Shown: piece after piece, positions 1-55,732 of the stretch
How positions within the stretch are numbered: the stretch's first letter is position 1
Layout: the number at the start of each line of letters is the position of its first letter
From: a virus
Lineage: Duplodnaviria > Heunggongvirae > Uroviricota > Caudoviricetes
Virus record (IMG/VR): IMGVR_UViG_2563366819_000003
Location: 1-55,732 of that record
Reading direction: 5' to 3' (one strand)
DNA length: 55,732 bases
The notes under the pieces: model-generated
Databases searched by the model: none
Told to the model about the DNA's origin: nothing
Seen by the model: the letters and a program-made list of their open reading frames with translations, nothing else
Made by a program: the position numbers and the translations under genes

Positions 1-1164
1 TTACGCCTTCTTTATATCCTCCATAATTCCAGAGTGGGACATATTTGGGACATTATCACCAAAAATGTCGTCTATTTTCCTCGCATGCTCTGTCAAATGA
101 TTAGGCGCAAGGTGAGCATACCTACGAACCATTTCTATGGACTCCCATCCGCCCATTTCCTGAAGCACTGATAATGGGACGCCTGACTGAATCAGCCAGC
201 TTGCCCAGGTGTGTCTGAGGTCATGGAAACGGAAATCTTCAATTCCTGCACGACGACAAGCTGATAGCCATGATGTCTTGCTGTCGATGCGCATCTTCCT
301 GACCGCAGGCGTTGATGTTCCATCTGCTCGCTTAGCCGCCTTGGTATGTACAAACACCCATTTGTGATGCTTGCCTATTTGATCACGCAACACTTTACAG
401 GCGGTATCGTTCAGCGCCACACCAATGGCGCGGTTTGATTTGCTCTCTTCTGGATTCACCCAGGCAACTCGTCGCTGCATGTCGATTTGTTGCCATTCCA
501 GATTTATGATGTTCGACTTTCTCAGACCAGTTGCCAGCGCAAACTTGACGACAGATTTCAGTGGTTCGGGGCACTCATCAATAAGGCGTTTTGCTTCCTC
601 CTTTTCCAGCCATCTGACTCGCTTGTTTCTGACCGCTGGTATCTTGATGACAGGCGCTTTTTCCAGCCACTTCCAGTCGCGTTCTGCAGCACGGAGAATG
701 GCCTTTATCATGGCAAGATGCTTTGCCTTTGTCTGAGTTGATACTGGCTTTGGTTCATAAACAGGCGGTTCTTTACCTTTCCTGATGGCGGCCTGAACTT
801 TCTGTTTCCATATTTCTTTCGTCTTTCTGTTATGCATTCTGCTTACAGCAGAGTAAATCTTTGCCTCCGAGATATCTTTAAGCCTTATACCCTCAAAATG
901 TTCAAGCCAGAACTCAATCCGGCTTTTATCTGAATCGAGAGATTTTTTATCAGCTTTTTCCTCAAGCCATCTTAGGCAGGCCTCTTCAAAAGTGACATCA
1001 GGTAAATCCCCTAGCTTTTCTACTCGCCAGAGTTCTGCTTTTCGCTTGTCGTGCAACTCCTGAGCTTGCCGCTTGTCCTTTGTGCCAAGAGATTCCTTAA
1101 TTCGTTTCCCGCCCGGGAGCGAATACGAGGCATACCATATTTCATTTCTGCGGAAGAGTGACAT
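1..1164 (-). CDS. int: Phage integrase, tyrosine recombinase (lambdoid, DLP12/phage-21-like)
   Basis: 387-aa ORF with C-terminal tyrosine-recombinase motifs ([25 protein letters not shown]); first gene of the prophage, followed by xis-like gene and exo/bet/gam. Stop codon at window position 1-3. Confidence 0.93.
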
Positions 1165-1391
1165 TTTCTTTCCTCTGTTATGCCATCACCCGCGCTCACC
1201 TGGACAGTATGCAGCGGAGACTGAAGCGCCGCAATGCAGGCTTGCCGTGTTGTGAGGTAAGGAGATTTTGGCTTGGTTGGATCTTTACGTGTTGCCTGTA
1301 GGCGGCCTGTTCGTATCCAGTTGGTGGCGGTTGGTCTGGATATCTTAAGAAACTGACAGGCCTCATCGAGTGTGAGGCTGTATGATTCCAT
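1020..1391 (-). CDS. Excisionase-like HTH protein (start chosen at MESYSL; overlaps int 5' end)
   Basis: HTH segment [26 protein letters not shown] typical of Xis/AlpA-type DNA-binding proteins; immediately upstream of int on same strand. Start and true length uncertain. Confidence 0.55.
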
Positions 1392-1641
1392 GGTTACCTC
1401 TGCTTTTTGAACGCATGTCACGTAACTTCTTAATGTGTTCTGCCGTTTCGATCTCTTCTGCTATCCGATCTGCATCAGCTTTATTCACAGGTTCAAAGTC
1501 ATGATTAAAGCGGAACATGCTGGCGATACATGTTCTGCCTTTTCGGATGTAGTGAACTTTGTTGTGGGTAGAACGCAGGATTTTGCAGGGAGTGCCGTGG
1601 TGGTCGACGTACCAGGTGTTAGGAAAAATGATTCTGAACAT
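1363..1641 (-). CDS. Hypothetical small phage protein
   Basis: 92-aa ORF co-oriented with int/xis; no recognisable motif. Confidence 0.35.
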   Translation of the reverse strand: MFRIIFPNTWYVDHHGTPCKILRSTHNKVHYIRKGRTCIASMFRFNHDFEPVNKADADRIAEEIETAEHIKKLRDMRSKSRGNHGIIQPHTR

Positions 1642-1688
1642 TTTTACACCTCAGTTGGACGATGTTGAAATTTGCTGCTTTGAGGCCA

Positions 1689-1907
1689 TCACAGTCCCCA
1701 TTGTTTGTTCTTAAGTTCGATCTCCTCCTGGCAACTAGCACAAGTCCGACAACCCTGAACAGCCAGGCGTCTTCGCTCATCTATCGGATCGCCACACTCA
1801 CAACAATGAGTTGCGGATACAGTCTGGTAGTTCAGACGACGCATTTTTATTGCTGTATTGCGCTGTAATTCTTCGATTTCTGATGCTGAATCAATGATGT
1901 CTGCCAT
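1689..1907 (-). CDS. DksA/TraR-family C4 zinc-finger protein (lambda Orf73-like)
   Basis: 72 aa with CxxC...CxxC pattern (CCECGDPIDERRR...CRTCASC) as in TraR/DksA zinc fingers. Confidence 0.7.
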   Translation of the reverse strand: MADIIDSASEIEELQRNTAIKMRRLNYQTVSATHCCECGDPIDERRRLAVQGCRTCASCQEEIELKNKQWGL

Positions 1908-2060
1908 CTTTCATTAATCCCTGAATTGTTGGTTAATACGCTTGAGGATGAATGCGAACAATAAAAAAGGAGCCTGTAGCTCCCTGATGATTTTGCTTTT
2001 CATGTTCACCGTTCCTTAAAGACGCCGTACAGCATGCTGATATGAGACAATGTTGATTCA

Positions 2061-3125
2061 TTAAGTTGTTTCCAGACTTCCTTTGGTAAAAGCTTGTATC
2101 AGTCTGTTTGCTGCTGCTTTCTGCGCTGCCACATTGGCAATAACAGATAGTTTTTCCTGGCTGGCTTTCGTGCAGATCCCCGCCCAGTTATCCATCAGAA
2201 AAAAATCCTCTCTTTCTGCAGAGCTGGTAGTTGCACATAGTTTTTCGATCATAGAAGTTATTTCTGCGATGGAATGATTAACCATCATCTGTTGAACCGC
2301 AAAACCGAAAGCGTTAATCATTACTCCATGGAACTGAATATAATCGCGCTTGTACGTAGCGTGGTGTACACCATGTCGAATTGAGTCAATCTGAGTTAGT
2401 GTAATCCATGCCTCCCAGACAGATTCTATATATCCCATTTCAAGTTGTTGATTGCCGTTCCTAGCGAACTTTGACGTTGCATCAGTGAGTGCCTTGAAAC
2501 TCACCCACATATTACTTTTTAATGGCACTACGTTGTGTTCAAAATCGGTTATATCGGCAAATACAGTATGTTGGGTCAGGAAGGATATCATTCCCTGAGC
2601 AATATCATCCCGGCCGTTATACGCCATATTGATGGTCGCTGATGGCTTAGAAACGTTGTTATTTATGTCCGAAAAGAACTGCTGCCGGGTTTTTAGCGGC
2701 AGATTCATTGTAAGCATCATGGGAACCATGAGCGTTGATGGGGAACTTCGGCAAAATATCTCAATGCCAGCTGCACGATGTTGACCATCAAAAAGTTTTA
2801 TTTCGGCGTCGAGGGGAATTCTGGCTATACCAACATTTGTGTTGCCAAACGGTACAAATTCTATATTCGAATCACAGTTACCTACGAGAGGGGGAATGAT
2901 AAAAGGCTCATTTCTTGAGTCTGCGTTAGTGAGATAATTTAAAAATTTTCGTACTCGATTTGGATTAATTTCTCGCTGAGAGCGTTCCAGTGTATGGCCG
3001 TAATTATCTGAAGCGAGGAAACGAGCCAGCGATCTTCCTGGTATGGTAAGGAAGAGTGTAACAGTACCACCCTGTACACCTTGCGATGCCGGAAATTCGA
3101 ATGAATGATTACCAACCTGACTCAT
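2061..3125 (-). CDS. DGQHR-domain protein (DndB-like, ParB-like nuclease fold)
   Basis: 354-aa ORF containing the literal motif DGQHR (KLFDGQHRAAGIE) characteristic of the DndB/DGQHR family; sits in the non-essential region between xis and exo. Confidence 0.7.
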   Translation of the reverse strand: MSQVGNHSFEFPASQGVQGGTVTLFLTIPGRSLARFLASDNYGHTLERSQREINPNRVRKFLNYLTNADSRNEPFIIPPLVGNCDSNIEFVPFGNTNVGIARIPLDAEIKLFDGQHRAAGIEIFCRSSPSTLMVPMMLTMNLPLKTRQQFFSDINNNVSKPSATINMAYNGRDDIAQGMISFLTQHTVFADITDFEHNVVPLKSNMWVSFKALTDATSKFARNGNQQLEMGYIESVWEAWITLTQIDSIRHGVHHATYKRDYIQFHGVMINAFGFAVQQMMVNHSIAEITSMIEKLCATTSSAEREDFFLMDNWAGICTKASQEKLSVIANVAAQKAAANRLIQAFTKGSLETT

Positions 3126-3276
3126 ATATCCTCCTGTTTATTATTTATCTTCTCAGCCAGCCGCTGTGCTTTCAGTGGATTTCTGATAACAGAAAGGCCG
3201 GGAAATACCCAGCCTCGCTTTGTAATTGAGTAGACGAAAGTGATCGCGCCTACCCGGATATTATCGTGAGGATGCG

Positions 3277-3957
3277 TCATCGCCATTGCTCCCCAAATAC
3301 AAAACCAATTTCAGCCAGTGCCTCGTCCATTTTTTCGATGAACTCCGGCACCATCTCGTCAAAACTCGCTATGTACTTTTCATCCCGCTCAACCACGACA
3401 TAATGCAGGCCTTCACGCTTCATACGCGGGTCATAGTTGGCAAAGTACCAGGCATCTTTTCGCGTCACCCACATGCTGTACTGCACCTGGGCCATGTAAG
3501 CCGACTTTATGGCCTCGAAACCACCGAGCCGGAACTTCATGAAATCCCGGGAGGTAAACGGGCATTTCAGCTCAAGGCCATTGCCGTCACTGCATAAACC
3601 ATCGGGAGAGCAGGCGGTGCGCATACTTTCGTCGCGATAGATGATCGGGGATTCAATAACATTTACGCCGGAAGTGAACTCAAACAGGGTTCTGGCGTCG
3701 TTCTCGTACTGTTTTCCCCAGGCCAGCGCTTTAGCGTTAACTTCCGGAGCCACACCGGTGCAAACCTCAGCCAGCAGGGTGTGGAAGTAGGACATTTTCA
3801 TGTCAGGCCACTTCTTTCCTGATCGGGGCTTTGCTATCACGTTGTGAACTTCTGAAGCGGTGATGACGCCGAGCCGTAATTTGTGCCATGCATCATCCCC
3901 CTGTTCGACAGCTCTCACGTCGATCCCGGTACGCTGCAGGATAATGTACGGTGTCAT
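3277..3957 (-). CDS. exo: Lambda exonuclease (Red-alpha)
   Basis: 226 aa, near-identical over full length to lambda Exo as recalled ([39 protein letters not shown]...GFVFGEQWR). Confidence 0.96.
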
Positions 3958-4739
3958 GCTGCCACCTTCTGCTCAGTGGCTTTCTGTTTCAGGAATCCAA
4001 GAGCTTTCACTGCTTCGGCCTGTGTCAGTTCTGACGATGCGCGAATGTCGCGGCGAAATATCTGGGAACAGAGCGGCAATAAGTCGTCATCCCATGTTTT
4101 ATCCAGGGCAATCAGCAGAGTGTTAATCTCCTGCATGGTTTCATCGTTAACCGGAGTGATGTCGCGTTCCGGCTGACGTTCTGCAGTGTATGCGGTATTT
4201 TCGACAATGCGCTCGGCTTCATCCTTGTCATAGATACCAGCAAATCCGAAGGCGAGACGGGCACACTGAATCATGGCTTTATGCCGTAACATCCGTTTGG
4301 GATGCGACTGCCACGGCCCCGTGATTTCTCTGCCTTCGCGGGTTTTGAATGGTTCGCGGCGGCATTCATCCATCCACTCGGTAACGCAGATCGGATGATT
4401 GCGGTCTTTGCGGTAAATCCGGCATGTGCAGGATTCGTTGTCCTGTTCAAAGTCCATGCCGTCAAACTGCTGGTTTTCGTTGATGATGCGGGACCAGCCA
4501 TCAACGCCCACCACCGGAACGATGCCGTTCTGCTTATCGGGGAAGGCGTAAATTTCTTTCGTCCACGGATTAAGGCCGTATTGGTTGGCGACGATCAGCA
4601 ATGCGATGAACTGCGCATCGCTGGCATCGCCTTTAAATGCTGTCTGGCGAAGAGTGGTGATCAGTTCCTGTGGGTCGACAGAATCCATGCCGACACGTTC
4701 AGCCAGCTTCCCAGCCAGCGTTGCGAGTGCTGTACTCAT
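3954..4739 (-). CDS. bet: Recombination protein Bet (Red-beta)
   Basis: 261 aa, matches lambda Bet ([59 protein letters not shown]...). Confidence 0.96.
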
Positions 4740-4744
4740 CCGTT

Positions 4745-5041
4745 TTATACCTCTGAATCAATATCAACCTGGTGGTGAGCAATGGTTTCAACCATGTACC
4801 GGATGTGTTCTGCCATGCGCTCCTGAAACTCAACATCGTCATCAAACGCACGGGTAATGGCTTTTTTGCTGGCCCCGTGGCGTTGCAAATGATCGATGCA
4901 TAGCGATTCAAACAGGTGCTGGGGCAGGCCTTTTTCCATGTCGTCTGCAAGTTCTGCCTCTTTCTCTTCACGGGCGATCTGCTGGTAGTGACGCGCCCAG
5001 CTCTGAGCCTCAAGACGATCCTGAATGTAATAAGCGTTCAT
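4745..5041 (-). CDS. gam: Gam (RecBCD inhibitor), short GamS-length form
   Basis: 98 aa, matches lambda GamS ([21 protein letters not shown]...[10 protein letters not shown]). Confidence 0.93.
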
Positions 5042-5170
5042 GGATAAACTCCTGAAATTTTGATGTGCGGATCCAGACAGTGCGTTAACTGCATAGTTGT
5101 TTGAATGAACTCGCTTGATTAATCAAAATGTTGGATCACACTATGTCTTGCTCAAAATCTGATAAATAAG

Positions 5171-5485
5171 GTGTCTAGAATGCTGATTGATAAGTTAAAG
5201 TCTTCTCCGATGTACCCAACCGCAGAAATGGGTAAGCAGTCGAAAAAGAATCATTGGTATGTAAGGGAAAAGGGGAGTGATCAACCGCAAGACCAGACCT
5301 GGAGAGCTTGGTGGGAATCTCGCTCGCTTGGCAAAGGCCATATCAATTGGAGATCTACATGCGTAGCAGAAAATGTACTCGATCCATTCAATCCGCCATC
5401 TCGGTTTGAGGTTGATTTCAAAGCCCCTGATGGGAGTATCTACAACCTTGAATTTGCTTTGGCTCCACACGGCCCAAACAAGTGA
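5171..5485 (+). CDS. Hypothetical protein (possible moron, opposite orientation to early left operon)
   Basis: 104-aa ORF on plus strand between gam and the immunity region; no recognisable motif. Confidence 0.35.
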   Translation: MSRMLIDKLKSSPMYPTAEMGKQSKKNHWYVREKGSDQPQDQTWRAWWESRSLGKGHINWRSTCVAENVLDPFNPPSRFEVDFKAPDGSIYNLEFALAPHGPNK

Positions 5486-5489
5486 GTAG

Positions 5490-5780
5490 TTAGTGGCTCA
5501 GACCACCGCCAGTACCATTCAGGTAAACCTCCACGAGCAAATCTTTTGTGTACGTTCGTTCGATGCCGCGATGCAAGTAAAGCCGACCGCGCAAATTAGC
5601 TGATGCCGTCCAGGTACCATCTTTGTGTTTAACCAGCATACCTGGCCGGACGGCACCGCGATTAACGGTCTGAGTTCCGTAATGTTGATGAACCATAAAA
5701 ACTCCTGCCCGTAAGCTGGGCTGCTGAACATATAGAGACTTCTGCGCGTATTCAGGCGGTGGATGGCCGCCGGTTGTCAT
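5490..5780 (-). CDS. Hypothetical protein (first ORF downstream of presumed pL)
   Basis: 96-aa ORF, convergent with 5171..5485; occupies the position where an N-like gene would be expected but lacks an Arg-rich N-terminus. Confidence 0.35.
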   Translation of the reverse strand: MTTGGHPPPEYAQKSLYVQQPSLRAGVFMVHQHYGTQTVNRGAVRPGMLVKHKDGTWTASANLRGRLYLHRGIERTYTKDLLVEVYLNGTGGGLSH

Positions 5781-6291
5781 AACTAAGCCGCCTCGTTGAA
5801 GCGACTAAGGTATGAAATGTTGAGTTAATTTCAGCTGGTCACACCGACGTTCACGCGTCCGTTTCACCCCTCGCACTCCCCGAAGCCTGCTGAAATTCAA
5901 ACTGCGGATCTAAGCGGTCATCGCAACGGTGAATCAGGTAGTTGCCGTATCGTTGTGTTGTTGCGATGAACTTATTTAAAACTATAGTTGTTTTATCGTC
6001 AACAACAAAAGTTGTTTTATTGGTTGTTTTAGATATAACTGGTTGTATTTAGGATGGATTTATTTTGTGACTTGAATCGCATAGCGATAACTGAAGCGAG
6101 GTTATGGTGGTTTTTTTAACGGTGTGTGTGATGAGGGGAGGGCAAAAGAAAACCCGGCACGGTGACCGGGATTCTTACGCCGTTAGGTAAAGATATTATT
6201 GCGGTGGCTTAATATTACTACCTAGAGCAAAGATAGGAATTAGTTCTTTACTGAATGAGCACAATGCCCAGTTGATAATTTTTAATTGGTA

Positions 6292-6981
6292 CTACCCATG
6301 CTTCCTATATGTCTGCGGCATGCTCCCAATAACCTTACCGAAGATGAACACCCGGTTCATCTCGTCTTTCTCGATCGGGTCCCACGGTGAGTAGCTTTTG
6401 TTATCAGAGATGACCAGCAGCTTATCCTTCATCATTTGCAGGCGCTTTACATGGGCTGTGTCGTCGTACAGAAACGCATAGATACCATCACCGTCGAAAG
6501 ATTTAACTGTGATATCAACGAACAGCAGATCACCTGGTTCGATCGTTCCTGACATGCTGTCACCACGCACGTTAATGATGCGGATATTTTCCGCCTTCCT
6601 ACCATCGAACATGTGACGAGCATCGTCAAACGAGTACTCAACCGAGCGTAGAACTTCTACAAACTCACGGTTGATGACTCCCGGCCCAGCACTGACTTCT
6701 ATATCAAGAACGTCAATCTTGAAGTATTTGGAATGGCTGACAGTTGATTGTATTGGTTGCACTGTACTGTCTGACATATTTCCAACGCCAGAAGATAACC
6801 ATTCTGCGCGCACACCCAAAGCGTTCGCGATCTCCACGATTTTAGTTGTTTGATTAGCTTTCCCTGTTTCGATTTTCTGAATAGCAGCCTGGCTAACCCC
6901 GACCAAATCCCCAAGCGCCTTTTGTGTAAGGCCTCGCGCTAATCTGGCTTCTTTAAGTCTTTCTGAGAGTGTTGTTTTCAT
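6292..6981 (-). CDS. cI: CI-like prophage repressor (HTH_XRE + LexA-like S24 peptidase domain)
   Basis: N-terminal HTH (LSERLKEARLARGLTQKALGDLVGVSQAAIQKIETGK) and C-terminal S24 signature (VRGDSMSGTIEPGDLLFVD ... KRL); divergent from cro-like gene. Start chosen at MKTTL. Confidence 0.85.
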   Translation of the reverse strand: MKTTLSERLKEARLARGLTQKALGDLVGVSQAAIQKIETGKANQTTKIVEIANALGVRAEWLSSGVGNMSDSTVQPIQSTVSHSKYFKIDVLDIEVSAGPGVINREFVEVLRSVEYSFDDARHMFDGRKAENIRIINVRGDSMSGTIEPGDLLFVDITVKSFDGDGIYAFLYDDTAHVKRLQMMKDKLLVISDNKSYSPWDPIEKDEMNRVFIFGKVIGSMPQTYRKHG

Positions 6982-7085
6982 AGTCCAAATGTACAACCAA
7001 GGTTTTATTCCATCAAACGAAAATGGTTGTTGACTAAAAACAACCATAGTTTTAATCTTGATTCAAATTAACCACGGAGGTTGTT
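6982..7085. promoter_or_regulatory. Divergent pRM/pR-type promoter-operator region between repressor and cro-like gene
   Basis: 104-bp intergenic region containing inverted repeats ATGGTTGTT ... AACAACCAT; position between divergently transcribed repressor and cro. Confidence 0.5.
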
Positions 7086-7316
7086 ATGAACCCAGCTATC
7101 AAAACAGCGATCAGTATCGTTGGTTCACAAAAGAAACTGGGCGCTGCTTGCAAAGTTTCACAGCAGGCCGTCTATAAGTGGCTTCACAACAAAGCAAAGG
7201 TATCCCCTGAACATGTCGGCAGCATTGTTACGGCTACTGGTGGAGTAGTGAAGGCATACCAGATTCGCCCGGATCTTCCGAAGTTGTTTCCACACACCGA
7301 AAAGAACGCAGCTTAA
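7086..7316 (+). CDS. Cro-like HTH repressor (YdaS family)
   Basis: 76 aa, HTH (KKLGAACKVSQQAVYKWL), first gene rightward of repressor. Confidence 0.75.
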   Translation: MNPAIKTAISIVGSQKKLGAACKVSQQAVYKWLHNKAKVSPEHVGSIVTATGGVVKAYQIRPDLPKLFPHTEKNAA

Positions 7317-7385
7317 ATTTCCATTTCACGCTCTTTAACAATAAGCAATCAACTTAACAGTCAATTCAAACTAAAGGAGTCAATT

Positions 7386-7925
7386 ATGCAACCACTTACA
7401 TACCAACAGACTAGCGGATTTAGCCCGACTGCGGTGATAAATCGTTCTCAAACAAAACAGGTGCCAGGCCACGAAAAAATCCGTGATGCCGTCCGCGCCT
7501 GGTCGGCTGTAGATAATCAGGATGTCGTTGCCACACTCATTGTGAATGAGTATCGGGAGCAGGGCGGCGGCACCATCGATTTCCCTGATGATGTCAGCCG
7601 TGCACGCCAGAAGCTGTTCCGCTTCCTCGATAACAAATTCGATTCTGAAAAATACCGAAATAACGTGCGTGAACTGACCCCGGCAATTCTGGCGGTACTA
7701 CCGCTGGAATATCGCGGTTACCTGGTTGAGCAGGATAGCTTCATGGCTAGGTTGGCTGAAATGGAAAAGGAACTCAGTGAGGCAAAACAGGCTGTCATTC
7801 TCAACGCACCACGCCACCAGAAACTGAAGGAAATTAGTGAAGGTATTGTGTCGATGTTTCGTGTGGACCCAGATCTGGCTGGTCCATTGATGGCGATGGT
7901 TACTACCATGCTGGGGGCGATATGA
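7386..7925 (+). CDS. YdaT-like / CII-position regulatory protein
   Basis: 179 aa; segment EYREQGGG...LTPAILAVLPLEYR resembles Rac YdaT (EEYLRQGGG...LIPAILAILPRELR) as recalled; located between cro and O. Confidence 0.55.
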   Translation: MQPLTYQQTSGFSPTAVINRSQTKQVPGHEKIRDAVRAWSAVDNQDVVATLIVNEYREQGGGTIDFPDDVSRARQKLFRFLDNKFDSEKYRNNVRELTPAILAVLPLEYRGYLVEQDSFMARLAEMEKELSEAKQAVILNAPRHQKLKEISEGIVSMFRVDPDLAGPLMAMVTTMLGAI

Positions 7926-8011
7926 CAGGTTCAGAAATGGCGAAAGCCGGTCTGCTGGAACAGAACCGACTTTCAGGTGCAAATCGTAACACACTCATTG
8001 CGGGAGGAATT

Positions 8012-8941
8012 ATGGCAAACACTGCTGAGATATTCAATTTTCCAGTGCCGGATGCGGCACAAAAGGAGCCGCGCGTGGCAGATCTCGATGATGGTTATAC
8101 GCGCATTGCAAATGAGTTGCTGGAAGCTGTGATGCTGGCCGGATTAACACAGCACCAGCTTCTGGTCTTTCTGGCTGTCATGCGCAAAACATATGGCTTT
8201 AATAAAAAACTGGATTGGGTTAGCAACGAGCAACTTTCCGAATTAACCGGGATATTGCCGCACAAGTGTTCTGCTGCAAAAAGTGTTCTGGTAAAGCGTG
8301 GGATTTTTATTCAGAGCGGGCGGAATACCGGCATTAATAATGTGGTCAGTGAATGGTCAACATTACCCGAATCAGGTAAGAAAAATAAAGTTTACCTGAA
8401 AGAGGTAAATTTACCTGAATCAGGTAAAAAAAGTTTACCCAAATCAGGTAAAGGCGTTTACCCGAATCAGGTAAACACAAAAGACAAACTAACAAAAGAC
8501 AATATAAAACCTTTTTCGTCCGAGAATTCTGGCGAATCCTCTGACCAACCAGAAAACGATCTTCCTGTGGTGAAACCGGATGCTGCAATTCAGAGCGGCA
8601 GCAAGTGGGGGACAGCAGAAGACCTGACCGCCGCAGAGTGGATGTTTGACATGGTGAAGACCATCGCGCCATCAGCCAGAAAACCGAATTTTGCAGGGTG
8701 GGCTAACGATATCCGCCTGATGCGTGAACGTGACGGACGTAACCACCGCGACATGTGCGTGCTGTTCCGCTGGGCATGCCAGGACAACTTCTGGTCCGGT
8801 AACGTGCTAAGTCCGGCCAAACTCCGCGACAAGTGGACCCAGCTCGAAATCAACCGAAACAAGCAACAGGCTGGCGTGACAGCCGGCAAACCAAAACTCG
8901 ACCTGACGAACACTGACTGGATTTACGGGGTGGAGCTATGA
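8012..8941 (+). CDS. O: Replication initiation protein O
   Basis: N-terminal domain similar to lambda O (VADLDDGYTRIANELLEA...RKTYGFNK); ori iterons embedded in coding sequence; RBS GGGAGG before ATG at 8012. Confidence 0.9.
   Translation: MANTAEIFNFPVPDAAQKEPRVADLDDGYTRIANELLEAVMLAGLTQHQLLVFLAVMRKTYGFNKKLDWVSNEQLSELTGILPHKCSAAKSVLVKRGIFIQSGRNTGINNVVSEWSTLPESGKKNKVYLKEVNLPESGKKSLPKSGKGVYPNQVNTKDKLTKDNIKPFSSENSGESSDQPENDLPVVKPDAAIQSGSKWGTAEDLTAAEWMFDMVKTIAPSARKPNFAGWANDIRLMRERDGRNHRDMCVLFRWACQDNFWSGNVLSPAKLRDKWTQLEINRNKQQAGVTAGKPKLDLTNTDWIYGVEL
8363..8476. repeat. Lambda-type origin iterons (5 copies of about 18 bp, each an inverted repeat TTTACC..GGTAAA) inside O
   Basis: Repeats ttacccgaatcaggtaa / tttacctgaaagaggtaaa / ttacctgaatcaggtaaa / tttacccaaatcaggtaaa / tttacccgaatcaggtaaa followed by an A-rich tract. 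Confidence 0.75.
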
Positions 8942-9639
8942 AAAACATCGCCGCACAGATGGTTAACTTTGACTGTGAGCAGATGCGCCGGATCGCCAAC
9001 AACATGCCGGAACAGTACGACGAAAAGCCACAGGTACAGCAGGTAGCGCAGATCATCAACGGTGTGTTCAGCCAGTTACTGGCAACTTTCCCGGCAAGCC
9101 TGGCTAACCGTGACCAGAATGAACTGAACGAAATCCGCCGCCAGTGGGTTCTGGCTTTCCGGGAAAACGGGATCACCACAATGGAACAGGTTAACGCTGG
9201 AATGCGCGTAGCCCGTCGGCAGAATCGACCATTCCTGCCATCACCCGGGCAGTTTGTCGCCTGGTGCCGGGAAGAAGCATCTGTTAACGCCGGGCTGCCA
9301 AACGTCAGCGAGCTGGTTGATATGGTTTACGAGTATTGCCGGAAGCGTGGCCTGTATCCGGATGCAGAGTCTTATCCGTGGAAATCGAACGCGCATTACT
9401 GGTTGGTTACCAACTTGTACCAGAACATGCGGGCCAATGCGCTGACTGACGCGGAATTACGGCGCAAGGCTGCCGATGAACTGACCTGTATGACAGCGCG
9501 AATTAACCGTGGTGAGACGATACCTGAACCAGTAAAACAACTTCCTGTTATGGGCGGTAGACCTCTAAATCGTGCACAGGCTCTGGCGAAGATCGCAGAA
9601 ATTAAAGCTAAGTTTGGACTGAAAGGATCGATGAAATAG
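8938..9639 (+). CDS. P: Replication protein P (DnaB helicase loader)
   Basis: 233 aa, near-identical to lambda P as recalled (MKNIAAQMVNFD.EQMRRIANNMPEQYDEKPQVQQ...). Confidence 0.95.
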   Translation: MKNIAAQMVNFDCEQMRRIANNMPEQYDEKPQVQQVAQIINGVFSQLLATFPASLANRDQNELNEIRRQWVLAFRENGITTMEQVNAGMRVARRQNRPFLPSPGQFVAWCREEASVNAGLPNVSELVDMVYEYCRKRGLYPDAESYPWKSNAHYWLVTNLYQNMRANALTDAELRRKAADELTCMTARINRGETIPEPVKQLPVMGGRPLNRAQALAKIAEIKAKFGLKGSMK

Positions 9640-9878
9640 AGCTAAAATATTAGCTTTAAAATAAAGTATATCTAGCGAATATAATCCAGGACTGGTTGTA
9701 ATGCCCGCAATAATTGATTGCGTGAGTAATAAAATTTTTCTTCCATTGTAATCATTTAACCATAAAGTTTATGTGGATATTTTATTTGTGTGTTGATTTT
9801 TTTGTAACGTTCTGTATATTTCGCACCTCTTGTCATACCAGTTATTTTTTTCATTATATTCATAACGTTGATTGAACT

Positions 9879-12800
9879 ATGACCACTGTGAATAAAAAGT
9901 TAAAAAAAACTGCATCTGGCGCGATTACATGGTCAGTAATTGTTACCCAGATATTATCTCCAGTTTCTCTTTCTTTGATTCCGGCAAACAGTTTTGCATC
10001 GTCTGATAATAAAGATGTTACGCAAATTTATGCTAGCGATGAGCGTGCAAATAAAGTGGCCTCATTTGCAGTAAGTGCAGGTCAGAGTCTGGCGAATAAT
10101 AATGCAAGTAGTTTTGCTGTAAATACTTTATCAACTCAGGCGACAAAAGAGGTCGTCGATTGGTTGCAACAATATGGCAATGCGCGCATCAAGCTTAATG
10201 TCGATGATTCTTTTTCCTTGAAGGATTCATCATTCGACTTTTTATATCCATGGCTGGATACTCAGGATTATGTGCTATTCAGTCAAACATCACTACATCG
10301 TACTGATGACCGTAATCAGACCAATATTGGTTTGGGGATTCGTCATTTCACTCCTGATAATGCAATGTTGGGTGCGAATGTTTTCTACGATTATGATTTA
10401 AGTCGCAGCCACTCTCGCGCAGGTTTTGGGGTTGAGTACTGGAGAGATTATTTCAGGCTTGGTGTAAATACCTATTTTGGTTTATCTGACTGGAAGGACA
10501 GTCGGGATATTGATGATTATCTGGAAAGACCCGCAAATGGCTGGGATTTTTCTGCTGAAGGATGGCTACCTGCTTATCCGCAATTAGGGGCATCTATTCA
10601 GTTTGAAAAATATTATGGTAAAAATGTCGGATTATTTGGAAGCGATAATCTGCAGGAAAACCCTTACGCAGTTACTGGGGGAATTTCTTATACACCAGTT
10701 CCTCTGATTAAGTTTTCTGCACAGCATAAGCAAGGACAGAGCAACGTTCACGATACAACCTTTGGTGTTGAGTTTAATTACCGCCCAGGCGTTTCCCTTG
10801 CTGAACAGCTTAGCAGTGACAATGTTGCAGTTATGCGAGAAGTCCAGAACCGGCGTTATGATTTTGTTGAACGAAATAACAACATTGTTCTGGAGTACAA
10901 GAAGAAGCATGCACTGAAAATCAGCTTACCAGAGTCTGTTCAGGGGGATGGCGAATCAATCATCCCTGTAACACTGACAATCAACAATGCCAGTGGTGGT
11001 ATCAAGTCTGTACAGTGGAATGATAGTGTATTCACTGCGGCTGGCGGTAAGATCAGTGGAAATGGCACATCATGGCAGGTCACTTTACCGGCTTATAAAA
11101 GCGAAGGTGTAAATTCGTGGAATGTTGGAGCCACGGTCCAGGATAATAGAGGCAACGTTTCCAACTATGCGGTGATGAATATTAGCGTTATTAATAGTGG
11201 TGTCTCGACAGCGGATTCTTCTTTTATGTTGGATGGAGATTCATCTCCGACGATCTCTGCTGATGGTCAATCCACTCATCCAATAGTATTAAGCCTGAAA
11301 GACAGTAACGGTAAGGCATTAACCGGACTGGCTGATGACATTGAAATGTCAGTGGAATTTACTGCGGATAGCAATAGTGCTCGACAGCGTGAAACGGTAA
11401 CTGCCCCGTCATTAGGCGCGGTAGAGGAAATCTCTGCTGGTGTATATCGCTCTGTTCTGACTGCTGGTTCGCAGGCTGGCACAGTACGTGTAACAGCAAA
11501 AGTTCAGGGAAAAACCTTTACTTTGAATATTAAGCAGGCAGCCGTTATTGATAGTGATGTCTCGACAGCGGATTCTTCTTTTACGTTGGATGGTGATTCG
11601 TCTCCGACGATCTCTGCTGATGGTCAATCCACTCATCCAATAGTATTAAGCCTGAAAGACAGTAACGGTAAGGCATTAACCGGACTGGCTGATGACATTG
11701 AAATGTCAGTGGAATTTACTGCGGATAGCAATAGTGCTCGACAGCGTGAAACGGTAACTGCCCCGTCATTAGGCGCGGTAGAGGAAATCTCTGCTGGTGT
11801 ATATCGCTCTGTTCTGACTGCTGGTTCGCAGGCTGGTACGGTACGTGTAACTGCAAAAGTAATGGATAAAACATTTACTCTCAGTATTAAGCAAACAGCA
11901 GCAACAGAACCTGATTCTGAGGTCAGTGCTGTTTTAACCGCTGCACCAGCAGAACAGGTAGTTGGTTACAATATCAATCTACAACTGGCAGTGAAGGATT
12001 CACAAGGAAATGCAATCACTGGTGATAACACTCTGAGCTTTTATGCTCTTAACCAGGCAGAAGGAGTCGAGTTTGGGGCTGTAACGGAAAAAGACGGTGT
12101 CTATAGCGCGACAGTAACTTCAAAACGAGCTGGTAAGATTCGGATCGGTGTTAAATCGGGTAGTCACAATTTCTCAGGTATTGAGAAAGAAATCTCCTTT
12201 ATTGAAGATCGAACACAGTTCGCATTCTCTCGTATTGAAGCCAGTAAAAATAATGCATTGGCTGACGGCAAACAACAGAATACGGTGACTGTAAGCCTTG
12301 CAGATCGTTTCGGCAATGTTGTGCCCGGTTATGCTGTTACGCTGTCCTTACCTGCGGGGGTAACTCAAGTTGGTGGTGAACATGCTGTGTCAACTGACGA
12401 AAACGGTAATGCTGTTTTTGCGTTAATAAGCTCCACTCCGGGTTCTTACGTGATTAAAGCTCATGCTGGTTCTCAGATGTCTACTGAGTTAACAGTAACC
12501 TTTGCATCAAATATGATCGGAGCTTCACTGTCACTGACGCCTGGAAACAGTAGCTTAATTTCCAATATTCCTGCTAATGGTAAGGATGCTGCGGTATTGA
12601 ATGTGCAACTGACAAATACGAATGCGTCGGTCAATGGACAGAAGATTCAGCTCATCACCTCATCTGAAGGATTGTCTGTACCGACAAATATCGTGACTGA
12701 TTCAACAGGGCATGTTTCCGTACCACTTACAACGGTGAGAGCTGGTGAGTATACGGTGGCTGCACGAGTGACTGACGGTTCCCATAGTGTGGAGTCTGGC

Positions 12801-13787
12801 AGCGTTAAGTTAACTTTTGTACCAGATGCTGCTTCCGCAGAACTTACTATGAGTACATCAAAACAGCAGATTGTGGCCGATGGTAGTGAAAGTGCAACAG
12901 TGGACATTCAGTTGGTTGATGCCAATAACAATGCGTTTACAGGCGATGTGGATTTAACGGTTACACCATCGACGGGAGCATCATTGACCAGTAGTAAACT
13001 GCAGTTGGATGCTCATGGACAGGCAACAACGCAGTTCACAGCATCGAAATCAGGCCAGTACACAATTCAGGCTGAGTATGTTCTAGATGGGAAACGTATA
13101 ACCGCAAGCAAAAATATTGATGCCGTGACGGATGTGAAGGAGGCTGTGTTGGAGATCACATCATCTGCATCTTCGGCTGTAGTGAGCGATACCAACAATC
13201 TGATATTTACGTTACTGTTGAAAAGTACGTCAGGCGAAGTATTAAGTGGTCGAGTATTGAATATCAAGGCATCTGGGCCGTCCAAATATGGTGCGTTGGT
13301 GGTTGATAAAACCACTGTAACGACTGATGAGTATGGTCTGGCTACGGTAAGCGTACATGGTCGAACGGCTGGTTCGTATAAATTAACGGCGACCTTAGAT
13401 GAACTTGGCAGTGATGTTAGTGAGGTGAAGTCATTCTCTCTGTATGCTGATGAGGCAAATGGAGTATTGACACTGCATAAAGATGGAGGCTATGACACAG
13501 ATGATGGTACTCCAGTGGGGGTTTATGCCCGATTTGTTGACCATTTCGGCAATCCGTTATCTGGTACGGTTGAGTTTTCTGCTGGTAGTGAAGATAGTCC
13601 AAACTCTCAACGGGTTAAAATGGAGCCTGCTACAGTAACGTTACACTGGACAGGTAATGCAGCCTCGGAGTTCAGCACCTATGAAAGCGGTTATCACTGG
13701 ATTAAGGCCAAAATAACGAACAGCAAAAATACATATGAGAAAACAATAAGGACTTATGTTGTAAAGCTCCCTGAAAAGGATAGTTAA
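9879..13787 (+). CDS. Intimin/invasin-family inverse autotransporter adhesin with multiple Big (bacterial Ig-like) domains
   Basis: 1302 aa; N-terminal signal-like segment, beta-barrel region typical of inverse autotransporters (WLQQYGNARIKLNVDD...), then repeated Ig-like modules including a tandem 119-aa duplication; AT-rich upstream region and terminator downstream. Confidence 0.8.
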   Translation: MTTVNKKLKKTASGAITWSVIVTQILSPVSLSLIPANSFASSDNKDVTQIYASDERANKVASFAVSAGQSLANNNASSFAVNTLSTQATKEVVDWLQQYGNARIKLNVDDSFSLKDSSFDFLYPWLDTQDYVLFSQTSLHRTDDRNQTNIGLGIRHFTPDNAMLGANVFYDYDLSRSHSRAGFGVEYWRDYFRLGVNTYFGLSDWKDSRDIDDYLERPANGWDFSAEGWLPAYPQLGASIQFEKYYGKNVGLFGSDNLQENPYAVTGGISYTPVPLIKFSAQHKQGQSNVHDTTFGVEFNYRPGVSLAEQLSSDNVAVMREVQNRRYDFVERNNNIVLEYKKKHALKISLPESVQGDGESIIPVTLTINNASGGIKSVQWNDSVFTAAGGKISGNGTSWQVTLPAYKSEGVNSWNVGATVQDNRGNVSNYAVMNISVINSGVSTADSSFMLDGDSSPTISADGQSTHPIVLSLKDSNGKALTGLADDIEMSVEFTADSNSARQRETVTAPSLGAVEEISAGVYRSVLTAGSQAGTVRVTAKVQGKTFTLNIKQAAVIDSDVSTADSSFTLDGDSSPTISADGQSTHPIVLSLKDSNGKALTGLADDIEMSVEFTADSNSARQRETVTAPSLGAVEEISAGVYRSVLTAGSQAGTVRVTAKVMDKTFTLSIKQTAATEPDSEVSAVLTAAPAEQVVGYNINLQLAVKDSQGNAITGDNTLSFYALNQAEGVEFGAVTEKDGVYSATVTSKRAGKIRIGVKSGSHNFSGIEKEISFIEDRTQFAFSRIEASKNNALADGKQQNTVTVSLADRFGNVVPGYAVTLSLPAGVTQVGGEHAVSTDENGNAVFALISSTPGSYVIKAHAGSQMSTELTVTFASNMIGASLSLTPGNSSLISNIPANGKDAAVLNVQLTNTNASVNGQKIQLITSSEGLSVPTNIVTDSTGHVSVPLTTVRAGEYTVAARVTDGSHSVESGSVKLTFVPDAASAELTMSTSKQQIVADGSESATVDIQLVDANNNAFTGDVDLTVTPSTGASLTSSKLQLDAHGQATTQFTASKSGQYTIQAEYVLDGKRITASKNIDAVTDVKEAVLEITSSASSAVVSDTNNLIFTLLLKSTSGEVLSGRVLNIKASGPSKYGALVVDKTTVTTDEYGLATVSVHGRTAGSYKLTATLDELGSDVSEVKSFSLYADEANGVLTLHKDGGYDTDDGTPVGVYARFVDHFGNPLSGTVEFSAGSEDSPNSQRVKMEPATVTLHWTGNAASEFSTYESGYHWIKAKITNSKNTYEKTIRTYVVKLPEKDS
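11197..11910 (+). repeat. Near-perfect tandem duplication (2 x about 357 bp) encoding a duplicated Ig-like domain within the adhesin gene
   Basis: Sequence from about 11201 (tgtctcgacagcggattcttctttt...) recurs at about 11558 almost identically; encoded peptide VSTADSSF.LDGDSSPTISADGQSTHPIVLSLKDSNGKALTGLADDIEMS... is repeated. Confidence 0.85.
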
Positions 13788-13799
13788 CAAAACAGAATA

Positions 13800-13825
13800 G
13801 GGAGGGCTAAGCCCTCCCACTTTTT
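13800..13825 (+). terminator. Rho-independent terminator after adhesin gene
   Basis: Hairpin gggagggctaagccctccc followed by acttttt. Confidence 0.55.
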
Positions 13826-14085
13826 AATTGAGACGGACTGTTTCTTAAATTCACTTACGTTAGATATGAACTGATTATTTTTTATAACAATAAAAGACTT
13901 TTGATTTTTGAATATCAGTAAGTAATAATGATTTACGTCGACAGACTGAACATCTGTTGGTGACTTCTGCGCTAAACGGGGACGTTTATGCGCACATACA
14001 ATCTAAACTCTCTTCTCTCTTCACAGATGCAGAAATGCACCTGCGATTCTTTGCATCCAACGTTTGACCTCTGCGGAGGTGAAGC

Positions 14086-14541
14086 GTGAACCTCCCACAA
14101 GATGGCATCAAATTACATCGCGGTAACTTCACCGCTATCGGTCGGCAGATCCAGCCTTATCTGGAGGACGGCAAATGCTTTCGCATGGTGCTTAAACCGT
14201 GGCGCGAGAGACGCAGTCTTTCCCAGAATGCACTCAGCCACATGTGGTACAGCGAAATCAGTGAATACCTCATCAGCAGGGGTAAAACGTTCGCCACTCC
14301 AGCTTGGGTAAAAGATGCTCTCAAACACACATATCTCGGTTATGAAACCAAAGACCTGGTTGATGTCGTAACCGGTGATATCACCACTATCCAGTCGTTA
14401 CGCCATACCTCCGACCTTGATACCGGAGAGATGTATGTCTTCCTGTGTAAGGTTGAAGCCTGGGCGATGAATATTGGCTGCCACCTGACTATTCCGCAGA
14501 GCTGCGAGTTCCAGCTGCTGCGTGATAAGCAGGAGGCGTAA
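14086..14541 (+). CDS. ninB: NinB-family recombination protein (YbcN-like)
   Basis: 151 aa, conserved RSLSQN motif of NinB family; first gene of the nin region. Confidence 0.8.
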
Positions 14542-14711
14542 TGGCTACACCGCTTATTCGTGTCATGAACGGACACATCTACAAAGTACCAAATCGTCGT
14601 AAGCGTAGGCCTGAGCTGAAACCATCCGAAATACCAACACTGCTCGGATATACCGCCAGCCTGGTTGATAAAAAATGGTTGCGACTGGCAGCAAGGAGGA
14701 ATCATGGCTGA
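14541..14711 (+). CDS. ninE: NinE-like small protein (56 aa; below ORF-track cutoff)
   Basis: ATG at 14541 overlapping ninB stop; translation [56 protein letters not shown] read directly from sequence. Confidence 0.6.
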   Translation: MATPLIRVMNGHIYKVPNRRKRRPELKPSEIPTLLGYTASLVDKKWLRLAARRNHG

Positions 14712-14994
14712 TTTGAGAAAAGCAGCGCGTGGTCGGGAATGCCAGGTAAGAATCCCTGGCGTATGTAATGGCAATCCTGAAACGTCTGTACTGGCACATA
14801 TCCGGCTGGCTGGATTGTGCGGTACCGGTATCAAACCGCCAGACCTGATTGCCACCATTGCATGTTCTGCCTGTCACGACGAGATCGACCGTCGCACGCA
14901 TTTTGTTGACGCTGGATATGCAAAAGAATGCGCGCTGGAAGGTATGGCGAGAACGCAGGTTATCTGGCTGAAAGAGGGGGTAATTAAGGCGTGA
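14704..14994 (+). CDS. ybcO: YbcO-like DUF1364 protein (Cys-rich, putative nuclease)
   Basis: 96 aa from [23 protein letters not shown]...; nin-region position between ninE and rusA. Confidence 0.75.
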
Positions 14995-15353
14995 ATACCT
15001 ACAATATCACATTACCCTGGCCGCCGAGCAATAATCGCTATTACCGCCATAATCGCGGGCGCACGCACATCAGCGCAGAGGGGCAGGCATACCGCGAAAA
15101 CGTCGCCCGAATCATTAAAAACGCAATGCTGGATATCGGCCTGGCTATGCCTGTGAAAATCCGCATTGAGTGTCACATGCCGGATCGCCGTCGCCGTGAC
15201 CTGGATAATCTACAAAAGGCCGCTTTTGACGCACTCACCAAAGCAGGTTTCTGGTTGGATGATGCTCAGGTCGTTGATTACCGCGTTGTGAAGATGCCGG
15301 TTGTCAAAGGTGGAAAGCTGGAACTGACCATCACTGAACAGGGAGATGAATGA
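14991..15353 (+). CDS. rusA: Holliday-junction resolvase RusA
   Basis: 120 aa, RusA family ([18 protein letters not shown]...DRRRRDLDN). Confidence 0.9.
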
Positions 15354-15490
15354 TGTTTGAGTTTTATATGGCAGAACTTCTTCGCCACCGCTGGATGCGC
15401 CTGCGCTTATATCGTTTCCCCAGTTCTGTTTTGACCGATTACCGAATACTGAGGAATTACGCCAAAACCCTGACAGGAGCAGGAGTATGA
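15350..15490 (+). CDS. ylcG: YlcG-like small protein (46 aa)
   Basis: ATG overlapping rusA stop; translation [46 protein letters not shown]. Confidence 0.5.
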
Positions 15491-15575
15491 AGTCAGAGAT
15501 AACAATCAACTAATACTGTTTTGTTGATTTTTGCTTGTAATTGGCGTTCTGGTCTGATTTTTGTGGAGTAAGTTG

Positions 15576-15959
15576 ATGCGTGATATTCAGATGGTTCTTG
15601 AGCGTTGGGGAGCGTGGGCGGCTAATAATCATGAAGATGTGACCTGGTCGTCCATTGCCGCCGGTTTTAAGGGATTAATTCCTTCAAAAGTAAAATCTCG
15701 CCCGCAATGTTGTGACGATGACGCGATGATCATTTGCGGGTGCATGGCCCGTCTGAAAAAGAACAACAGCGATTTGCACGATTTATTAGTAGATTATTAT
15801 GTAGTCGGTATGACATTCATGTCACTGGCAGGTAAGCATTGCTGCTCTGATGGTTATATCGGGAAAAGGTTACAGAAGGCTGAGGGCATAATTGAAGGGA
15901 TGTTAATGGCATTAGATATCCGGTTAGAGATGGATATCGTTGTTAATAACTCTAATTAA
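15576..15959 (+). CDS. quuD: Late-gene antiterminator Q (phage 82/21-type, QuuD-like)
   Basis: 127 aa from [21 protein letters not shown]...; Cys-rich zinc-binding segment; located upstream of lysis genes. Confidence 0.8.
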
Positions 15960-16100
15960 TATGCCAATTGTTTACTAAAAATTATTAAAAATGGGGCGTT
16001 GAGACGCCCCCAAAAATAAAGGGTAATATATAACAGAAGGTTTATATAGTTAGAAGCAAGGTTGTGCTCCTAAAGGAAGTGGCTTGAGGGAGCCACTTAT

Positions 16101-16137
16101 ATGTTGGGGAGGCAAAGCCTCCCGCAACATATCTTTT
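16101..16137. terminator. Palindromic terminator-like hairpin between Q and nmpC (convergent genes)
   Basis: atgttggggaggcaaagcctcccgcaacat palindrome followed by ctttttc; a second hairpin ggggcgttgagacgcccc lies at 15993..16010. Confidence 0.4.
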
Positions 16138-16148
16138 TCGTAATCAGA

Positions 16149-17231
16149 TTAGAACTGATACACCAGACCTACAGCGACGATGTCGTCGGTATCAATACCA
16201 GCTGTTTTGGTAAACTTACTATCGTCAATTAAGTTGATTTTGTAATCAACAAAAGTGGACATGTTTTTATTAAAGTAGTAAGTAGCACCGACATCGACAT
16301 ACTTGACTAAGTCTCGGTCACCATGAACACCAAGGTCTTTACCTTTTGACTGAAGGTAAGCAACAGATGGTCGCAGACCGAAGTCAAACTGATATTGTGC
16401 TACTGCTTCAAAGTTTTGTGCTTTGTTTGCAATATGGTTATTACCAAAAACGGTCATATTCTGAGTTTCAGAATATGTGGTAGCCAGATAGATATTGTTC
16501 GCATCATATTTCAGGCCTGCAGCCCATACTTCCGCATTTTTGCCGGAGGCATTGAATTTGCTCTTACCATAGGCGACCTGACCGTCAGTGCGATCTGATT
16601 TAGCATAGGTTGCACCCACGCCGAATCCTTCATACTCATAAGTAGTGGAGAAACCGAAACCATCACCATTGGCTTCAGTTACGTCAGTGCGGTCATTTTT
16701 ACCCTGATACTGAGCAGCAAAGTTCAGGCCATCGACCAGACCAAAGAAGTCGTTGTTACGATAGGTTGCAACACCAGTGGTGCGACCAGTCATGAACACA
16801 TCTGTTTGGGTCCAGGTATCGCCACCGAATTCTGGCAGAACGTCAGTCCACGCACCGATGTCGTATGCTACACCGTAGTTACGGCCGTAATCGATTGAGC
16901 CGTAGTCACCGAATTTCAGGCCTGCAAATGCAAGACGGGTTTTGTCTTTGGAGGAACCTTGAGATTCAGCGCGGTTGCCTTTGAATTCATATTCCCACTG
17001 ACCGAAACCAGTCAGTTGATCGTTGATTTGGGTTTCACCTTTGAAGCCAAGACGGGCATAAGTAGTATCACCATCATCTGCATCGTTAGAGGAAAAGTAG
17101 TGCTTGGCATTAACTTTCCCGTACAGATCCAGCTTGTTACTGTCTTTATTATAAATTTCAGCTGCCTGAGCAGACATCGCCATCAGTACTGATGCAGCTA
17201 CAGCAGAAATTGCCACTGTTAATTTTTTCAT
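16149..17231 (-). CDS. nmpC: Outer-membrane general porin (OmpC/OmpF/NmpC family), intact
   Basis: 360 aa, signal peptide [23 protein letters not shown], porin beta-barrel hallmarks and C-terminal ...VGLVYQF; on strand opposite to flanking phage genes, with AT-rich upstream region. Confidence 0.9.
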
Positions 17232-17819
17232 CGTGAGCCCTTTTTTTTGAACTATTATTAAAAAATGATGTCACTGCGCGATAAATATTCATCTAATCAA
17301 TGTGATTATTTCAAGATGTAAGTTTTAGTTTCTCATTTAATTTGTGAAGTAGATCTCTATTTTTATCTGAACTTTTTCTATCGAAACCTATTTATGGCTC
17401 TTATTTGAACAAAAATAAACCTATTAGCTAATTTATATTAATGGCTGTTATTTATGGGGATTCTATAATTCGGTGGTTTAATTTAAATCAACTAAAAATA
17501 ACGCCGGAAATTATTTATTGGTTATTTGTTGAGGTTTTCTTATATATTTGTGGTGGTGTTTTGAACACTCGGTAGCATTCTCATAAATATCATTCAGTGG
17601 TTTACGTACGTAAAAAATTGGTTATGCTGTTAAGAGTGGTTACTTCGTCACACAGCTTAAACCCGCCGTCGAGCTGGTTTTTCCATTTTTTGAGTCTCGA
17701 TATTAGCTGATAACTCAATACCTGAGTTATTCACTGACTCCGAGTCTGTTACGTTTCTGCTTTTTTGCGATACGTTGTATTCCCTCAATTTACACCCGCT
17801 TTGTCTGCGAGGTGGGGTT

Positions 17820-18035
17820 ATGAAATCCATGGATAAGTTAACAACGGGTGTCGCCTATGGCACCTCAGCAGGTAGTGCCGGTTACTGGTTTTTACAGCTG
17901 CTCGATAAAGTCACGCCCTCACAGTGGGCAGCAATAGGTGTGCTGGGTAGCTTGGTATTTGGCCTGCTGACGTACCTGACAAACCTTTATTTCAAGATTA
18001 AAGAAGATAAGCGCAAGGCTGCGAGAGGTGAATAA
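17820..18035 (+). CDS. essD: Class II holin / pinholin (phage 21 S21-like)
   Basis: 71 aa from [26 protein letters not shown]..., two TM segments, dual-start motif M-K-S-M; similar to S21 as recalled. Confidence 0.85.
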
Positions 18036-18532
18036 TGCCTCCATCATTACGAAAAGCCGTTGCTGCTGCTATTGGTGGCGGAGCAATTGCTATAGCATCA
18101 GTGTTAATCACTGGTCCAGGTGGTAACGATGGTCTGGAGGGTGTCAGCTACATACCATACAAAGATATTGTTGGTGTATGGACTGTATGTCACGGGCATA
18201 CAGGAAAAGACATCATGCTCGGTAAAACGTATACCAAAGCAGAATGCAAAGCACTCTTGAATAAAGACCTTGCCACTGTCGCCAGACAAATTAACCCGTA
18301 CATCAAAGTCGATATACCGGAAACAACGCGCGGCGCTCTTTACTCATTCGTTTACAACGTGGGTGCTGGCAATTTCAGAACATCGACGCTTCTTCGCAAA
18401 ATAAACCAGGGCGATATCAAAGGCGCATGTGATCAGCTACGTCGCTGGACATATGCTGGCGGTAAGCAATGGAAAGGTCTCATGACTCGTCGTGAGATTG
18501 AGCGTGAAATCTGTTTGTGGGGTCAGCAATGA
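18035..18532 (+). CDS. rrrD: SAR endolysin (lysozyme with N-terminal signal-arrest-release domain)
   Basis: 165 aa; N-terminal hydrophobic Gly/Ala-rich SAR segment ([20 protein letters not shown]) and lysozyme-family body. Confidence 0.88.
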
Positions 18533-18990
18533 ACAGAGTAACCGCGATTATCTCCGCTCTGGTTATCTGCATCATCGTCTGCCTGTCATGGGCTGTTAAT
18601 CATTACCGTGATAACGCCATTACCTACAAAGCCCAGCGCGACAAAAATGCCAGAGAACTGAAGCTGGCGAACGCGGCAATTACTGACATGCAGATGCGTC
18701 AGCGTGATGTTGCTGCGCTCGATGCAAAATACACGAAGGAGTTAGCTGATGCGAAAGCTGAAAATGATGCTCTGCGTGATGATGTTGCCGCTGGTCGTCG
18801 TCGGTTGCACATCAAAGCAGTCTGTCAGTCAGTGCGTGAAGCCACCACCGCCTCCGGCGTGGATAATGCAGCCTCCCCCCGACTGGCAGACACCGCTGAA
18901 CGGGATTATTTCACCCTCAGAGAGAGGCTGATCACGATGCAAAAACAACTGGAAGGAACCCAGAAGTATATTAATGAGCAGTGCAGATAG
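18529..18990 (+). CDS. rzpD: Spanin inner-membrane subunit Rz
   Basis: 153 aa from [17 protein letters not shown]..., N-terminal TM then coiled coil; contains embedded Rz1 ORF. Confidence 0.85.
18749..18931 (+). CDS. rzoD: Spanin outer-membrane lipoprotein subunit Rz1 (embedded in Rz, +1 frame)
   Basis: 60 aa, lipobox LVVVGC, Pro-rich (PPPPPAW...PPPDW). Confidence 0.8.
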
Positions 18991-19021
18991 AGCTGCCCAT
19001 ATCGATGGGCAACTCATGCAA

Positions 19022-19315
19022 TTATTGTGAGCAATAGACACGCGCTTCCAGCGGAGTATAAATGCCTAAAGTAATAAAACCGAGCAATCCATTTACGAAT
19101 GTTTGCTGGGTTTCTGTTTTAACAACATTTTCTGCGCCGCCACAAATTTTGGCTGCATCAACAGTTTTCTCCTGTCCAATTCCCGAAACGAAGAAATGAT
19201 GGGTGATGGTTTCCTTTGGTGTTACTGCTGTCGGTTTGTTTCCAACAGTAAACGTCTGTTGAGCACATCCTGTAATAAGCATTGCCAGAGCGGCAGAAAA
19301 CAACATTTTTTTCAT
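19022..19315 (-). CDS. bor: Bor-family outer-membrane lipoprotein (serum-resistance moron)
   Basis: 97 aa from MKKMLFSAALAMLITGCAQQ... (lipobox ITGC); opposite strand to lysis genes. Confidence 0.85.
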   Translation of the reverse strand: MKKMLFSAALAMLITGCAQQTFTVGNKPTAVTPKETITHHFFVSGIGQEKTVDAAKICGGAENVVKTETQQTFVNGLLGFITLGIYTPLEARVYCSQ

Positions 19316-19677
19316 CTTATTATCCTGCATTGTTAAAAACGGCAGAATCCTATGTGACAACAATTAAACGATAGTTAAATGGATTGATGAAAATTAAAAC
19401 TATATAGGTGTACGCTCAGACTATTGGAGGAAGTTGGGGACACTCAGAATCCTGTGGAATGAAATAAATCGGTCTATCCGTCTATTACCCTTTTAGCTGC
19501 GCTGTATCGTCGCCGTATTCCCGCATTAACCATGACCGTAGCCCGACGGGGAATTCCTTCTGCGTGAGTGTGCGGGAATAATCAAAAACGATGCACACCG
19601 GGTTTTACTGTGCTGACAGACGCAGGGTTACCCTCATAGTCGCTTTTCCGGTGCGATGGTGGAAGAAACCGGGATGT

Positions 19678-19872
19678 TTATTCATCATCACTTTGGATTG
19701 ATGTATATGCTCTCTTTTCTGACGTTAGTCTCCGACGGCAGGCTTCAATGACCCAGGCTGAGAAATTCCCAGACCCTTTTTGCTCAAGAGCGATGTTAAT
19801 TTGTTCAATCATTTGGTTAGGAAAGCGGATGTTGCGGGTTGTTGTTCTGCGGGTTCTGTTCTTAGTTGACAT
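19678..19872 (-). CDS. Small DUF3950-like protein (YlcI-like)
   Basis: 64 aa, basic N-terminus; immediately upstream of cos/nu1 on opposite strand. Confidence 0.45.
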   Translation of the reverse strand: MSTKNRTRRTTTRNIRFPNQMIEQINIALEQKGSGNFSAWVIEACRRRLTSEKRAYTSIQSDDE

Positions 19873-20039
19873 GAGGTTGCCCCGTATTCAGTGTTGCTGA
19901 TTTGTATTGTCTGAAGTTGTTTTTACGTTAAGTTGATGCAGATCAATTAATACGATACCTGCGTCATAATTGATTATTTGACGTGGTTTGATGGCGTAGA
20001 TGCACGTTGTGATATGTAGATGATAATTATTATCATTTT

Positions 20040-20260
20040 TCGGGTCCTTTCCGGCGATCCGACAGGTTACGGGGCGGCGACCTCGCGGGTTTTCGCTATT
20101 TATGAAAATTTTCCGGTTTAAGGCGTTTCCGTTCTTCTTCGTCGTAACTTAATGTTTTTATTTAAAATACCCCCTGAAAAGAAAGGAAACGACAGGTGCT
20201 GAAAACGAACTTTTGGGCCTTTGTCGTTTCCTTTCTCTGTTTTTGGCCGTGGAATGAACA
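20040..20260 (+). other. cos: Helper-phage cos site (cosQ-cosN-cosB); cosN 12-nt cohesive end gggcggcgacct at 20072..20083
   Basis: Sequence cgggtcctttccggcgatccgacaggttacg|gggcggcgacct|cgcgggttttcgctatttatgaaaattttccgg matches lambda cos as recalled; directly upstream of nu1. Confidence 0.88.
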
Positions 20261-20780
20261 ATGGAAGTCAACAAAAAGCAGCTGGCTGACATTTTCGGTG
20301 CGAGTATCCGTACCATTCAGAACTGGCAGGAACAGGGAATGCCCGTTCTGCGAGGCGGTGGCAAGGGTAATGAGGTGCTTTATGACTCTGCCGCCGTTAT
20401 AAAATGGTATGCCGAAAGGGATGCTGAAATTGAGAACGAAAAGCTGCGCCGGGAGGTTGAAGAACTGCGGCAGTCCAGCGAGGCAGATCTCCAGCCAGGG
20501 ACTATTGAGTACGAACGCCATCGACTTACGCGTGCGCAGGCCGACGCACAGGAACTGAAGAATGCCAGAGACTCCGCTGAAGTGGTGGAAACCACATTCT
20601 GTACTTTCGTGTTGTCGCGGATCGCAGGTGAAATTGCCAGTATTCTCGACGGGATCCCCCTGTCGGTGCAGCGGCGTTTTCCGGAACTGGAAAACCGACA
20701 TGTTGATTTCCTGAAACGGGATATCATCAAAGCCATGAACAAAGCAGCCGCGCTGGATGAACTGATACCGGGGTTGCTGA

Positions 20781-20806
<26 letters not shown>
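20261..20806 (+). CDS. nu1: Terminase small subunit Nu1
   Basis: 181 aa, near-identical to lambda Nu1 (MEVNKKQLADIFGASIRTIQNWQEQGMPVLRGGGKGNEV...). Confidence 0.95.
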
Positions 20807-23787
<2,981 letters not shown>

Positions 23788-23864
23788 AACCCTTGCTGCG
23801 TCTGGAATGTCGTTTTCCATGCTTTTGATGACCGTTCATCACCCTTCCAGTTTTTCGCGGTTTT

Positions 23865-23917
23865 GTGTATTGCAATGTGTATTGCAAATTGGCGATCGGG
23901 ATGGGTGTGTATTGCAA
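23865..23917. repeat. Three direct copies of GTGTATTGCAA upstream of satellite integrase (candidate arm-type integrase/regulator binding sites)
   Basis: gtgtattgcaa at about 23865, 23877 and 23907; related copies gtgtattgca / gtgtattgc at 34530..34551 near the other end of the element. Confidence 0.5.
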
Positions 23918-23935
23918 ATCTCTTGAGGGCTTTTA

Positions 23936-25177
23936 ATGGCTATTGAAAACAAACTCAGTGACAAACTGTTAAAGAGTCTTGTCGGAAAACGGCAGGACAA
24001 ACAAAAAACAATAGCGGATGGGCGCGGGTTGTCTGTGCGTGTAAGCATGGTTGGGGGGATCAGCTTTGTTTTTTACTATCGTCTTGGTGGCAGGGAATCC
24101 CCTCCGGTATGGCTTACACTTGGTCGCTATCCTGACATGTCTCTTGCAACGGCCAGGCGCATGCGTGATCAGTGCCGTGAATGGCTGGCTGAAAATCTGG
24201 ACCCCCGCAGGCAAATAAAACTTGCTGCCGAAAAAACTATGCAACCAGTGACCGTAAGGGATGCGCTGTTTTACTGGTACGACAATCACGCCACAACAGC
24301 CAGAAAAGAGCATGAATATTTAATAAAACGATTTGAAAAGCATATCTTCCCCTATATCGGTGATATGGCTATAGAACAGTGCAAATTACACACATGGCTT
24401 ACCGTCTTTGACAGGATCAAAAAAAATGCGCCTGTTATGTCTGGTGCAATTTTTCTTGATATCAAACAGGCGTTGCGTTTTTGTCGCGTCAGGCAATACA
24501 TCGCGTGCGATCCCTTTGGAGATATTAACGTAAGTTATGTCGGGCGCTCATCCGGTATAAGGGATCGCGTTCTTAATATCAATGAAACCGCTGATGTATG
24601 GTCTTATGCTTACGGTAATAATTTGCTAACTCTGTCATCAATATATAACCGAAGAATAATGGTTATCTGCCTGGTGTTTGGTTGCCGACAGCAGGAGGCG
24701 AGGCTATCCACCTGGGACGAATGGGATTTAAAAAACTGGGTATGGACAGTCCCAAAAGAGCACAGCAAAAACAAGGAGGCTATAGTAAGGCCTGTTCCTG
24801 ACGGAATAAAACAATGGATCGTTAATCTTTACGCAGAAACAAAAAATCGCGGTTATGTTGTCGGTTGTGCTTTGCAAAGGGCGACAATAACAGGGGCTGC
24901 AAACAGAATATGCAGGCGTCTTGGTCATGATACTAATGGCTTGTGGTGCATACATGATTTCAGGCGCACATTTTCCACTACGCTTAATGATATGGGGGCG
25001 GATCCTTATATTGTTGAACTTCTTTTAGGTCATAAAGTGAAAGGGGTTGCTGGTGTTTACAATAAAAGCAGGCATATAAAGAAAAAACTTGAGGTGCTTA
25101 ATATGTGGGTTAATTACCTTAATACGATAGCAGGATTTAACAACAACGTTATCGAGCTTAATAAAGAGGTGGTGTGA
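23936..25177 (+). CDS. int: Tyrosine integrase, P4-type
   Basis: 413 aa; C-terminal catalytic region (HDFRRTFSTTLNDMG...LLGHKVKGVAGVYNKS); at one end of the inserted element adjacent to the repeat. Confidence 0.9.
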   Translation: MAIENKLSDKLLKSLVGKRQDKQKTIADGRGLSVRVSMVGGISFVFYYRLGGRESPPVWLTLGRYPDMSLATARRMRDQCREWLAENLDPRRQIKLAAEKTMQPVTVRDALFYWYDNHATTARKEHEYLIKRFEKHIFPYIGDMAIEQCKLHTWLTVFDRIKKNAPVMSGAIFLDIKQALRFCRVRQYIACDPFGDINVSYVGRSSGIRDRVLNINETADVWSYAYGNNLLTLSSIYNRRIMVICLVFGCRQQEARLSTWDEWDLKNWVWTVPKEHSKNKEAIVRPVPDGIKQWIVNLYAETKNRGYVVGCALQRATITGAANRICRRLGHDTNGLWCIHDFRRTFSTTLNDMGADPYIVELLLGHKVKGVAGVYNKSRHIKKKLEVLNMWVNYLNTIAGFNNNVIELNKEVV

Positions 25178-25178
25178 T

Positions 25179-25436
25179 ATGGCAATTTATTCTCTTGTTG
25201 ATGAAAACGATTTGCGCACAATGAAGGACATTGATCGGTTCATTCGTGAAAAAGAGTGCATAGCACTTACCACGCTGGCAAACTCAACACGCTGGAAAAT
25301 GGAGCTAGCAGGTAAATTCCCGCGACGTATCAAGATCGGTGAACGTGCTGCAGGGTATCGACTTTCAGAGGTTCAGGCATGGATCCGTGGTGAGTGGCAT
25401 CCTGGATGGAAACCTGGAAAAACAAAACAGCAATAA
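25179..25436 (+). CDS. alpA: AlpA-family HTH regulator / excisionase-like protein
   Basis: 85 aa; AlpA-like segment LTTLANSTRWKMELAGKFPRRIKIGERAAGYRLSEVQAWI; directly downstream of the integrase. Confidence 0.8.
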   Translation: MAIYSLVDENDLRTMKDIDRFIREKECIALTTLANSTRWKMELAGKFPRRIKIGERAAGYRLSEVQAWIRGEWHPGWKPGKTKQQ

Positions 25437-25492
25437 CCAGTAAATAATGCCCCTCATCACGAGGGGTTTTTTGTCTATAAGGTAAAAACGCG

Positions 25493-26071
25493 ATGAATAA
25501 AAATATTGCCGTGACGGGCAAGGGGTACGCTCGTCCAGTGAAAAAATTCTGCGATATTCGTGATCTCGTCGTTCTGCGCTTTGATAGTGTGAACGTTCGT
25601 GTGGTGTATCTGAACGGCGATCCGTGGTTTGTTGCAAAAGATGTTTGTGCTGCGCTGGAACTAACCAATTCGCGTACGGCGTTGCAGATGCTTGATGATG
25701 ATGAAAAGGGAGTAAATTTAACTTACACCCCAGGAGGAAATCAGAATATGAGAATTATCTCTGAGTCAGGTTTCTACAAACTAATAGCCCGCAGCCGCAA
25801 AGCAACGACGCCTGGCACATTTGCTCATCGTTTCAGTAACTGGGTATTCAGAAATGTGATACCAGGTATCAGAAAAACGGGGACTTATGGTATCCCGTGG
25901 GGTGCATTACAGGATTTTTCCCGCCGTAAAGAGCAATATCAAATAAGTGCCAGCGAGAAGGGGAGGGAGCTACAGGCATGTAAGCGCAAAAAGCGTGAGC
26001 TGGAGGAAGAAGAAAAAACGCTGATACGTGAATATCAGCCTGAGTTTTACTTTGGTAACCGCATTCAGTGA
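25493..26071 (+). CDS. Bro-N domain protein (antirepressor-like)
   Basis: 192 aa; Bro-N-like core (VRVVYLNGDPWFVAKDVCAALEL...ISESGFYKLIARSRK...FSNWVFRNVIPGIRKTGTY). Confidence 0.65.
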   Translation: MNKNIAVTGKGYARPVKKFCDIRDLVVLRFDSVNVRVVYLNGDPWFVAKDVCAALELTNSRTALQMLDDDEKGVNLTYTPGGNQNMRIISESGFYKLIARSRKATTPGTFAHRFSNWVFRNVIPGIRKTGTYGIPWGALQDFSRRKEQYQISASEKGRELQACKRKKRELEEEEKTLIREYQPEFYFGNRIQ

Positions 26072-26404
26072 CAAAACAAAGGCGACCGCAAAAGGGTCGC
26101 CAGTGGGAACAAGGGAAAACAAAAGCATCACCAACAATGCCACATTTGCGGCTGGTGGGCAATGTGATCAGTCAGATTTGGTTCGTTCCAAGGTTTGCAA
26201 CGAGAGCTTTTTCCTGTGCTCTTTAAGGAATTTCTCAAGAGCAAACGAACAAGGTGCGAATCTTTCTGATTCATGTTCATGCGCTATATTTTTGCGTCGT
26301 CTCTTACGAGTTGGTGATGGTGTTTTGGTTGATTCTGTGTCGCTCATGGTGCTGTCCTGTAAAGCAATGCGCCTGCGTTCCTCAAACTATGGCGCTGATA
26401 TTGG

Positions 26405-26710
26405 CTATTCATGCTCTTTGACCTTGCGTCGCTGGAGTTCTTCACGCGCGACGGTGACGAGTTGCCCGATCTCCTCGGCTGCTTTGATGCCGATTTGTTC
26501 GACCTTAGCCAGGGCATCCAGTGACGACACAAGGGGATTTTCTCCGCTGCCTTCTGCTTGGCGGCGGGCTATTTCTCCGCGCATGGCGGTTACGATAAAT
26601 CCGGCATTGCTTTCACCGTCCAGCTTAACGGATTCCATCCCTTGCATAACATCTAGTGGGACTCTGACAGTTGTCAGTTGTGATTTTGCGTTTTTGTTAG
26701 CCGTTGCCAT
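26405..26710 (-). CDS. Hypothetical protein, divergently transcribed from the satellite replication operon (candidate regulator)
   Basis: 101-aa ORF on minus strand facing a promoter-operator-like region; no clear HTH recognised. Confidence 0.4.
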   Translation of the reverse strand: MATANKNAKSQLTTVRVPLDVMQGMESVKLDGESNAGFIVTAMRGEIARRQAEGSGENPLVSSLDALAKVEQIGIKAAEEIGQLVTVAREELQRRKVKEHE

Positions 26711-26770
26711 TTCTGAAACTCCTAATCATCGGTGTGTTTCAGTATACACAAAAAAAGAAATACAAAAAGC

Positions 26771-26809
26771 CTTGACGTGTGTTTCATGCGCTCATAACAT
26801 GAAACACAC
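26771..26809. promoter_or_regulatory. Promoter/operator candidate: TTGACG -35-like hexamer followed by a 12-bp perfect inverted repeat
   Basis: cttgacg tgtgtttcatg cgctcataa catgaaacacac; inverted repeat 26777..26788 / 26798..26809, between divergent genes. Confidence 0.4.
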
Positions 26810-26900
26810 CGAAAGGATTGTTGAAATACAAAGAGCAACGCCCCGCAGTGCTGGGAACACATACGGGGCGTCTAACCAACAACGTAAACTAGGAGCCGTT

Positions 26901-27098
26901 ATGGTTGCTGTAAATCATATACCACACCTTGTACACACACAAACGGCCTTTGTGTGGCGTTTTCTGGCACTGAGTGCCGGAGAATCTCAAATCATCCACG
27001 TAACCGCCTGGACGGAACGCGAAGCGCGTAGCCGTTGCCCGTCCGGTTGTGTTGCTGTATTCGCTGCAAAAATCCGCCAGGGAGTGAGTCATGCTTAA
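26901..27098 (+). CDS. Hypothetical small protein (65 aa), first gene of rightward satellite operon
   Basis: ATG at 26901 preceded by RBS AGGAG (26891..26895); lies at 3' end of a longer, compositionally odd ORF in the track. Confidence 0.35.
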   Translation: MVAVNHIPHLVHTQTAFVWRFLALSAGESQIIHVTAWTEREARSRCPSGCVAVFAAKIRQGVSHA

Positions 27099-27276
27099 AA
27101 CCTTCCGTGTATTTGCCCGAGCTGTTAACCCAATAGGCCACACAATTGGTATCGCTCAGAATGTGAAGGCTGTTAATGTTCAGACGGCTATTGCTGCGGT
27201 GAGAAGCGAATCATCAGAATATGGCTTATCACAAGTCATTATTTCAGCAGTGTATGAATTAAAAGAGGTGCATTAA
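27091..27276 (+). CDS. Hypothetical small protein
   Basis: 61-aa ORF with RBS GGAG upstream, overlapping neighbours by a few nt (translationally coupled operon). Confidence 0.35.
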   Translation: MLKTFRVFARAVNPIGHTIGIAQNVKAVNVQTAIAAVRSESSEYGLSQVIISAVYELKEVH

Positions 27277-27467
27277 TGCAGGAAATTACATTACACGAAG
27301 CCGCTGAACGTGCGCACCAGACAGAAATTATTTGCCGCCTTCTTGAGGTATACCCGAACAAAATTACAGATGCTGATATATCCGCACTGGCGAGCCTACT
27401 GGCGCGTCTTTCGGGAAGTGTCGCTAGTTTTTTGATTGAGGAAGAAAGTAAGCTGGTGGAGGATTAA
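27276..27467 (+). CDS. Hypothetical small protein
   Basis: 63-aa ORF in tightly packed operon. Confidence 0.35.
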   Translation: MQEITLHEAAERAHQTEIICRLLEVYPNKITDADISALASLLARLSGSVASFLIEEESKLVED

Positions 27468-27689
27468 ATGAATACAGAACGGGAAGTCTTTTTTAAATTG
27501 TTAGCATGTGCAGAAAGTTCATTAACTTTAAATAATTCAGCAAAAGCAATATTAAATATGTGGCTTGATTGCATAAATGACAATGAAGATGCAAATATTG
27601 CTTATGGTCTGTTGTCACTTATTGATGAATCAGCAGAAAAACTCAATGACGCAATAAATAGTGCCCTGCTATCAAATAAGTCGAGTTAA
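27468..27689 (+). CDS. Hypothetical small protein
   Basis: 73-aa ORF in tightly packed operon. Confidence 0.35.
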   Translation: MNTEREVFFKLLACAESSLTLNNSAKAILNMWLDCINDNEDANIAYGLLSLIDESAEKLNDAINSALLSNKSS

Positions 27690-27706
27690 GTCGAGGAATA
27701 AATAAT

Positions 27707-28006
27707 ATGGAAATGAAAAATTCTGGCTTTATTGCCAGCGGCCCAGCTCGACCTGAATTTATGAACGGCGATATTTACCGCGATAAATACGGCGGCACGG
27801 TAACGATTAAAGGCGTGGCAGAACGGCGCATCACTTACCGCCGTGAGGGGTATAGCTATGACTGCGTGATGCCTGTTTATCAGTTCCGGCGTGATTTTTC
27901 CCTGGTATATGCCGCACCCCGCAGTAAGCCCATCAGCAGGGAAAAAGCGTGGGGAAATATCCAGAAAATGAAAACCATGATTAACGGATTCAGAGGTAAA
28001 AAATGA
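27707..28006 (+). CDS. Hypothetical protein
   Basis: 99-aa ORF, stop overlaps primase start (ATGA). Confidence 0.4.
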   Translation: MEMKNSGFIASGPARPEFMNGDIYRDKYGGTVTIKGVAERRITYRREGYSYDCVMPVYQFRRDFSLVYAAPRSKPISREKAWGNIQKMKTMINGFRGKK

Positions 28007-29757
28007 AACTGGCACCGAACGTAAAACAGCAGTCACGCGGCATAAAACACAAAGGAACAGAAGTCATTATTTTTGCGGGTAGTGATGCCTGGGCACACGC
28101 GAAACAATGGCAGGAACATGATGCGCGTATGGCCGGAGATAATGAGCCTCCTGTGTGGCTTGGGGAGCAGCAGCTATCCGAACTGGATAATCTGCAAATT
28201 GTGCCGGAAGGCCGAAAATCAGCACGCATATACAGGGCCGGATATCTTGCGCCTGTAATGATAAAGGCGATTGGTCAGAAGCTGGCGGCAGCAGGCGTAC
28301 AGGATGCAAATTTTTATCCTGAGGGTATGCACGGCCAGGAGGTGCAGAACTGGCGCGAATATCTGGCCCGTGAACGCCAGAATCTTTCTGATGGTCTGGT
28401 CATTGAGCTTCCGGTAAAGCAAAAGGCGCAACTTTCGCAGATGGCGGACAGTGAGCGCGCGCAGTTGCTTGCCGATCGCTTTGATGGCGTTTGCGTACAT
28501 CCTGAAAGTGAAATCGTTCACGTATGGCGCGGCGGGGTATGGTGTCCGGTCAGCACAATGGAACTTAGCCGCGAAATGGTGGCGATCTATTCAGAGCACA
28601 GGGCCACTTTCAGCAAGCGCGTAATCAATAACGCCGTGGAAGCGTTAAAAGTTATTGCCGAACCAATGGGCGAGCCGTCTGGCGATTTGCTGCCGTTCGC
28701 CAATGGTGCGCTTGACCTGAAAACGGGGGAATTTTCCCCGCACACGCCGGAGAACTGGATCACCACGCACAACGGCATTGAGTACACGCCACCAGCACCA
28801 GGGGAGAACATCCGCGATAACGCGCCAAACTTTCATAAATGGCTTGAGCACGCAGCCGGAAAAGACCCGCGCAAGATGATGCGTATATGTGCCGCGCTGT
28901 ACATGATTATGGCGAACCGGTACGACTGGCAGATGTTTATTGAGGCCACCGGAGATGGCGGGAGCGGTAAAAGTACATTCACACACATAGCCAGCCTTCT
29001 GGCAGGGAAACAGAACACGGTAAGCGCTGAAATGACATCGCTTGATGATGCTGGTGGACGTGCGCAGGTTGTCGGGAGTCGTCTTATCGTCCTGGCTGAC
29101 CAGCCGAAATATACAGGCGAAGGAACGGGCATCAAGAAAATCACAGGCGGCGACCCCGTGGAAATTAACCCGAAATATGAAAAGCGTTTCACGGCGGTAA
29201 TCAGGGCGGTGGTGCTGGCGACCAACAACAACCCGATGATATTCACCGAACGGGCCGGAGGTGTGGCACGTCGTCGCGTGATTTTCCGTTTCGACAATAT
29301 CGTCAGTGAGGCCGAAAAAGACAGGGAGCTACCGGAAAAGATTGCGGCTGAAATCCCCGTTATTATCCGCCGATTGCTGGCGAACTTTACCGACCCTGAG
29401 AAGGCACGGGCTTTACTACTGGAACAGCGTGACGGTGATGAAGCACTGGCAATAAAGCAACAGACGGATCCGGTTATTGAGTTTTGCCAGTTCCTGAATT
29501 TTCTGGAGGAAGCGCGCGGCCTGATGATGGGTGGCGGTGGTGATTCAGTGAAGTACACGACCAGGAACAGCCTTTACCGCGTCTATCTGGCGTTTATGGC
29601 ATACGCGGGCAGGAGCAAACCGCTAAACGTGGCTGAGTTCAGCAAGGCCATGAAGCCAGCGGCGAAAGTTTACGGGCATGAATATATTACGCGAAAAGTT
29701 AAGGGAGTAACGCAGACCAACGCAATTACAACAGACGATTGCGACGCGTTTTTATAA
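28003..29757 (+). CDS. Primase-helicase (P4 alpha-like; primase domain plus P-loop NTPase)
   Basis: 584 aa; Walker A GDGGSGKST; overall architecture of phage/plasmid primase P4-family proteins; followed by iteron-like repeats. Confidence 0.85.
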   Translation: MKLAPNVKQQSRGIKHKGTEVIIFAGSDAWAHAKQWQEHDARMAGDNEPPVWLGEQQLSELDNLQIVPEGRKSARIYRAGYLAPVMIKAIGQKLAAAGVQDANFYPEGMHGQEVQNWREYLARERQNLSDGLVIELPVKQKAQLSQMADSERAQLLADRFDGVCVHPESEIVHVWRGGVWCPVSTMELSREMVAIYSEHRATFSKRVINNAVEALKVIAEPMGEPSGDLLPFANGALDLKTGEFSPHTPENWITTHNGIEYTPPAPGENIRDNAPNFHKWLEHAAGKDPRKMMRICAALYMIMANRYDWQMFIEATGDGGSGKSTFTHIASLLAGKQNTVSAEMTSLDDAGGRAQVVGSRLIVLADQPKYTGEGTGIKKITGGDPVEINPKYEKRFTAVIRAVVLATNNNPMIFTERAGGVARRRVIFRFDNIVSEAEKDRELPEKIAAEIPVIIRRLLANFTDPEKARALLLEQRDGDEALAIKQQTDPVIEFCQFLNFLEEARGLMMGGGGDSVKYTTRNSLYRVYLAFMAYAGRSKPLNVAEFSKAMKPAAKVYGHEYITRKVKGVTQTNAITTDDCDAFL

Positions 29758-29759
29758 TT

Positions 29760-30010
29760 TTTTGTAAAAGCCATCTACCCCATCTACCTGAACAAAATAA
29801 ACGCATATTATTCAACATGATAAGTGGGTATAGGGCTAGGTAGAAGGCTAATAAAAGCTCTCTACCTCTTCTACCTGATTTTATCAGTTTCAGGTAGCAG
29901 GGTAGACGGCAGGTAGAGGAGTCAAAAAGCTATCTACCCGCTGAAAGCCGCGCCATTACTGACATGATGAGCATTCGGGTAGATGGGTAGAGGGGGGGAG
30001 GCACAACTAA
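29760..30010. repeat. Iteron-like repeats (GGTAGA / TCTACC family) downstream of primase: candidate satellite replication origin
   Basis: Multiple direct and inverted copies: catctaccccatctacctg, ctaggtagaaggc, ctctacctcttctacctg, caggtagcagggtagacggcaggtagagga, gctatctacccgc, gggtagatgggtagag. Confidence 0.5.
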
Positions 30011-30103
30011 AAACTTTTTAAACGAGGGGGGTGAAAATAAATGCGCATACATAAAAATCACTTAACAAACATGCCAGCCGAAGACATGAATCAGGGGTGA
30101 CAA

Positions 30104-30355
30104 ATGACCAAAATTCGCAGAGACAGAACACAGGCAAAATATAAAGCGTTAGACATGACAGAGCTTTCCTTAAAGGTGGCAATCAAAGCGATAGACCACC
30201 ACACACGGGCAGGATACGCGAAGGAACATCCCGATCTGATAAGCGCATTCATGACCACAGCAGCGGCAAACTTTGCCACGCTGACAGAACGGGAGATTGC
30301 CGAAGCGGAACAGGTGACAACCATCAATGTTAAAACCGGAGAGCAGACAGCATGA
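30104..30355 (+). CDS. Hypothetical protein
   Basis: 83-aa ORF upstream of and overlapping the SSB gene start. Confidence 0.35.
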   Translation: MTKIRRDRTQAKYKALDMTELSLKVAIKAIDHHTRAGYAKEHPDLISAFMTTAAANFATLTEREIAEAEQVTTINVKTGEQTA

Positions 30356-30774
30356 CAGCACAGATAGCGGCTTACGGGCGGCTGGTGGCTGACCCGCAGT
30401 TAAAGACCACCAGCAAAGGGACACAAATGGCGATGGCGAGTATGGCGGTTCCCCTGCCGTGCAGCCAGGCAGATGACGGAACGGCGACGATGTGGTTATC
30501 CGTCCTGGCGTTTGGCAGACAGGCCGACGCACTGGCAAAACACCACAAAGGCGAACTGGTGAGCGTGGCGGGTAACATGCAGGTAAGCCAGTGGACAGGC
30601 CAGAACGGCGAAACGCGGCGGGGCTGGCAGGTTATCGCAGACAGCGTAATCAGTGCGCGAACGGCGCGACCGGGCGGCAAAAAAGGCCAGCAGGGGCAGG
30701 CCACTGACGCACTGAACAGGGCAAAACAACAGTCGGGGAATGATGATCCGTACGGCGATAATATACCGTTTTAA
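30352..30774 (+). CDS. ssb: Single-stranded DNA-binding protein (SSB-like)
   Basis: 140 aa; OB-fold-like body, Gly/Gln-rich linker and acidic C-terminal tip ...NDDPYGDNIPF resembling the SSB DDDIPF tail. Confidence 0.7.
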   Translation: MTAQIAAYGRLVADPQLKTTSKGTQMAMASMAVPLPCSQADDGTATMWLSVLAFGRQADALAKHHKGELVSVAGNMQVSQWTGQNGETRRGWQVIADSVISARTARPGGKKGQQGQATDALNRAKQQSGNDDPYGDNIPF

Positions 30775-30985
30775 ATTCTGCAAACAAAAAGATGCCGGAA
30801 AAAAATATATTTTCCGGCATGCTACATAAATCCCGACCAAAGGAAGTAAATACATTAACACGAATTATCAGCACTGAAGTTGTTACGGCATATTTTATAC
30901 AACATTGCACTTGGTTGCATGTATTCGCATAGCAGACATCGGTAATAGAATATATTCACAATTATTTGTAATGAATGTAAAGAGG

Positions 30986-32032
30986 ATGAGTATGGTTGAT
31001 TTATATTCGCCTACACAGCTTGTGCAGGTGGCTAATGCTGAAGATGTGCAAAAAAAATTAAATGCGTTGTTTACCAGTTTGTTTTTCACTCGCTCGGTAA
31101 TGTTTGAATCGAGAGACATTATTCTTGATACGATCGACGATCCAAATATCCCGATCGCGGCGTTTTGCTCTCCTATGGTGGGCAGTAAAGTTTCACGAGA
31201 TGAGGGATACGAATCAAAAACAATTCGTCCAGGTTATATGAAGCCGAAAAGCAGCATTGATCCAAATAAGTTAGCTGTGCGCCCTGCTGGTGTGTCACCT
31301 GAGCAATACAATGCTTTTGGGGCGCGTAATATTAAAGTTAAACAGGCGATTGTAAATCAGGCTAAAGCTATTCGTGCACGTATTGAATGGCTTGCTGTTC
31401 AGGCAATCACAACGGGGAAAAATATCATTGAGGGCGATGGTATTGAACGTTATGAGCTGGACTGGAATATAAAACCACAAAATATCATCACTCAGTCTGG
31501 CGGTACTGAGTGGTCAGGTAAGGATAAAGAAACTTTTGATCCAAATGATGATATTGAGAGCTACGCAGAATTTAGTGAGGGCGTCACTAATATCATCATT
31601 ATGGGTGGTAATGTATGGAAGAAATACCGTTCATTCAGAGCGATAAAAGAGGCTTTGGATACCCGTCGTGGTTCTAATTCCGAACTGGAAACGGCCCTTA
31701 AAGACCTTGGTGATTCGGTGAGTTTTAAAGGGTATATGGGCGATGTTGCGATTGTTGTTTACAGCGGGCGTTATACCGACGAGGACGGAACAGAAAAACA
31801 TTTCCTTGATCCTGATTTGATGGTGCTTGGCAATACGGCTCTTCAGGGGATTGTCGCCTATGGCGGTATTCAGGATCCGGAGCTAATCCGAATGGGGCTG
31901 ACTAAAGCCGAACTTGCACCGAAAAACTATATTGTGCCTGGTGATCCGGCTATTGAATATGTGCAGACACATTCAGCACCACAGCCAATACCGGCCCGCA
32001 TCAATCGTTTTGTTACCGTTCGCATTGGCTAA
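30986..32032 (+). CDS. Major capsid protein, divergent homologue of lambda E
   Basis: Starts MSMVDLY (lambda E MSMYTTA); shares blocks ITQSGGTEWS, DTRRGSNSELETA.KDLG, GDVAIVVYSG with the helper E at 37102..38127 (roughly half identical by eye). Start could also be 30992. Confidence 0.85.
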   Translation: MSMVDLYSPTQLVQVANAEDVQKKLNALFTSLFFTRSVMFESRDIILDTIDDPNIPIAAFCSPMVGSKVSRDEGYESKTIRPGYMKPKSSIDPNKLAVRPAGVSPEQYNAFGARNIKVKQAIVNQAKAIRARIEWLAVQAITTGKNIIEGDGIERYELDWNIKPQNIITQSGGTEWSGKDKETFDPNDDIESYAEFSEGVTNIIIMGGNVWKKYRSFRAIKEALDTRRGSNSELETALKDLGDSVSFKGYMGDVAIVVYSGRYTDEDGTEKHFLDPDLMVLGNTALQGIVAYGGIQDPELIRMGLTKAELAPKNYIVPGDPAIEYVQTHSAPQPIPARINRFVTVRIG

Positions 32033-32041
32033 GGGGGAGCA

Positions 32042-32383
32042 ATGGCTACTCATTACACTGAACTCATGGCTGGCACTGAAGCACTGGTGACTACGCTGGG
32101 GATATTTTCAGCTAATAAAGGGGTAATTCCTGCATTTACGCCACTGATGCAGGAAGATGCAACAGGTGCACTGGTGATATGGGATGGTTCGAGCGTAGGT
32201 AAAGCGGTTTATGTTTCCGCTGTACAAATCGACACAGCGAAAAAAACACAGGCACAGGTTTATAAGACAGGTGTTTTAAATGTTGATGCTCTGAACTGGC
32301 CTGAGTCTGTAAAAGAACTGTCGGCAAAGGTTGCCGCGTTTGTTGGCTCAGGTATTTCTGTTCAGCCGCTGGCTCGTGTGTAA
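32042..32383 (+). CDS. Head decoration protein, lambda D-like
   Basis: 113 aa, directly downstream of the E-like gene (same order as D-E reversed in lambda); similar size and pattern to gpD (FTPLM..., ...AV...GTAISV-like C-terminus). Confidence 0.65.
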   Translation: MATHYTELMAGTEALVTTLGIFSANKGVIPAFTPLMQEDATGALVIWDGSSVGKAVYVSAVQIDTAKKTQAQVYKTGVLNVDALNWPESVKELSAKVAAFVGSGISVQPLARV

Positions 32384-32394
32384 AGGGGGATACA

Positions 32395-32778
32395 ATGCAG
32401 AATCATTACAATGACCTTAAGCCAATTGCCGAAATGATGTATCCGGATCCAGCAGTAGAGGAATTAAAGGCTATTGCTGACAAAATGCGTTTAAGTGAAC
32501 GCCTTGTTGATATGAATCAGGTGATGGAACTTACTACCCTTAGCCGTCGCACATTGCTAAACCTTGAGGCTCGCGGAGAGTTCCCCGAACGCGTACAGGT
32601 TACGGAAGGGCGTAAGGCCTGGTATTTAAGTGAAGTGATCGACTGGATAAACAATATTCCTCGATCTTCTGAATATTGCCGCGTACCTGTCCCAAAAAAG
32701 CCAGATGCGGCGCTATGCCTCAAGATTGAGCGTGTACGTCGCAATGCACGGGATGGTCGCTATAAGTTGATTGGTTGA
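32395..32778 (+). CDS. AlpA-like HTH protein (second copy in element)
   Basis: 127 aa; segment LTTLSRRTLLNLEARGEFPERVQVTEGRKAWYLSEVIDWI has the AlpA-family pattern. Confidence 0.55.
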   Translation: MQNHYNDLKPIAEMMYPDPAVEELKAIADKMRLSERLVDMNQVMELTTLSRRTLLNLEARGEFPERVQVTEGRKAWYLSEVIDWINNIPRSSEYCRVPVPKKPDAALCLKIERVRRNARDGRYKLIG

Positions 32779-32799
32779 TGAAATTAGGGCCTGTTCTGG

Positions 32800-32875
32800 C
32801 TGGCGGGTCCTTTCCGGCGATCCGGTAGGCTACGGGGCGGCGACCTCGCGGGTTTTCGCTATTTATGAGCCTTTT
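32800..32875 (+). other. cos: Satellite cos site: cosQ/cosN identical to helper (cosN gggcggcgacct at 32835..32846), downstream cosB-side sequence divergent
   Basis: gggtcctttccggcgatccggtaggctacggggcggcgacctcgcgggttttcgctatttatga matches helper 20042..20106 except for a short patch; sequence after atttatga differs completely from helper. Confidence 0.85.
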
Positions 32876-32994
32876 TCGGGTGCTGGTGGTGGTTTTGTTG
32901 TTCGCTCTATCTCTATGAATAAAAAGGAAAAGATAAAGCCAATACACCAACCTGAAACATTACTTAAGTGGGGATATTGATGAAATCGCACCTG

Positions 32995-33522
32995 ATGAAC
33001 AAAAAAAACATGGCGCAAAGCTGCCGTGTAAGTGCGACAGCGTTCGACAAGTGGGGAGTGACTCCCGTTGAACGTAAAGGCCGCGAGGCGTTTTATGATG
33101 TTGCCAGCGTAATAGACAATCGGGTTAGCAATGCAATTAACCAGATTACAGACGACAAAGGCGAGATTGATGATGATGAACTCCTACGAGTCAGGATCAG
33201 ATTGCTGACAGCACAGGCAGAGGCGCAGGAGCTTAAAAACGAGCGCGAACGCGGCGACGTTATTGATACAGCGTTTTGTATATACGTGCTTTCAAAATTG
33301 GCGAGTCAGATTTCTTCAATCATGGACAGCCTGCCGCTTGCCATGACAAGGAAGTTTCCCGACATGAAGCCGTCTATGCTGGATGGACTGAAAAAAGAAG
33401 TTATCAGAGCCTGTAACGCATGCGCAAAACTTGACGAAAACATACCGCTGATGCTGTCCGATTATCTGATGGAAACTGCCGGAAACGTACCGGATAAGTT
33501 GCAGCCGAATAAAGATAAGTAA
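32995..33522 (+). CDS. Terminase small subunit, Nu1-like with divergent N-terminal DNA-binding domain
   Basis: C-terminal two-thirds resembles Nu1 (ELKNERERGDVIDTAFCIYVLSKLASQISSIMDSLPLAMTRKFP... vs helper ELKNARDSAEVVETTFCTFVLSRIAGEIASILDGIPLSVQRRFP...); N-terminal about 50 aa differ. Start chosen at MNKKNMAQ. Confidence 0.8.
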   Translation: MNKKNMAQSCRVSATAFDKWGVTPVERKGREAFYDVASVIDNRVSNAINQITDDKGEIDDDELLRVRIRLLTAQAEAQELKNERERGDVIDTAFCIYVLSKLASQISSIMDSLPLAMTRKFPDMKPSMLDGLKKEVIRACNACAKLDENIPLMLSDYLMETAGNVPDKLQPNKDK

Positions 33523-33533
33523 CGTAGTACGCT

Positions 33534-33815
33534 ATGACTGAATCCGAAATACTGCGATTAATCCGCCGTGCTTGTGGAATCAGCAAGCAGCATGACGAAC
33601 AGGCCACGCAGCCGGACAGCGTGACCGCAGATAATTATGTGCGTGTAGTGGCTGAGGTGATGCGCCGTGACGGTATTGAGCTTAACGGCGTGGATATGCG
33701 CAACATACGAACAAGAGTCCTTGAGTTGCTGGCATATCGTCGCCGTTCTCAACAACGGAGGGAGAGCGCGAAAAATACTTACCAGTGGAAGAAGCCGGAA
33801 CGATTGCGGCGGTAA
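33534..33815 (+). CDS. Hypothetical basic protein
   Basis: 93-aa ORF immediately after TerS; Arg-rich C-terminus. Confidence 0.35.
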   Translation: MTESEILRLIRRACGISKQHDEQATQPDSVTADNYVRVVAEVMRRDGIELNGVDMRNIRTRVLELLAYRRRSQQRRESAKNTYQWKKPERLRR

Positions 33816-33824
33816 CTTGCTGAT

Positions 33825-34222
33825 ATTCCCGATAACGCAAAATTGCGCTGGCTGACTTGTTGCATTGCAAAAAGTTAAGCAGGAAGGCACGGCCTGTAAG
33901 ATGGGATGCAGTAAGTAGTTCAAGGCTACCTTGTGCTGGCACGCACAGTTAAGCCGTCGGTGCTGGATATCCCCCACTGGGGGAAAAGCTGGCTACATCC
34001 CTCACATCTGAGGACTGATAACGCGACATTGCGCTGGCTGGCAAAGTGCAAAATTGCACGATGGCCTAACCCATTGATTATTTCGAAAACCTGCAATGCA
34101 GGAAATCGGGGAAGTAAGCCTAAGCTATTGATTGTTTCGAAAACCCCCATTGGGGGATGTCGGGAAAGTAAGACTAACCCATTGATTCTTCCACAATCCT
34201 CAATTTGAGGAGGCCGGAACGT
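33825..34222. repeat. Array of short hairpin-forming palindromes with differing stems in an ORF-poor region
   Basis: cgcaaaattgcg (about 33834), cccccactggggg (33971..33983), cctcacatctgagg (34009..34022), gtgcaaaattgcac (about 34055), cctgcaatgcagg (34100..34112), cccccattggggg (34154..34166), cctcaatttgagg (34207..34219); three share a flanking motif attgatt..ttcgaaaac. Confidence 0.45.
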
Positions 34223-34630
34223 CTACATAGCTGCATCGCCGTAATGATGATTCAGCCCACCAGCCAAATCAGCACAGCAACGACAGAATAGCCCGACACA
34301 GAAAAACCACGAATATGGGGTTTTTGTTATGACATGGTCATGATGACCACTCATACAAAACAGGTAAAGCCCACCAGCCTGATTAAAGGTTAACCGGAAA
34401 AAAGCCAGGTATCCAATCTCGATATGGGGATCCCTATATCGACATTAACGCTCACTAAAACTGTGCATATATGCATAGAAAAAGCATCCACCAGCTTTAT
34501 GACGGATGCCGCTCATCTTATAAATAATCGTGTATTGCAGTGTGTATTGCGACTCCTTTAAACGATAGGTCTGAGCATTCGTAATGTACTGTTTTTAAAT
34601 TTTATTTTTTCCTGTCTTTTCATAAAGGCG

Positions 34631-35404
34631 ATGTATGCCGCCACCATTGAGAGTGAGCTGGATACGCAGTCAGCGATGGATTTTATTCTGGGCGCGAACA
34701 GTCAGGAGCAGCGGGAAAGGCTGACCGGCTGGATTGGTGAAATTGCCGCGTATTACGCCGCAGCGCCGGTCCGGCTGGGAGGCGCAAAAGTACCGCACCT
34801 GATGCCGGGTGACTCACTGAACCTGCAGACGGCTCAGGATACGGATAACGGCTACTCCGTGTTTGAGCAGTCACTGCTGCGGTATATCGCTGCCGGGCTG
34901 GGTGTCTCGTATGAGCAGCTTTCCCGGAATTACGCCCAGATGAGCTACTCCACGGCACGGGCCAGTGCGAACGAGTCGTGGGCGTACTTTATGGGGCGGC
35001 GAAAATTCGTCGCATCCCGTCAGGCGAGCCAGATGTTTCTGTGCTGGCTGGAAGAGGCCATCGTTCGCCGCGTGGTGACGTTACCTTCAAAAGCGCGCTT
35101 CAGTTTTCAGGAAGCCCGCAGTGCCTGGGGGAACTGCGACTGGATAGGCTCCGGTCGTATGGCCATCGATGGTCTGAAAGAAGTTCAGGAAGCGGTGATG
35201 CTGATAGAAGCCGGACTGAGTACCTACGAGAAAGAGTGCGCAAAACGCGGTGACGACTATCAGGAAATTTTTGCCCAGCAGGTCCGTGAAACGATGGAGC
35301 GCCGCGCGGCTGGTCTTAAACCGCCCGCCTGGGCGGCTGCGGCATTTGAATCCGGGCTGCGACAATCAACAGAGGAGGAGAAGAGTGACAGCAGAGCTGC
35401 GTAA
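34631..35404 (+). pseudogene. B: Portal protein B, C-terminal fragment (257 aa), in frame with N-terminal fragment if the insert is removed
   Basis: MYAATIESELDTQSAMDFILGANSQEQ... continues lambda B exactly where the 22906..23735 fragment stops. Confidence 0.9.
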
Positions 35405-36704
35405 TCTCCCGCATATTGCCAGTATGGCCTTTAATGAGCCGCTGATGCTTGAACCCGCCTATGCGCGGGTTTTCTTTTGTGCGCTTGCAGGCCAGCTTGG
35501 GATCAGCCGCCTGACGGATGCGGTGTCCGGCGACAGCCTGACTGCCCAGGAGGCACTCGCGACGCTGGCATTATCCGGTGATGATGACGGACCACGACAG
35601 GCCCGCAGTTATCAGGTCATGAACGGCATCGCCGTGCTGCCGGTGTCCGGCACGCTGGTCAGCCGGACGCGGGCGCTGCAGCCGTACTCGGGGATGACCG
35701 GTTACAACGGCATTATCGCCCGTCTGCAACAGGCTGCCAGCGATCCGATGGTGGACGGCATTCTGCTCGATATGGACACGCCCGGCGGGATGGTGGCGGG
35801 GGCATTTGACTGCGCTGACATCATCGCCCGTGTGCGTGACATAAAACCGGTATGGGCGCTTGCCAACGACATGAACTGCAGTGCAGGTCAGTTGCTTGCC
35901 AGTGCCGCCTCCCGGCGTCTGGTCACGCAGACCGCTCGGACAGGCTCCATCGGCGTCATGATGGCTCACAGTAATTACGGTGCTGCGCTGGAGAAACAGG
36001 GCGTGGAAATCACGCTGATTTACAGCGGCAGCCATAAGGTGGATGGCAACCCCTACAGCCATCTTCCGGATGACGTCCGGGAGACACTGCAGTCCCGGAT
36101 GGATGCAACCCGCCGGATGTTTGCGCAGAAGGTGTCGGCATATACCGGCCTGTCCGTGCAGGCTGTGCTGGATACCGAGGCTGCAGTGTACAGCGGTCAG
36201 GAGGCCATTGATGCCGGACTGGCTGATGAACTTGTCAACAGCACCGATGCGATCACCGTTATGCGTGAGGCACTGGATGCACGTAAATCCCGTCTCTCAG
36301 GAGGGCGAATGACCAAAGAGACTCAATCAACAACTGTTTCAGCCACTGCTTTGCAGGCTGACGTTACTGACGTGGTGTCAGCGACAGAGGGCGAGAACGC
36401 CAGCGCGGCGCAGCCGGACGTGAACGCACAGATCACCGCAGCGGTTGCGGCAGAAAACAGCCGCATTATGGGGATCCTCAATTGTGAGGAGGCTCACGGA
36501 CGCGAAGAACAGGCCCGCGTGCTGGCAGAAACCCCCGGTATGACCGTGGAAACGGCCCGCCGCATTCTGGCCGCAGCACCACAGAGTGCACAGGCGCGCA
36601 GTGACACTGCGCTGGATCGTCTGATGCAGGGGGCACCGACACCGCTGGCGGCAGGTAACCCGGCATCTGATGCCGTTAACGATTTGCTGAACACACCAGT
36701 GTAA
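35385..36704 (+). CDS. C: Capsid assembly protease/scaffold C (Nu3 scaffold encoded in-frame in 3' portion)
   Basis: Matches lambda C from (M/V)TAELRNLPHIASMAFNEPLML...; start is GTG at 35385 overlapping B end. Confidence 0.88.
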   Translation: MTAELRNLPHIASMAFNEPLMLEPAYARVFFCALAGQLGISRLTDAVSGDSLTAQEALATLALSGDDDGPRQARSYQVMNGIAVLPVSGTLVSRTRALQPYSGMTGYNGIIARLQQAASDPMVDGILLDMDTPGGMVAGAFDCADIIARVRDIKPVWALANDMNCSAGQLLASAASRRLVTQTARTGSIGVMMAHSNYGAALEKQGVEITLIYSGSHKVDGNPYSHLPDDVRETLQSRMDATRRMFAQKVSAYTGLSVQAVLDTEAAVYSGQEAIDAGLADELVNSTDAITVMREALDARKSRLSGGRMTKETQSTTVSATALQADVTDVVSATEGENASAAQPDVNAQITAAVAAENSRIMGILNCEEAHGREEQARVLAETPGMTVETARRILAAAPQSAQARSDTALDRLMQGAPTPLAAGNPASDAVNDLLNTPV

Positions 36705-36713
36705 GGGATGTTT

Positions 36714-37046
36714 ATGACGAGCAAAGAAACCTTTACCCATTACCAGCCGCTGGGCAACAGTGACCCGGCTCATACCGCAACCGCGCCAGGCGGATTGAGT
36801 GCGAAAGCGCCTGCAATGACCCCGCTGATGCTGGACACCTCCACCCGTAAGCTGGTTGCGTGGGATGGCACCACCGACGGTGCTGCTGTCGGCATTCTTG
36901 CTGTTGCTGCTGACCAGACCAGCACCACGCTGACGTTCTACAAGTCCGGCACGTTCCGTTATGAGGATGTGCTCTGGCCGGAGGCTGCCAGCGACGAGAC
37001 GAAAAAACGGACCGCGTTTGCCGGAACGGCAATCAGCATCGTTTAA
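36714..37046 (+). CDS. D: Head decoration protein D
   Basis: 110 aa, [42 protein letters not shown]... as lambda D. Confidence 0.95.
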
Positions 37047-37101
37047 CCTTACCCTTCATCACTAAAGGCCGCCTGTGCGGCTTTTTTTACGGGATTTTTT
37101 T

Positions 37102-38127
37102 ATGTCGATGTACACAACCGCCCAGCTGCTGGCGGCAAATGAGCAGAAATTTAAGTTTGATCCGCTGTTTCTGCGTCTCTTTTTCCGTGAGAGCTATCCC
37201 TTCACCACGGAGAAAGTCTATCTCTCACAAATTCCGGGGCTGGTAAACATGGCGCTGTACGTTTCGCCGATTGTTTCCGGTGAGGTTATCCGCTCCCGTG
37301 GCGGCTCCACCTCTGAATTTACGCCGGGATATGTCAAGCCGAAGCATGAGGTGAATCCGCAGATGACCCTGCGTCGCCTGCCGGATGAAGATCCGCAGAA
37401 TCTGGCGGACCCGGCTTACCGCCGCCGTCGCATCATTATGCAGAACATGCGTGACGAAGAGCTGGCCATTGCCCAGGTCGAAGAGATGCAGGCAGTTTCT
37501 GCCGTGCTTAAGGGCAAATACACCATGACCGGTGAAGCCTTCGATCCGGTTGAGGTGGATATGGGCCGCAGTGAGGCGAATAACATCACGCAGTCCGGCG
37601 GCACGGAGTGGAGCAAGCGTGACAAGTCCACGTATGACCCGACCGACGATATCGAAGCCTACGCGCTGAACGCCAGCGGAGTGGTGAATATCATCGTGTT
37701 TGATCCGAAAGGCTGGGCGCTGTTCCGTTCCTTCAAAGCCGTCAGGGAGAAGCTGGATACTCGTCGCGGCTCTCATTCCGAGCTGGAGACAGCGGTGAAA
37801 GACCTGGGCAAAGCGGTGTCCTACAAGGGGATGTATGGCGATGTGGCCATCGTCGTGTATTCCGGACAGTACGTGGAAAACGGCGTCAAAAAGAACTTCC
37901 TGCCGGACAACACGATGGTGCTGGGGAACACTCAGGCACGCGGTCTGCGCACCTATGGCTGCATTCAGGATGCGGACGCACAGCGCGAAGGCATTAACTC
38001 CTCTGCCCGTTACCCGAAAAACTGGGTGACCACCGGCGATCCGGCGCGTGAGTTCACCATGATTCAGTCAGCACCGCTGATGCTGCTGGCTGACCCTGAT
38101 GAGTTCGTGTCCGTACAACTGGCGTAA
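37102..38127 (+). CDS. E: Major capsid protein E
   Basis: 341 aa from MSMYTTAQLLAANEQKFKFDPLFLRLFFRESYPF..., as lambda E. Confidence 0.96.
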   Translation: MSMYTTAQLLAANEQKFKFDPLFLRLFFRESYPFTTEKVYLSQIPGLVNMALYVSPIVSGEVIRSRGGSTSEFTPGYVKPKHEVNPQMTLRRLPDEDPQNLADPAYRRRRIIMQNMRDEELAIAQVEEMQAVSAVLKGKYTMTGEAFDPVEVDMGRSEANNITQSGGTEWSKRDKSTYDPTDDIEAYALNASGVVNIIVFDPKGWALFRSFKAVREKLDTRRGSHSELETAVKDLGKAVSYKGMYGDVAIVVYSGQYVENGVKKNFLPDNTMVLGNTQARGLRTYGCIQDADAQREGINSSARYPKNWVTTGDPAREFTMIQSAPLMLLADPDEFVSVQLA

Positions 38128-38168
38128 TCGTGGCCCTTCGGGGCCATTTTCTCTCTGTGGAGGAGTCC

Positions 38169-38564
38169 ATGACGAAAGATGAACTGATTGTCCGTCTCCG
38201 GTCGCTGGGTGAGCAACTGAACCGTGATGTCAGCCTGACGGGGACGAAAGAAGAACTGGCGCTCCGTGTGGCAGAGCTGGAAGAGGAGCTTGATGACACG
38301 GATGACGCTGCCGGTCAGGATACCCCTCTCAGACCGGAAAATGCGCTGACCGGACATGAAAATGAGGTGGTATCAGAGCAGCCGGATACCATGATTGATA
38401 CGGCTGCTCTGGTCACGGTCGTGGCACTGGTGACGCTGCATACTGATGCACTTCACGCCACGCGGGATGAACCTGTGGCATTTGTGCTGCCGGGAACGGC
38501 GTTTCGTGTCTCTGTCGGTGTGGCAGCCGAAATGACAGAACGTGGCCTGGCCAGAATGCAATAA
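38169..38564 (+). CDS. FI: DNA-packaging protein FI
   Basis: MTKDELIVRLRSLGEQLNRDVSLTGTKEELALRVAELEEEL... as lambda FI. Confidence 0.9.
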   Translation: MTKDELIVRLRSLGEQLNRDVSLTGTKEELALRVAELEEELDDTDDAAGQDTPLRPENALTGHENEVVSEQPDTMIDTAALVTVVALVTLHTDALHATRDEPVAFVLPGTAFRVSVGVAAEMTERGLARMQ

Positions 38565-38575
38565 CGGGAGGCGCT

Positions 38576-38929
38576 GTGGCTGATTTCGATAACCTGTTCG
38601 ATGCTGCCATTGCCCGCGCCGATGAAACGATACGCGGGTACATGGGAACGTCAGCCACCATGACATCCGGTGAGCAGTCCGGCGCTGTGATACGTGGTGT
38701 TTTTGATGACCCTGAAAATATCAGCTATGCCGGACAGGGCGTACGCGTTGAAGGCTCCAGCCCGTCCCTGTTTGTCCGGACTGATGATGTGCGGCAACTG
38801 CGGCGTGGAGACACGCTGACCATCGGTGAGGAAAACTTCTGGATAGATCGTGTTTCGCCGGATGATGGCGGAAGCTGTCATCTCTGGCTTGGGCGGGGCG
38901 TACCGCCTGCCGTTAACCGTCGCCGCTGA
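38576..38929 (+). CDS. FII: Head completion protein FII
   Basis: 117 aa, MADFDNLFDAAIARADETIRGYMGTSATMTSGEQ... as lambda FII. Confidence 0.9.
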   Translation: MADFDNLFDAAIARADETIRGYMGTSATMTSGEQSGAVIRGVFDDPENISYAGQGVRVEGSSPSLFVRTDDVRQLRRGDTLTIGEENFWIDRVSPDDGGSCHLWLGRGVPPAVNRRR

Positions 38930-38940
38930 AAGGGGGATGT

Positions 38941-39519
38941 ATGGCCATAAAAGGTCTTGAGCAGGCCGTTGAAAACCTCAGCCGTATCAGCAAAACGGCG
39001 GTGCCTGGTGCCGCCGCAATGGCCATTAACCGCGTTGCTTCATCCGCGATATCGCAGTCGGCGTCACAGGTTGCCCGTGAGACAAAGGTACGCCGGAAAC
39101 TGGTAAAGGAAAGGGCCAGGCTGAAAAGGGCCACGGTTAAAAATCCGCAGGCCAGAATCAGGGTTAACCGGGGGGATTTGCCCGTAATCAGGCTGGGTAA
39201 TGCGCGGGTTGTCCTGTCCCGACGCAGGCGTCGTAAAAAGGGGCAGCGTTCATCCCTGAAAGGTGGCGGCAGCGTGCTTGTGGTGGGAAACCGTCGTATT
39301 CCCGGCGCGTTTATTCAGCAACTGAAAAATGGCCGGTGGCATGTTATGCAGCGTGTGGCCGGGAAAAACCGTTACCCCATTGATGTGGTGAAAATCCCGA
39401 TGGCGGTGCCACTGACCACGGCGTTTAAACAGAATATTGAACGGATACGGCGTGAGCGTCTTCCGAAAGAGCTGGGCTATGCGCTGCAGCATCAACTGAG
39501 GATGGTAATAAAGCGATGA
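38941..39519 (+). CDS. Z: Tail completion protein Z
   Basis: 192 aa, lambda Z-like. Confidence 0.9.
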   Translation: MAIKGLEQAVENLSRISKTAVPGAAAMAINRVASSAISQSASQVARETKVRRKLVKERARLKRATVKNPQARIRVNRGDLPVIRLGNARVVLSRRRRRKKGQRSSLKGGGSVLVVGNRRIPGAFIQQLKNGRWHVMQRVAGKNRYPIDVVKIPMAVPLTTAFKQNIERIRRERLPKELGYALQHQLRMVIKR

Positions 39520-39911
39520 AACATACTGAACTCCGTGCAGCCGTACTGGATGCACTGGAGAAGCATGACACCGGGGCGACGTTTTTTGATGGTCGCCCCG
39601 CTGTTTTTGATGAGGCGGATTTTCCGGCAGTTGCCGTTTATCTCACCGGCGCTGAATACACGGGCGAAGAGCTGGACAGCGATACCTGGCAGGCGGAGCT
39701 GCATATCGAAGTTTTCCTGCCTGCTCAGGTGCCGGATTCAGAGCTGGATGCGTGGATGGAGTCCCGGATTTATCCGGTGATGAGCGATATCCCGGCACTG
39801 TCAGATTTGATCACCAGTATGGTGGCCAGTGGCTATGACTACCGGCGCGACGATGATGCGGGCCTGTGGAGTTCAGCCGATCTGACGTATGTCATTACCT
39901 ATGAAATGTGA
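39516..39911 (+). CDS. U: Tail terminator protein U
   Basis: 131 aa, lambda U-like. Confidence 0.9.
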
Positions 39912-39918
39912 GGACGCT

Positions 39919-40659
39919 ATGCCTGTACCAAATCCAACAATGCCGGTGAAAGGTGCCGGGACCACACTGTGGGTTTATAAGGGGAACGGTGACCCTTATG
40001 CGAACCCGCTTTCAGACGTTGACTGGTCGCGTCTGGCAAAAGTTAAAGACCTGACGCCCGGCGAACTGACCGCTGAGTCCTATGACGACAGCTATCTCGA
40101 TGATGAAGATGCAGACTGGACTGCGACCGGGCAGGGGCAGAAATCAGCCGGAGATACCAGCTTCACGCTGGCGTGGATGCCCGGAGAGCAGGGGCAGCAG
40201 GCGCTGCTGGCGTGGTTTAATGAAGGTGATACCCGTGCCTATAAAATCCGCTTCCCGAACGGCACGGTCGATGTGTTCCGTGGCTGGGTCAGCAGTATCG
40301 GTAAGGCGGTGACGGCGAAGGAAGTGATCACCCGCACGGTGAAGGTCACCAATGTGGGACGCCCGTCGATGGCAGAAGATCGCAGCACAGTAACAGCGGC
40401 AACCGGCATGACGGTAACACCAGCCAGTGCTTCCGTAGTGAAAGGGCAGAGCACCACGCTGACCGTGGCATTCCAGCCGGAAGGCGTAACCGACAAGAGC
40501 TTCCGTGCGGTGTCTGCGGATAAAACAAAAGCCACCGTGTCGGTCAGTGGTATGACCATCACCGTGAACGGCGTTGCTGCAGGTAAGGTCAACATTCCGG
40601 TGGTATCCGGTAATGGTGAGTTTGCTGCGGTTGCAGAAATCACCGTCACCGCCAGTTAA
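39919..40659 (+). CDS. V: Major tail protein V
   Basis: 246 aa from [22 protein letters not shown]..., C-terminal Ig-like domain; as lambda V. Confidence 0.9.
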
Positions 40660-40674
40660 TCCGGAGAGTCAGCG

Positions 40675-41097
40675 ATGTTCCTGAAAACCGAATCATTTGA
40701 ACATAACGGTGTGACCGTCACGCTTTCTGAACTGTCAGCCCTGCAGCGTATTGAGCATCTCGCCCTGATGAAACGACAGGCAGAACAGGCGGAGTCAGAC
40801 AGCAACCGGAAGTTTACTGTGGAAGACGCCATCAGAACCGGCGCTTTTGTGGTGGCGATGTCCCTGTGGCATAACCATCCGCAGAAGACAAAGCTGCCTT
40901 CCATGAATGAAGCCGTTAAACAGATTGAGCAGGAAGTGCTTACCACCTGGCCCACGGAGGCAATTTCTCATGCTGAAAACGTGGTGTACCGGCTGTCCGG
41001 TATGTATGAGTTTGTGGTGAATGATGCTCCTGAACAGGCAGATGACGCCGGGCCTGCAGAGCCTGTTTCTGCGGGAAAGTGTTCGACGGTGAGCTGA
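40675..41097 (+). CDS. G: Tail assembly chaperone G
   Basis: 140 aa, lambda G-like; slippery site GGGAAAG at 41073..41079 near 3' end. Confidence 0.9.
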   Translation: MFLKTESFEHNGVTVTLSELSALQRIEHLALMKRQAEQAESDSNRKFTVEDAIRTGAFVVAMSLWHNHPQKTKLPSMNEAVKQIEQEVLTTWPTEAISHAENVVYRLSGMYEFVVNDAPEQADDAGPAEPVSAGKCSTVS

Positions 41098-41513
41098 GTT
41101 TTGCCCTGAAACTGGCGCGCGAGATGGGGCGACCCGACTGGCGTGCCATGCTTGCCGGGATGTCATCCACGGAGTATGCCGACTGGCACCGCTTTTACAG
41201 TACCCATTATTTTCATGATGTTCTGCTGGATATGCACTTTTCCGGGCTGACGTACACCGTGCTCAGCCTGTTTTTCAGCGATCCGGATATGCATCCGCTG
41301 GATTTCAGTCTGCTGAACCGGCGCGAGGCTGACGAAGAGCCTGAAGATGATGTGCTGATGCAGAAAGCGGCAGGGCTTGCCGGAGGTGTCCGCTTTGGCC
41401 CGGACGGGAATGAAGTTATCCCTACTTCCCCGGATGTGGCGGACATGACGGAGGATGACGTAATGCTGATGACAGTATCAGAAGGGATCGCAGGAGGAGT
41501 CCGGTATGGCTGA
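41079..41513 (+). CDS. T: T portion of the G-T programmed -1 frameshift product
   Basis: ORF in -1 frame relative to G beginning at the slippery heptamer GGGAAAG (41073..41079); lambda T-like sequence. Confidence 0.8.
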   Translation: MFDGELSFALKLAREMGRPDWRAMLAGMSSTEYADWHRFYSTHYFHDVLLDMHFSGLTYTVLSLFFSDPDMHPLDFSLLNRREADEEPEDDVLMQKAAGLAGGVRFGPDGNEVIPTSPDVADMTEDDVMLMTVSEGIAGGVRYG

Positions 41514-44067
41514 ACAGGTAGGCGATCTGGTCGTTGATTTGAGTCTGGATGCGGCCAGATTTGACGAGCAGATGGCCAGAGTCAGGCGTCATTTTTCCGG
41601 TACGGAAAGTGATGCGAAAAAAACAGCGGCAGTCGTTGAACAGTCGCTGAGCCGACAGGCGCTGGCTGCACAGAAAGCGGGGATTTCCGTCGGGCAGTAT
41701 AAAGCTGCCATGCGTATGCTGCCTGCGCAGTTCACTGACGTGGCCACGCAGCTTGCAGGCGGGCAAAGTCCGTGGCTGATCCTGCTGCAACAGGGTGGTC
41801 AGGTGAAGGACTCCTTCGGCGGGATGATCCCCATGTTCAGGGGGCTTGCCGGTGCGCTCACCCTGCCGATGGTCGGGGCCACCTCGCTGGCGGTGGCGAC
41901 CGGTGCGCTGGCGTATGCCTGGTATCAGGGCAACTCAACCCTGTCCGATTTCAACAAAACGCTGGTCCTTTCCGGCAATCAGTCGGGGCTGACGGCAGAT
42001 CGCATGCTGGTCCTGTCCAGAGCCGGGCAGGCGGCAGGGCTGACGTTTGACCAGACCAGCGAGTCACTCAGCGCACTGGTTAAGGCGGGGGTAAGCGGTG
42101 AGGCTCAGATTGCGTCCATCAGCCAGAGTGTGGCGCGTTTCTCCTCTGCATCCGGCGTGGAGGTGGACAAGGTCGCTGAAGCCTTCGGGAAGCTGACCAC
42201 AGACCCGACGTCGGGGCTGACGGCGATGGCACGCCAGTTCCATAACGTGACGGCGGAGCAGATTGCGTATGTTGCTCAGTTGCAGCGTTCCGGCGATGAA
42301 GCCGGGGCATTGCAGGCGGCGAACGAGGCCGCAACGAAAGGGTTTGATGACCAGACCCGCCGCCTGAAAGAGAACATGGGCACGCTGGAGACCTGGGCAG
42401 ACAGGACTGCGCGGGCCTTCAAATCCATGTGGGATGCGGTGCTGGATATTGGTCGTCCTGATACCGCGCAGGAGATGCTGATTAAGGCAGAGGCTGCGTT
42501 TAAGAAAGCAGACGACATCTGGAATCTGCGCAAGGATGATTATTTTGTTAACGATGAAGCGCGGGCGCGTTACTGGGATGATCGTGAAAAGGCCCGTCTT
42601 GCGCTTGAAGCCGCCCGAAAGAAGGCTGAGCAGCAGACTCAACAGGACAAAAATGCGCAGCAGCAGAGCGATACCGAAGCGTCACGGCTGAAATATACCG
42701 AAGAGGCGCAGAAGGCTTACAAACGGCTGCAGACGCCGCTGGAGAAATATACCGCCCGTCAGGAAGAACTGAACAAGGCACTGAAAGACGGGAAAATCCT
42801 GCAGGCAGATTACAACACGCTGATGGCGGCGGCGAAAAAGGATTATGAAGCGACGCTGAAAAAGCCGAAACAGTCCGGCGTGAAGGTGTCTGTGGGCGAT
42901 CGTCAGGAAGACAGTGCTCATGCTGCTCTGCTGACGCTTCAGGCAGAACTCCGGACGCTGGAGAAGCATGCCGGAGCAAATGAGAAAATCAGCCAGCAGC
43001 GCCGGGATTTGTGGAAGGCAGAAAGTCAGTTCGCGGTACTGGAGGAGGCGGCACAACGTCGCCAGCTGTCCGCACAGGAGAAATCCCTGCTGGCGCATAA
43101 AGATGAGACGCTGGAGTACAAACGCCAGCTGGCTGCACTTGGCGACAAGGTTACGTATCAGGAGCGCCTGAACGCGCTGGCGCAGCAGGCGGATAAATTC
43201 GCACAGCAGCAACGGGCAAAACGGGCCGCCATTGATGCGAAAAGCCGGGGGCTGACTGACCGGCAGGCAGAACGGGAAGCCACGGAACAGCGCCTGAAGG
43301 AACAGTATGGCGATAATCCGCTGGCGCTGAATAACGTCATGTCAGAGCAGAAAAAGACCTGGGCGGCTGAAGACCAGCTTCGCGGGAGCTGGATGGCAGG
43401 CCTGAAGTCCGGCTGGAGTGAGTGGGAAGAGAGCGCCACGGACAGTATGTCGCAGGTAAAAAGTGCAGCCACGCAGACCTTTGATGGTATTGCACAGAAT
43501 ATGGCAGCGATGCTGACCGGCAGTGAGCAGAACTGGCGCAGCTTCACCCGTTCCGTGCTGTCCATGATGACAGAAATTCTGCTTAAGCAGGCAATGGTGG
43601 GGATTGTCGGGAGTATCGGCAGCGCCATTGGCGGGGCTGTTGGTGGCGGCGCATCCGCGTCAGGCGGTACAGCCATTCAGGCCGCTGCGGCGAAATTCCA
43701 TTTTGCAACCGGAGGATTCACAGGAACCGGCGGCAAATATGAGCCAGCGGGGATTGTTCACCGTGGTGAATTTGTCTTCACGAAGGAGGCAACCAGCCGG
43801 ATTGGCGTGGGGAATCTCTACCGGCTGATGCGCGGCTATGCCACCGGTGGTTATGTCGGTACACCGGGCAGTCTGGCTGACAGCCGGTCGCAGGCGTCCG
43901 GGACGTTTGAGCAGAATAACCATGTGGTGATTAACAACGACGGCACGAACGGGCAGATAGGTCCGGCTGCTCTGAAGGCGGTGTATGACATGGCCCGCAA
44001 GGGTGCCCGTGATGAAATTCAGACACAGATGCGTGATGGTGGCCTGTTCTCCGGAGGTGGACGATGA
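41506..44067 (+). CDS. H: Tail tape-measure protein H
   Basis: 853 aa, same length and sequence pattern as lambda H. Confidence 0.95.
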   Translation: MAEQVGDLVVDLSLDAARFDEQMARVRRHFSGTESDAKKTAAVVEQSLSRQALAAQKAGISVGQYKAAMRMLPAQFTDVATQLAGGQSPWLILLQQGGQVKDSFGGMIPMFRGLAGALTLPMVGATSLAVATGALAYAWYQGNSTLSDFNKTLVLSGNQSGLTADRMLVLSRAGQAAGLTFDQTSESLSALVKAGVSGEAQIASISQSVARFSSASGVEVDKVAEAFGKLTTDPTSGLTAMARQFHNVTAEQIAYVAQLQRSGDEAGALQAANEAATKGFDDQTRRLKENMGTLETWADRTARAFKSMWDAVLDIGRPDTAQEMLIKAEAAFKKADDIWNLRKDDYFVNDEARARYWDDREKARLALEAARKKAEQQTQQDKNAQQQSDTEASRLKYTEEAQKAYKRLQTPLEKYTARQEELNKALKDGKILQADYNTLMAAAKKDYEATLKKPKQSGVKVSVGDRQEDSAHAALLTLQAELRTLEKHAGANEKISQQRRDLWKAESQFAVLEEAAQRRQLSAQEKSLLAHKDETLEYKRQLAALGDKVTYQERLNALAQQADKFAQQQRAKRAAIDAKSRGLTDRQAEREATEQRLKEQYGDNPLALNNVMSEQKKTWAAEDQLRGSWMAGLKSGWSEWEESATDSMSQVKSAATQTFDGIAQNMAAMLTGSEQNWRSFTRSVLSMMTEILLKQAMVGIVGSIGSAIGGAVGGGASASGGTAIQAAAAKFHFATGGFTGTGGKYEPAGIVHRGEFVFTKEATSRIGVGNLYRLMRGYATGGYVGTPGSLADSRSQASGTFEQNNHVVINNDGTNGQIGPAALKAVYDMARKGARDEIQTQMRDGGLFSGGGR

Positions 44068-44393
44068 AGACCTTCCGCTGGAAAGTGAAACCCGGTATGG
44101 ATGTGACATCGGCTCCTTCCGTCAGGGAGGTGCGCTTTGGTGATGGCTATTCCCAGCGTGCGCCTGCCGGGCTGAACGCTGACCTGAAAACGTACAGCGT
44201 GACGCTGTCTGTCTCCCGTGAGGAGGCCACGGCGCTGGAGTCGTTTCTGGCTGAGCACGGGGGCTGGAAGGCCTTTCTGTGGACGCCGCCTTATGGTTAC
44301 AGGCAGATAAAGGTGACCTGCGCAAAATGGTCGTCGCGGGTCAGTATGCTGCGTGTTGAGTTCAGCGCAGAGTTTGAACAGGTGGTGAACTGA
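44064..44393 (+). CDS. M: Tail tip protein M
   Basis: 109 aa, lambda M-like. Confidence 0.9.
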   Translation: MKTFRWKVKPGMDVTSAPSVREVRFGDGYSQRAPAGLNADLKTYSVTLSVSREEATALESFLAEHGGWKAFLWTPPYGYRQIKVTCAKWSSRVSMLRVEFSAEFEQVVN

Positions 44394-45091
44394 TGCAGGA
44401 TATCCGGCAGGAAACACTGAATGAATGCACCCGTGCGGAGCAGTCGGCCAGCGTGGTGCTCTGGGAAATCGACCTGACAGAGGTCGGTGGAGAACGTTAT
44501 TTTTTCTGTAATGAGCTGAACGAAAAAGGTGAGCCGGTCACCTGGCAGGGGCGACAGTATCAGCCGTATCCCATTCAGGGGAGTGGTTTTGAACTGAATG
44601 GCAAAGGCACCAGTACGCGCCCCACGCTGACGGTTTCTAACCTGTACGGTATGGTCACCGGGATGGCGGAAGATCTGCAGAGTCTGGTCGGCGGAACGGT
44701 GGTCCGGCGTAAGGTTTACGCCCGTTTTCTGGATGCGGTGAACTTCGTTAACGGAAACAGTGACGCCGATCCGGAGCAGGAGGTGATCAGCCGCTGGCGC
44801 ATCGAGCAGTGCAGCGAACTGAGCGCGGTGAGTGCCTCCTTTGTACTGTCCACGCCGACGGAAACAGATGGCGCTGTTTTTCCGGGACGTATCATGCTGG
44901 CCAACACCTGCACCTGGACCTATCGCGGCGATGAGTGCGGTTATCACGGTCCGGCGGTCGCGGATGAATATGACCAGACAACGTCCGATATCACGAAGGA
45001 TAAATGCAGCAAATGCCTGAGTGGCTGTAAGTTTCGCAATAACGTCGGCAACTTTGGCGGCTTCCTTTCCATTAACAAACTTTCGCAGTAA
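44393..45091 (+). CDS. L: Tail tip protein L
   Basis: 232 aa, lambda L-like with Cys cluster near C-terminus. Confidence 0.9.
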   Translation: MQDIRQETLNECTRAEQSASVVLWEIDLTEVGGERYFFCNELNEKGEPVTWQGRQYQPYPIQGSGFELNGKGTSTRPTLTVSNLYGMVTGMAEDLQSLVGGTVVRRKVYARFLDAVNFVNGNSDADPEQEVISRWRIEQCSELSAVSASFVLSTPTETDGAVFPGRIMLANTCTWTYRGDECGYHGPAVADEYDQTTSDITKDKCSKCLSGCKFRNNVGNFGGFLSINKLSQ

Positions 45092-45096
45092 ATCCC

Positions 45097-45840
45097 ATGA
45101 CACAGACAGAATCAGCGATTCTGGCGCACGCCCGGCGATGTGCGCCAGCGGAGTCGTGCGGCTTCGTGGTAAGCACGCCGGAGGGGGAAAGATATTTCCC
45201 CTGCGTGAATATCTCCGGTGAGCCGGAGGCGTATTTCCGGATGTCGCCGGAGGACTGGCTGCAGGCAGAAATGCAGGGTGAGATTGTGGCGCTGGTCCAC
45301 AGCCACCCCGGTGGTCTGCCCTGGCTGAGTGAGACTGACCGGCGGCTGCAGGTGCAGAGTGATTTGCCGTGGTGGCTGGTCTGCCGGGGGGCGATTCATA
45401 AGTTCCGCTGTGTGCCGCATCTCACCGGACGGCGCTTTGAGCACGGGGTGACGGACTGTTACACGCTGTTCCGGGATGCTTATCATCTGGCGGGGATTGA
45501 GATGCCGGATTTTCATCGCGAGGATGACTGGTGGCGTCACGGTCAGAATCTCTATCTGGATAATCTGGAGGCCACAGGGCTGTATCAGGTGCCGTTGTCA
45601 TCAGCACAACCGGGCGATGTGCTGCTGTGCTGTTTTGGTTCATCGGTGCCGAATCATGCCGCCATTTACTGTGGTGATGGCGAGCTGCTGCACCATATTC
45701 CTGAACAACTGAGCAAACGAGAGAGGTATACCGACAAATGGCAGCGACGCACACACTCCCTCTGGCGTCACCGGGCATGGCGCGCATCTGCCTTTACGGG
45801 GATTTGCAACGATTTGGCCGCCGCATCGACCTTCGTGTGA
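45097..45840 (+). CDS. K: Tail tip assembly protein K (JAMM/MPN + NlpC/P60-like)
   Basis: Contains HSHP JAMM motif and Cys/His NlpC-like residues; lambda K-like. Exact start uncertain. Confidence 0.82.
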   Translation: MTQTESAILAHARRCAPAESCGFVVSTPEGERYFPCVNISGEPEAYFRMSPEDWLQAEMQGEIVALVHSHPGGLPWLSETDRRLQVQSDLPWWLVCRGAIHKFRCVPHLTGRRFEHGVTDCYTLFRDAYHLAGIEMPDFHREDDWWRHGQNLYLDNLEATGLYQVPLSSAQPGDVLLCCFGSSVPNHAAIYCGDGELLHHIPEQLSKRERYTDKWQRRTHSLWRHRAWRASAFTGICNDLAAASTFV

Positions 45841-46409
45841 AAACGGGGGCTGAAGCCATCCGCGCACTGGCCACACAGCTCCCGGCGTTTCGTCAGAAAC
45901 TGAGCGACGGCTGGTATCAGGTACGGATTGCCGGGCGGGACGTCAGCACGTCCGGGTTAACGGCGCAGTTACATGAGACTCTGCCTGATGGCGCTGTGAT
46001 TCATATTGTTCCCAGAGTCGCCGGGGCCAAGTCAGGTGGCGTATTCCAGATTGTCCTGGGAGCAGCCGCCATTGCCGGATCATTCTTTACTGCCGGAGCC
46101 ACCCTTGCAGCATGGGGGGCAGCCATTGGGGCCGGTGGTATGACCGGCATCCTGTTTTCTCTCGGTGCCAGTATGGTGCTCGGTGGTGTGGCGCAGATGC
46201 TGGCACCGAAAGCCAGAACTCCCCGTACACAGACAACGGATAACGGCAAACAGAACACCTATTTCTCCTCACTGGATAACATGGTTGCCCAGGGCAATGT
46301 TCTGCCTGTTCTGTACGGTGAAATGCGCGTGGGGTCACGCGTGGTTTCTCAGGAGATCAGCACGGCAGACGAAGGGGATGGTGGTCAGGTTGTGGTGATT
46401 GGTCGCTGA
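45738..46409 (+). CDS. I: Tail tip assembly protein I
   Basis: 223 aa, lambda I-like; overlaps 3' end of K in another frame. Confidence 0.88.
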   Translation: MAATHTLPLASPGMARICLYGDLQRFGRRIDLRVKTGAEAIRALATQLPAFRQKLSDGWYQVRIAGRDVSTSGLTAQLHETLPDGAVIHIVPRVAGAKSGGVFQIVLGAAAIAGSFFTAGATLAAWGAAIGAGGMTGILFSLGASMVLGGVAQMLAPKARTPRTQTTDNGKQNTYFSSLDNMVAQGNVLPVLYGEMRVGSRVVSQEISTADEGDGGQVVVIGR

Positions 46410-46469
46410 TGCAAAATGTTTTATGTGAAACCGCCTGCGGGCGGTTTTGTCGTTTATGGAGCGTGAGGA

Positions 46470-49400
46470 ATGGGTAAAGGCAGCAGTAAGGGGCATACCC
46501 CGCGCGAAGCGAAGGACAACCTGAAGTCCACGCAGCTGCTGAGTGTGATCGATGCCATCAGCGAAGGGCCGGTTGAAGGTCCGGTGGACGGATTAAAAAG
46601 CGTGCTGCTGAACAGTACGCCGGTGCTGGACAGTGAGGGGAATACCAATATCTCCGGCGTCACGGTGGTGTTCCGGACCGGTGAGCAGGAGCAGTCACCG
46701 CCGGAGGGATTTGAATCCTCCGGCTCCGAGACGGTGCTGGGTACGGAAGTGAAATATGACACGCCGATCACCCGGACCATCACGTCGACAAACATCGACC
46801 GTCTGCGCTTTACCTTCGGTGTACAGGCACTGGTGGAAACCACCTCAAAGGGGGACCGGAATCCGTCGGAAGTCCGCCTGCTGGTTCAGATACAGCGTAA
46901 TGGTGGCTGGGTGACGGAAAAAGACATCACCATTAAGGGCAAAACCACCTCGCAGTATCTGGCCTCGGTGGTGGTGGATAACCTGCCGCCGCGCCCGTTC
47001 AATATCCGGATGCGCAGGATGACGCCGGACAGCACCACAGACCAGCTGCAGAACAAAACGCTCTGGTCGTCATACACCGAAATCATCGATGTGAAACAGT
47101 GCTACCCGAACACGGCACTGGTCGGCGTACAGGTGGATTCGGAGCAGTTCGGCAGCCAGCAGGTGAGCCGTAATTATCATCTGCGCGGGCGTATTCTGCA
47201 GGTGCCGTCGAACTATAACCCGCAGACTCGGCAATACAGCGGTATCTGGGACGGAACGTTTAAGCCAGCATACAGCAATAACATGGCCTGGTGTCTGTGG
47301 GATATGCTGACCCATCCACGCTACGGCATGGGGAAACGTCTTGGTGCGGCGGATGTGGACAAATGGGCGCTGTATGTCATCGGCCAGTACTGCGACCAGT
47401 CAGTGCCGGACGGCTTTGGCGGCACGGAGCCGCGCATCACCTGTAATGCGTACCTGACCACACAGCGCAAGGCGTGGGATGTGCTCAGTGATTTCTGCTC
47501 GGCGATGCGCTGTATGCCGGTATGGAACGGGCAGACGCTGACGTTCGTGCAGGACCGACCGTCGGATAAGGTGTGGACCTATAACCGCAGTAATGTGGTG
47601 ATGCCGGATGATGGCGCGCCGTTCCGCTACAGCTTCAGCGCCCTGAAGGACCGCCATAATGCCGTTGAGGTGAACTGGATTGACCCGGACAACGGCTGGG
47701 AGACGGCGACAGAGCTTGTTGAAGATACGCAGGCCATTGCCCGTTACGGTCGTAATGTCACGAAGATGGATGCCTTTGGCTGTACCAGCCGGGGGCAGGC
47801 ACACCGCGCCGGGCTGTGGCTGATTAAAACGGAACTGCTGGAGACGCAGACCGTGGATTTCAGCGTGGGTGCTGAAGGGCTTCGCCATGTACCGGGCGAT
47901 GTCATTGAAATCTGCGATGATGACTATGTCGGTATCAGCACCGGTGGTCGCGTGCTGGCGGTGAACAGCCAGACCCGGACGCTGACGCTCGACCGTGAAA
48001 TCACGCTGCCATCCTCCGGTACCACGCTGATAAGCCTGGTTGACGGAAGTGGCAATCCGGTCAGCGTGGAGGTTCAGTCCGTCACCGACGGCGTGAAGGT
48101 AAAAGTGAGCCGTGTTCCTGACGGTGTTGCTGAATACAGCGTGTGGGGGCTGAAGCTGCCGACGCTGCGCCAGCGCCTGTTCCGCTGCGTGAGTATCCGT
48201 GAGAACGATGACGGTACGTATGCCATCACCGCCGTGCAGCATGTGCCGGAAAAAGAGGCCATCGTGGATAACGGGGCGCACTTTGACGGCGAACAGAGTG
48301 GCACGGTGAACGGTGTCACGCCGCCAGCGGTGCAGCACCTGACCGCAGAAGTCACTGCAGACAGCGGGGAATATCAGGTGCTGGCGCGCTGGGACACACC
48401 GAAGGTGGTGAAGGGCGTGAGCTTCCTGCTCCGTCTGACCGTAACAGCGGACGACGGCAGTGAGCGGCTGGTCAGCACGGCCCGGACGACGGAAACCACA
48501 TACCGCTTCACGCAACTGGCGCTGGGGAACTACAGGCTGACAGTCCGGGCAGTAAATGCGTGGGGGCAGCAGGGCGATCCGGCGTCGGTATCGTTCCGGA
48601 TTGCCGCACCGGCAGCGCCGTCGCGGATTGAGCTGACGCCGGGCTATTTTCAGATAACCGCCACGCCGCATCTTGCCGTTTATGATCCGACGGTACAGTT
48701 TGAGTTCTGGTTCTCGGAAAAGCGGATTGCGGATATCAGGCAGGTTGAAACCACAGCCCGCTATCTTGGCACGGCGCTGTACTGGATAGCTGCCAGTATC
48801 AATATCAAACCGGGCCATGATTATTACTTTTATATCCGCAGTGTGAATACTGTTGGCAAATCGGCATTCGTGGAGGCTATCGGTCGGGCGAGCGATGATG
48901 CGGAAGGTTACCTGGATTTTTTCAAAGGAGAGATAGGGAAAACACATCTGGCTCAGGAGCTGTGGACGCAGATTGATAACGGTCAGCTTGCGCCTGACCT
49001 GGCTGAAATCAGGACGTCCATTACGGATGTCAGCAATGAAATCACGCAGACTGTCAATAAGAAACTGGAAGACCAGAGTGCGGCAATCCAGCAGATACAG
49101 AAGGTTCAGGTTGATACAAATAATAACCTGAACAGCATGTGGGCTGTGAAGCTGCAGCAGATGCAGGACGGACGCCTTTATATCGCGGGTATTGGTGCCG
49201 GTATTGAGAACACCCCTGACGGCATGCAGAGTCAGGTGCTGCTGGCGGCGGACAGGATTGCGATGGTTAATCCTGCGAATGGCAACACAAAGCCGATGTT
49301 TGTTGGTCAGGGCGATCAGATATTCATGAACGAAGTGTTCCTGAAATATCTGACGGCTCCCACCATTACCAGCGGCGGTAATCCTCCGGCATTTTCCCTG

Positions 49401-49949
49401 ACACCGGACGGGCGGCTGACGGCGAAAAATGCCGATATCAGCGGTAACGTGAATGCGAACTCCGGGACGCTCAACAACGTCACGATTAACGAGAACTGCC
49501 GGGTTCTGGGAAAACTGTCCGCGAACCAGATTGAAGGCGATCTCGTTAAAACAGTGGGCAAAGCTTTCCCCCGGGACTCCCGTGCACCGGAGCGGTGGCC
49601 ATCAGGAACCATTACCGTCAGGGTTTATGACGATCAGCCGTTTGACCGGCAAATTGTTATCCCGGCGGTGGCATTCAGTGGCGCTAAACATGAGCAAGAT
49701 CATACTGATATCTACTCCTCATGCCGTCTGATAGTACGAAAAAACGGTGCTGAAATTTATAACCGAACGGCTCTGGATAATACGCTGATATATACGGGTG
49801 TTATTGATATGCCTGCAGGCAGTGGTGTCATGACACTGGAATTTTCTGTATCGGCATGGCTGGTAAATGGCTGGTATCCCACAGCAAGTATCAGCGATTT
49901 GCTGGTTGTGGTGATGAAGAAAGCCACCGCAGGCATCAGTATCAGCTGA
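46470..49949 (+). CDS. J: Tail tip / central fibre protein J with divergent C-terminal receptor-binding region
   Basis: N-terminal about 800 aa closely resemble lambda J; the last about 300 aa differ from the lambda LamB-binding domain as recalled; 1159 aa. Confidence 0.9.
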
Positions 49950-49968
49950 ATTTTATAACCCCAATACG

Positions 49969-49992
49969 GGCGTCAGAAATGACGCCTTTTTT
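49969..49992 (+). terminator. Rho-independent terminator after J
   Basis: Hairpin ggcgtcagaaatgacgcc followed by tttttt. Confidence 0.6.
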
Positions 49993-50016
49993 ATTGCAGA
50001 AAAGCGAGAGGTAATT

Positions 50017-50616
50017 ATGCGTAAATTATGTGCTGTTATTCTGTCCGCAGTAGTCTGGCTGGTTGCCGCTGGTACGCCAGCGAGCGCAGCAGAGCATCAG
50101 TCCACACTAAGCGCCGGGTATCTTCAGACCCATACTGATATGCCAGGCAGTGATGACCTGAAGGGCATTAACGTGAAATACCGTTATGAATTTACGGACA
50201 CGCTGGGGCTGGTGACGTCATTCAGTTATGCCAATGCCAAAGATGAGCAAAAAACGCATTACAGCGATACCCGCTGGCATGAAGATTCAGTGCGTAACCG
50301 CTGGTTCAGCATGATGGCGGGGCCGTCTGTACGCGTGAATGAATGGTTCAGTGCTTATGCGATGACGGGTGTGGCTTACAGCCGTGTTTCGACGTTCTCC
50401 GGGGATTATCTCCGCGTAACTGACAGCAAGGGGAAAACGCACGATGTGCTGACCGGAAGTGATGGCGGTCGCCACAGCAACACGTCTCTGGCGTGGGGGG
50501 CTGGCGTGCAGTTTAACCCGACCGAATCCGTGGCCATTGACCTTGCTTATGAAGGTTCCGGCAGTGGCGACTGGCGCACTGACGGTTTCATCGTGGGTGT
50601 CGGTTATAAATTCTGA
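50017..50616 (+). CDS. lom: Lom/Ail-family outer-membrane beta-barrel protein
   Basis: 199 aa, signal peptide, C-terminus ...AYEGSGSGDWRTDGFIVGVGYKF identical to lambda Lom C-terminus as recalled. Confidence 0.88.
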   Translation: MRKLCAVILSAVVWLVAAGTPASAAEHQSTLSAGYLQTHTDMPGSDDLKGINVKYRYEFTDTLGLVTSFSYANAKDEQKTHYSDTRWHEDSVRNRWFSMMAGPSVRVNEWFSAYAMTGVAYSRVSTFSGDYLRVTDSKGKTHDVLTGSDGGRHSNTSLAWGAGVQFNPTESVAIDLAYEGSGSGDWRTDGFIVGVGYKF

Positions 50617-50642
50617 TTAGCCAGGTAACACAGTGTTATGAC

Positions 50643-50669
50643 AGCCCGTCGGTTCAGGCGGGCTTTTTT
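50643..50669 (+). terminator. Rho-independent terminator after lom
   Basis: Hairpin agcccgtcggttcaggcgggct followed by tttttt. Confidence 0.6.
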
Positions 50670-50674
50670 GTGGA

Positions 50675-53038
50675 GTGGATATGGCAGCAGTAAAAATCTC
50701 AGGTGTGCTGAAAGATGGTGCGGGAAAACCAATACAGAACTGCACTATTCAACTGAAGGCAAAGCGTAACAGCACCACGGTACTGGTGAACACGGTGGCC
50801 TCTGAAAATCCGGATGAAGCCGGGCGTTACAGCATGGATGTTGAGTATGGCCAGTACAGCGTCACCCTGCTGGTTGAAGGTTTTCCGCCTTCACATGCCG
50901 GAACCATTACCGTCTATGAAGGTTCCAGACCAGGTACGCTGAATGATTTTCTCGGTGCCATGACGGAAGATGATGTCATGCCGGAGGCATTGCGTCGTTT
51001 TGAGGCAATGGTGGAAGAAGCGGCACGCAACGCCGAAGCCGCCTCTCAGAGCGCAGCGGTGGCAAAGAAATCCGAAACTGCAGCGGCATCATCGAAGAAC
51101 GCGGCGAAAACCTCAGAAACGAATGCAGCTAACAGCGCACAGGCGGCAGCGACCTCACAGACTGCATCGGCAAACTCCGCGACAGCAGCCAAAAAATCAG
51201 AAACCAACGCGAAAAACAGCGAGACAGCCGCAAAGACGAGCGAAACCAACGCAAAGTCCAGCCAGACGGCAGCGAAAACCAGCGAAACGAATGCCAAAGC
51301 CAGTGAAACTGCGGCGAAAAACAGCCAGGCTGCAGCAGCTGAAAGCGAGAGCGCGGCGGCCGGTTCTGCGACTTCAGCAGCCGGATCAGCAACTGCTGCG
51401 GCTAACAGTCAGAAAGCAGCGAAGACGAGTGAAACTAACGCAAAGTCCAGCCAGACGGCAGCGAAGACCAGCGAAACGAATGCCAAAGCCAGCGAAACTG
51501 CAGCGAAAAGCAGTCAGGATGCAGCAGCCGAAAGCGAGAGTGCTGCAGCTGGTTCTGCAACAGCGGCAGCTAATAGCCAAAAAGCTGCAAAAGCCAGTGA
51601 AACTAACGCAAAGACGAGTGAAACAAAAGCAGCAGCTAGCGAGACAGAAGCAACGTCAGCCGCAACAAGAGCAGAGAATGCAGCCCGGATTGCAGAAGAT
51701 GCCGCTGATCCTGCTTCTGTCCCTCCGCTTCCTGATATCTGGCTACCCTTGAATGATTCTCTGGAAGCGATAACAGGGTATGCCCCGGGCTATAAAACAA
51801 TAACCATCGGCAGTGATGAAATAACAATGCCTGTTAATGGCATATGCCAATTTAGCCGGGCTTCATCTGCAACGTATATTGATAAGTCCGGGCATATTAC
51901 CGTGGCAGGGAATAACGTTCCTCGTTTTGAAAAATATGGTTTTCTGATAGAGAATCAGCGAACAAACATGTTCGTAAATAGTTTTAATCCTGATGCCTGG
52001 AATAAAAGCGGTGGTATATCTGTAACATCATCAACAGATGAATTTGAGTTTAAATATGGACGTTTCACAGTAGGAAGCGACATAGCAGGAACGACAACAG
52101 GGAGAAATATATGCACAGTTGCTGGTAATAAAGGCATAGATGTGACTGGCGATGATCAGTACAGTAAAGGTCCGTATGTTACCGCGTCGTTCAGGGTAAG
52201 AAGTGATCTCAATGTTCGCGCACGTATCCGTTTTGAACGGTATAACTCGGAAGGATACACTTTCCTTTGTGACGCCTATTTGTCATTACAGACCCATGAA
52301 CTACAAATTACGGGTGGTAATGCCCAGCTATTAACAGCAAACTTTGAAATCGATCCAGGTAGTGGATGGATATATTTTCAGGCAACCCTGAAATGTCTGC
52401 CAGAATGGGGAATGGTTGGTACGCAGTTGCAAATTGCAGCCGACAGAGCTGTGGGGTCTTTTGCAACAGGTGACTGGATAGAAGTAACCACCCCGCAATT
52501 TGAGTATGGTGCTTGTGCAACATCCTTTATCATAACGACAACAGAGCCAGCTACTCGTGCATCAGATTTATGTAAATTTCCGCTGATGAAAAATATGTAT
52601 ACCATGCCTTTTACGTTCATGGTGGAAGTCCATAAAAACTGGTTTATTTCTCATAATGCTGCACCGCGTGTCATTGATTCAGAAAATCACCAGTCCGGGG
52701 GCCCATTTATTATGGGGTTTGGTTCTTCTGGAACTATTAGTCAGGACGGTTATTCGTATTGCGATATAGGCGGGGCTAACCGACGTGTATATGAGTCATG
52801 CGGAGTAAGAGATCTCGTTATGGGATTCAGGGTTAAGGCTGACGGCATGACATGCTCATTTGCAAATAAGCATATAAGCACAGAAACAAAAACAGTATGG
52901 AAATATATTCGTGAAGCTGCCGTGATTCGTATCGGGGGGCAAACGACGACAGGATTACGACACCTTAATGGTCATATAAAAAACCTCCGTTTCTGGAACA
53001 GAGCATTGTCAGATACGCAGCTTAAGGAATACGTATAA
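50675..53038 (+). CDS. stf: Side tail fibre protein: lambda Stf-like N-terminus, Ala/Ser/Thr-rich repetitive shaft, lectin-like (LamG/ConA-like) C-terminus
   Basis: N-terminus MAAVKISGVLKDGAGKP.QNCTIQLKA.RNSTTV as lambda Stf; internal repeats of ETNAK.S.TAAKTSE units; C-terminal motif NLRFWNRALSDTQLKEY resembles the (I/V)R(I/F)(Y/W)NRALS signature of LamG-like domains. Confidence 0.8.
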   Translation: MDMAAVKISGVLKDGAGKPIQNCTIQLKAKRNSTTVLVNTVASENPDEAGRYSMDVEYGQYSVTLLVEGFPPSHAGTITVYEGSRPGTLNDFLGAMTEDDVMPEALRRFEAMVEEAARNAEAASQSAAVAKKSETAAASSKNAAKTSETNAANSAQAAATSQTASANSATAAKKSETNAKNSETAAKTSETNAKSSQTAAKTSETNAKASETAAKNSQAAAAESESAAAGSATSAAGSATAAANSQKAAKTSETNAKSSQTAAKTSETNAKASETAAKSSQDAAAESESAAAGSATAAANSQKAAKASETNAKTSETKAAASETEATSAATRAENAARIAEDAADPASVPPLPDIWLPLNDSLEAITGYAPGYKTITIGSDEITMPVNGICQFSRASSATYIDKSGHITVAGNNVPRFEKYGFLIENQRTNMFVNSFNPDAWNKSGGISVTSSTDEFEFKYGRFTVGSDIAGTTTGRNICTVAGNKGIDVTGDDQYSKGPYVTASFRVRSDLNVRARIRFERYNSEGYTFLCDAYLSLQTHELQITGGNAQLLTANFEIDPGSGWIYFQATLKCLPEWGMVGTQLQIAADRAVGSFATGDWIEVTTPQFEYGACATSFIITTTEPATRASDLCKFPLMKNMYTMPFTFMVEVHKNWFISHNAAPRVIDSENHQSGGPFIMGFGSSGTISQDGYSYCDIGGANRRVYESCGVRDLVMGFRVKADGMTCSFANKHISTETKTVWKYIREAAVIRIGGQTTTGLRHLNGHIKNLRFWNRALSDTQLKEYV
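51226..51550 (+). repeat. Tandem coding repeats within stf shaft region
   Basis: Block gcaaagtccagccagacggcagcgaa(a/g)accagcgaaacgaatgccaaagccag(t/c)gaaactgc(g/a)gcgaaaa recurs about 180 bp later. Confidence 0.7.
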
Positions 53039-53307
53039 TGCGGGATATAACATTACGATTCGATAACAGAGAACAGTTTAACGCAATTGTATATGACAGT
53101 GGCCTGTTCAGTCTTGAAGAAGAAAATGGGGTTCTTGTTGATGTTATTGGCTGCATTATCGATTACGAGGAGCCAGAAAACGAAAGATGTACAGGCATTG
53201 ATCGCGGTGGTTTTTTCGTAAACATGAGGATTGTTGATGGCAGTAAAAACATATCTTCTTTAATGCCTTTCATTACGACAGATCAGCATGTAAGGACATG
53301 GGCTTAA
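53038..53307 (+). CDS. Hypothetical protein downstream of stf
   Basis: 89-aa ORF with start overlapping stf stop; no recognisable motif. Confidence 0.35.
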   Translation: MRDITLRFDNREQFNAIVYDSGLFSLEEENGVLVDVIGCIIDYEEPENERCTGIDRGGFFVNMRIVDGSKNISSLMPFITTDQHVRTWA

Positions 53308-53319
53308 TGGAGTAAGACA

Positions 53320-54003
53320 ATGGTTACAAAAACAGTAATTCCGGGAGACATCACCACGCTAAAGGGAGATATTTCCTCAATTAACGGAAAAGTATCAACG
53401 CTTCAGACTGAGATGACCAGTGCAAAGCAGGATATCAGCTCCAGATACACAAAAACTGAAGTTGATAATAAGCTGAAAAACAAACTGGAAGTGAATGCTC
53501 TCGAAAGCGGTAATTATGGTGGAGATTTTTACCCGCTGACTGGCCGCGAAGCGTTTTATTTATGGGGGTTGGGCACGACTACTGCGGCGGCAAACCTTTA
53601 TCTTAATCCTGACCCTGCAATTTCGTCTGTACTGCGGTCAACATCGTCTATCCGCTATAAACATTCAGTAGAGACGATAGATTCAGAGCACGCCGATGTC
53701 ATTTTCAGGATGCGCCCTGTGTGGTACAGGTCGCAATGCGAAAATGACAGGCGTGACTGGGGGTTCTACGGATTGATTGCCGAGGAAGTAGGAGAAATTG
53801 CCCCTCAGTTTGTACACTGGCGACCAGCTAACGAAGATGATGCTCCTGAAGCTATTTCCAGCAATGGCCTTGTTGCCGAAGGTGTAATGTACGAACGTCT
53901 GGTTGTTCCACTGATTCACCATATCCAGAAGCTGACAGAAAGAGTTGATGAACTTGAGTCAGAATTAAAGTTGTTATTAACTTCCCGAAGCGATATCGGA
54001 TAA
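53320..54003 (+). CDS. Short fibre-like protein with C-terminal intramolecular-chaperone (peptidase S74-like) domain
   Basis: 227 aa; N-terminal coiled-coil-like segment, then block SSIRYKHS...RMRPVWYR...WGFYGLIAEEVGEIAPQFV...LVVPLIHHIQKLTERVDELESEL resembling S74 autoproteolytic chaperone domains of tail fibres. Confidence 0.5.
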   Translation: MVTKTVIPGDITTLKGDISSINGKVSTLQTEMTSAKQDISSRYTKTEVDNKLKNKLEVNALESGNYGGDFYPLTGREAFYLWGLGTTTAAANLYLNPDPAISSVLRSTSSIRYKHSVETIDSEHADVIFRMRPVWYRSQCENDRRDWGFYGLIAEEVGEIAPQFVHWRPANEDDAPEAISSNGLVAEGVMYERLVVPLIHHIQKLTERVDELESELKLLLTSRSDIG

Positions 54004-54013
54004 AGGAGGAATA

Positions 54014-54307
54014 ATGGATATAACACCTTTCCTTCATGCACTTTGTGCTGTGGCTGCGCAGGTACTGGTTGGTCTTTTTACCGGAAACTGGGCTTACGGG
54101 GCGATAGCCGGTTGTACGTTCTTCATTGCGCGTGAACACACCCAGGCAGAATATCGCTGGATCGAAATGTTCGGGCATGGCAAGCGAATGAATATGCCGT
54201 GGTGGGGCGGTTTTGATCCGCGCGCGTGGGATGTGGCAAGCCTGATGGATTTTGCTGTGCCGGTGGTGGCGTGTCTGCTGGTCTGGCTGTTGGTTAATCG
54301 TGGGTGA
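54014..54307 (+). CDS. Hypothetical small membrane protein
   Basis: 97 aa with two hydrophobic segments (ALCAVAAQVLVGLF and FAVPVVACLLVWLLV). Confidence 0.4.
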   Translation: MDITPFLHALCAVAAQVLVGLFTGNWAYGAIAGCTFFIAREHTQAEYRWIEMFGHGKRMNMPWWGGFDPRAWDVASLMDFAVPVVACLLVWLLVNRG

Positions 54308-54982
54308 AAAAAGGTGAGCTGTATATGCAACGGAGGAAGAAAACTCGTTGCTGGAAGCCTGGAAAAAGTATCGGGTGCTGCTAAACCGTGTGGACACTTC
54401 CGTAGCACCAGATATCGAGTGGCTTATTCAACCATAATAAACAGTATGTATATCATAGGTTATTAATTGTGAGTTTTTTCGGTGTGTTATTTGTTTGTTT
54501 GATGTTATGCTTTTGCGCCCCAAAAGGTTGTTTAGATGTATTTTATCAATTGATTTTCAATGTCGTTTAATAAAGAAAAATTAAGCAAGCTGGATGTTGG
54601 TTTTTTGTTAATTGAATGGTTCTAATAATGTTTTTTTACTGTTGTTGAATGTGACTTGATAAGAAATGCAAGTAAAAATGATACTCTTTTTATTTTAAAT
54701 TCAAACGGTTGACATATATATAGCAAGAGGTTTCAGGTGCGTTGTAGTGAGTTTATGTTAATAAAAAGTATAGTAAGCGTTGAAAAATGTAACTTTGAAA
54801 TACGTTAGAATAAAAAACAATATACATATAATAATTTAATCTTAAATGAAATTTATTAAAATTTGCAAACTATAATTTTGTGTATAAAAATATAAATGCA
54901 CATCATCCTGATTATGATTGTGTATTTAATTGGTTGTTATTTGACTGCTATCAACTTGTTTTAATTTTATGATAGGTGCAAG

Positions 54983-55732
54983 ATGGATTATGTTTGCTCC
55001 GTAGTTTTCATCTGTCAATCATTTGATTTAATTATAAACAGGAGAGTTATCTCGTTCAAAAAAAATTCATTGTTTATTGTAAGCGACAAAATTAGAAGGG
55101 AGTTACCAGTATGCCCCTCTAAACTAAGAATTGTTGATATAGATAAGAAAACATGTTTATCCTTTTTTATCGACGTGAATAATGAGCTGCCTGGCAAATT
55201 TACTCTTGATAAGAATGGCTATATTGCTGAAGAGGAACCTCCATTATCGCTTGTTTTTTCTCTGTTTGAAGGGATTAAAATAGCAGACTCACACTCCCTT
55301 TGGTTAAAAGAAAGACTATGTATATCCTTACTTGCCATGTTCAAAAAACGCGAAAGTGTAAATTCATTTATACTAACAAATATAAATACATTTACCTGTA
55401 AAATTACTGGAATAATCAGTTTTAATATTGAGCGGCAATGGCATTTAAAAGATATTGCGGAATTGATTTATACGAGTGAAAGTTTAATAAAAAAAAGATT
55501 AAGGGATGAAGGAACGTCATTTACTGAAATATTGAGAGATACTAGGATGAGGTATGCAAAAAAACTCATAACTTCAAACTCTTATTCTATCAATGTCGTA
55601 GCCCAGAAATGTGGCTATAACAGTACTTCATATTTCATATGTGCATTTAAAGATTATTATGGTGTCACGCCATCTCATTATTTTGAGAAAATAATCGGCG
55701 TCACAGATGGAATAAACAAAACAATTGACTGA
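54983..55732 (+). CDS. appY: AraC-family transcriptional activator AppY
   Basis: 249 aa, AT-rich gene with C-terminal AraC-type HTH ([33 protein letters not shown]); matches AppY as recalled; stop at window end. Confidence 0.85.

What the first reader, a model, noticed from the sequence alone, without database searches (positions are those of the whole stretch)
2061..3125. Stand-alone DGQHR-domain (DndB-like) protein in the int-to-exo accessory region
The literal DGQHR motif marks the DndB family of ParB-like proteins associated with DNA phosphorothioation systems. Here it is a single gene with no dnd/ssp partners in the window, in a region of lambdoid phages that carries non-essential accessory genes. 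It may be a phage-encoded defence, exclusion or anti-restriction function.
Basis: partly seen in the sequence, partly recalled or inferred. Interest (0 to 1): 0.55.

Follow-up and report, generated by a model that had tools for sequence, protein, structure and literature searches.

The report
Stand-alone DndB-like NTPase in prophage
A lambda-like prophage carries a lone, well-conserved relative of DndB, with no sulfur-modification genes nearby; close relatives sit in the first-expressed regions of phages and conjugative plasmids, which suggests it helps incoming DNA establish itself rather than defending the host.

Summary

It is not DndB proper. The DndB equivalog model fails (107 vs 328 bits), identity to a dndBCDE-linked DndB is 25%, and no dnd or methyltransferase gene exists in the 55.7-kb window. 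About 125 related loci show no conserved partner.

The gene is translationally coupled into the early leftward operon (exo - orf60a/DUF1317 - DGQHR - TraR), in a slot that sibling phages fill with a Dam methylase or small ORFs. Relatives (39-45% identical in the examples examined) occur on 1,071 plasmids, 885 of them conjugative. In the four contexts examined they sit beside ArdA, KlcA-type antirestriction, ssb or PsiA. In phages, DNA methyltransferases of four families cluster directly downstream.

Best reading (inferred): an early-made, NTP-gated DNA-binding protein acting in element establishment, through anti-restriction or DNA modification. A lysogen-expressed defence role is less likely. 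I class it as a new variant of a known kind. Its function is untested and interest is moderate.

The parts
2061..3125 (-). CDS for the 354-aa stand-alone DGQHR-domain (DndB-like, ParB/Srx-fold) protein
2775..2789 (-). Codons for D113-G-Q-H-R117, the signature motif. It is equivalent to the NTP-binding GxxR box of ParB and to the DGQQR motif of SspE and DpdB.
   Evidence: Sequence read. Invariant in alignments A1 and A2. The role of the motif is taken from PMC10164549 and PMC4619093.
2973..2978 (-). Codons for the conserved QR pair (Q50-R51) of the DGQHR domain
   Evidence: Invariant in A1 and A2. Motif defined in PMC4619093.
2661..2675 (-). Codons for the FxxxN motif (F151-S-D-I-N155) inside the invariant block RQQFFSDINNNVSKPS
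   Evidence: Invariant in A1 and A2. Motif defined in PMC4619093.
3130..3135 (-). Shine-Dalgarno sequence AGGAGG, 4 nt before the ATG
   Evidence: Sequence read.
3122..3286 (-). Upstream DUF1317 gene (lambda orf60a position). Its stop overlaps the DGQHR start (ATGA). It is frequent upstream of enterobacterial homologues but also present in phages that lack the DGQHR gene.
   Evidence: PF07026 106.9 bits. Overlap seen. Present in phage Turner and PhiR30_1 without the DGQHR gene.
3277..5041 (-). exo-bet-gam recombination genes, the upstream part of the same leftward early operon
   Evidence: ORFs. PGAP names in an E. coli genome whose DGQHR gene is 100% identical.
1967..1985 (-). Terminator-like hairpin (AGGGAGC-TAC-AGGCTCCTT followed by TTTTATTGTT), 76 nt after the stop codon and inside a doubtful 42-aa ORF (1933-2061). 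It belongs to the phage backbone, not to the cassette.
   Evidence: The surrounding 42-aa ORF segment is retained (35 of 42 aa, 91% identity) in phage Turner, which lacks the DGQHR gene; the hairpin itself was not inspected there.
1689..1907 (-). Downstream TraR/DksA-type zinc-finger gene, the constant downstream neighbour of the E. coli allele
   Evidence: PF01258 37.3 bits. In the architectures shown for the window's own allele cluster (n=31), the downstream neighbour is this TraR-like gene.

Best explanation
The gene encodes a dnd-independent member of the DGQHR/DndB branch of the ParB/sulfiredoxin superfamily.

Shown here: the protein has the NTP-binding ParB/Srx fold followed by a helical C-terminal domain. 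It carries no nuclease or other effector domain. It is under strong purifying selection. It is co-translated with the early leftward (exo-bet-gam) operon.

Inferred: like its characterised cousins DndB (an ATP-modulated DNA-binding dimer) and DpdB (a DNA-stimulated ATPase dimer needed for a DNA-modifying enzyme to work), it binds DNA as an NTP-gated dimer. It is made in the first minutes after phage DNA becomes active, at infection or induction. It serves the establishment of the element at the restriction/modification interface. It could do this by shielding or marking the element's DNA against restriction, or by assisting or tuning a DNA methyltransferase, encoded next door in many relatives and by the host or not at all in this prophage.

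It is therefore most likely an early 'establishment / anti-defence-type' factor shared between temperate phages and conjugative plasmids. It is not part of a phosphorothioation system and not a lysogen-expressed immunity gene.
For: Fold and motifs.

Not DndB proper:
- TIGR03233 scores 106.9 against a cut-off of 328.
- Identity to a dndBCDE-linked DndB is 25%.
- No Dnd or MTase homologue in the window.

No conserved partner in 39 genome loci and 80 viral loci. Neighbours are phage early genes: cI, int, SSB, RecT, RdgC, exonucleases.

Operon coupling and no promoter of its own: ATGA overlap; 3 promoter-like sites found against 4.0 expected.

Plasmid relatives: 1,071 plasmids, 885 conjugative. 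In the examples examined they lie in leading regions, transcribed towards oriT:
- IncL/M: RadC - HTH - DGQHR - DUF4942 - Hha - antirestriction - ssb - mobA/traI.
- A 45%-identical relative: DGQHR - ArdA - Hha - Antirestrict - NikA - relaxase.
- Buttiauxella-type loci (unclassified genomic contigs): DUF1281 - DGQHR - PsiA - Antirestrict - DUF932.
Leading regions are known anti-defence islands expressed first in the recipient (PMC11541004). They normally contain a ParB-like protein next to psiB/psiA (PMC4288162; HerB, PMC13370423).

MTase clustering: 27 of the 32 MTases found within +-8 genes lie at +1 or +2 downstream. They come from four unrelated families, and none lies at -1 or -2. In phage SPN1S the DGQHR stop overlaps the MTase start.

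Homologues in large non-lambdoid phages lie among DNA-metabolism and DNA-modification genes.

Biochemistry of relatives: DndB (PMC4507180), DpdB (PMC10164549), and a DndB-like protein that binds ATP and GTP (PMC12704722).

dN/dS is 0.077.
Against: No experiment exists for any member of this clade: eight literature searches found none. The function rests on guilt by association.

The MTase adjacency may reflect only a shared insertion hot spot. A sibling phage with identical flanks carries a Dam MTase in the same slot without a DGQHR gene. Only 9 of 38 de-replicated clusters have an MTase at +1/+2. The window's own allele never has one.

At 354 aa, with enzyme-like conservation, the protein is unlike typical small stoichiometric anti-restriction proteins.

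In 63.6-kb IncL-size plasmids, consistent with pOXA-48, the homologue is split by IS1, so it is dispensable for plasmid spread at least in some hosts.

Expression timing is inferred from gene arrangement and the lambda paradigm, not measured.
Confidence: 0.45

Rival explanations
1. Transcriptional or nucleoid reprogramming factor. The protein binds specific sites on the host chromosome or the phage genome and changes transcription. DndB does this at the dnd promoter, and the F-plasmid leading-region ParB-like protein HerB does it on the host chromosome. The result would be to tune the lysis-lysogeny decision or host physiology, as proposed for other exo-xis region genes.
For: DndB is a DNA-binding repressor (PMC4507180). 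HerB is an orphan ParB-like CTPase that is made zygotically, binds many chromosomal sites and lowers acquisition cost (PMC13370423). The DGQHR gene takes the place of the ParB-like gene upstream of psiA in Buttiauxella-type elements (compare with pESBL). Neighbours in the slot include Ea22-like and HTH proteins. H-NS/MvaT genes lie next to distant relatives.
Against: No HTH or HerB-type domain was detected by Pfam. The DndB operator TACGN10CGTA is absent from the window: 0 matches against 0.41 expected. There is no intergenic region upstream for autoregulation. DndB's regulatory cysteine is not conserved: Ile28 in its place. A canonical ParB-HTH protein co-occurs immediately upstream in some phage loci, so the two are not simple substitutes.
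Confidence: 0.22
2. Prophage-encoded defence or superinfection exclusion. Expressed in the lysogen, the protein would sense or attack incoming phage DNA, either alone or by co-opting host factors.
For: The gene is a foreign-looking cassette: GC about 0.43 against 0.52 in exo/bet. It stays intact in decayed prophages and occurs in 284 of 5,426 complete E. coli genomes at >=99% identity. Relatives of the fold (GmrSD, BrxU, SspE) are restriction enzymes, and ParB-like Osa has DNase and exclusion activity (PMC5512222).
Against: There is no promoter signal upstream and the gene is translationally coupled to pL-operon genes. There is no DUF1524/HNH or other nuclease domain. The 'EH' of the TDFEHNVVP block is not conserved across the family: H197 is K, R or N elsewhere. 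PADLOC matches only the DndB model and no effector. Homologues occur in transiently expressed plasmid leading regions and in large non-lambdoid phages. In 63.6-kb IncL-size plasmids, consistent with pOXA-48, the homologue is disrupted by IS1.
Confidence: 0.13
3. NTP-regulated nickase or DNase of the ParB/Srx type. It would act on host or rival DNA, for example to aid phage recombination or replication alongside Exo/Bet/Gam, or to degrade competitors.
For: Several ParB/Srx domains show non-specific nicking coupled to NTPase activity (Osa, the Bce_0392 ParB-methylase, GmrS; PMC5512222). The gene sits directly after the Red recombination genes. Neighbours in other phages are RecT, RdgC and exonucleases. 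One relative is fused to MutS domain I.
Against: DpdB shows no endonuclease activity and lacks SspE's nicking motif (PMC10164549); the DndB study read here characterised it as a DNA-binding regulator and does not address nuclease activity (PMC4507180). There is no second nuclease domain here. Sibling phages do without the gene.
Confidence: 0.1
4. A true DndB working in trans. The phage copy would regulate or hijack a host dndBCDE/dndFGH (or ssp) system, for example by repressing modification genes.
For: It belongs to the same superfamily and has the same length and domain layout as DndB.
Against: It scores far below the DndB equivalog cut-off and is 25% identical to a dndBCDE-linked DndB. The operator motif is absent. 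Relatives at 27-45% identity in plasmids, phages and islands are not dnd-linked. Co-occurrence with host dnd clusters was not measured.
Confidence: 0.04

Closest known systems
DndB (DptB) of the dndBCDE phosphorothioation operon, e.g. Salmonella enterica Cerro 87
   Same: Same Pfam and TIGR domain (PF14072, TIGR03187), similar length (354 vs 361 aa), and the same QR / DGQHR / FxxxN motifs plus an invariant Glu at position 196. It probably shares dimeric, NTP-modulated DNA binding (inference from PMC4507180 and PMC12704722).
   Different: Only 25% identical. It fails the equivalog model (107 vs 328 bits). There is no dndCDE next to it or anywhere in the window. The regulatory Cys is replaced by Ile28, and no TACGN10CGTA operator is present. 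It is carried by phages and plasmids in early-expressed regions.
DpdB of the Dpd 7-deazaguanine DNA-modification system
   Different: DpdB has DGQQR, not DGQHR. It is encoded next to dpdA/dpdC; no TGT-like gene is seen next to this gene. No DpdB model matched in PADLOC at E <= 1.
HerB (YfjB) and the ParB-like proteins of IncF/IncI plasmid leading regions
   Same: An orphan ParB/Srx-superfamily NTP-binding protein of a mobile element with no ParA partner, encoded in the region expressed first after entry, next to ssb, psiB/psiA and ardA/klcA.
   Different: HerB is a canonical ParB (PF02195-type CTPase domain plus HTH plus a dimerisation module), and its homologues were found almost only on plasmids. 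The window protein belongs to the DndB branch, has no detected HTH, and is shared between phages and plasmids.
DUF262/DUF1524 enzymes (GmrSD, BrxU, SspE)
   Different: Those proteins carry a C-terminal HNH (DUF1524) nuclease with an (E/D)HxxP motif and are host defence enzymes. Here there is no DUF1524 hit, and the His of 'EHNVVP' is not conserved across the family.
ParB-domain-DNA methyltransferase fusions of phages and plasmids
   Same: They link a ParB/Srx NTPase module to a DNA MTase in mobile elements (PMC12704722; PMC5512222). The same link is seen here as gene adjacency, with MTases of four families at +1/+2.
   Different: Those are single polypeptides with a canonical ParB N-domain. 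Here the two are separate genes, the link is facultative, and it is absent in this window.

Membership tests
DGQHR domain / DndB superfamily (TIGR03187, PF14072) | Score above the curated cut-off of the domain models | tested here: met
   TIGR03187 188.8 bits against 58.85; PF14072 158.2 bits against 29.1.
DGQHR domain / DndB superfamily (TIGR03187, PF14072) | QR pair, near-invariant DGQHR pentapeptide and FxxxN motif (PMC4619093) | tested here: met
   Q50-R51, D113-R117 and F151..N155 are invariant in 23 close homologues and in 9 diverse ones, including a dnd-linked DndB.
DGQHR domain / DndB superfamily (TIGR03187, PF14072) | ParB/sulfiredoxin fold in the N-terminal domain | tested here: met
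DndB proper (TIGR03233 equivalog; regulator of dndBCDE) | Score above the equivalog cut-off | tested here: not met
   106.9 bits against a cut-off of 328; 25% identity to a dndBCDE-linked DndB.
DndB proper (TIGR03233 equivalog; regulator of dndBCDE) | Encoded with dndCDE (and usually dndA/iscS, dndFGH) | tested here: not met
   No DndC/D/E homologue among 234 window ORFs. No conserved partner in about 125 related loci. A genuine dndBCDE locus is shown for contrast.
DndB proper (TIGR03233 equivalog; regulator of dndBCDE) | Binds TACGN10CGTA operators at its own promoter; regulatory Cys29 | tested here: not met
   0 matches to the operator in the window against 0.41 expected. There is no intergenic region upstream. 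The residue aligned with the Cys is Ile28. A different operator specificity cannot be excluded.
DndB proper (TIGR03233 equivalog; regulator of dndBCDE) | ATP-modulated DNA binding as a homodimer | not testable with these tools
   Needs purified protein. Only a monomer model was made.
DpdB (Dpd 7-deazaguanine system) | DGQQR motif and adjacency to dpdA (TGT-like) and dpdC | tested here: not met
   The motif is DGQHR. The neighbours are DUF1317 and TraR. No TGT-like gene appears in the PGAP annotation of the region.
GmrSD / BrxU / SspE (DUF262 + DUF1524 type IV restriction) | C-terminal HNH (DUF1524) nuclease domain with an (E/D)HxxP motif | tested here: not met
   Pfam finds only PF14072. E196 is invariant, but H197 is K, R or N in other clades, and the spacing to Pro is EHxxxP.
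HerB / canonical orphan ParB of plasmid leading regions | PF02195-type ParB N-domain plus HTH plus the HerB dimerisation module | tested here: not met
   No PF02195 or HTH_ParB hit. The weak phrog_1033 'ParB-like partition protein' match has E 0.011.
Leading-region / early-region establishment (anti-defence island) genes | Located in the first-entering, first-expressed region, on the same strand as ssb, ardA, klcA and psi genes | tested here: met
   Met for homologues on IncL/M plasmids and for a 45%-identical plasmid relative; the Buttiauxella-type loci share the PsiA/Antirestrict neighbours, but no oriT or relaxase was seen in them. For the window gene the analogous setting is the early leftward operon.
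Leading-region / early-region establishment (anti-defence island) genes | Demonstrated inhibition of a defence system or improved establishment | not testable with these tools
   No experimental report was found.

The most novel reading that the evidence does not exclude
The dnd-independent DGQHR proteins of temperate-phage early operons and conjugative-plasmid leading regions are a distinct, uncharacterised class of establishment factor. They would be NTP-gated DNA clamps that load onto newly entered element DNA (or the host nucleoid). There they would either make any co-resident DNA methyltransferase act fast enough to outrun restriction, or block modification-sensing or backbone-sensing restriction directly. 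That would make them a DndB-branch counterpart of the recently described HerB, exchanged freely between phages and plasmids.
Probability: 0.2. Interest if true: 0.7.

Novelty: new variant of a known kind. Interest (0 to 1): 0.45.

Why it matters
The domain is well known and the gene is already annotated in RefSeq as 'DGQHR domain-containing protein', so its presence is no surprise. What is not in the literature I could search is this: a coherent, strongly conserved, dnd-independent clade is shared between lambdoid and other phages (in early operons) and more than a thousand plasmids, mostly conjugative (including IncL/M plasmids and IncL-size plasmids consistent with pOXA-48). In the contexts examined it lies in leading regions beside ArdA, KlcA-type antirestriction, ssb or PsiA. 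If it proves to be an establishment or anti-restriction factor, or a cofactor of orphan methyltransferases, that would extend the emerging theme of orphan ParB-fold NTP switches (HerB, DpdB) to the DndB branch. It would also be relevant to the spread of resistance plasmids. If it proves to be a plain regulator, it is an ordinary accessory gene.

Tried and rejected
- I looked for a conserved partner gene in 39 genome loci and 80 viral loci and found none. DUF1317 upstream is frequent in enterobacterial phages, but it also occurs without the DGQHR gene, so I rejected it as a dedicated partner.
- I considered the gene a 'moron' with its own terminator. I rejected this: the 42-aa ORF segment that contains the hairpin (1967-1985) is retained in phage Turner, which lacks the gene, and no promoter signal exceeds chance.
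- I considered the invariant TDFEHNVVP block as an SspE/GmrD-type EHxxP nuclease motif. I rejected this because the His is not conserved across the family and the spacing differs.
- The DndB operator TACGN10CGTA has no match in the window.
- Relatives with N-terminal extensions of about 150 aa or longer C-termini carry no Pfam domain in the extra part, apart from one MutS_I fusion.
- I fetched E. coli FORC 064 to annotate the rest of the window. There the gene lies in a different, decayed prophage at the icd site. I then scanned the window ORFs directly.
- Literature: no paper on phage or plasmid DGQHR proteins turned up. The Iyer et al. 2013 paper was not held. The machine-learning anti-defence preprint does not mention ParB, Dnd or methyltransferases.
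- I treated MTase adjacency as possible proof of a functional pair and downgraded it after the PhiR30_1 control.
Full report

Yes. An ORF runs from 3125 down to 2061 on the minus strand (354 aa, ATG start). AGGAGG lies 4 nt before the ATG, and the ATG overlaps the stop codon of the upstream gene (ATGA). Residues 113-117 are D-G-Q-H-R (nt 2775-2789).

The match is not a chance pentapeptide:
- The NCBIfam DGQHR-domain model TIGR03187 scores 188.8 bits (cut-off 58.85; E 1.5e-55; residues 13-281).
- Pfam DndB PF14072 scores 158.2 bits (cut-off 29.1).
- PADLOC's DndB model scores 126 bits.
- The protein is a full-length member of phrog_7901, 'unknown function' (717 bits).

The three sequence features that define the domain are a QR pair, DGQHR and FxxxN (PMC4619093). 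All three are present and invariant in an alignment of 23 homologues and in a wider set that includes a genuine DndB.

**2. Is it DndB?**

At the superfamily level yes. At the family level no.
- The DndB equivalog model scores 106.9 bits against a cut-off of 328.
- Identity to a DndB encoded directly upstream of dndC-dndD-dndE in Salmonella Infantis is 25%.
- The cysteine important for DndB regulation in S. enterica (PMC4507180) aligns with Ile28.
- DndB's operator TACGN10CGTA does not occur in the window.
- None of the 234 window ORFs of 60 aa or more resembles DndC, DndD or DndE, or any of the methyltransferases collected from related loci.

The rest of the window consists of:
- a lambda-type replication and nin region that carries an inverse autotransporter and an OmpC-like porin;
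- lambda-type structural genes;
- appY at the right end of the prophage, by the annotation of AST217.

The prophage occupies the DLP12 attachment site next to tRNA-Arg.

The protein has no extra domain. The invariant TDFEHNVVP block is not an SspE/GmrD-type nuclease motif. Only the Glu is conserved across the family; the His is Lys, Arg or Asn in other clades.

**3. Anatomy of the locus**

On the minus strand the order is gam, bet, exo, DUF1317 (the lambda orf60a position), DGQHR, a doubtful 42-aa ORF containing a terminator-like hairpin (1967-1985), a TraR/DksA zinc-finger gene, DUF4222, a putative excisionase and int.

The exo/DUF1317 and DUF1317/DGQHR junctions both overlap, so the gene is translationally coupled into the early leftward operon. 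No promoter-like site upstream exceeds chance: 3 found against 4.0 expected.

The gene's GC content is about 0.43, against 0.52 in exo and bet. The slot is mosaic:
- Phage Turner has 98%-identical flanks and two small ORFs in the slot.
- Phage PhiR30_1 has the same flanks and a Dam-type N6-adenine methyltransferase in the slot.
- The 42-aa ORF segment that contains the hairpin is retained in Turner, which lacks the gene, so the hairpin most likely belongs to the backbone rather than to the cassette.

**4. Distribution**

The exact allele (>=99% nucleotide identity) is present in 284 of 5,426 complete E. coli genomes. It occurs in lambdoid prophages at two or more attachment sites, argU/DLP12 and icd, and stays intact in decayed prophages.

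Enterobacterial homologues at 53-73% identity are numerous. They include isolated phages: Salmonella SPN1S, SPC32H and relatives at 65%, and Klebsiella phages at 62%.

An exhaustive HMMER scan of 1.84 billion representatives gives a modest family. There are 586 clusters at E <= 1e-3, of which 42 reach E <= 1e-30.

Selection is strongly purifying: dN/dS is 0.077 against the 73%-identical homologue.

**5. Context of relatives**

I collected 39 genome loci and 80 viral-contig loci. I called ORFs and clustered all neighbours.

No neighbour is conserved across the family. The surroundings are typical early-left phage genes:
- cI-type repressor, integrases, SSB, RecT, RdgC and a C5 methyltransferase, assigned by eye from the sequences;
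- Rv2179c-like exonuclease, DUF2303, and MT-A70, D12 and Dam-type methyltransferases, confirmed with Pfam;
- an Ea22-like protein.

One pattern stands out. I searched with seeds from four DNA methyltransferase families: MT-A70, D12 and PF05869 Dam, verified with Pfam, and a C5-type seed assigned by eye. Of the 32 methyltransferases found within +-8 genes of the DGQHR gene in 101 distinct architectures, 27 lie at +1 or +2 downstream. None lies at -1 or -2. They belong to four unrelated families. In SPN1S the DGQHR stop overlaps the methyltransferase start.

Three facts limit this pattern:
- Only 9 of 38 de-replicated DGQHR clusters show it.
- The window's own allele never does.
- PhiR30_1 shows that a methyltransferase can occupy the slot by itself.

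So adjacency may reflect a common hot spot for DNA-modification cargo rather than an obligate pair.

**6. The plasmid connection**

Protein-level search of PLSDB finds relatives on 1,071 plasmids, 885 of them conjugative; the examples examined in detail are 39-45% identical. They occur mostly in Klebsiella, Enterobacter and Escherichia.

- In IncL/M plasmids the order is RadC/JAB - HTH - DGQHR (427 aa) - DUF4942 - Hha - DUF1380 - antirestriction - ssb - ... - mobA - traI. All genes are transcribed towards oriT. That is the leading region.
- The nearest 50%-identity cluster outside the phage clade (45% identical, 350 aa) lies in DnaJ-like - DGQHR - ArdA - Hha - Antirestrict - DUF5983 - NikA - relaxase.
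- A Buttiauxella-type clade has DUF1281 - DGQHR - PsiA - ... - Antirestrict - DUF5983 - DUF932.
- A Vibrio plasmid copy named 'DndB' (33% identical) is also stand-alone, upstream of CBASS-like genes (nucleotidyltransferase, ThiF-family adenylyltransferase, MPN, SAVED) and radC.
- More distant relatives (27-29%) are not dnd-linked either, and some sit beside H-NS/MvaT genes.

Leading regions are expressed first in the recipient and are enriched in anti-defence genes (PMC11541004). IncI and IncF leading regions contain a canonical ParB-like gene just before psiB-psiA (pESBL gene table, PMC4288162). That protein (YfjB, renamed HerB) was recently shown to be a zygotically induced CTP-binding ParB-like protein that binds the host chromosome and lowers acquisition cost (preprint PMC13370423). 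In the Buttiauxella-type elements the DGQHR protein occupies the equivalent place.

Homologues also occur in large non-lambdoid phages:
- Vibrio phage PS14A.1 (84.6 kb), near DNA ligase and RdgC.
- Pseudoalteromonas phage KB12-38, amid two PAPS-reductase-like genes and two methyltransferases.

I did not verify the lifestyle of those phages.

**7. Mechanism**

Shown:
- a ParB/Srx NTP-binding fold with intact signature motifs;
- a helical C-terminal domain with no nuclease motif;
- strong constraint along the whole length;
- coupling to an early operon;
- exchange between phage early regions and plasmid leading regions;
- frequent but facultative juxtaposition with DNA methyltransferases and antirestriction genes.

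Taken from characterised relatives:
- DndB is a homodimeric DNA-binding repressor (PMC4507180). ATP modulation of DndB is reported in a study that I saw only as a reference title (Xia et al. 2019, cited in PMC10164549).
- A DndB-like protein binds ATP and GTP (PMC12704722).
- DpdB is a homodimeric, DNA-stimulated ATPase. The DNA transglycosylase DpdA is inactive without it, although the two form no stable complex. Its model encloses a basic tunnel wide enough for dsDNA (PMC10164549).

Inferred: the window protein is an NTP-gated DNA-binding dimer made early after infection or induction. It acts in establishment at the restriction/modification interface, either as protection against restriction or as help for or control of a methyltransferase. 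I give this 0.45.

Rivals and my confidence in each:
- HerB/DndB-like transcriptional reprogramming: 0.22.
- Lysogen-expressed defence or exclusion: 0.13.
- NTP-regulated nickase linked to recombination or competition: 0.10.
- Trans-acting true DndB: 0.04.

**8. Novelty and verdict**

The domain, the fold and even this exact protein (WP_000084449.1, 'DGQHR domain-containing protein') are already in databases.

I could not find the following described in the literature: a dnd-independent clade as a recurrent component of the first-expressed regions of both phages and conjugative plasmids, including IncL/M plasmids. In the widespread 63.6-kb IncL-size plasmids, whose size is consistent with pOXA-48, the gene is split by IS1.

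I class it as a new variant of a known kind, of moderate interest. The stand-alone status and the accessory location are right. An anti-restriction-type role is plausible. A prophage defence role is the least consistent with the anatomy.

Noticed in passing
window 22906-35404 (portal halves 22906-23787 and 34631-35404; insert about 23.8-34.6 kb): The lambda-family portal gene (PF05136) is split in two by an insertion of about 10.8 kb. The insert carries a tyrosine integrase (23936-25177), a D5_N/DUF5906/Pox_D5 primase-helicase (28003-29757) and a second major-capsid-E-like gene (30905-32032). The prophage's own capsid E gene is at 37075-38127. It looks like a capsid-forming PICI or satellite integrated into the prophage's portal gene, which would cripple particle formation by the prophage.
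   Followed up: no
window 9879-13787 (+): A 1302-aa inverse autotransporter (intimin/invasin type: IAT_beta plus Big_1/Invasin_D3 repeats) lies between replication gene P and the nin region. It has very low GC (about 0.35) and is a virulence-type moron.
   Followed up: partly
window 16149-17231 (-): An OmpC/NmpC-like porin gene lies between the Q antiterminator and the lysis genes, as in DLP12.
   Followed up: no
63.6-kb IncL-size plasmids (size consistent with pOXA-48), e.g. NZ_CP068321.1 30197-31929 (hits H79-H94): In the widespread 63.6-kb IncL-size plasmids (size consistent with pOXA-48; replicon type not checked) the DGQHR homologue is interrupted by IS1. It is intact in other IncL/M plasmids. 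So the most common variant listed appears to carry a pseudogene.
   Followed up: partly
L128 (Vibrio mediterranei plasmid NZ_CP033579.1) 7001-8377; also other records named 'DndB': Stand-alone DGQHR proteins with no dnd genes nearby are named 'DNA sulfur modification protein DndB' in some RefSeq records. This looks like over-annotation. The Vibrio copy sits upstream of CBASS-like genes (nucleotidyltransferase, ThiF-family adenylyltransferase, MPN, SAVED) and radC.
   Followed up: partly
L137 (phage PhiR30_1) 2338-2895; L001 (phage Turner) 3006-3489: The slot between orf60a/DUF1317 and the orf61/TraR genes is a cargo hot spot in otherwise near-identical lambdoid phages. It holds the DGQHR gene (this window), a Dam-type MTase (PhiR30_1) or two small ORFs (Turner).
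   Followed up: yes
L033 3861-5942 (Rheinheimera pacifica): Two DGQHR paralogues (451 and 341 aa) lie in tandem in one locus.
   Followed up: no
L139 (Pseudoalteromonas phage KB12-38) 1-8553: A 31%-identical DndB-like gene sits in a block with two PAPS-reductase-like genes, a 'sulfate reductase', a C5 methylase and another methyltransferase. This may be a phage DNA-modification module.
   Followed up: no
L043 (E. coli AST217) 32026-32481, by synteny the 14086-14541 (+) ORF of the window (equivalence not checked): PGAP names the nin-region gene ybcN 'DNA base-flipping protein YbcN'. In Pfam it matches NinB only weakly: 20.6 bits, below the cut-off.
   Followed up: no

What the first reader, a model, noticed from the sequence alone, without database searches (positions are those of the whole stretch)
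9640..13825. Intimin/invasin-like inverse autotransporter adhesin gene between P and the nin region
A 3.9-kb gene with AT-rich upstream region and its own terminator sits where lambda has ren/nin genes. It encodes an inverse-autotransporter beta-barrel plus a string of Ig-like domains. A prophage-borne adhesin here would be lysogenic-conversion cargo affecting adherence or biofilm.
Basis: partly seen in the sequence, partly recalled or inferred. Interest (0 to 1): 0.6.

Follow-up and report, generated by a model that had tools for sequence, protein, structure and literature searches.

The report
Prophage-borne FdeC-like inverse autotransporter adhesin
A lambda-like prophage in this E. coli window carries, as extra cargo next to its replication genes, an intact gene for a long intimin/invasin-type surface protein that about one in ten sequenced E. 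coli strains (including the pandemic ST131 clone) also have, always on such prophages, and that nobody has yet tested in the lab.

Summary
ORF 9879..13787 (+) encodes 1302 aa. It lies between phage replication gene P and ybcN/ninE/rusA, after a 28%-GC leader and before a hairpin terminator.

The protein is a clear type Ve (inverse) autotransporter. It has a signal peptide and no LysM domain. The IAT_beta barrel scores E=1e-100 and is 50% identical to the solved invasin barrel. It is followed by a D00-like domain, two near-identical 119-aa Ig repeats, five Big_1 domains and a family-specific, probably Ig-like tip with no C-type lectin.

The closest characterised relative is FdeC (33% identity overall, 59% in the barrel). 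It reaches no NCBIfam equivalog cut-off.

It occurs in 558 of 5426 complete E. coli genomes. In every context I could read it sits in the P-to-nin cargo slot, in prophages at argU, icd and ybhC. In DLP12-type prophages the same slot holds ren-emrE-ybcKLM. Alleles carry 1-4 copies of the repeat, and dN/dS is 0.15.

E. albertii has a degraded chromosomal homologue between patD and ortT.

The only literature mention found is an annotation, EC958_1349 "prophage-associated invasin-like protein".

Verdict: an uncharacterised new member of a known kind. The adhesin or biofilm role is inferred, not shown.

The parts
9628..9878 (+). Left junction of the cargo slot and the AT-rich leader (28% GC). It contains a conserved block at about 9813-9851 and sigma-70-like hexamers TTGTCA-16-CATTAT at 9830-9857.
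   Evidence: Similarity to P genes of prophages that lack the gene stops at about 9627. The block is conserved between both phage alleles and the E. albertii chromosomal copy. The hexamers are and are not above chance on their own.
9879..13787 (+). Inverse autotransporter (type Ve) gene, 1302 aa plus stop codon.
   Evidence: ORF. Annotated in RefSeq as 'inverse autotransporter beta domain-containing protein' WP_001599507.1 at a 100%-identical locus. dN/dS is 0.147 against the icd-prophage allele.
9879..9998 (+). Putative Sec signal peptide (aa 1-40): a KKLKK n-region, a hydrophobic stretch at aa 14-36, and a likely cleavage site SFA|SS.
   Evidence: Read directly from the translation. The region from aa 15 aligns with the N-terminus of FdeC. 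No signal-peptide predictor was available.
9999..10166 (+). Short periplasmic N-terminal segment (aa 41-96) with no LysM domain.
   Evidence: Pfam on aa 1-100 finds no LysM domain.
10167..10901 (+). Beta-barrel translocator plus linker (aa 97-341).
   Evidence: Pfam IAT_beta E=1.3e-100. PDB matches: 4e1t invasin barrel E=1.2e-74 and 4e1s intimin barrel E=4.3e-64, each over the whole chain. Identity is 58.6% to FdeC, 50.0% to invasin and 45.9% to intimin. dN/dS is 0.011.
10902..11198 (+). D00-like first Ig domain (aa 342-440).
   Evidence: Matches the solved intimin chain 6tqd at residues 2-104, E=8e-9.
11199..11912 (+). Two tandem 357-bp / 119-aa Ig-like repeats (aa 441-559 and 560-678). The copy number varies between alleles.
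   Evidence: Tandem Repeats Finder reports 11186-11893, period 357, 2.0 copies, 95% matches. The central 236 bp are identical between the two copies. Each copy matches Invasin_D3 at E about 1e-10 to 1e-11. Alleles with 1, 2, 3 and 4 copies give 1183, 1302, 1421 and 1540 aa.
11913..13415 (+). Five further Big_1 / Invasin_D3 Ig-like domains (aa 679-1179).
   Evidence: Pfam on slices gives Big_1 E-values from 2e-21 to 4e-7. FdeC passenger structure 4e9l matches aa 700-843 at E=5e-17.
13416..13784 (+). C-terminal tip domain (aa 1180-1302). It is specific to this family, probably a divergent Ig-like domain, and is not a C-type lectin.
   Evidence: Pfam gives only Big_1 at E=0.079. There is no PDB sequence match even at E<=10. 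Among 1.84 billion representative proteins, only members of this family and one 55%-identical E. albertii fragment match it over most or all of its length. hhalign against the internal Big_1 domains gives probability 48%, E=1.8e-4. dN/dS is 0.10.
13800..13818 (.). Intrinsic-terminator-like hairpin (8 pairs, 7 G-C) with T-runs on both strands.
   Evidence: It lies inside the block that is conserved with the icd-prophage alleles, which extends to 13826.
13827..13942 (.). A 116-bp AT-rich spacer found only in this haplotype. The icd-prophage haplotype has 1346 bp here, carrying a convergent alpha/beta hydrolase gene. This is the right edge of the cargo slot.
   Evidence: Similarity to other lambdoid prophages, including K-12 DLP12, resumes at about 13943-13959.

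Best explanation
The gene encodes a type Ve (inverse autotransporter) outer-membrane surface protein of the FdeC/invasin/intimin kind. It is carried as a 'moron' (non-essential cargo) in the variable slot between replication gene P and the nin region of lambdoid prophages.

The proposed mechanism is inferred from the family. The N-terminal signal peptide directs Sec export. The barrel (aa 97-341) is inserted into the outer membrane. The linker passes through the pore, and the passenger is exported and folds into a rod of about ten Ig-like domains ending in a family-specific tip. The rod then mediates adhesion or biofilm formation, as shown for FdeC, YeeJ and IatB-D.

The gene appears to be its own transcription unit. 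It has an AT-rich leader that is conserved even in a non-phage homologue, and its own terminator. By analogy with FdeC, it is probably kept low by H-NS-type silencing.

Unequal recombination between the near-identical 357-bp repeats changes the stalk length (1-4 copies among alleles).

Shown here: the domain architecture, family membership, prophage linkage, slot boundaries, copy-number variation and purifying selection. Inferred: surface display, the ligand, adhesion or biofilm function, and regulation.
For: Architecture.

FdeC is the closest characterised relative: 33% identity over 1227 aligned residues. fdeC is also the next-best barrel match in genomes that lack this gene, at about 66% DNA identity.

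Cargo status:
- The composition break.
- The left boundary at about 9627 and the right boundary at about 13943.
- The same slot filled by ren-emrE-ybcKLM in a prophage whose P gene matches the window's P (3' 428 bp tested) at 99.8%.
- 558 of 5426 genomes carry the barrel, and 558 carry the P/leader junction.
- In every IMG/VR locus whose contig extends far enough, P lies upstream and ybcN downstream.
- The same 99.9%-identical allele sits in prophages at argU and at ybhC, the latter with a different integrase, immunity region and O gene. A 93.5%-identical allele sits at icd.

Functional constraint: dN/dS is 0.147 overall, 0.011 in the barrel and 0.10 in the tip, with dS (0.18) similar to that of P (0.24). 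Intact 1302-aa and 1183-aa products are seen on hundreds of contigs.

Repeat variation.

Biofilm and surface phenotypes of E. coli relatives: PMC6714894.
Against: There are no expression, localisation or binding data for this protein. The only literature trace found is an annotation and some mutations reported in a clinical isolate (PMC8541385).

The promoter-like hexamers are no more frequent than in shuffled sequence, and the Shine-Dalgarno sequence is weak.

The tip domain has no recognisable ligand-binding fold. Both AlphaFold2 runs, made without an alignment, were uninformative (pLDDT 42 and 36).

E. coli relatives IatB-D gave biofilm but no ECM binding or aggregation when overexpressed (PMC6714894), so 'adhesin' may be too specific.

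The equal counts of 558 genomes suggest, but do not prove, that the two sets are identical.
Confidence: 0.8

Rival explanations
1. The protein mainly serves the phage rather than host colonisation. It might shield or mask outer-membrane receptors (superinfection exclusion), or clump lysogens so that released virions find hosts. It would still work mechanically as a displayed inverse autotransporter.
For: It has co-diverged with the replication/nin module (dS 0.18 against 0.24 for P). It is retained in lambdoid phages with different immunity regions and integrases, which is what one expects of a gene useful to the phage. Prophages commonly carry exclusion genes; for example, sieB is annotated in the ybhC prophage.
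Against: No known inverse autotransporter has this role. Most related prophages with near-identical P genes lack the gene (3515 genomes have a similar P gene, 558 have the IAT). A homologue exists at a non-phage chromosomal site in E. albertii. No experiment bears on the question.
Confidence: 0.08
2. It is a silent or decaying passenger: a horizontally acquired gene that is never usefully expressed and survives only by hitch-hiking with the prophage.
For: The leader is very AT-rich, which is typical of H-NS-silenced DNA, and the ribosome-binding site is weak. Some copies are disrupted by IS elements or truncated (rows H40, H53, H65). The E. albertii chromosomal homologue is broken into a 738-aa ORF and a 135-aa ORF. 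The window's prophage is itself interrupted in its portal gene.
Against: dN/dS is 0.147 overall and 0.011 in the barrel across alleles that differ at 18% of synonymous sites. A 3.9-kb ORF stays intact in two diverged haplotypes and on hundreds of contigs. Repeat-number variants remain in frame.
Confidence: 0.1
3. It is simply an allele or orthologue of a named E. coli inverse autotransporter (FdeC/EaeH, intimin, YeeJ, IatA-D) that happens to lie in a prophage.
For: It aligns with FdeC along most of its length and shares the same general architecture: no LysM domain and no lectin tip. The published seven-group survey included EC958, which carries this gene, without listing an extra group.
Against: Identity to FdeC is only 33% overall and 58.6% in the barrel. 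Scores lie far below every NCBIfam equivalog cut-off: IatC 397 against 2400, intimin 334 against 1400, SinH 321 against 999, YchO 271 against 508. fdeC is present as a separate gene at its own locus. Carrier genomes show a second barrel match, and EC958 is scored fdeC-positive in PMC6714894 Data Set S1 while also carrying this gene.
Confidence: 0.02

Closest known systems
FdeC (EaeH), E. coli inverse autotransporter adhesin
   Same: It has the same overall plan: a signal peptide, no LysM domain, an IAT barrel, a D00-like domain, a long chain of Big_1 Ig-like domains and no C-type lectin tip. The two align over 1227 residues. Barrel identity is 58.6%. The FdeC passenger crystal structure 4e9l matches aa 700-843.
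   Different: Identity is only 33% overall. FdeC is a chromosomal gene at a fixed non-phage locus, flanked by LysR-family and aldo/keto reductase genes, and is found in most strains. The gene studied here is on prophages in about 10% of genomes, has a tandem pair of near-identical 119-aa domains with variable copy number, and has an unrelated C-terminal tip (the last ~100 aa do not align).
Yersinia invasin and EPEC/EHEC intimin (founding members of the type Ve family)
   Same: The barrel is homologous over the whole crystallised domain (E=1e-74 and 4e-64; 50% and 46% identity). The first passenger domain matches the solved intimin chain 6tqd. The passenger domains match Invasin_D3 and Big_1.
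   Different: It has no LysM domain (intimin has one) and no C-type lectin-like tip, which is the part that binds Tir or beta1-integrin. It scores below the intimin equivalog cut-off (334 against 1400). The passenger is longer, at about ten domains.
IatB/IatC/IatD and YeeJ (other E. coli inverse autotransporters, PMC6714894, PMC5595812)
   Same: They belong to the same secretion family. IatB-D are surface-exposed and promote biofilm when overexpressed, which is the best experimental guide to this gene's function.
   Different: None of their models reaches its cut-off. Those genes sit at fixed chromosomal positions (PMC6714894). YeeJ, IatC and IatD have LysM domains and lectin tips, which are absent here.
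Yersinia ruckeri YrIlm/YrInv (inverse autotransporters with near-identical tandem Ig domains)
   Same: Their passengers contain almost identical tandem Ig repeats, which invite changes in copy number and break short-read assemblies (cited in PMC6714894 and PMC10174560). Here there are 1-4 copies, and many contigs end in the repeat.
   Different: The YrIlm N-terminal model scores 302 bits against a cut-off of 750. They come from a different species and are not reported on lambdoid prophages.
Lambdoid prophage morons and the DLP12 cargo slot (emrE-ybcK-ybcL-ybcM; lambda lom/bor as a functional analogy, from general knowledge)
   Same: A non-phage gene with foreign base composition and its own terminator is inserted between conserved phage genes. 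It occupies exactly the slot that holds ren-emrE-ylcJ-ybcK-ybcL-ybcM in DLP12-type prophages.
   Different: The cargo is a 3.9-kb type Ve surface protein. I found no described example of this class as lambdoid prophage cargo in the literature I could search.

Membership tests
Inverse autotransporter / type Ve secretion family | An intimin/invasin-type beta-barrel (Pfam PF11924) is present. | tested here: met
   IAT_beta at aa 69-334, E=1.3e-100, 337 bits against a cut-off of 22.3. Full-length matches to the crystallised barrels 4e1t and 4e1s.
Inverse autotransporter / type Ve secretion family | Inverted topology: the barrel is N-terminal and the passenger C-terminal. | tested here: met
   The barrel occupies aa 97-341. 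Ig-like domains occupy aa 342-1302.
Inverse autotransporter / type Ve secretion family | An N-terminal Sec signal peptide. | tested here: met
   Judged by inspection only: a KKLKK n-region, a hydrophobic stretch at aa 14-36 and SFA|SS. The region aligns with the FdeC N-terminus. No dedicated predictor was available.
Inverse autotransporter / type Ve secretion family | A passenger built of bacterial Ig-like (Big_1 / Invasin_D3) domains. | tested here: met
   Eight Big_1 or Invasin_D3 matches, a D00-like domain and a weakly Ig-like tip.
Inverse autotransporter / type Ve secretion family | The passenger is actually exported to the cell surface through or with the barrel (BAM-dependent). | not testable with these tools
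   This needs expression plus surface labelling or protease accessibility.
   AlphaFold2 without an alignment gave mean pLDDT 35.6, which is uninformative.
FdeC (orthologue) | High identity to FdeC and location at the fdeC chromosomal locus. | tested here: not met
   33% identity. It lies at a different locus, on a prophage. fdeC co-occurs in carrier genomes.
Intimin (NCBIfam NF033627 equivalog) | A score above the curated cut-off, a LysM domain and a C-type lectin tip. | tested here: not met
   333.6 bits against a cut-off of 1400. No LysM or lectin domain in Pfam.
IatC / SinH(IatB) / YchO(IatA) / Ilp / YrIlm / Inv NCBIfam equivalogs | A score above each curated cut-off. | tested here: not met
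   Scores against cut-offs: 397 vs 2400, 321 vs 999, 271 vs 508, 311 vs 1125, 302 vs 750, 278 vs 710.
Prophage moron (lysogenic-conversion cargo) | Lies between conserved phage genes and is absent from closely related phages. | tested here: met
   Slot boundaries at about 9627 and 13943. 3515 genomes have a similar P gene and 558 have the IAT. The alternative cargo ren-emrE-ybcKLM fills the same slot elsewhere.
Prophage moron (lysogenic-conversion cargo) | Base composition unlike that of the surrounding phage genes. | tested here: met
   Leader 28% GC, CDS 44% GC (GC3 36%), flanks 51-53% GC (GC3 50-59%).
Prophage moron (lysogenic-conversion cargo) | Its own promoter and terminator. | tested here: inconclusive
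   The terminator-like hairpin at 13800-13818 is clear and conserved. The promoter-like hexamers at 9830-9857 lie in a block conserved with the non-phage E. albertii copy, but such hexamers are no more frequent than in shuffles.
Prophage moron (lysogenic-conversion cargo) | Expressed from the repressed prophage and changes the host phenotype. | not testable with these tools
   This needs transcriptomics and phenotyping of lysogens.

The most novel reading that the evidence does not exclude
This is an eighth lineage of E. coli inverse autotransporters, missing from the published seven-group scheme. In E. coli it exists only as a mobile P-IAT-nin cassette that recombines between lambdoid phages with different integrases and immunity regions (argU, icd and ybhC sites). 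It was captured, with its own proximal regulatory block, from an Escherichia chromosomal islet like the one between patD and ortT in E. albertii. Its unique tip domain and length-variable stalk give lysogens, notably ST131, a specific colonisation or biofilm advantage.
Probability: 0.3. Interest if true: 0.55.

Novelty: new member of a known kind. Interest (0 to 1): 0.4.

Why it matters
If the protein is displayed and adhesive, it is a phage-transferable colonisation factor. It is present in about 10% of complete E. coli genomes, including the ST131 reference strain EC958. It is also a surface antigen related to the vaccine candidate FdeC, yet it is absent from current adhesin schemes.

It gives a clean example of how one cargo slot in lambdoid phages (P to nin) is reused for very different host-benefit genes: emrE-ybcKLM in DLP12-type prophages and a type Ve adhesin here.

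The 357-bp repeat explains why short-read assemblies break in this gene. Surveys based on such assemblies will therefore under-count or mis-size it.

It does not change what is known about how inverse autotransporters or morons work.

Tried and rejected
- **Structure prediction.** I modelled the C-terminal two domains (aa 1083-1302) and aa 41-444 (barrel plus D00). Only single-sequence input was possible, because the accepted homologues are at least 90% identical. pLDDT was 42.2 and 35.6, so the models were not used and no fold search was run.
- **Cultured-phage records (INPHARED).** There was no DNA match. tblastn with the barrel found only two distant hits, one of them a Salmonella genome scaffold. 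The gene is therefore known only from prophages and from prophage-derived IMG/VR contigs.
- **Word-indexed homologue search with the tip domain.** It returned only fragments of the same family. The exhaustive HMMER search added one E. albertii fragment. PDB gave no hit even at E<=10.
- **Rfam scan of 9300-14300.** No match at E<=0.1, so there is no known leader RNA or sRNA.
- **Phase variation through the A8 run in codons 8-10.** 32 of 33 loci have A8 and one has A6. That is not enough to support the idea.
- **Literature.** Accession numbers gave no hit. Searches for prophage plus invasin or intimin-like terms gave only PMC8541385. The 'putative invasin' entries in PMC3091784 and PMC2323221 do not appear to concern this gene.
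- **Self-BLAST for domain boundaries.** It returned nothing useful. I used phmmer with the repeat unit and sliced Pfam scans instead.

Full report
**1. The observation**

The window has one long ORF at 9879..13787 on the + strand, encoding 1302 aa. Nothing longer than 92 aa lies on the opposite strand.

It follows the phage replication genes (O-like 7922..8941, P 8938..9639). It precedes a small ORF and then ybcN, ninE, ybcO and rusA (14086..15353). These names come from the RefSeq annotation of a 100%-identical locus in E. coli AST217.

The 239-bp leader is 28% GC. The CDS is 44% GC (GC3 36%), against 51-53% in the flanking phage genes. Twelve bases after the stop codon there is a hairpin of 8 pairs (7 G-C) followed by a T-run, at 13800..13818.

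**2. What the protein is**

Pfam places an inverse-autotransporter barrel (IAT_beta) at aa 69-334 with E=1.3e-100, plus repeated Big_1/Invasin_D3 domains.

Against solved structures, aa 97-341 match the whole crystallised barrel of Yersinia invasin (4e1t, E=1.2e-74) and of intimin (4e1s, E=4.3e-64). Aa 342-441 match the solved intimin chain 6tqd. Part of the passenger matches the FdeC structure 4e9l.

Barrel identity is 58.6% to FdeC, 50.0% to invasin and 45.9% to intimin.

Sliced Pfam scans and a phmmer scan with the repeat unit give this layout:

| Region (aa) | Feature |
|---|---|
| 1-40 | signal peptide (by inspection) |
| 41-96 | short segment with no LysM domain |
| 97-341 | barrel and linker |
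| 342-440 | D00-like domain |
| 441-559, 560-678 | two 119-aa Ig-like repeats |
| 679-1179 | five Big_1 domains |
| 1180-1302 | 123-aa tip |

The tip has no C-type lectin signature and no PDB sequence match. In an exhaustive HMMER search of 1.84 billion representative proteins, only its own family and one 55%-identical fragment matched it over most or all of its length. A profile comparison with the internal Big_1 domains gives a modest match (probability 48%, E=1.8e-4). The tip is therefore most likely a divergent Ig-like domain.

Both AlphaFold2 runs had to be made without an alignment and were uninformative (pLDDT 42 and 36).

**3. Relation to named family members**

No NCBIfam equivalog cut-off is reached:

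| Model | Score (bits) | Cut-off |
|---|---|---|
| IatC N-terminal | 397 | 2400 |
| intimin | 334 | 1400 |
| SinH | 321 | 999 |
| YchO | 271 | 508 |

FdeC aligns over 1227 residues at 33% identity. It shares the plan of no LysM domain and no lectin tip, but the last ~100 residues do not align. In genomes that lack this gene, the best DNA match to its barrel is fdeC, at about 66%.

The published survey of E. coli inverse autotransporters defines seven groups: intimin, FdeC, YeeJ and IatA-D. It does not mention phages (PMC6714894). Its strain table includes EC958, scored positive for fdeC, iatA and iatB only. Yet EC958 carries a 1421-aa allele of this gene. So this is a paralogue of FdeC that the scheme does not name. 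I could not see whether it was merged with another group or missed.

**4. Cargo status and mobility**

The barrel is present at 95% identity or more in 558 of 5426 complete E. coli genomes. The junction of P with the gene's leader is also present in 558 genomes, while 3515 genomes have a similar P gene.

Similarity to P genes of prophages without the gene stops at about 9627, and similarity on the right resumes at about 13943. In a DLP12-type prophage whose P gene matches the window's P (3' 428 bp tested) at 99.8%, the same slot contains ren, emrE, ylcJ, ybcK, ybcL and ybcM.

The window itself is a lambdoid prophage at the argU/DLP12 site, running from intD to appY. The same 99.9%-identical allele sits in a lambda-immunity prophage next to ybhC, with a different integrase, immunity region and O gene. 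A 93.5%-identical allele sits in the icd prophage of ST131 strains and strain PAR, where a convergent alpha/beta hydrolase gene follows it. The window has 116 bp there instead of 1346 bp.

In 36 IMG/VR loci, every contig that extends far enough has P upstream and ybcN downstream. No cultured-phage record carries the gene.

**5. Constraint and variation**

Between the argU and icd alleles, dN/dS is 0.147 overall, 0.011 in the barrel and 0.10 in the tip. dS is 0.18, close to the 0.24 of the neighbouring P gene. The gene is therefore under purifying selection and has diverged along with the phage module.

The two 357-bp repeats are identical over their central 236 bp. Alleles in the large protein collection have 1, 2, 3 or 4 copies, giving 1183, 1302, 1421 and 1540 aa. 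There is also a 1064-aa in-frame deletion variant. Many short-read contigs end inside the repeat.

**6. A non-phage relative**

Among species-representative genomes, only Escherichia albertii has a close homologue. There, and in a 99.3%-identical Logan contig, the gene lies between patD (ydcW) and ortT (ydcX), after ydcSTUV, with no phage genes nearby.

DNA similarity to the window starts at 9810, about 70 bp before the start codon. It includes a conserved block at about 9813-9851 that contains TTGTCA-16-CATTAT. In the full-length contig (L046) the E. albertii copy is broken into a 738-aa ORF and a 135-aa ORF that carries the 55%-identical tip; in the type-strain assembly (L044) it is cut off by the contig end.

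In E. coli the gene is prophage-borne. In E. albertii a degraded chromosomal copy exists. A shared origin, with capture of the gene together with its proximal regulatory region, is plausible but its direction is unproven.

**7. Mechanism**

By homology, the protein should be exported by Sec and anchor through the barrel. It should display a rod of about ten Ig-like domains. From general knowledge of invasin, this would be roughly 35-40 nm long. The repeats would set its reach.

Its E. coli relatives promote biofilm when overexpressed and are repressed by global regulators (PMC6714894). The AT-rich leader suggests similar silencing.

None of this was tested for this protein. [quoted passage not shown]

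**8. Verdict**

This is a real, intact, selected gene. It is a new and uncharacterised member of the inverse autotransporter family, closest to FdeC, and it is mobilised as cargo of lambdoid prophages. It is of moderate interest: a useful candidate colonisation factor and antigen, especially for ST131, but not a new kind of system.

Noticed in passing
window 23741-34624: An element of about 10.9 kb is inserted inside the prophage's portal gene. Compared with the intact EC958 prophage, similarity stops at 23740 and resumes at 34625, and the same 13 bp of the EC958 portal gene are matched at both junctions (read as a 13-bp duplication). The element encodes an integrase (23936-25177), a repressor-like protein (26028-27098), a P4-type primase (28003-29757) and its own major head protein (30905-32032). 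It looks like a phage satellite (capsid-forming PICI or P4-like) sitting in the portal gene of its likely helper.
   Followed up: partly
L003 16195-17238; L005 18420-19463 (absent from the window, where 13827-13942 takes its place): In the icd-prophage haplotype a convergent alpha/beta hydrolase gene follows the adhesin gene and shares its terminator. The window's haplotype has only a 116-bp AT-rich spacer there. Whether the hydrolase is functionally linked to the adhesin is unknown.
   Followed up: partly
L044 8001-8711; L046 5389-8408: Escherichia albertii has a chromosomal homologue between patD and ortT. It is 80% identical at the N-terminus and 55% in the tip. It is split into a 738-aa ORF and a 135-aa ORF, so it is probably a pseudogene.
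   Followed up: yes
L045 (357-bp contig in a Moraxella osloensis assembly): A 357-bp contig, exactly one repeat unit long and 97% identical to the window's Ig repeat, sits in a Moraxella assembly. It is almost certainly E. coli contamination or a collapsed-repeat artefact.
   Followed up: no
window 9903-9910: An A8 run lies in codons 8-10 of the adhesin gene. 32 of 33 loci have A8 and one has A6, which would shift the reading frame. This is too little to call phase variation.
   Followed up: partly
window 16149-17231 (-): A 360-aa ORF lies between the Q antiterminator gene and the lysis genes. It is annotated as porin OmpC (the nmpC position of DLP12) in the identical RefSeq locus. It is a second outer-membrane cargo gene in the same prophage.
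   Followed up: no
window 2061-3125 (-): A 354-aa ORF lies in the early-left region. It is annotated as a DGQHR domain-containing protein in the identical RefSeq locus. It may be a defence-related accessory gene.
   Followed up: no
PMC6714894 Data Set S1 versus L005 14118-18383: The published survey of E. coli inverse autotransporters includes EC958 but lists only fdeC, iatA and iatB for it. EC958 nevertheless carries a 1421-aa allele of this prophage gene.
   Followed up: partly

Follow-up and report, generated by a model that had tools for sequence, protein, structure and literature searches.

Organisation of the locus

The DNA analysed here, which we call the window, is a stretch of 55,732 bp. 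It holds an element of about 10 kb in which int (23936-25177), alpA (25179-25436, PF05930) and a primase gene are co-directional and which lies within a late gene of a lambdoid prophage, the portal gene being split at 23787/34631. By these features the element is a Gram-negative phage-inducible chromosomal island (PICI) embedded in its helper, an E. coli prophage, a configuration that is already known (PMC10111431). The same order of int, alpA and variable cargo, followed by a regulator gene facing an icd-like gene and a replicase gene, recurs in all loci examined.

The original prediction placed a divergent control region between a leftward open reading frame of 101 codons and a rightward operon of small genes and a primase, and the coordinates of both are confirmed. 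The leftward frame, the candidate regulator, occupies 26405-26710 on the minus strand; a Shine-Dalgarno sequence read from the DNA (AGGAG, 26719-26723, minus strand) stands 8 nt upstream of its ATG. Downstream of it on the same strand, and probably co-transcribed with it, is an ORF of 59 aa (26168-26347) for a small basic protein with the motif ESERFAPC(A/S)FALE, which matches the function-unknown family phrog_21027 and has homologues at the same position in EcCICFT073 and in three further loci (L019, L020 and L022). A hairpin resembling an intrinsic terminator (26081-26101, minus strand; GGCGACC...GGTCGCC then TTTGTTTTGT), with seven pairs, six of them G-C, and a T-rich tail, is likely to mark the end of the leftward regulator operon.

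The rightward operon begins on the plus strand with an Icd-like gene of 65 codons (26901-27098; NCBIfam NF033153, 63.7 bits against a cut-off of 25), which is preceded by GGAG at 26892-26895 and whose stop overlaps the next start (27091). The remainder (27091-29757) comprises three small ORFs, a DUF4222 gene (27707-28006) and a P4-family primase/helicase gene (28003-29757). Stops and starts of the rightward ORFs overlap, and the operon probably extends through an SSB gene to a hairpin at 30792-30820.

Candidate promoters

A promoter scan finds the rightward candidate P_R on the plus strand as TTGACG (26772-26777) and TAACAT (26795-26800) separated by a 17-nt spacer, a sigma-70 match of 9/12; the cttgacg to which the original prediction had pointed is indeed present, at 26771-26777. 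Since sigma-70 matches are not enriched in the surrounding 2.7-kb stretch (3 found against 4.4 expected), the assignment rests on conservation across loci and not on the scan: most loci retain TTGAC, in a fixed place beside the putative operator sites described below, and class-1 relatives (see below) have a -10-like hexamer between the arms of the inverted repeat although the rest of the spacer differs. The regulator promoter P_L is marked by a candidate -10 on the minus strand, TATACT (26741-26746), with TAnnnT at the same position in anchored relatives (TATAAT, TATACT, TATATT, TATTGT, TAATGT, TATAGT and similar). Its -35 is poor, with none convincing.

A predicted ribbon-helix-helix regulator

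Family models and structure prediction assign the 101-aa protein to the uncharacterised YlcI/YnfO family and identify it as a ribbon-helix-helix (RHH) protein. Residues 9-50 score 63.3 bits against NCBIfam NF041551 (YlcI/YnfO; curated cut-off 30), the YlcI/YnfO N-terminal model matches at E 1.6e-17, the protein falls with phrog_6522 (E 1.5e-64) and phrog_949 (E 1.7e-13), and an identical gene is annotated in RefSeq as a YlcI/YnfO family protein. The structure prediction that had been proposed as a check on the protein yields an RHH-type N-terminal domain: the AF2 single-chain model has an extended segment (10-17) and two helices (19-28 and 35-55), a beta-alpha-alpha domain of ~45 residues that we place at about aa 9-52, followed by a long, family-specific C-terminal helix (59-100). 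The predicted strand, KSQLTTVRVP, alternates polar and hydrophobic residues and contains the invariant R16 and P18, and a G-x-S turn (DGESNAGF) precedes helix B; E33 and A36 recur in at least 90% of sequences. In the AF2 monomer the strand is unpaired, only single chains having been modelled, and an RHH ribbon would be two-stranded and dimeric. The RHH family PF07704 is weakly matched by 35 of 45 homologues. A Foldseek search of the monomer model against the PDB gave no match. Run against PDB sequences, the family profile met no RHH chain; a marginal match to a helix-hairpin-helix protein (Hef, 1x2i; E 0.004, aa 45-86) was all that it returned.

Pfam contains no helix-turn-helix (HTH) family that matches the regulator, as is to be expected if its fold is RHH. 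The original prediction had recognised no HTH either, and that part of it stands; its view that the role of the protein could be argued from position only is superseded by the predicted fold and by the comparison of sites described below. The full-length regulator has no tblastn match in 50,697 phage records and is therefore not a phage gene, and the C-terminal domain alone, searched against 1.84 billion representatives, returns its own family only, so that there is no sign of a shuffled sensor module. A literature search on YlcI/YnfO function, on PICIs with ribbon-helix-helix proteins and on EcCICFT073 repressors returned nothing relevant. In EcCICFT073, the model PICI that is experimentally mobilisable, the regulator is a 59-aa form that lacks the C-terminal helix. 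Either the C-terminal domain is dispensable or the regulator is not essential, and this deletion in the model element may be one reason why the regulator was overlooked.

Five phased sites across both promoters

The 12-bp perfect inverted repeat on which the original prediction was built consists of GTGTGTTTCATG (26777-26788), a 9-nt gap and CATGAAACACAC (26798-26809); it abuts TTGACG (26772-26777) and overlaps the spacer, -10 and start of P_R. No other perfect inverted repeat in the window has arms of at least 12 nt and a loop of 3-15 nt. Short inverted repeats are common in intergenic DNA, and the repeat might in principle be a chance feature, or an RNA hairpin or terminator without operator function. 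The mean expectation for such a repeat is 0.1 per window (40 first-order Markov simulations), the -10 lies in its spacer and most of it is upstream of the inferred start; between the classes of relatives described below, moreover, the arms change as a unit, without compensatory base changes. The comparative data effectively refute this explanation.

The repeat is part of a larger array. The window holds exactly three copies of the 10-mer GTGTGTTTCA, which share a span of 78 bp in this region, and the 8-mer core of this sequence, with one mismatch allowed, occurs as five phased copies within 113 bp, a count that none of 200 shuffles of the operator region reaches. The resulting array, five copies of TGT[G/A]TTTC spaced 21-24 bp apart (26732-26830), brackets both the rightward promoter of the icd-like/primase operon and the leftward -10 of the regulator. 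Putative site S1 (26732-26741, plus strand, GTGTGTTTCA) lies across the inferred start point of P_L, and S2 (26757-26764, minus strand, TGTATTTC, one mismatch to the core) falls in the P_L spacer and in the A-rich region upstream of P_R. S3 (26777-26786, plus strand) and S4 (26800-26809, minus strand), both GTGTGTTTCA, are the left and right arms of the inverted repeat; S3 occupies the P_R spacer at about -30 to -21, and S4 covers about -7 to +3. S5 (26823-26830, minus strand, TGTATTTC) lies at about +17 to +24 of P_R and overlaps the U-rich tail of a predicted antisense RNA. A class-specific fifth site is also found in loci L009, L011 and L022. The S1-S2 spacing in the window is one base longer than in its relatives, and site orientation varies by class, with two inverted pairs in the window and direct pairs in the K-N classes. 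We know of no documented precedent for a site spacing of 21-24 bp among characterised RHH operators. The proposal of a repressor-controlled promoter thus gains an RHH candidate and a repeat that overlaps P_R, but it took in only one repeat of an array whose five sites span both promoters.

Site sequence follows the class of the regulator

The comparison covered 19 loci from at least 8 genera, of which 18 were scored and the CFT073 region was read by eye. Site offsets are similar in all 18 scored loci, and the CFT073 layout appears the same. The sequence of the sites, in turn, tracks the class of the beta-strand and N-terminal arm of the regulator, and not the type of AlpA or replicase. Seven classes can be distinguished: the strand QLTTVRV/QLFTVRV goes with the site TGTGTTTC, KQISIRI with TGTGATT, QSLTARI with TGTAAG, QQ[LI]NARF with TGG[TG]ATTC, Q.KN[IV]R[IF] with GGTGTGTA, QMTTLRV in combination with a different N-terminal arm with GTGAGATA, and QALKARV, from EcCICFT073, with GTGTGGCCCAC. 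Within class 1, which unites loci from E. coli, Xenorhabdus, Photorhabdus and Serratia, the arms are conserved while the spacer between them has diverged.

These associations bear on the possibility that another factor, such as AlpA, the replicase acting through iterons, or a helper-phage protein, binds the repeats and that the RHH gene is incidental. Iterons do occur in PICI origins, and AlpA is the only regulator shown experimentally (PMC6092414). The sites nevertheless do not behave as AlpA sites: L001 and L014 have AlpA proteins that are 100% identical and belong to different site classes, whereas the window and L001 share the same sites with AlpA proteins only 67% identical. Nor do they behave as iterons, as class-1 sites are found with both D5_N and DUF927 replicases, and the PICI origin has been reported downstream of pri (PMC10111431). 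With the site class following the RHH beta-strand class instead, we regard the involvement of another factor as highly improbable.

The 101-aa protein is the best candidate for the repeat-binding factor because it combines a predicted RHH fold with repeats that co-vary with its DNA-reading residues across the 19 loci. The five phased repeats, situated near its own and its target promoter, co-vary with strand and arm residues over seven classes, a pattern that, on sequence grounds, would suit the subsites of such a protein. Fold and comparison together support the divergent control region of the original prediction.

A narrower role for the protein deserves consideration. Like an RHH antitoxin, it might do nothing but autoregulate its leftward cargo operon, in which case it would be of no regulatory consequence that S3 and S4 overlap P_R. 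Such a role would agree with the small ORF that follows the regulator in several loci. That downstream gene is, however, variable or absent in L016, L018 and L023; it is P_R and not P_L that holds the two best sites, both of them perfect 10-mers; and the register between the P_R -35 and the sites is constant in nearly every locus. We therefore consider autoregulation as the sole function quite improbable.

A predicted antisense RNA over the start of the icd-like gene

A second element of the region is a predicted RNA of ~84 nt on the minus strand (26824-26907), composed of a stem-loop SL1 (26906-26874), the linker GGUUAGA, a G+C-rich stem-loop SL2 (26872-26837) and a U-rich tail. SL1 is complementary to the start codon and ribosome-binding site of the icd-like gene. 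The minus strand folds at -33.6 kcal/mol (z -4.5), against a z of -0.9 for the sense strand; in the alignment 96% of cells are paired, compensatory changes affect 12 of 23 pairs, and none of 500 shuffles reaches any of five measures of structure. Read in the sense orientation, the structure would contain 20 A-C mismatches and a single G-T, which fixes the strand. A leader hairpin on the sense strand was rejected on the same figures, and a lambda-type boxA/boxB nut site because the order of its elements is wrong.

The candidate promoter of the RNA has a -10 on the minus strand (TATGAT, 26914-26919) whose T, A and final T (T32, A33 and T37) are invariant in 18/18 loci despite their position in the variable codons 5-7 of the icd-like ORF; a possible -35 (TTGTGT, 26937-26942, minus strand) at a 17-nt spacer is not conserved in all loci. 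The predicted RNA thus has what a cis-antisense RNA would be expected to have, namely a candidate promoter of its own, a conserved structure on the antisense strand, a putative terminator and complementarity to a translation start. Rfam covariance models, run on both strands of 23800-30500, identify no family at E <= 1, P4 CI, P1 C4 and isrK included. A homology block with the same boundaries occurs in 102 plasmids; in the one plasmid examined, the RNA/leader part is accompanied by a different small RHH-like protein and adjoins BREX genes. We consider this conserved RNA, antisense to the first rightward gene, a likely second layer of control. The earlier interpretation of the region was largely right and is partly supported, and in this respect it was incomplete.

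A proposed maintenance switch

What could be the function of this arrangement? We hold it to be probable, at roughly 70%, that the region serves a Gram-negative PICI as its maintenance switch, in which the RHH protein, the five sites and the antisense RNA would probably act jointly to silence the replication genes of the satellite. From the computed fold, the site array, its co-variation with DNA-reading residues, and the structure and strand of the RNA, we infer binding, repression, RNA expression and a route of induction along the following lines. In the quiescent state the weak leftward promoter (-10 at 26746-26741) would supply the 101-aa protein, which would bind S1-S5 (26732-26830) from the same side of the DNA, probably in the form of dimers linked by the C-terminal helix. 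Occupancy of S3 and S4, in the spacer and at the -10 and start of P_R, would shut off the icd-like/DUF4222/primase operon, while S1 and S2, which bracket the regulator's own promoter in mirror-image geometry, would provide negative autoregulation. Transcripts escaping repression would be silenced by the ~84-nt antisense RNA, transcribed from within the first icd-like codons and pairing with the icd-like ribosome-binding site and start codon, and the overlapping reading frames would carry this silencing to the downstream replication genes.

AlpA is needed for induction (PMC6092414), and the RHH protein therefore cannot be the sole control. Induction may come from rightward transcription originating upstream, at the AlpA-activated promoter. 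In the helper-embedded copy, a second source may be the late transcript of the helper, entering through the split portal gene; such read-through into embedded PICIs has already been proposed (PMC10111431). The incoming transcription would cross the regulator gene and its promoter in the antisense direction and would yield icd-primase mRNA independently of P_R. Alternatively or in addition, a protein antirepressor could target the conserved C-terminal domain. Bro-N was considered for this role and rejected as a general antirepressor, no Bro-N gene lying between alpA and the regulator in 5/8 annotated related loci; its generality is unlikely. For the coupling of satellite derepression to helper induction, which the original prediction had considered possible, the analysis brought up no evidence.

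The same components could also serve after induction. The RHH protein would then act in the manner of Cro or P22 Arc, being made in the induced phase and not as a maintenance repressor, either to turn its own expression and that of the early replication operon down again or to set copy number. An RHH protein and an antisense RNA acting on a replication operon are the copy-number design of plasmid pMV158, P_L is weak and stands back to back with a stronger-looking P_R, and the shortened EcCICFT073 protein would fit a modulator that is not essential. The regulator gene, on the other hand, is transcribed away from, and convergent to, everything that AlpA activates; it is followed by cargo genes, among them a TumE-type module in L021, which fits a promoter of the quiescent state; and its specificity classes, at least 7 in number, resemble those of immunity repressors. 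We regard an induced-phase role as unlikely and retain the maintenance switch as the preferred reading.

More tentatively, and with a confidence well short of even, we suggest that this YlcI/YnfO-type RHH protein is the 'missing' master repressor of Gram-negative PICIs, within a portable cassette that is induced by convergent read-through. If so, the operator array and an RNA outside Rfam would form a portable silencing cassette that would have diversified into at least 7 heteroimmune specificity classes, and helper- or AlpA-driven convergent read-through, not a classical antirepressor, would induce it.

Parallels with known systems

A close analogy is immI of phage P22, which comprises the Mnt repressor, its operator O_mnt, the divergent promoters P_mnt and P_ant and the antisense RNA sar. 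As with Mnt, the regulator would be an RHH repressor with an extra C-terminal helix for higher-order assembly; its gene is divergent from the target operon, the putative operator lies inside the target promoter, and a short cis-antisense RNA is predicted against the translation start of a gene in the controlled operon, as is sar. An hhalign comparison with a Mnt sequence gave a probability of 1%, which is not significant, with the strand in correct register. The primary papers on immI are listed in PMC2629481. In place of the single 17-bp operator of Mnt, the array has five sites at intervals of about two helical turns; the operon in question codes for an Icd-like protein and a primase instead of an antirepressor, and the host element is a satellite and not a phage.

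In pMV158/pLS1 the RHH repressor CopG and antisense RNA II control the copG-repB operon. The likeness lies in a replication-initiation operon that would be under dual control, by an RHH repressor and by a countertranscript over a translation start. CopG shares its transcript with repB and occupies one pseudosymmetric element at the promoter of its own operon, whereas the present regulator is divergent, twice as long and predicted to bind a phased array, and the predicted RNA is directed at a leader gene and not at the replicase itself. Omega of pSM19035 and other inc18 plasmids offers a precedent for cooperative binding of RHH dimers to arrays of short repeats that differ in number and orientation from promoter to promoter. 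Direct and inverted repeats would be used likewise here, but the heptads of Omega are contiguous (7-bp register) while the present sites are 21-24 bp apart, and Omega lacks the C-terminal helix domain. The immI region of P1/P7 is ordered C4 RNA, icd, ant, with the icd leader as the target of the immunity RNA and translationally coupled to the downstream gene. An icd-type small leader ORF heads both operons. C4, however, is encoded ahead of icd on one and the same transcript and acts on the leader in trans; the RNA described here is predicted to be a true cis-antisense transcript, and the Rfam C4 and isrK models do not match it.

Stl and Rpr, the repressors of SaPIs and other Gram-positive PICIs, are HTH/CI-like proteins. 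The regulator gene shares their map position, with int on one side, the replication module on the other and the replication operon running divergently, and may share their role of silencing the island for as long as no helper is active (PMC6092414). Stl and Rpr are larger, derepression by a helper protein has been demonstrated for Stl, and Gram-negative PICIs additionally need the activator AlpA. As the regulator matches no Pfam HTH family and its predicted fold is RHH, the resemblance is functional at most and does not amount to membership.

Implications and distribution

Gram-negative PICIs are widespread and carry genes for defence and virulence, and their published regulation is that of the activator AlpA. 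In the literature searched their repressor is called "unclear", and no described protein of Gram-negative satellites is known to fill the role of silencing replication. A conserved module of repressor, operators and antisense RNA at the map position of Stl/Rpr would narrow the difference to the Gram-positive islands, and would provide a first function for the YlcI/YnfO family. The proposed switch offers three promoters and five sites as direct targets for testing, while its discrete specificity classes predict heteroimmunity among satellites and would give orthogonal repressor/operator pairs for engineering.

A YlcI/YnfO paralogue is also encoded beside cos in the helper prophage, where the ylcI-Nu1 intergenic region, which holds cos, contains no comparable repeat array. 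Of 5,426 complete E. coli genomes, 711 carry a homologue of the regulator gene at the DNA level, Nissle 1917 and ATCC 25922 among them.

The satellite island and its helper prophage

A lambdoid prophage of E. coli makes up the window, with its terminase at 20781-22706. Its lambda-type portal gene (22906-23787) breaks off after codon 293 and continues at 34631-35404. The gene is split by a satellite insert of ~10.8 kb (about 23788-34630), which carries int, AlpA, a Bro-N protein, the control region, a primase, SSB, a major capsid homologue, a decoration protein, a second AlpA-like protein and a Nu1-like protein. The insert is a helper-embedded PICI at the portal site, a configuration already described by Tommasini, Mageeney and Williams, who took the backward genes of such islands as hypothetical and called the non-hypothetical genes unidirectional (PMC10111431). 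In strain G12 (locus L001), a close relative interrupts the major capsid gene of a different prophage.

The control region is followed by a run of rightward ORFs whose stops and starts overlap: an icd-like ORF (26901-27098, plus strand), three small ORFs, DUF4222 (27707-28006, plus strand) and a P4-family primase (28003-29757, plus strand). The Icd-like protein matches phrog_1743 and phrog_6196, both labelled 'transcriptional repressor', and no relative with a solved structure was found; it could be a Cro-like counterpart of the leftward regulator rather than a division inhibitor. Directly after the SSB gene lies the hairpin ATGCCGGAAAAAAATATATTTTCCGGCAT (30792-30820), a near-perfect palindrome with A/T runs on both sides, which is probably a bidirectional terminator closing the rightward replication operon before the capsid gene. 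Further along, the second AlpA-like HTH protein (32395-32778) is followed by the Nu1/TerS-like protein (32968-33522), whose C-terminal half resembles the helper Nu1 (20261-20806), a resemblance suggestive of packaging redirection. A second leftward ORF (26168-26347, minus strand) encodes a basic 59-aa protein with the motif ESERFAPC(A/S)FALE, which is kept at the same position in several islands, EcCICFT073 included; in others, unrelated cargo takes its place (a 178-aa protein or a TumE-type module).

A predicted operator array over divergent promoters

The original prediction placed an inverted-repeat operator between a leftward 101-aa candidate regulator and the rightward operon, and the positions of its features (the ORF, TTGACG, the repeat arms and the rightward ORFs) are all borne out. 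The regulator ORF (26405-26710, minus strand) has a Shine-Dalgarno AGGAG 8 nt upstream of its ATG, cTTGACG lies at 26771-26777 on the plus strand, and the repeat consists of GTGTGTTTCATG (26777-26788), a nine-base gap and CATGAAACACAC (26798-26809). It is the sole perfect inverted repeat in the 55.7-kb window with arms of at least 12 and a 3-15-nt loop, against an expected 0.1 per window in Markov simulations.

The predicted operator is an array of sites, extending beyond the two repeat arms. The window has exactly three copies of the 10-mer GTGTGTTTCA, all in the control region: those in the arms themselves (S3, 26777-86; S4, 26800-09) and a third perfect copy (S1, 26732-41), with one-mismatch copies, TGTATTTC, at S2 (26757-64) and S5 (26823-30). 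The centre-to-centre spacing of S1-S5 is 24, 21, 23 and 22 bp, or about two helical turns, and none of 200 shuffles matched the five copies.

The promoter scan gives a sigma match, TTGACG-17-TAACAT, at 26772-26800; matches of this type are no more frequent in the scanned stretch than in shuffles, so that the call of this rightward promoter, P_R, rests on comparative data. The predicted leftward promoter, P_L, has a -10 TATACT (26746-26741, minus strand), with TAnnnT at the same position across anchored loci, and a poor -35 match. The -35 regions of the two stand back to back, and the inferred starts are ~70 bp apart. S3 falls in the P_R spacer and S4 over its -10 and start, and S2 and S1 lie around the P_L -10 as a mirror image of this placement.

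Sites co-vary with the regulator

We compared 18 further loci, drawn from one-per-species genomes, contigs with diverse homologues, strain G12 and the model PICI EcCICFT073. All share the order int, alpA, variable cargo, the regulator facing the icd-like gene, small ORFs, DUF4222 and replicase. In each of the 18 loci scored the repeats keep much the same distances from the -35, and CFT073, read by eye, agrees. Their sequence varies between loci and tracks the strand and arm residues of the regulator: QLTTVRV/QLFTVRV goes with TGTGTTTC, KQISIRI with TGTGATT, QSLTARI with TGTAAG, QQ[LI]NARF with TGG[TG]ATTC, Q.KN[IV]R[IF] with GGTGTGTA, QMTTLRV and a changed N-terminal arm with GTGAGATA, and QALKARV, of EcCICFT073, with GTGTGGCCCAC. 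The cross-matrix of motifs against regions is nearly block-diagonal by class. Within class 1 (E. coli, Xenorhabdus, Photorhabdus, Serratia) the arms are kept and the intervening sequence has diverged except for a -10-like hexamer. A GTGT-like 5' part of the site is common to all classes; in the regulator, N7, S10 and R16 are invariant, and positions 11-15, 17 and the arm are variable. The pattern would fit contacts in which the constant residues face constant bases and the variable residues face variable ones.

Two other proteins were considered as the determinant of repeat binding. The AlpA proteins of L001 and of another comparison locus, L014, are 100% identical and their site classes differ; conversely, the window and L001 fall in one class, and the identity between their AlpA proteins is just 67%. 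The replicase fails likewise, class 1 being found with both D5_N and DUF927 enzymes. The repeats thus track the regulator and neither of these proteins, as one would expect if a repressor and its operators had evolved together as a specificity cassette. Chiefly on this ground, we accept the core idea of the original prediction, a putative repressor-controlled promoter.

The regulator is a YlcI/YnfO-family protein

The regulator is a ribbon-helix-helix (RHH) protein of the YlcI/YnfO family, scoring 63.3 bits against the NCBIfam N-terminal model (cut-off 30). PHROG 6522 spans the whole protein and PHROG 949 residues 1-52, both annotated as unknown function. The earlier remark that it has no recognisable HTH agrees with this assignment, which accounts for the lack. 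Structure prediction, proposed at the same time as a check, is compatible with an RHH domain: the AlphaFold model (pLDDT 82) has an extended segment, helices at 19-28 and 35-55 and a long helix at 59-100. The RHH family PF07704 is weakly matched by 35 of 45 homologues. PDB searches, by Foldseek and by sequence, recovered no RHH proteins, which leaves the assignment of the fold good, not overwhelming.

The best-conserved part of the family is its C-terminal half (aa 52-101), for which no match outside the family was found among 1.84 billion representatives. At aa 56-79 (26473-26544) an invariant SSLDAL..VE.IG.KA.EEI, with G74 invariant, resembles a helix-hairpin-helix motif (Hef 1x2i, E 0.004, marginal); AlphaFold predicts here, with high confidence, a single unbroken helix, unlike that motif. 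In EcCICFT073 an in-frame deletion has removed the C-terminal helix, leaving a 59-aa form (L025 9474-9653, minus strand; NC_004431.1 1380473-1380652) in which the RHH domain, ending …EIKRRQ, is fused directly to the last eight residues, RRKAKEQE; the control region there retains its class-specific repeats and the antisense-RNA fold described below.

The 216 homologues come from Escherichia, Salmonella, Citrobacter, Klebsiella, Enterobacter, Yersinia, Serratia, Xenorhabdus, Photorhabdus, Edwardsiella and other genera, and none was found among 50,697 phage records. DNA similarity detects the gene in 711 of 5,426 complete E. coli genomes, in up to three copies per genome. The helper prophage encodes a paralogue of the N-terminal domain, a 64-aa YlcI (19678-19872, minus strand; RHH only, strand TTRNIRFP, PHROG 949), transcribed away from cos and Nu1 (20261), with no repeat array comparable to S1-S5 found upstream; mixed dimers between it and the satellite regulator are conceivable.

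A candidate antisense RNA

A second layer of control may be provided by a minus-strand antisense RNA. The conserved hairpin at 26837-26872, between the operator and the icd-like ribosome-binding site, pairs far better as a minus-strand RNA: across 18 loci, 20 A-C mismatches and one G-T arise in the sense orientation, and RNAalifold gives -22.6 kcal/mol leftward versus -8.9 rightward. In the window, minus strand 26907-26824 folds at -33.6 kcal/mol (z -4.5; sense strand z -0.9). The predicted promoter has a -10 TATGAT (26919-26914, minus strand). None of the 18 loci departs from the T, A and final T of this hexamer, which overlaps icd-like codons 5-7, variable residues ahead of the conserved Icd domain (from residue 17); the -35 TTGTGT of the window is not present in every locus. 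The predicted RNA is 82-86 nt in all loci and follows a shared plan, with a first stem-loop (SL1) complementary to the icd-like start codon and Shine-Dalgarno sequence, a linker GGUUAGA, and a G+C-rich second stem-loop (SL2) with a U-rich tail. In the structural alignment 96% of cells are paired and 12 of 23 pairs show compensatory changes; no shuffle reached any of five measures. Rfam holds no family that matches.

A blastn search of 26711-26950 matched 102 enterobacterial plasmids over exactly 26823-26907, an 85-nt block ~80% identical. On pECO-6dfa (NZ_CP026200.1, L026 2769-3489) it folds as the same RNA (z -4.65), flanked by an RHH-like protein of 59 aa that differs from the regulator, WP_012600012.1, accompanied by TGTAATG repeats on a TTGACA promoter, and by an ORF with an icd-like N-terminus, after which come BrxR and BREX genes. 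A second plasmid, L027, also has WP_012600012.1 and the RNA block, and its PLSDB gene table lists no BREX genes downstream.

Known systems and a proposed mechanism

The closest designs are P22 immI (Mnt with a C-terminal assembly helix, an operator in a divergent promoter, sar RNA), pMV158 (CopG with RNA II on a replication operon), P1 immI (an icd leader under RNA control) and, in map position and presumed role, SaPI Stl and the Gram-positive Rpr. By sequence the control region belongs to none of these four, and the two-turn phasing of five sites and the family-specific C-terminal domain are its distinctive features. The founding paper of Gram-negative PICIs called the global repressor 'unclear' (PMC6092414), and no paper in the literature searched says what YlcI/YnfO proteins do or describes a PICI regulator of the RHH type. 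Every conclusion presented is computational.

In the quiescent island, the RHH protein would occupy S1-S5, being co-transcribed with the cargo ORF from P_L up to a terminator at 26081-26101. Occupancy of S3 and S4 would block P_R, and that of S1 and S2 would limit the regulator's own synthesis. Escaping icd-like mRNA would be neutralised by the antisense RNA, which, via the overlapping ORFs, would also prevent primase production.

AlpA is the proven activator of Gram-negative PICIs (PMC6092414). Since all transcription that AlpA drives runs convergently to the regulator gene, and no strong rightward terminator was found between Bro-N and the regulator, read-through from upstream is the simplest route of induction. 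In the embedded copy this would include the helper late transcript, whose read-through into embedded islands was proposed earlier (PMC10111431). Such transcription would interfere with regulator expression and deliver operon mRNA independently of P_R. Equally possible is an antirepressor protein that targets the invariant C-terminal domain; Bro-N is not a general one, as it is missing from five of the eight annotated related loci examined. Alternatively, the regulator could be transcribed partly from the antisense promoter by read-through of the terminator, and that promoter, facing P_R, would then resemble the face-to-face promoters of the phage 186 switch.

Follow-up and report, generated by a model that had tools for sequence, protein, structure and literature searches.

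A helicase-initiator gene and its iteron field as the probable replication module of a helper-embedded PICI

A gene for a P-loop protein that is followed directly by a field of short repeats in both orientations raises two questions: whether the element that carries it copies itself from this site, and whether the protein makes its own primers. The locus treated here lies in the window (the whole 55.7-kb stretch of viral DNA that was analysed), where the original prediction had delimited positions 28003..30010 as a P4-alpha-like primase-helicase with its iteron origin. These coordinates do enclose the gene and the entire iteron field. We consider it very likely that the region is the replication module of a PICI (phage-inducible chromosomal island) of the EcCICFT073 family, formed by a self-loading SF3 helicase-initiator of the D5/P4-alpha type and an iteron ori, with the mechanism described below. 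The gene, the origin layout and the cloning experiment have already been published for a 98%-identical allele, and the finding is in this sense already known. For annotation, its value is that it fixes the replication zone of the helper-embedded PICI in the window; beyond annotation, only the N-terminal domain of the protein holds some value.

The island that contains the locus spans positions 23741..34624, and its int (23936..25177), alpA (25179..25436), Bro-N (25493..26071) and rep genes are all encoded on the + strand, in a unidirectional element of ~10 kb. In SatelliteFinder, the PICI core set comprises an integrase, an AlpA-type regulator, a primase-replicase, a capsid-type gene and a small terminase, without tail or lysis genes (de Sousa et al. 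2023), and the element carries this set in the form of int, alpA, rep, a major capsid gene of the E family (30905..32032) and terS (32968..33522). The lambda-B-like portal gene of a lambdoid prophage is split by the element at 23740 / 34625, and the empty site in another locus (L010) joins both halves of the portal gene exactly. A doubled TGTATTGC motif occurs near both ends, at 23866..23885 and 34531..34550. Helper-embedded PICIs, or HE-PICIs, are recognised by their co-directional insertion in a late gene of a prophage and by a doubled TGTATTGC near both att arms (Tommasini, Mageeney & Williams 2023, PMC10111431); they share with the window element the four-zone order of integration, Bro, replication and late genes, and no difference was found. 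We assign the element, in its lambdoid portal gene, to the helper-embedded PICIs. Insertion in the portal gene was considered as a novelty and rejected, this HE-PICI configuration having already been described (PMC10111431). The presence of capsid and decoration genes prompted a classification as cf-PICI, which was also rejected because EcCICFT073 bears the same pair and the element lacks a portal, a protease and a terL of its own.

Within this island, the 584-aa P-loop protein of the original prediction is encoded by an ORF at 28003..29757 (+), which homology identifies as the rep ('pri-rep') gene of a satellite replication initiator and SF3 helicase; TIGR01613 and phrog_864 both match the product. 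Its first ~135 residues (aa 1-135, 28003..28407) belong to no Pfam family. They are followed by a D5_N domain (aa 153-282, 28459..28848; Pfam PF08706, E 1e-15) and by the SF3 P-loop NTPase core (aa 316-417, 28948..29253; Pfam DUF5906), with a Walker A GDGGSGKS (aa 317-324, 28951..28974), a Walker B-like VLADQ (29089..29103) and a motif C LATNNN (29215..29232). An RRRV motif (aa 423-426, 29269..29280) lies C-terminal to the core, and a predicted winged-helix origin-binding domain closes the protein (aa 487-575, 29461..29727; Pfam Pox_D5). All these parts are on the + strand. In the alignment of Rep homologues, G317, GGSGKS 319-324, D366, L405/A406, N408/N409 and RRRV 423-426 are invariant. A large protein search returned near-identical E. 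coli sequences only, which did not serve for a diverse alignment; diverse sequences came from a representative-library search with the N-terminal 153 aa of Rep. In the phage collection, megablast with the region as query gave no match, and distant relatives were recovered by tblastn alone.

The neighbours of rep complete the replication zone. Directly upstream, a 99-aa DUF4222 gene (27707..28006, +; Pfam DUF4222, E 9e-24) ends in a stop codon that overlaps the rep start (ATGA), and rep is translationally coupled to it through this overlap; a DUF4222 gene also sits directly 5′ of each initiator variant examined, in CFT073, Xuzhou21, E02 and other loci. Downstream, a small ORF of 83 aa (30104..30355, +; phrog_1231) occupies a conserved position between the ori and ssb, the latter encoding the element's own single-stranded DNA-binding protein (30352..30774, +; Pfam SSB, E 5e-16; TIGR00621).

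The strongest reason to regard this region as a working replicon comes from EcCICFT073 of E. coli CFT073, the model Gram-negative PICI. Rep and the EcCICFT073 Pri-Rep are of equal length and identical at 571 of 584 positions (98%), with 13 amino acid differences. A pri-rep-ori fragment of EcCICFT073 maintained the thermosensitive plasmid pKO3-blue at the restrictive temperature of 44 °C, this maintenance was lost on deletion of either rep or ori, and deletion of pri-rep lowered transfer of the island about 100-fold (PMC6092414). Judged by sequence, the replicon cloning test has therefore in effect already been done, on a near-identical allele (98%) (PMC6092414), and the idea that gene and iterons, an initiator and the origin behind it, form the element's own replication module is strongly supported by near-identity to a validated protein. 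Both elements have TCTACC iterons in matching positions and a matching AT-rich stretch, with DUF4222 upstream, and with the small ORF, SSB and then the capsid and decoration genes downstream. They differ in that the window has one additional degenerate inverted iteron and ~60 more bp ahead of the next ORF, in the integrase, and in the integration site, which is the prophage portal gene here and the roxA-phoQ interval in CFT073; terS, which the window element also encodes, is listed as a further difference from EcCICFT073. The original prediction further proposed that the element replicates independently after excision. This proposal needs a qualification: the element lies inside a prophage, and HE-PICI composites of prophage and satellite have been seen replicating before the satellite excises (PMC10111431).

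The comparison with P4 alpha answers the second question differently for the two parts of the protein. Residues 141-573 of Rep align with residues 324-756 of P4 alpha at 40% identity (E 8e-112), and both share the D5_N domain, the SF3 helicase and the C-terminal origin-binding winged helix; residues 488-576 of Rep match the structure of the P4 alpha origin-binding domain (PDB 1KA8, E 8e-6). The label 'P4-alpha-like' is thus right for the helicase and origin-binding parts, which make up the C-terminal two thirds of alpha, and unsupported for its N-terminal primase part. The N-terminal 323 aa of P4 alpha carry a Zn ribbon and a Toprim primase (Zn_Ribbon_Prim at residues 30-66, Toprim_3 at 210-299), which in Rep are replaced by the unrelated ~135-aa domain. 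The Zn_Ribbon_Prim motif is absent from Rep in both Pfam and NCBIfam, a Toprim search at E<=10 in 28 homologues gave no match, and across the same number of homologues no primase family of Pfam or NCBIfam matched the first 150 aa even at E<=10. An hhalign comparison of the domain with P4 alpha residues 1-330 returned a probability of 5.8%. Domain search and alignment, in short, take away the primase claim and leave the replicon claim standing. Databases and papers name these proteins primases, even though they lack the primase domain found in P4 alpha.

Could the N-terminal domain nevertheless be an enzyme? Rep would then be a true bifunctional primase-helicase like P4 alpha, its N-terminal domain a compact, non-canonical primase derived from Toprim, and the replicon independent of host DnaG. 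Structure prediction gives the domain a beta-alpha x4 fold that would weakly resemble Toprim, apparently without the catalytic Glu or the DxD: the positions that would correspond to the Toprim Glu (EGYATA) and to DxD read A25-G26 and R-A-G-Y-L. The stretch IIFAGSDAW may be hypothesised to be a degenerate EGYATA motif, an idea that no sequence method bore out. Foldseek found no significant match for the domain in the PDB, and a fold search against BFVD returned weak matches only. On this evidence we regard a bifunctional Rep as unlikely.

A different role is suggested by the company that this domain keeps: in related satellites it is joined to four different NTPase cores, and it recombines separately from the helicase core. 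Where an initiator with an unrelated core (DUF927, RepA/AAA_25) occupies the equivalent gene slot, the satellites carry iteron fields of their own 3′, with the units TGCGGGTTA and AAGTGGGGA. We tentatively propose, as a reading with a little less than an even chance of being right, that the 'Pri' half of the enterobacterial PICI Pri-Rep is a non-primase, family-specific adaptor of ~135 aa, perhaps a Toprim relic devoid of the catalytic Glu and DxD, and that recombination moves it between four or more unrelated initiator/NTPase cores (P4-alpha-type SF3, DUF927, RepA/AAA_25 and VapE-like), each with its own iterons. Such a module could, for example, recruit host DnaG, or dock the co-transcribed DUF4222 protein or SSB. 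If so, these satellites would have a plug-in replicon made of a constant adaptor and a swappable cassette of helicase and origin, and, with an adaptor in place of an enzyme, the source of their primers would become an easily testable question.

The second half of the module is the iteron field, a predicted ori at 29771..29994 with 12 copies of a ~9-bp unit whose core is TCTACC. Its first repeat begins 17 bp past the rep stop and its last one ends 234 bp past it, in agreement with the GGTAGA/TCTACC repeats originally noticed in both orientations within 250 bp of the gene. Forward iterons start at 29774, 29783, 29861, 29870 and 29933, and reverse ones at 29827, 29839, 29893, 29901, 29912, 29978 and 29986; those at 29827 and 29893 have one mismatch, and the ten exact copies split evenly, five on each strand. 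Between the first iteron pair and the remaining iterons lies an AT-rich stretch of 37 bp (29789..29825, 24% GC), the predicted DNA-unwinding site, and every relative, as well as the ori of P4, has an AT-rich 30-mer (80-90% AT) at the equivalent place. The right half of the field (29890..29994) mirrors the left iteron unit, with three inverted, one direct and two inverted iterons; its spacer of 45 bp, which is not AT-rich and begins CTGAAAGCCGCGCCATTACTG, is conserved in loci of the TCTACC type. An AT-rich region flanked by iteron sets has been described for such origins (Fillol-Salom et al. 2018, PMC6092414). No DnaA box (TTATNCACA, with up to one mismatch) was found in 29700..30110.

Similar modules are known from the SaPIs, whose host clade is Gram-positive, unlike that of the window element. 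SaPI Rep and PriRep are self-loading helicases that recognise short iterons through a C-terminal winged helix (Qiao et al. 2022, PMC9371898), and the SaPI ori, which directly follows rep, consists of six to twelve iterons that flank an AT-rich region on its two sides in opposed orientations (PMC9371898). The window has the same layout: an SF3 ATPase with a C-terminal winged helix, and iterons 3′ of rep, with two or more on either side of the AT-rich centre and in opposite orientation. The SF3 ATPase core of Rep is homologous to that of SaPI5 PriRep (PDB 7OLA, E 4e-15), a distant sequence similarity that is limited to this core. The SaPI primase is either a separate protein or a fused domain, whereas Rep has no recognisable primase.

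By homology to the P4 alpha origin-binding domain and to SaPI Rep, the C-terminal winged helix of Rep would be expected to recognise the ~9-bp TCTACC iterons directly 3′ of its own gene. Rep would form hexamers on the two inverted iteron sets, and these hexamers would, we infer, melt the adjacent 24%-GC stretch and unwind the DNA, after which the element's own SSB would coat the strands and a host polymerase would copy them. Since neither Rep nor any other gene of the element has a recognisable primase domain, the most likely source of primers would be the host DnaG primase, which the ~135-aa N-terminal domain may recruit.

How far the field itself resembles an origin is best judged against P4, where iterons occur at two separate sites, ori and crr, 4.5 kb apart. 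This arrangement feeds an alternative in which the window field is a crr-like cis enhancer or a copy-control (handcuffing) site and the true origin lies elsewhere: the P4 iteron cluster directly 3′ of alpha is crr, the window field has the same placement relative to its initiator gene, and its right half has no AT-rich spacer. The left half, however, has the layout and spacing of the P4 ori and not of crr, AT-rich stretch included: two direct iterons, the AT-rich stretch, one inverted iteron and a direct cluster, the latter with two iterons in the window and three in both the P4 ori and CFT073. The spacing is > 10> 41< 24> 11> 10> in the P4 ori, and > 9> 46< 22> 11> 9> followed by its mirror image in CFT073. 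Moreover, the element (23741..34624) has no second TCTACC cluster, and in CFT073 the rep-ori fragment alone was enough for plasmid maintenance (PMC6092414). A crr-like site in place of an origin is thus very improbable; a single field that combines ori-like and crr-like roles may exist, which would refine the preferred explanation of an initiator with its iteron ori and not replace it.

The window field also departs from P4 in being one compact field of two mirror-image units, and in its iteron core, TCTACC in place of the type I iteron TGTTCACC; the overall gene content of the element is likewise of the PICI type and not of the P4 type. Two relatives (L006 and L002), with Reps 42-50% identical, keep the layout but with the P4 iteron TGTTCACC. 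The clade of the C-terminal domain tracks the iteron type, with identities of 81-100% within the TCTACC group, 43-79% within the TTCACC group (P4 included) and 28-34% between the groups.

Slightly less probable still is that the repeats are mainly operators, through which Rep or another regulator (AlpA or the Bro-N protein) controls transcription of ssb and the late genes. The field does separate rep from the genes that come next in a unidirectional operon, and iteron-binding initiators often autoregulate. Against this, a scan of 29650..30200 gave neither a sigma-70-like promoter nor a terminator on the + strand, and no Rfam family matched anywhere in the element; the layout is that of P4, SaPI and PICI origins, and every type of initiator comes with iterons of its own, a sign that the initiator binds them. 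Origin function would be compatible with a regulatory side-effect.

That the repeats are a chance or low-complexity artefact can be dismissed: although the unit is merely a hexamer and its count over the whole window (15 exact TCTACC/GGTAGA) is close to the 14.3 expected from shuffles, ten of these 15 fall within 218 bp (29774..29991), where 0.056 are expected (Poisson P ~8e-20), and the positions are conserved. The other five are isolated and lie outside the element. Compared with the window, CFT073, GN05064 and MDR_56 have their iterons at conserved positions; the spacers of these four independent E. coli elements have diverged, but the iteron positions are kept.

The gene at 28003..29757 (+) encodes the 584-aa Rep of the satellite and has a Shine-Dalgarno sequence, AGAGG, upstream of its ATG. 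A domain search bore out the original prediction of a P-loop ORF within 28003..30010, in coordinates as in description: Pfam places D5_N at aa 153-282, the P-loop family DUF5906 at aa 316-417 and Pox_D5 at aa 487-575. The Walker A motif GDGGSGKS (aa 317-324) is accompanied by a Walker B-like VLADQ, motif C (LATNNN) and RRRV, and the key residues of these helicase motifs are invariant among relatives. Among solved structures, the SaPI5 PriRep helicase (7OLA) matches residues 190-432 (E 4e-15), and the origin-binding winged-helix domain of P4 alpha (1KA8) matches residues 488-576 (E 8e-6).

The gene is followed, as had been proposed, by many GGTAGA/TCTACC repeats in both orientations. The 55.7-kb window contains 15 exact hexamers, ten of which fall between 29774 and 29991, five per orientation; by shuffling, 0.056 copies would be expected over these 218 bp (clustering P ~8e-20). 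Two further copies, at 29827 and 29893, carry one mismatch each. The repeat unit spans about 9 bp (e.g. CCATCTACC) and commonly occurs as tandem pairs 8-11 bp apart; after the first pair comes a 37-bp stretch (29789..29825) of 24% GC. No DnaA box, sigma-70 promoter, + strand terminator or Rfam family was found in this field.

The DNA of the window is from E. coli: across the 2.7-kb stretch 27700..30400 its identity to strain APEC O2-211 is 99.9%. Its Rep shares 571 of 584 residues with the “DNA primase family protein” of CFT073, encoded in an island between roxA and phoQ. This island is EcCICFT073, the model Gram-negative phage-inducible chromosomal island (PICI), so the replication module is already known. 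PICIs of this kind have their origin directly behind the 3′ end of the replication gene, with sets of iterons on either side of an AT-rich region; a rep-ori fragment of EcCICFT073 allowed a temperature-sensitive plasmid to persist at the restrictive temperature, maintenance was lost once rep or ori was deleted, and deletion of pri-rep lowered island transfer about 100-fold (PMC6092414; Fillol-Salom et al. 2018). The cloning experiment once proposed for this fragment has thus been performed on a near-identical allele, and because of this near identity to a validated module we read the initiator gene and its iteron origin as a replicon with high confidence. The SaPI replicon has the same design: its SF3 Rep carries a winged helix at the C-terminus, and the 6-12 iterons that follow rep are placed to either side of an AT-rich centre (PMC9371898).

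The label of a P4-alpha-like primase-helicase survives only in part. Its helicase and origin-binding portion stands, since P4 alpha residues 324-756 align directly with Rep residues 141-573 at 40% identity (E 8e-112), whereas Zn_Ribbon_Prim (aa 30-66 of P4 alpha) and Toprim_3 (aa 210-299) are both absent from Rep. Rep also matches the NCBIfam model TIGR01613 (“phage/plasmid primase, P4 family”), which covers the part C-terminal to the primase. For its first ~150 aa, Pfam and NCBIfam gave no match; in 28 homologues of the N-terminal domain no Toprim or other primase-catalytic family was matched at E<=10, and RepB_primase_C, a non-catalytic helical domain, gave a chance-level match (E 0.1) in one of them. 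A profile of this domain likewise did not align with P4 alpha residues 1-330 (probability 5.8%). From a 28-sequence alignment, AlphaFold gave a confident model (pLDDT 86) with a predicted beta-alpha-beta-alpha-beta-alpha-beta-alpha fold, for which Foldseek returned no significant match in the PDB and only weak matches in BFVD, some of them Toprim primases. A Toprim ancestry of the domain is therefore possible, but the model does not support a working Toprim active site, because the family has no conserved acidic residues where Toprim has its catalytic Glu and DxD: reading the sequence on the predicted strands, A25-G26 ends beta1 and R-A-G-Y-L ends beta3. The primase attribute of Rep is thus not supported, and no other gene of the element contains a primase domain.

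The iterons occupy conserved positions, with divergent spacers, in four E. coli elements that share their helicase core (the window, CFT073, GN05064 and MDR_56). The Reps of 2013C_3964 and of vB_KppS-Ant (a 16.5-kb “phage”) are only 42-50% identical; these two elements keep the layout of the TCTACC field, but their iteron is TGTTCACC, identical to the type I iteron annotated in P4. Taking start-to-start spacings, with > and < for exact forward and reverse copies and { for a reverse copy with one mismatch, the P4 ori (reverse complement) reads > 10> 41< 24> 11> 10>, CFT073 reads > 9> 46< 22> 11> 9> ... 21< 11< 22> 46< 9< and the window reads > 9> 44{ 12< 22> 9> 23{ 8< 11< 21> 45< 8<. In the order and spacing of its iterons, the left half of the window field (29771..29994) thus nearly matches the P4 ori (9300..9420 in the P4 record), and it follows from these maps that the PICI field is a P4-ori-like unit with its AT-rich stretch, followed by its own mirror image lacking the AT-rich spacer; the PICI origin may be the counterpart of an ori and a crr fused together. 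At 29826..29878 (against 12066..12116 in the compared locus L009) the window differs from CFT073, GN05064 and MDR_56 in having two rather than three iterons in the central direct cluster and an extra degenerate inverted copy, GGGTATAGGG; it also has ~60 additional bp (30041..30103) ahead of the next ORF.

Iteron type is tracked by the clade of the C-terminal domain, which is 81-100% identical within the TCTACC group, 43-79% within the TTCACC group, P4 included, and 28-34% between the two. As this amounts to a single switch between two clades, it is consistent with, but does not prove, iteron recognition by the C-terminal domain. Satellites with other initiators in the same gene slot have downstream iteron fields of their own, about 12 copies of TGCGGGTTA behind DUF927 initiators (5150..5475 in locus L011) and about 8 of AAGTGGGGA behind RepA-type ones (4417..4610 in locus L012). 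It therefore appears that initiator core and origin are swapped jointly, as a cassette, while the flanks stay constant, with DUF4222 upstream and a small ORF and SSB downstream. Four allelic Pri-Rep variants have been described in E. coli PICIs (PMC6092414).

The N-terminal ~135-aa domain (aa 1-135, 28003..28407), without a Pfam family, is carried by only 78 of 1.84 billion cluster representatives, nearly always at the protein N-terminus, and in full-length members it precedes four different cores: D5_N/DUF5906/Pox_D5, DUF927, AAA_25 (RepA-like) and VapE-like. In E. coli genomes, sequence with 72-89% nucleotide identity to the first ~420 nt of rep is also joined to DUF927 or RepA-family genes; the domain is found within 3001..5133 of L011 and 3001..4416 of L012. 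Relative to the window, MDR_56 is 42% identical in this domain and 95-99% in the core, and 2013C_3964 is 72% and 34-56% identical, respectively. These sequence comparisons show that the domain has a history different from that of the helicase core and, as a mobile module, recombines independently of it. The DUF4222 gene (27707..28006) is translationally coupled to rep, their stop and start codons overlapping as ATGA, and it precedes every initiator variant having the shared domain, so a joint function of the two is possible.

The satellite element (23741..34624) splits the portal gene of a lambdoid prophage and lies between att cores AAGGCGAT(T/G)TATG at 23728..23740 and 34625..34637. In S1-ISR-02-A the portal gene is uninterrupted, both halves being joined exactly, so precise excision would restore the gene; of 5426 complete E. 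coli genomes, 62 have the same left junction. The element has the five PICI core components (integrase, AlpA, Rep, a capsid-type gene and TerS) together with Bro-N, an Icd-like gene, DUF4222, SSB and a decoration protein. Near both ends (23866..23885 and 34531..34550) lies a doubled TGTATTGC motif, reported as diagnostic of helper-embedded PICIs and specific to their attP arms (PMC10111431), and a third, single copy lies upstream of int (23908..23915). Tommasini et al. 2023 (PMC10111431) describe this arrangement as that of a helper-embedded PICI, in which the prophage-satellite composite was seen replicating before satellite excision. The expectation that the element replicates after excision is accordingly only part of the picture.

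Besides those of the surrounding prophage, the satellite has its own lambda-E-type major capsid and decoration-protein genes (30905..32383), a pair also present in EcCICFT073, and a second AlpA-like HTH gene lies with the small terminase subunit at 32395..33522. The record of vB_KppS-Ant (LR881103.1), deposited as an Escherichia phage, contains int, capsid, portal and terminase genes, a Rep 42% identical and the P4-type iteron field, and its annotation lists neither tail fibre nor lysis genes; it looks like a capsid-forming PICI.

Follow-up and report, generated by a model that had tools for sequence, protein, structure and literature searches.

A satellite within portal gene B of a lambda-like prophage and its capsid and decoration protein homologs

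Satellites that encode capsid protein homologs

The presence of a capsid gene is a familiar trait of the PICIs: 21 of the 29 reference islands surveyed carry such a gene (PMC10111431), and SatelliteFinder lists it among five PICI core components (PMC10085698). The island described here, which carries homologs of the lambda major capsid protein E and decoration protein D, shares with EcCICFT073 the order of primase, SSB, capsid homolog, decoration homolog, small wHTH gene, cos and packaging-specificity gene. EcCICFT073 is the prototype of the E. coli PICIs and the nearest relative studied so far. Its capsid and decoration homologs (c1499 and c1500) are 55% and 54% identical to those of our island, both fall in the satellite clade defined below, and c1499 is the protein of the crystal structure PDB 3BQW. 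The two elements differ in that EcCICFT073 is integrated in the chromosome, encodes Rpp instead of a Nu1-like small terminase (TerS) and carries other E/D alleles, and its integrase is just 40% identical to that of the island. It was reported that all the DNA packaged by EcCICFT073 is phage-sized, and that deletion of either the capsid or the decoration homolog leaves island transfer and interference with lambda unchanged (PMC6092414, PMC6739421). Literature searches returned no later functional study of the E. coli PICI capsid homologs.

A second reference is provided by the helper-embedded PICIs (HE-PICIs) described by Tommasini, Mageeney and Williams (2023), specifically by the Eco567.11capE and B:Phage_portal_2 groups. 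Like the island presented here, these elements are co-oriented in a lambda late gene, display the same spacing of a doubled TGTATTGC motif, are organized in four zones and have a capsid gene of their own. However, the HE-PICI type example interrupts E and is devoid of terS, whereas our island lies in the portal gene B and encodes a Nu1-like TerS.

Other satellites share only some of these traits. SaPIbov5 is also a cos-type satellite encoding a homolog (Ccm) of the helper major capsid protein, but in this case a role in small capsids, as a component of the pentamers, has been demonstrated, the protein has no decoration partner and belongs to an unrelated sequence family, and the host is Gram-positive. 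PmCI172, from Pasteurella, is a Gram-negative PICI with a capsid protein homolog, although its helper is Mu-like, and small capsids have been observed there. The capsid-forming PICIs, such as EcCIEDL933, have in common with it the int, alpA and primase backbone as well as their own capsid protein and TerS; in contrast, portal, protease, head-tail connectors, TerL and HNH are all their own as well, and tails are the only parts that they steal. Finally, P4 resembles the island as a cos satellite in its size (11 kb), its P4/D5-type primase and its AlpA-type regulator, yet it uses the external scaffold Sid and encodes no capsid protein homolog. Inspection of the ORF list and of Pfam and PHROG matches revealed no portal, protease, head-tail adaptor/connector, TerL or HNH ORFs between positions 23728 and 34632, and the scanned island ORFs gave no match to the P4 families Sid, Psu and Delta (Pfam, PHROG). 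The absence of portal, protease, TerL and connector genes indicates that the element belongs neither with the capsid-forming PICIs nor with the P4-like satellites, in agreement with the original prediction, made from the sequence of this DNA, which had set it apart from both. The novelty implied in that prediction did not stand: a satellite with its own capsid and decoration genes was already on record in 2018 and 2023, and this is how classical Gram-negative PICIs are normally built, as the count of reference islands given above illustrates.

The island, its helper prophage and its packaging genes

The window, i.e., the whole stretch of 55,732 nucleotides that was analyzed, contains a complete lambda-like prophage with a 10,897-bp satellite (core to core) inserted in its portal gene B (Table 1), a size that fits the PICI range of about 10-20 kb. 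A direct repeat of 8 bp, AAGGCGAT, marks both ends of the island (23728-23735 and 34625-34632), and the insertion breaks portal B between residues 276 and 277, that is, at around positions 236-241 (interpolated) of the Pfam Phage_portal_2 profile. In-silico excision regains a portal ORF of 533 aa, which, together with the size of the element and its repeats, substantiates the satellite label it had initially been given. An unoccupied insertion site is present in a metagenome scaffold (L009). The main island genes are all placed on the plus strand, as is the helper late operon, and follow a four-zone layout leading from int-alpA to Bro, then to primase-SSB and to the late zone, of which the E-like/D-like pair constitutes the conserved capsid module. 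The two copies of the doubled TGTATTGC match the HE-PICI motif tgTGTATTGCantgTGTATTGCa and its published spacing; for this HE-PICI-specific motif, the reported distances from the attP centre are 132 +/- 2 bp for the downstream copy and 81 +/- 2 bp for the other one (PMC10111431).

Table 1. Positions of the island and helper features discussed in the text.
Feature	Position	Strand	Remarks
Helper cos	20041..20154	+	cosN 20072-20083
Helper portal gene B, 5' part (interrupted)	22906..23735	+
Helper-embedded PICI	23728..34632	+	Co-oriented with helper gene B; 8-bp core at both ends
Doubled TGTATTGC motif, copy 1	23865..23885	+	~134 bp downstream of attP core
Satellite tyrosine integrase	23936..25177	+	Pfam Arm-DNA-bind_3 and Phage_integrase
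AlpA regulator/excisionase	25179..25436	+	Pfam Phage_AlpA 2.8e-13
Bro-N domain protein (Bro zone)	25493..26071	+	Pfam Bro-N 4.9e-20
D5/P4-type primase-helicase (replication zone)	28003..29757	+	Pfam D5_N, DUF5906, Pox_D5
Single-strand DNA-binding protein	30352..30774	+	Pfam SSB 5.5e-16
Satellite E-like major capsid protein	30992..32032	+	346 aa; Pfam Phage_cap_E (start 30986 would give 348 aa)
Satellite D-like head decoration protein	32042..32383	+	113 aa; Pfam HDPD
Second AlpA-like wHTH protein	32395..32778	+	Phage_AlpA 1.3e-08; phrog_2790; directly upstream of satellite cos
Satellite cos	32804..32917	+	cosN GGGCGGCGACCT at 32835-32846
Satellite Nu1-like small terminase (TerS)	32968..33522	+	Pfam Phage_Nu1 3.5e-24, C-terminal half
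Conserved small ORF	33534..33815	+	phrog_1561
Doubled TGTATTGC motif, copy 2	34530..34550	+	78-98 bp upstream of attP core
Helper portal gene B, 3' part	34633..35404	+
Helper head protease/scaffold (C/Nu3)	35385..36704	+	Pfam Peptidase_S49
Helper decoration protein D	36714..37046	+	Pfam HDPD 3.8e-22
Helper major capsid protein E	37102..38127	+	Pfam Phage_cap_E 1.3e-70

Taking the five core components of de Sousa (2023) and the PICI features of Fillol-Salom (2018) as a reference, the core set is present: an inward-reading terminal int, an adjoining AlpA gene, a primase, a capsid gene, and a small terminase plus cos. Pairwise comparisons showed that the integrase has 88% identity with that of an Edwardsiella HE-PICI occupying this portal site and 54% with that of an HE-PICI at the capsid-gene site, versus 38-46% with those of chromosomal PICIs, while the primase is 97.8% identical to that of EcCICFT073. 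Considering the att core and the restoration of the portal, the doubled motif, the Pfam content, the relatives of the primase and the integrase, and the complete helper prophage, the island can be assigned, on sequence grounds, to the classical Gram-negative PICIs, and among them to the helper-embedded ones (Tommasini 2023). The genomes listed contain the whole element at 99.8-99.9% identity, and a minimum of 80% of its sequence is found in 53 complete E. coli genomes. In E. coli APEC O2-211, the identity is 99.9% for the island together with its junctions. Neither tail nor lysis genes were found within the island (ORF list, Pfam and PHROG scans), an Rfam scan of the 19.5-38.5 kb region (E<=0.1) gave no match, so that the C4/isrK-type immunity RNAs of some PICIs were not detected, and the window is devoid of tRNA genes.

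The satellite cosN is an exact copy of the helper cosN, and in the cosN core block 62 of about 66 positions agree between both sites, whereas the cosB side has diverged. The satellite TerS, which probably starts at an internal ATG near 32995, is 35% identical to helper Nu1 and has diverged in its N-terminal, DNA-binding part. A protein of the Rpp type was also sought in the island, but the ORF at the equivalent position bears no similarity to that of CFT073 and is this Nu1 homolog instead. The copied cosN, the diverged cosB side and a TerS with a diverged N-terminal part suggest that the island may have a private packaging specificity. The place of the wHTH gene after D is also kept in the Serratia and E. 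coli relatives.

The E-like and D-like proteins and their lineage

Two E-family and two D-family genes had been predicted in the window, and all four correspond to intact ORFs with Pfam Phage_cap_E or HDPD matches. In the case of the satellite E-like gene, predicted to span 30986..32032, the gene held but its start did not: the ATG at 30992 is likelier, because the Shine-Dalgarno sequence AAGAGG (30980-30985) abuts 30986 and sits 6 nt before 30992, and because the database proteins are 346 residues long. Both satellite genes have good ribosome-binding sites, that of D (GGGGGAG) being found right behind the E stop codon. As anticipated, the satellite proteins are homologous to the helper pair yet divergent from it: the E-like protein is 42% identical to helper E over its full length (E=3e-86), and the D-like protein 38% identical to helper D (E=1e-17). 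The former matches PF03864 (Phage_cap_E) across residues 14-345 (2.9e-41, 142 bits versus a gathering cut-off of 22.9) and the latter PF02924 (HDPD; 5.4e-15, 56 bits versus 29.1). Among PDB sequences, the D-like protein matches 1TD0/1TD3 (5e-16) and lambda gpD (1e-11), with 1TD0, the SHP-type protein of phage 21, as the nearest solved structure.

The AlphaFold2 model of the E-like protein (pLDDT 82) shows a full-length HK97 fold, with Foldseek TM values of 0.89 to 3BQW, 0.86 to 7SJ5 (lambda gpE) and 0.83 to 7VI9, and the indels between satellite and phage E comprise just 1-3 residues. This structural comparison, proposed along with the original prediction, placed the divergence mainly in the N-arm, the spine helix and the P-domain. 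Identity between the two E clades amounts to 0.31-0.42 in these three parts and to 0.50 in the A-domain, while within each clade they are conserved as well as the rest of the protein, except for the N-arm in the satellite clade (0.46). Since the N-arm, spine helix and P-domain make the capsomer-to-capsomer contacts, an altered lattice or head size would be possible. An attempt to read head size from the monomer model was abandoned, as a complete fold with 1-3-residue indels says nothing decisive about the triangulation number. The modeled HK97 fold and tiny indels, together with the adjacent matched D and the protease/scaffold gene of a Lelliottia relative (see below), suggest that satellite E is, as predicted, a real shell protein.

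A tblastn search against 50,697 phage records yielded no E above about 42% and no D above 41% identity to the satellite pair. The candidates for a phage donor, namely the ~20-kb "phage" records with the best E-values, were discarded, for they were myovirus fragments with a normal C-D-E head module and no satellites. The E proteins fall into two clean clades, of which the satellite one includes sequences from Escherichia, Salmonella, Serratia, Edwardsiella, Cedecea and Lelliottia. Identity inside this clade falls to 45%, and the lineage is as diverse as that of the phages. Divergent members were found in int-alpA-primase-E-D islands in the four contexts inspected (EcCICFT073, Serratia, Edwardsiella and Lelliottia). 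In all seven islands examined, E precedes D, the reverse of the phage order; these E/D-bearing islands measure about 10.3-11.5 kb (n=7; lengths estimated from flanking genes). A matched D always adjoins the satellite E, and in the Lelliottia relative an S49 protease/scaffold gene has been added behind E-D. A chimeric E protein, P0043, was also encountered, which is a clean chimera whose parental genes share no more than 10 nt of exact identity. It was set aside as evidence of exchange between helper and satellite, as it occurs in one metagenome scaffold and its junction is found in no complete E. coli genome.

The dN/dS ratios, calculated for the window and L008 against each other and against L007 after dropping divergent pairs, in which synonymous sites are saturated, are 0.05-0.09 for satellite E and 0.06-0.18 for satellite D. 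The satellite pair is thus under strong purifying selection, and both ORFs are intact in hundreds of genomes. The possibility that the E-like gene is a pseudogene, which the original prediction had named as a reason to abandon it, does not agree with this pattern. As judged from sequence comparison, the pair represents an allele family of lambda E and D that forms an old, satellite-specific lineage, private to the satellites as had been proposed, and not a fresh copy of the helper genes. The old separate lineage, the E-D order, the purifying selection and the divergence of the N-arm and P-domain are what is newly seen here.

A possible role for the pair

We propose, giving the whole account about an even chance, that the E/D pair of this HE-PICI builds normal T=7 heads on helper parts, each holding four island units. 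Upon induction, Q-antiterminated helper late transcription would read through nu1-A-W-B' into the island, which would excise at AAGGCGAT, restoring the portal gene, and replicate from its own primase and origin. The island Nu1-like TerS would then bind the private cosB and recruit helper TerL, which would cut the helper-identical cosN. Satellite E and D, as a matched shell-plus-cement pair, would form lambda-type heads on the helper portal, protease and scaffold, with satellite E used alone or mixed with helper E, so that the island would be provided with a partly self-sufficient head supply. These heads would most likely be of normal T=7 size and filled by four tandem units (43.6 kb).

The original prediction reached a different conclusion, i.e., that an 11-kb genome cannot fill a T=7 head and that smaller heads would therefore be made. 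This reasoning overlooked the packaging of multimers: lambda packages within a range of 78-105%, and 4 x 10.9 = 43.6 kb falls inside it. The normal head size is favored by this fit and by the lengths of the islands, as well as by the phage-sized DNA and the null deletions of EcCICFT073, which likewise speak against the small-head idea (PMC6092414), keeping in mind that those deletions concern a pair 55/54% identical to ours, in an Rpp-type island and not in the TerS-bearing sublineage. If the pair contributed a meaningful share of the shell, deletion of c1499 or c1500 might be expected to lower transfer; because no drop was observed, the proposed benefit would be conditional. We interpret the absence of a phenotype as a sign of redundancy in the laboratory, and not of a pair without function, considering the old satellite-specific lineage, the strong purifying selection and the location of the differences at capsomer-capsomer contact parts. 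The pair would be redundant with helper E and D under such conditions, and its conservation suggests that it may matter with helpers in which the shell genes have been interrupted or are defective or of low compatibility.

Examples of small capsids exist among satellites with capsid homologs: Ccm takes up the pentamer positions in the small procapsids of SaPIbov5 (PMC8569155), and PmCI172, which encodes a capsid homolog that has been proposed to redirect head size, makes small capsids (PMC6092414, PMC6893505). Satellite E, with D, might likewise build or nucleate small heads on the helper portal and scaffold, taking one unit and excluding the helper genome. The fact that the clades diverge most in the P-domain, spine helix and N-arm would suit such redirection, and a T=3 lambda-type head would hold, as estimated by rough volume scaling, some 11-13 kb. 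Work by Katsura from 1983 is also said to have found that single missense changes in lambda E can yield small-head mutants. Nevertheless, a T=4 head of about 17 kb (from the P2/P4 ratio) suits neither one nor two 10.9-kb units, the full-length fold with its tiny indels contains no sequence or structure feature hinting at a changed triangulation number, and EcCICFT073 packages only phage-sized DNA, with transfer and interference indifferent to the loss of either gene, all of which makes size redirection unlikely. PICIs commonly interfere with their helpers, and the A-domain, responsible for within-capsomer contacts, is the part nearest to phage E (0.50-0.59 identity), so that mixed capsomers would be possible; the pair could poison the heads of the helper or of other lambda-like phages in a dominant-negative manner, or divert capsid-sensing defences, with a gain for the host or the island and not for the building of island particles. 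We regard this as quite improbable, since the deletion of c1499 or c1500 did not relieve the interference with lambda, which is explained by Rpp, and a pure poison needs neither a co-evolving decoration partner nor the protease/scaffold of the Lelliottia relative.

The late zone of the PICIs is dynamic, and there are documented cases of late-gene clusters captured from prophages (PMC10111431). In line with the capture of late genes envisaged by Tommasini et al., the pair could consist of recently captured or backup helper genes devoid of a specialized role, and a spare copy of E could be of help in most HE-PICIs of that survey, which interrupt E. In the present island, however, the interrupted gene is B, the closest phage or helper E or D reaches about 42% at most, the gene order is reversed with respect to phages in each of the seven islands, the lineage equals that of the phages in diversity and purifying selection is strong, so such a passive origin is very improbable. 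Even harder to believe is that the genes are unexpressed relics in decay: the lack of phenotype of the EcCICFT073 deletions could be read in this way, but it is at odds with ORFs intact in hundreds of genomes, dN/dS values of 0.05-0.18 and good ribosome-binding sites on both genes.

The locus as found is a textbook case of a described class, an HE-PICI with the usual capsid and decoration homologs. A bolder version, which we consider rather unlikely, is that in the TerS-bearing sublineage satellite E and D make their own shell on the helper portal, protease/scaffold, TerL and tail, the P-domain, E-loop, N-arm and matched D having diverged enough to segregate from helper E, perhaps with a smaller shell that takes just one 10.9-kb unit. 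If this were true, such hybrid-head satellites would stand between the classical PICIs, which steal everything, and the capsid-forming PICIs, which steal tails only. In either case, the gene concerned is the commonest one in the late zone of Gram-negative PICIs, and both a crystal structure, available from 2008 on, and clean deletion mutants are at hand for it.

Two capsid and decoration gene pairs in one prophage

The + strand of the window carries a late operon of lambda type (cos, nu1, A, W, an interrupted B, C/Nu3, D and E), as deduced from the ORF map. Inside the interruption of the portal gene B lie a second E-family and a second D-family gene, at the positions where the original prediction had placed them. 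All four E and D genes score well over the curated cut-offs of Pfam Phage_cap_E or HDPD, and pairwise comparison of the inner and outer copies gave 42% identity over the whole length for E (E=3e-86) and 38% for D (E=1e-17), confirming that the satellite copies are homologous yet divergent. The satellite E-like gene more likely starts at the ATG at 30992 than at 30986, because an AAGAGG ribosome-binding site lies 6 nt before the former but abuts the latter, and because the database proteins have 346 residues. The satellite E and D genes share one frame, separated at 32030-32044 by TAA and three codons; P0005, a 463-residue database protein, contains both Pfam domains and has the length of an E-D read-through fusion, and may represent a sequencing error or a stop-codon variant.

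Features of the window, with position, strand and basis of assignment
Feature	Position	Strand	Basis
DndB-like protein, cargo gene near the helper integrase end	2061-3125		
Inverse autotransporter (helper), 1302 aa, between P and ninB	9879-13787		
OmpC-like porin, cargo gene between Q and the lysis genes	16149-17231	-	
cosN (helper)	20072-20083		
nu1 (helper)	20261-20806	+	ORF map
A (helper)	20781-22706	+	ORF map
W (helper)	22703-22909	+	ORF map
B (helper portal)	sense lost after residue 276; remainder resumes ~10.9 kb on, ends 35404	+	ORF map
8-bp direct repeat, first copy	23728-23735		
E-like (satellite)	30992-32032	+	Pfam Phage_cap_E
D-like (satellite)	32042-32383	+	Pfam HDPD
cos and Nu1-like TerS (satellite)	32804-33522	+	
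cosN (satellite)	32835-32846		
Three tandem 54-bp repeats	34064-34225		
8-bp direct repeat, second copy	34625-34632		
D (helper)	36714-37046	+	Pfam HDPD
E (helper)	37102-38127	+	Pfam Phage_cap_E

The helper prophage appears complete, with integrase, repressor, O/P, Q, lysis, head and tail genes and tail fibres. The domains of its autotransporter, IAT_beta and repeated Big_1/Invasin_D3, are those of an intimin/invasin-like adhesin, and the gene looks like large virulence-type cargo.

A helper-embedded island with its own packaging signals

The insertion is flanked by the 8-bp direct repeat AAGGCGAT and measures 10,897 bp (core to core). When its flanks were joined in silico, an unbroken 533-aa portal protein resulted, and exactly this empty site was found in a metagenome scaffold (L009, 4432 bp). 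All island genes run on the + strand. They specify an integrase of the tyrosine family, AlpA, a Bro-N protein, a primase of D5/P4 type, SSB and several conserved small ORFs, and a late part has the E-like/D-like pair, another AlpA-like gene, cos, a Nu1-like small terminase and one further small ORF. By ORF list and Pfam/PHROG scans, genes for portal, protease, connector and large terminase are absent from the island, as are those for tail and lysis. Judged by gene content, its layout is that of a classical Gram-negative PICI: all five core components used by SatelliteFinder (PMC10085698) are present, namely integrase, regulator, primase, capsid morphogenesis gene and small terminase, and the primase shares 97.8% identity with its counterpart in EcCICFT073, the prototype E. 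coli PICI. Because the island lies within a lambda late gene and reads in the same direction, it was assigned to the helper-embedded class (HE-PICI) defined by Tommasini, Mageeney and Williams (PMC10111431). The diagnostic doubled motif TGTATTGC occurs in two copies, ~134 bp downstream and 78-98 bp upstream of the core (published distances, 132 +/- 2 and 81 +/- 2 bp; PMC10111431), and the portal is split around position 236-241 of the Pfam portal profile, as interpolated, close to B:Phage_portal_2:241, a site named by the same authors (PMC10111431). The island integrase shares 88% identity with its counterpart in an Edwardsiella tarda island, whose helper has its portal gene split at the same place; the island and its junctions recur at 99.8-99.9% identity in the genomes listed, and at least 80% of the island is present in 53 complete E. 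coli genomes. The identification is near certain.

The island is a mosaic: compared with the 97.8% of the primase, identity to EcCICFT073 is 55/54% for E/D and 40% for the integrase. An E/D module 97% identical to that of the window occurs with a different integrase in L008, the HE-PICI of E. coli 14EC020, which is inserted in a helper capsid gene, and an 84% identical one in a chromosomal E. coli island at cspD/clpS. At the position held in the window island by the small terminase gene, L008 has a DUF262/HEPN gene pair (11297-13013), likely anti-phage defence cargo. Between the last satellite ORF of the window and the attachment site, each of the tandem 54-bp repeats holds a short palindrome (cctgcaatgcagg, cccccattggggg and cctcaatttgagg); these repeats could be protein-binding sites or terminator-like hairpins.

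As for packaging, the island cosN is an exact copy of the 12-nt helper cosN, and the core block flanking it matches at 62 of ~66 positions, whereas the cosB side is unrelated. The island Nu1 homolog has kept the C-terminal half, which in lambda Nu1 serves self-assembly and gpA binding, while its N-terminal DNA-binding part has diverged. This combination argues that the island borrows the helper large terminase and has a private packaging specificity, predicted to be conferred by a true TerS homolog, unlike EcCICFT073, which uses the Rpp adaptor (PMC6739421).

The two cosN are co-oriented, the satellite's 12.8 kb downstream of the helper's, in a composite prophage of approximately 55 kb, above the upper packaging limit of lambda. 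Without excision, no portal protein would be made; given the split gene, the second cos and the excess length, helper heads could be assembled and filled only after excision. Q-antiterminated late transcription of the helper would run from nu1-A-W-B' directly into the island, and would express satellite E/D before helper C-D-E; a matching read-through was proposed by Tommasini et al. for their capsid-gene example (PMC10111431).

A separate lineage of satellite capsid proteins

In a search of 5.8 billion proteins, identities to the E-like protein ran unbroken from 100% to ~52% and then dropped to ~42%, and full-length matches clustered into a satellite and a phage clade with a between-clade mean of 42%. 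All divergent satellite-clade members whose context was inspected (CFT073, Serratia, Edwardsiella, Lelliottia and two E. coli islands, at cspD/clpS and inside a helper E gene) lie in int-alpA-primase-E-D islands, and none of 50,697 phage genome records held an E above ~42% or a D above 41% identity to the satellite pair. Gene order is E then D in seven of seven islands and D then E in phages, so the pair is not a recently captured helper segment. Where synonymous sites were unsaturated, dN/dS was 0.05-0.09 for E and 0.06-0.18 for D, denoting strong purifying selection, and both genes have good ribosome-binding sites.

The capsid and decoration homologs of EcCICFT073, c1499 and c1500, were reported by Fillol-Salom et al. 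(PMC6092414). Located in CFT073, they are 55% (E) and 54% (D) identical to the satellite pair, which is nearer to them than either is to any helper protein, and they are ordered as in the window island, downstream of primase and SSB. For the E-like protein, the best match in both sequence and fold is the crystal structure of c1499 (PDB 3BQW, available since 2008). Of the late genes in Gram-negative PICIs, the one met most often is a capsid gene, which 21 of 29 reference islands possess, and the founding example of Tommasini et al. was an own-capsid-gene PICI located within its helper's capsid gene (PMC10111431).

Alignment and structure prediction, proposed at the outset for the E proteins, gave a complete HK97 fold for satellite E (AlphaFold2; pLDDT 82, pTM 0.83; TM-score 0.89 against 3BQW and 0.83-0.86 against lambda gpE) and placed the divergence in inter-capsomer regions. 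When the clades are compared, the A-domain reaches an identity of 0.50, against 0.31-0.42 for the N-arm, E-loop, spine helix and C-terminal P-domain; indels are of 1-3 residues and confined to the N-arm, and most of 17 fixed substitutions affect the spine helix or the final strands of the P-domain. Conservation within clades is about even over the regions, save for a looser N-arm in the satellite clade. In HK97-fold shells the N-arm, E-loop, spine helix and P-domain make the capsomer-capsomer contacts, and in lambda gpD binds to a site formed by them. On this basis, satellite E and D look like a co-adapted pair with its own lattice interface.

Two further sequences bear on this module. In Lelliottia sp. 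SL45, an island adjoining fis (L006, 10001-12752) combines E and D with a protease/scaffold of the S49 family that shares 51% identity with helper C, and has a head-completion-type gene near alpA. A protease/scaffold beside E-D is sensible only if the E protein builds real procapsids, and this island suggests a graded series from classical to capsid-forming PICIs on lambda-type head genes. In L009, where an uninterrupted portal gene and C are followed by helper D, a chimeric E and satellite D, the E gene (2801-3829) cleanly joins window 37102-37805 to 31656-32032: residues 1 to ~222 are helper-type and the remainder is 100% identical to satellite E. The crossover lies in the conserved LDTRRGS block. 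Exact identity between the two parental genes extends over no more than 10 nt, which argues against a simple k-mer assembly artefact; the junction is absent from complete E. coli genomes.

Head size and the role of the satellite pair

In the original prediction, a genome of 11 kb was too small for a T=7 head, and the pair might therefore build smaller ones. The premise is correct for a monomer; the conclusion does not follow, since lambda packages from cos to cos once the head holds ~78-105% of 48.5 kb, and four island units (43.6 kb) fit, three (32.7 kb) falling short of this range and five exceeding it. All seven E/D-bearing islands measure roughly 10.3-11.5 kb, as estimated from flanking genes, in the middle of the four-unit range. 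In EcCICFT073, the nearest experiment, every packaged DNA was phage-sized, and both interference with lambda and transfer by resident prophages were unaltered when c1499 or c1500 was deleted (PMC6092414); Dokland's review concludes likewise (PMC6893505). Small heads, thus unsupported by that experiment, seem unlikely to us, although EcCICFT073 is not of the TerS type, so that islands such as that of the window are a separate case, a capsid homolog redirects head size in SaPIbov5 (PMC8569155) and probably in PmCI172, and the clade-specific changes in E sit in lattice-contact regions. The deletion data, together with the presence of a matched D, make a poison or decoy role more doubtful still. 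The lineage of its own, the reversed gene order and the strong purifying selection render passive capture of helper late genes highly improbable, and with the good ribosome-binding sites they leave almost no room for a pseudogene.

What stands of the earlier interpretation is a private, functional pair, with its own lineage and under purifying selection. Because four units fit a lambda head and EcCICFT073 gave phage-sized DNA and null deletions, the best-supported reading, to which we give about an even chance, is a matched shell-and-cement module that would assemble on helper portal, protease and scaffold into heads of normal size. Such a module would be redundant with helper E/D in the laboratory, and useful when the helper shell genes are broken, interrupted or poorly matched. 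The novelty initially implied for the pair has to be given up, as the feature, the island class and the crystal structure of a homolog were all already in print. The pair is ordinary for its island class, and the remaining interest lies in what the PICI capsid module does.
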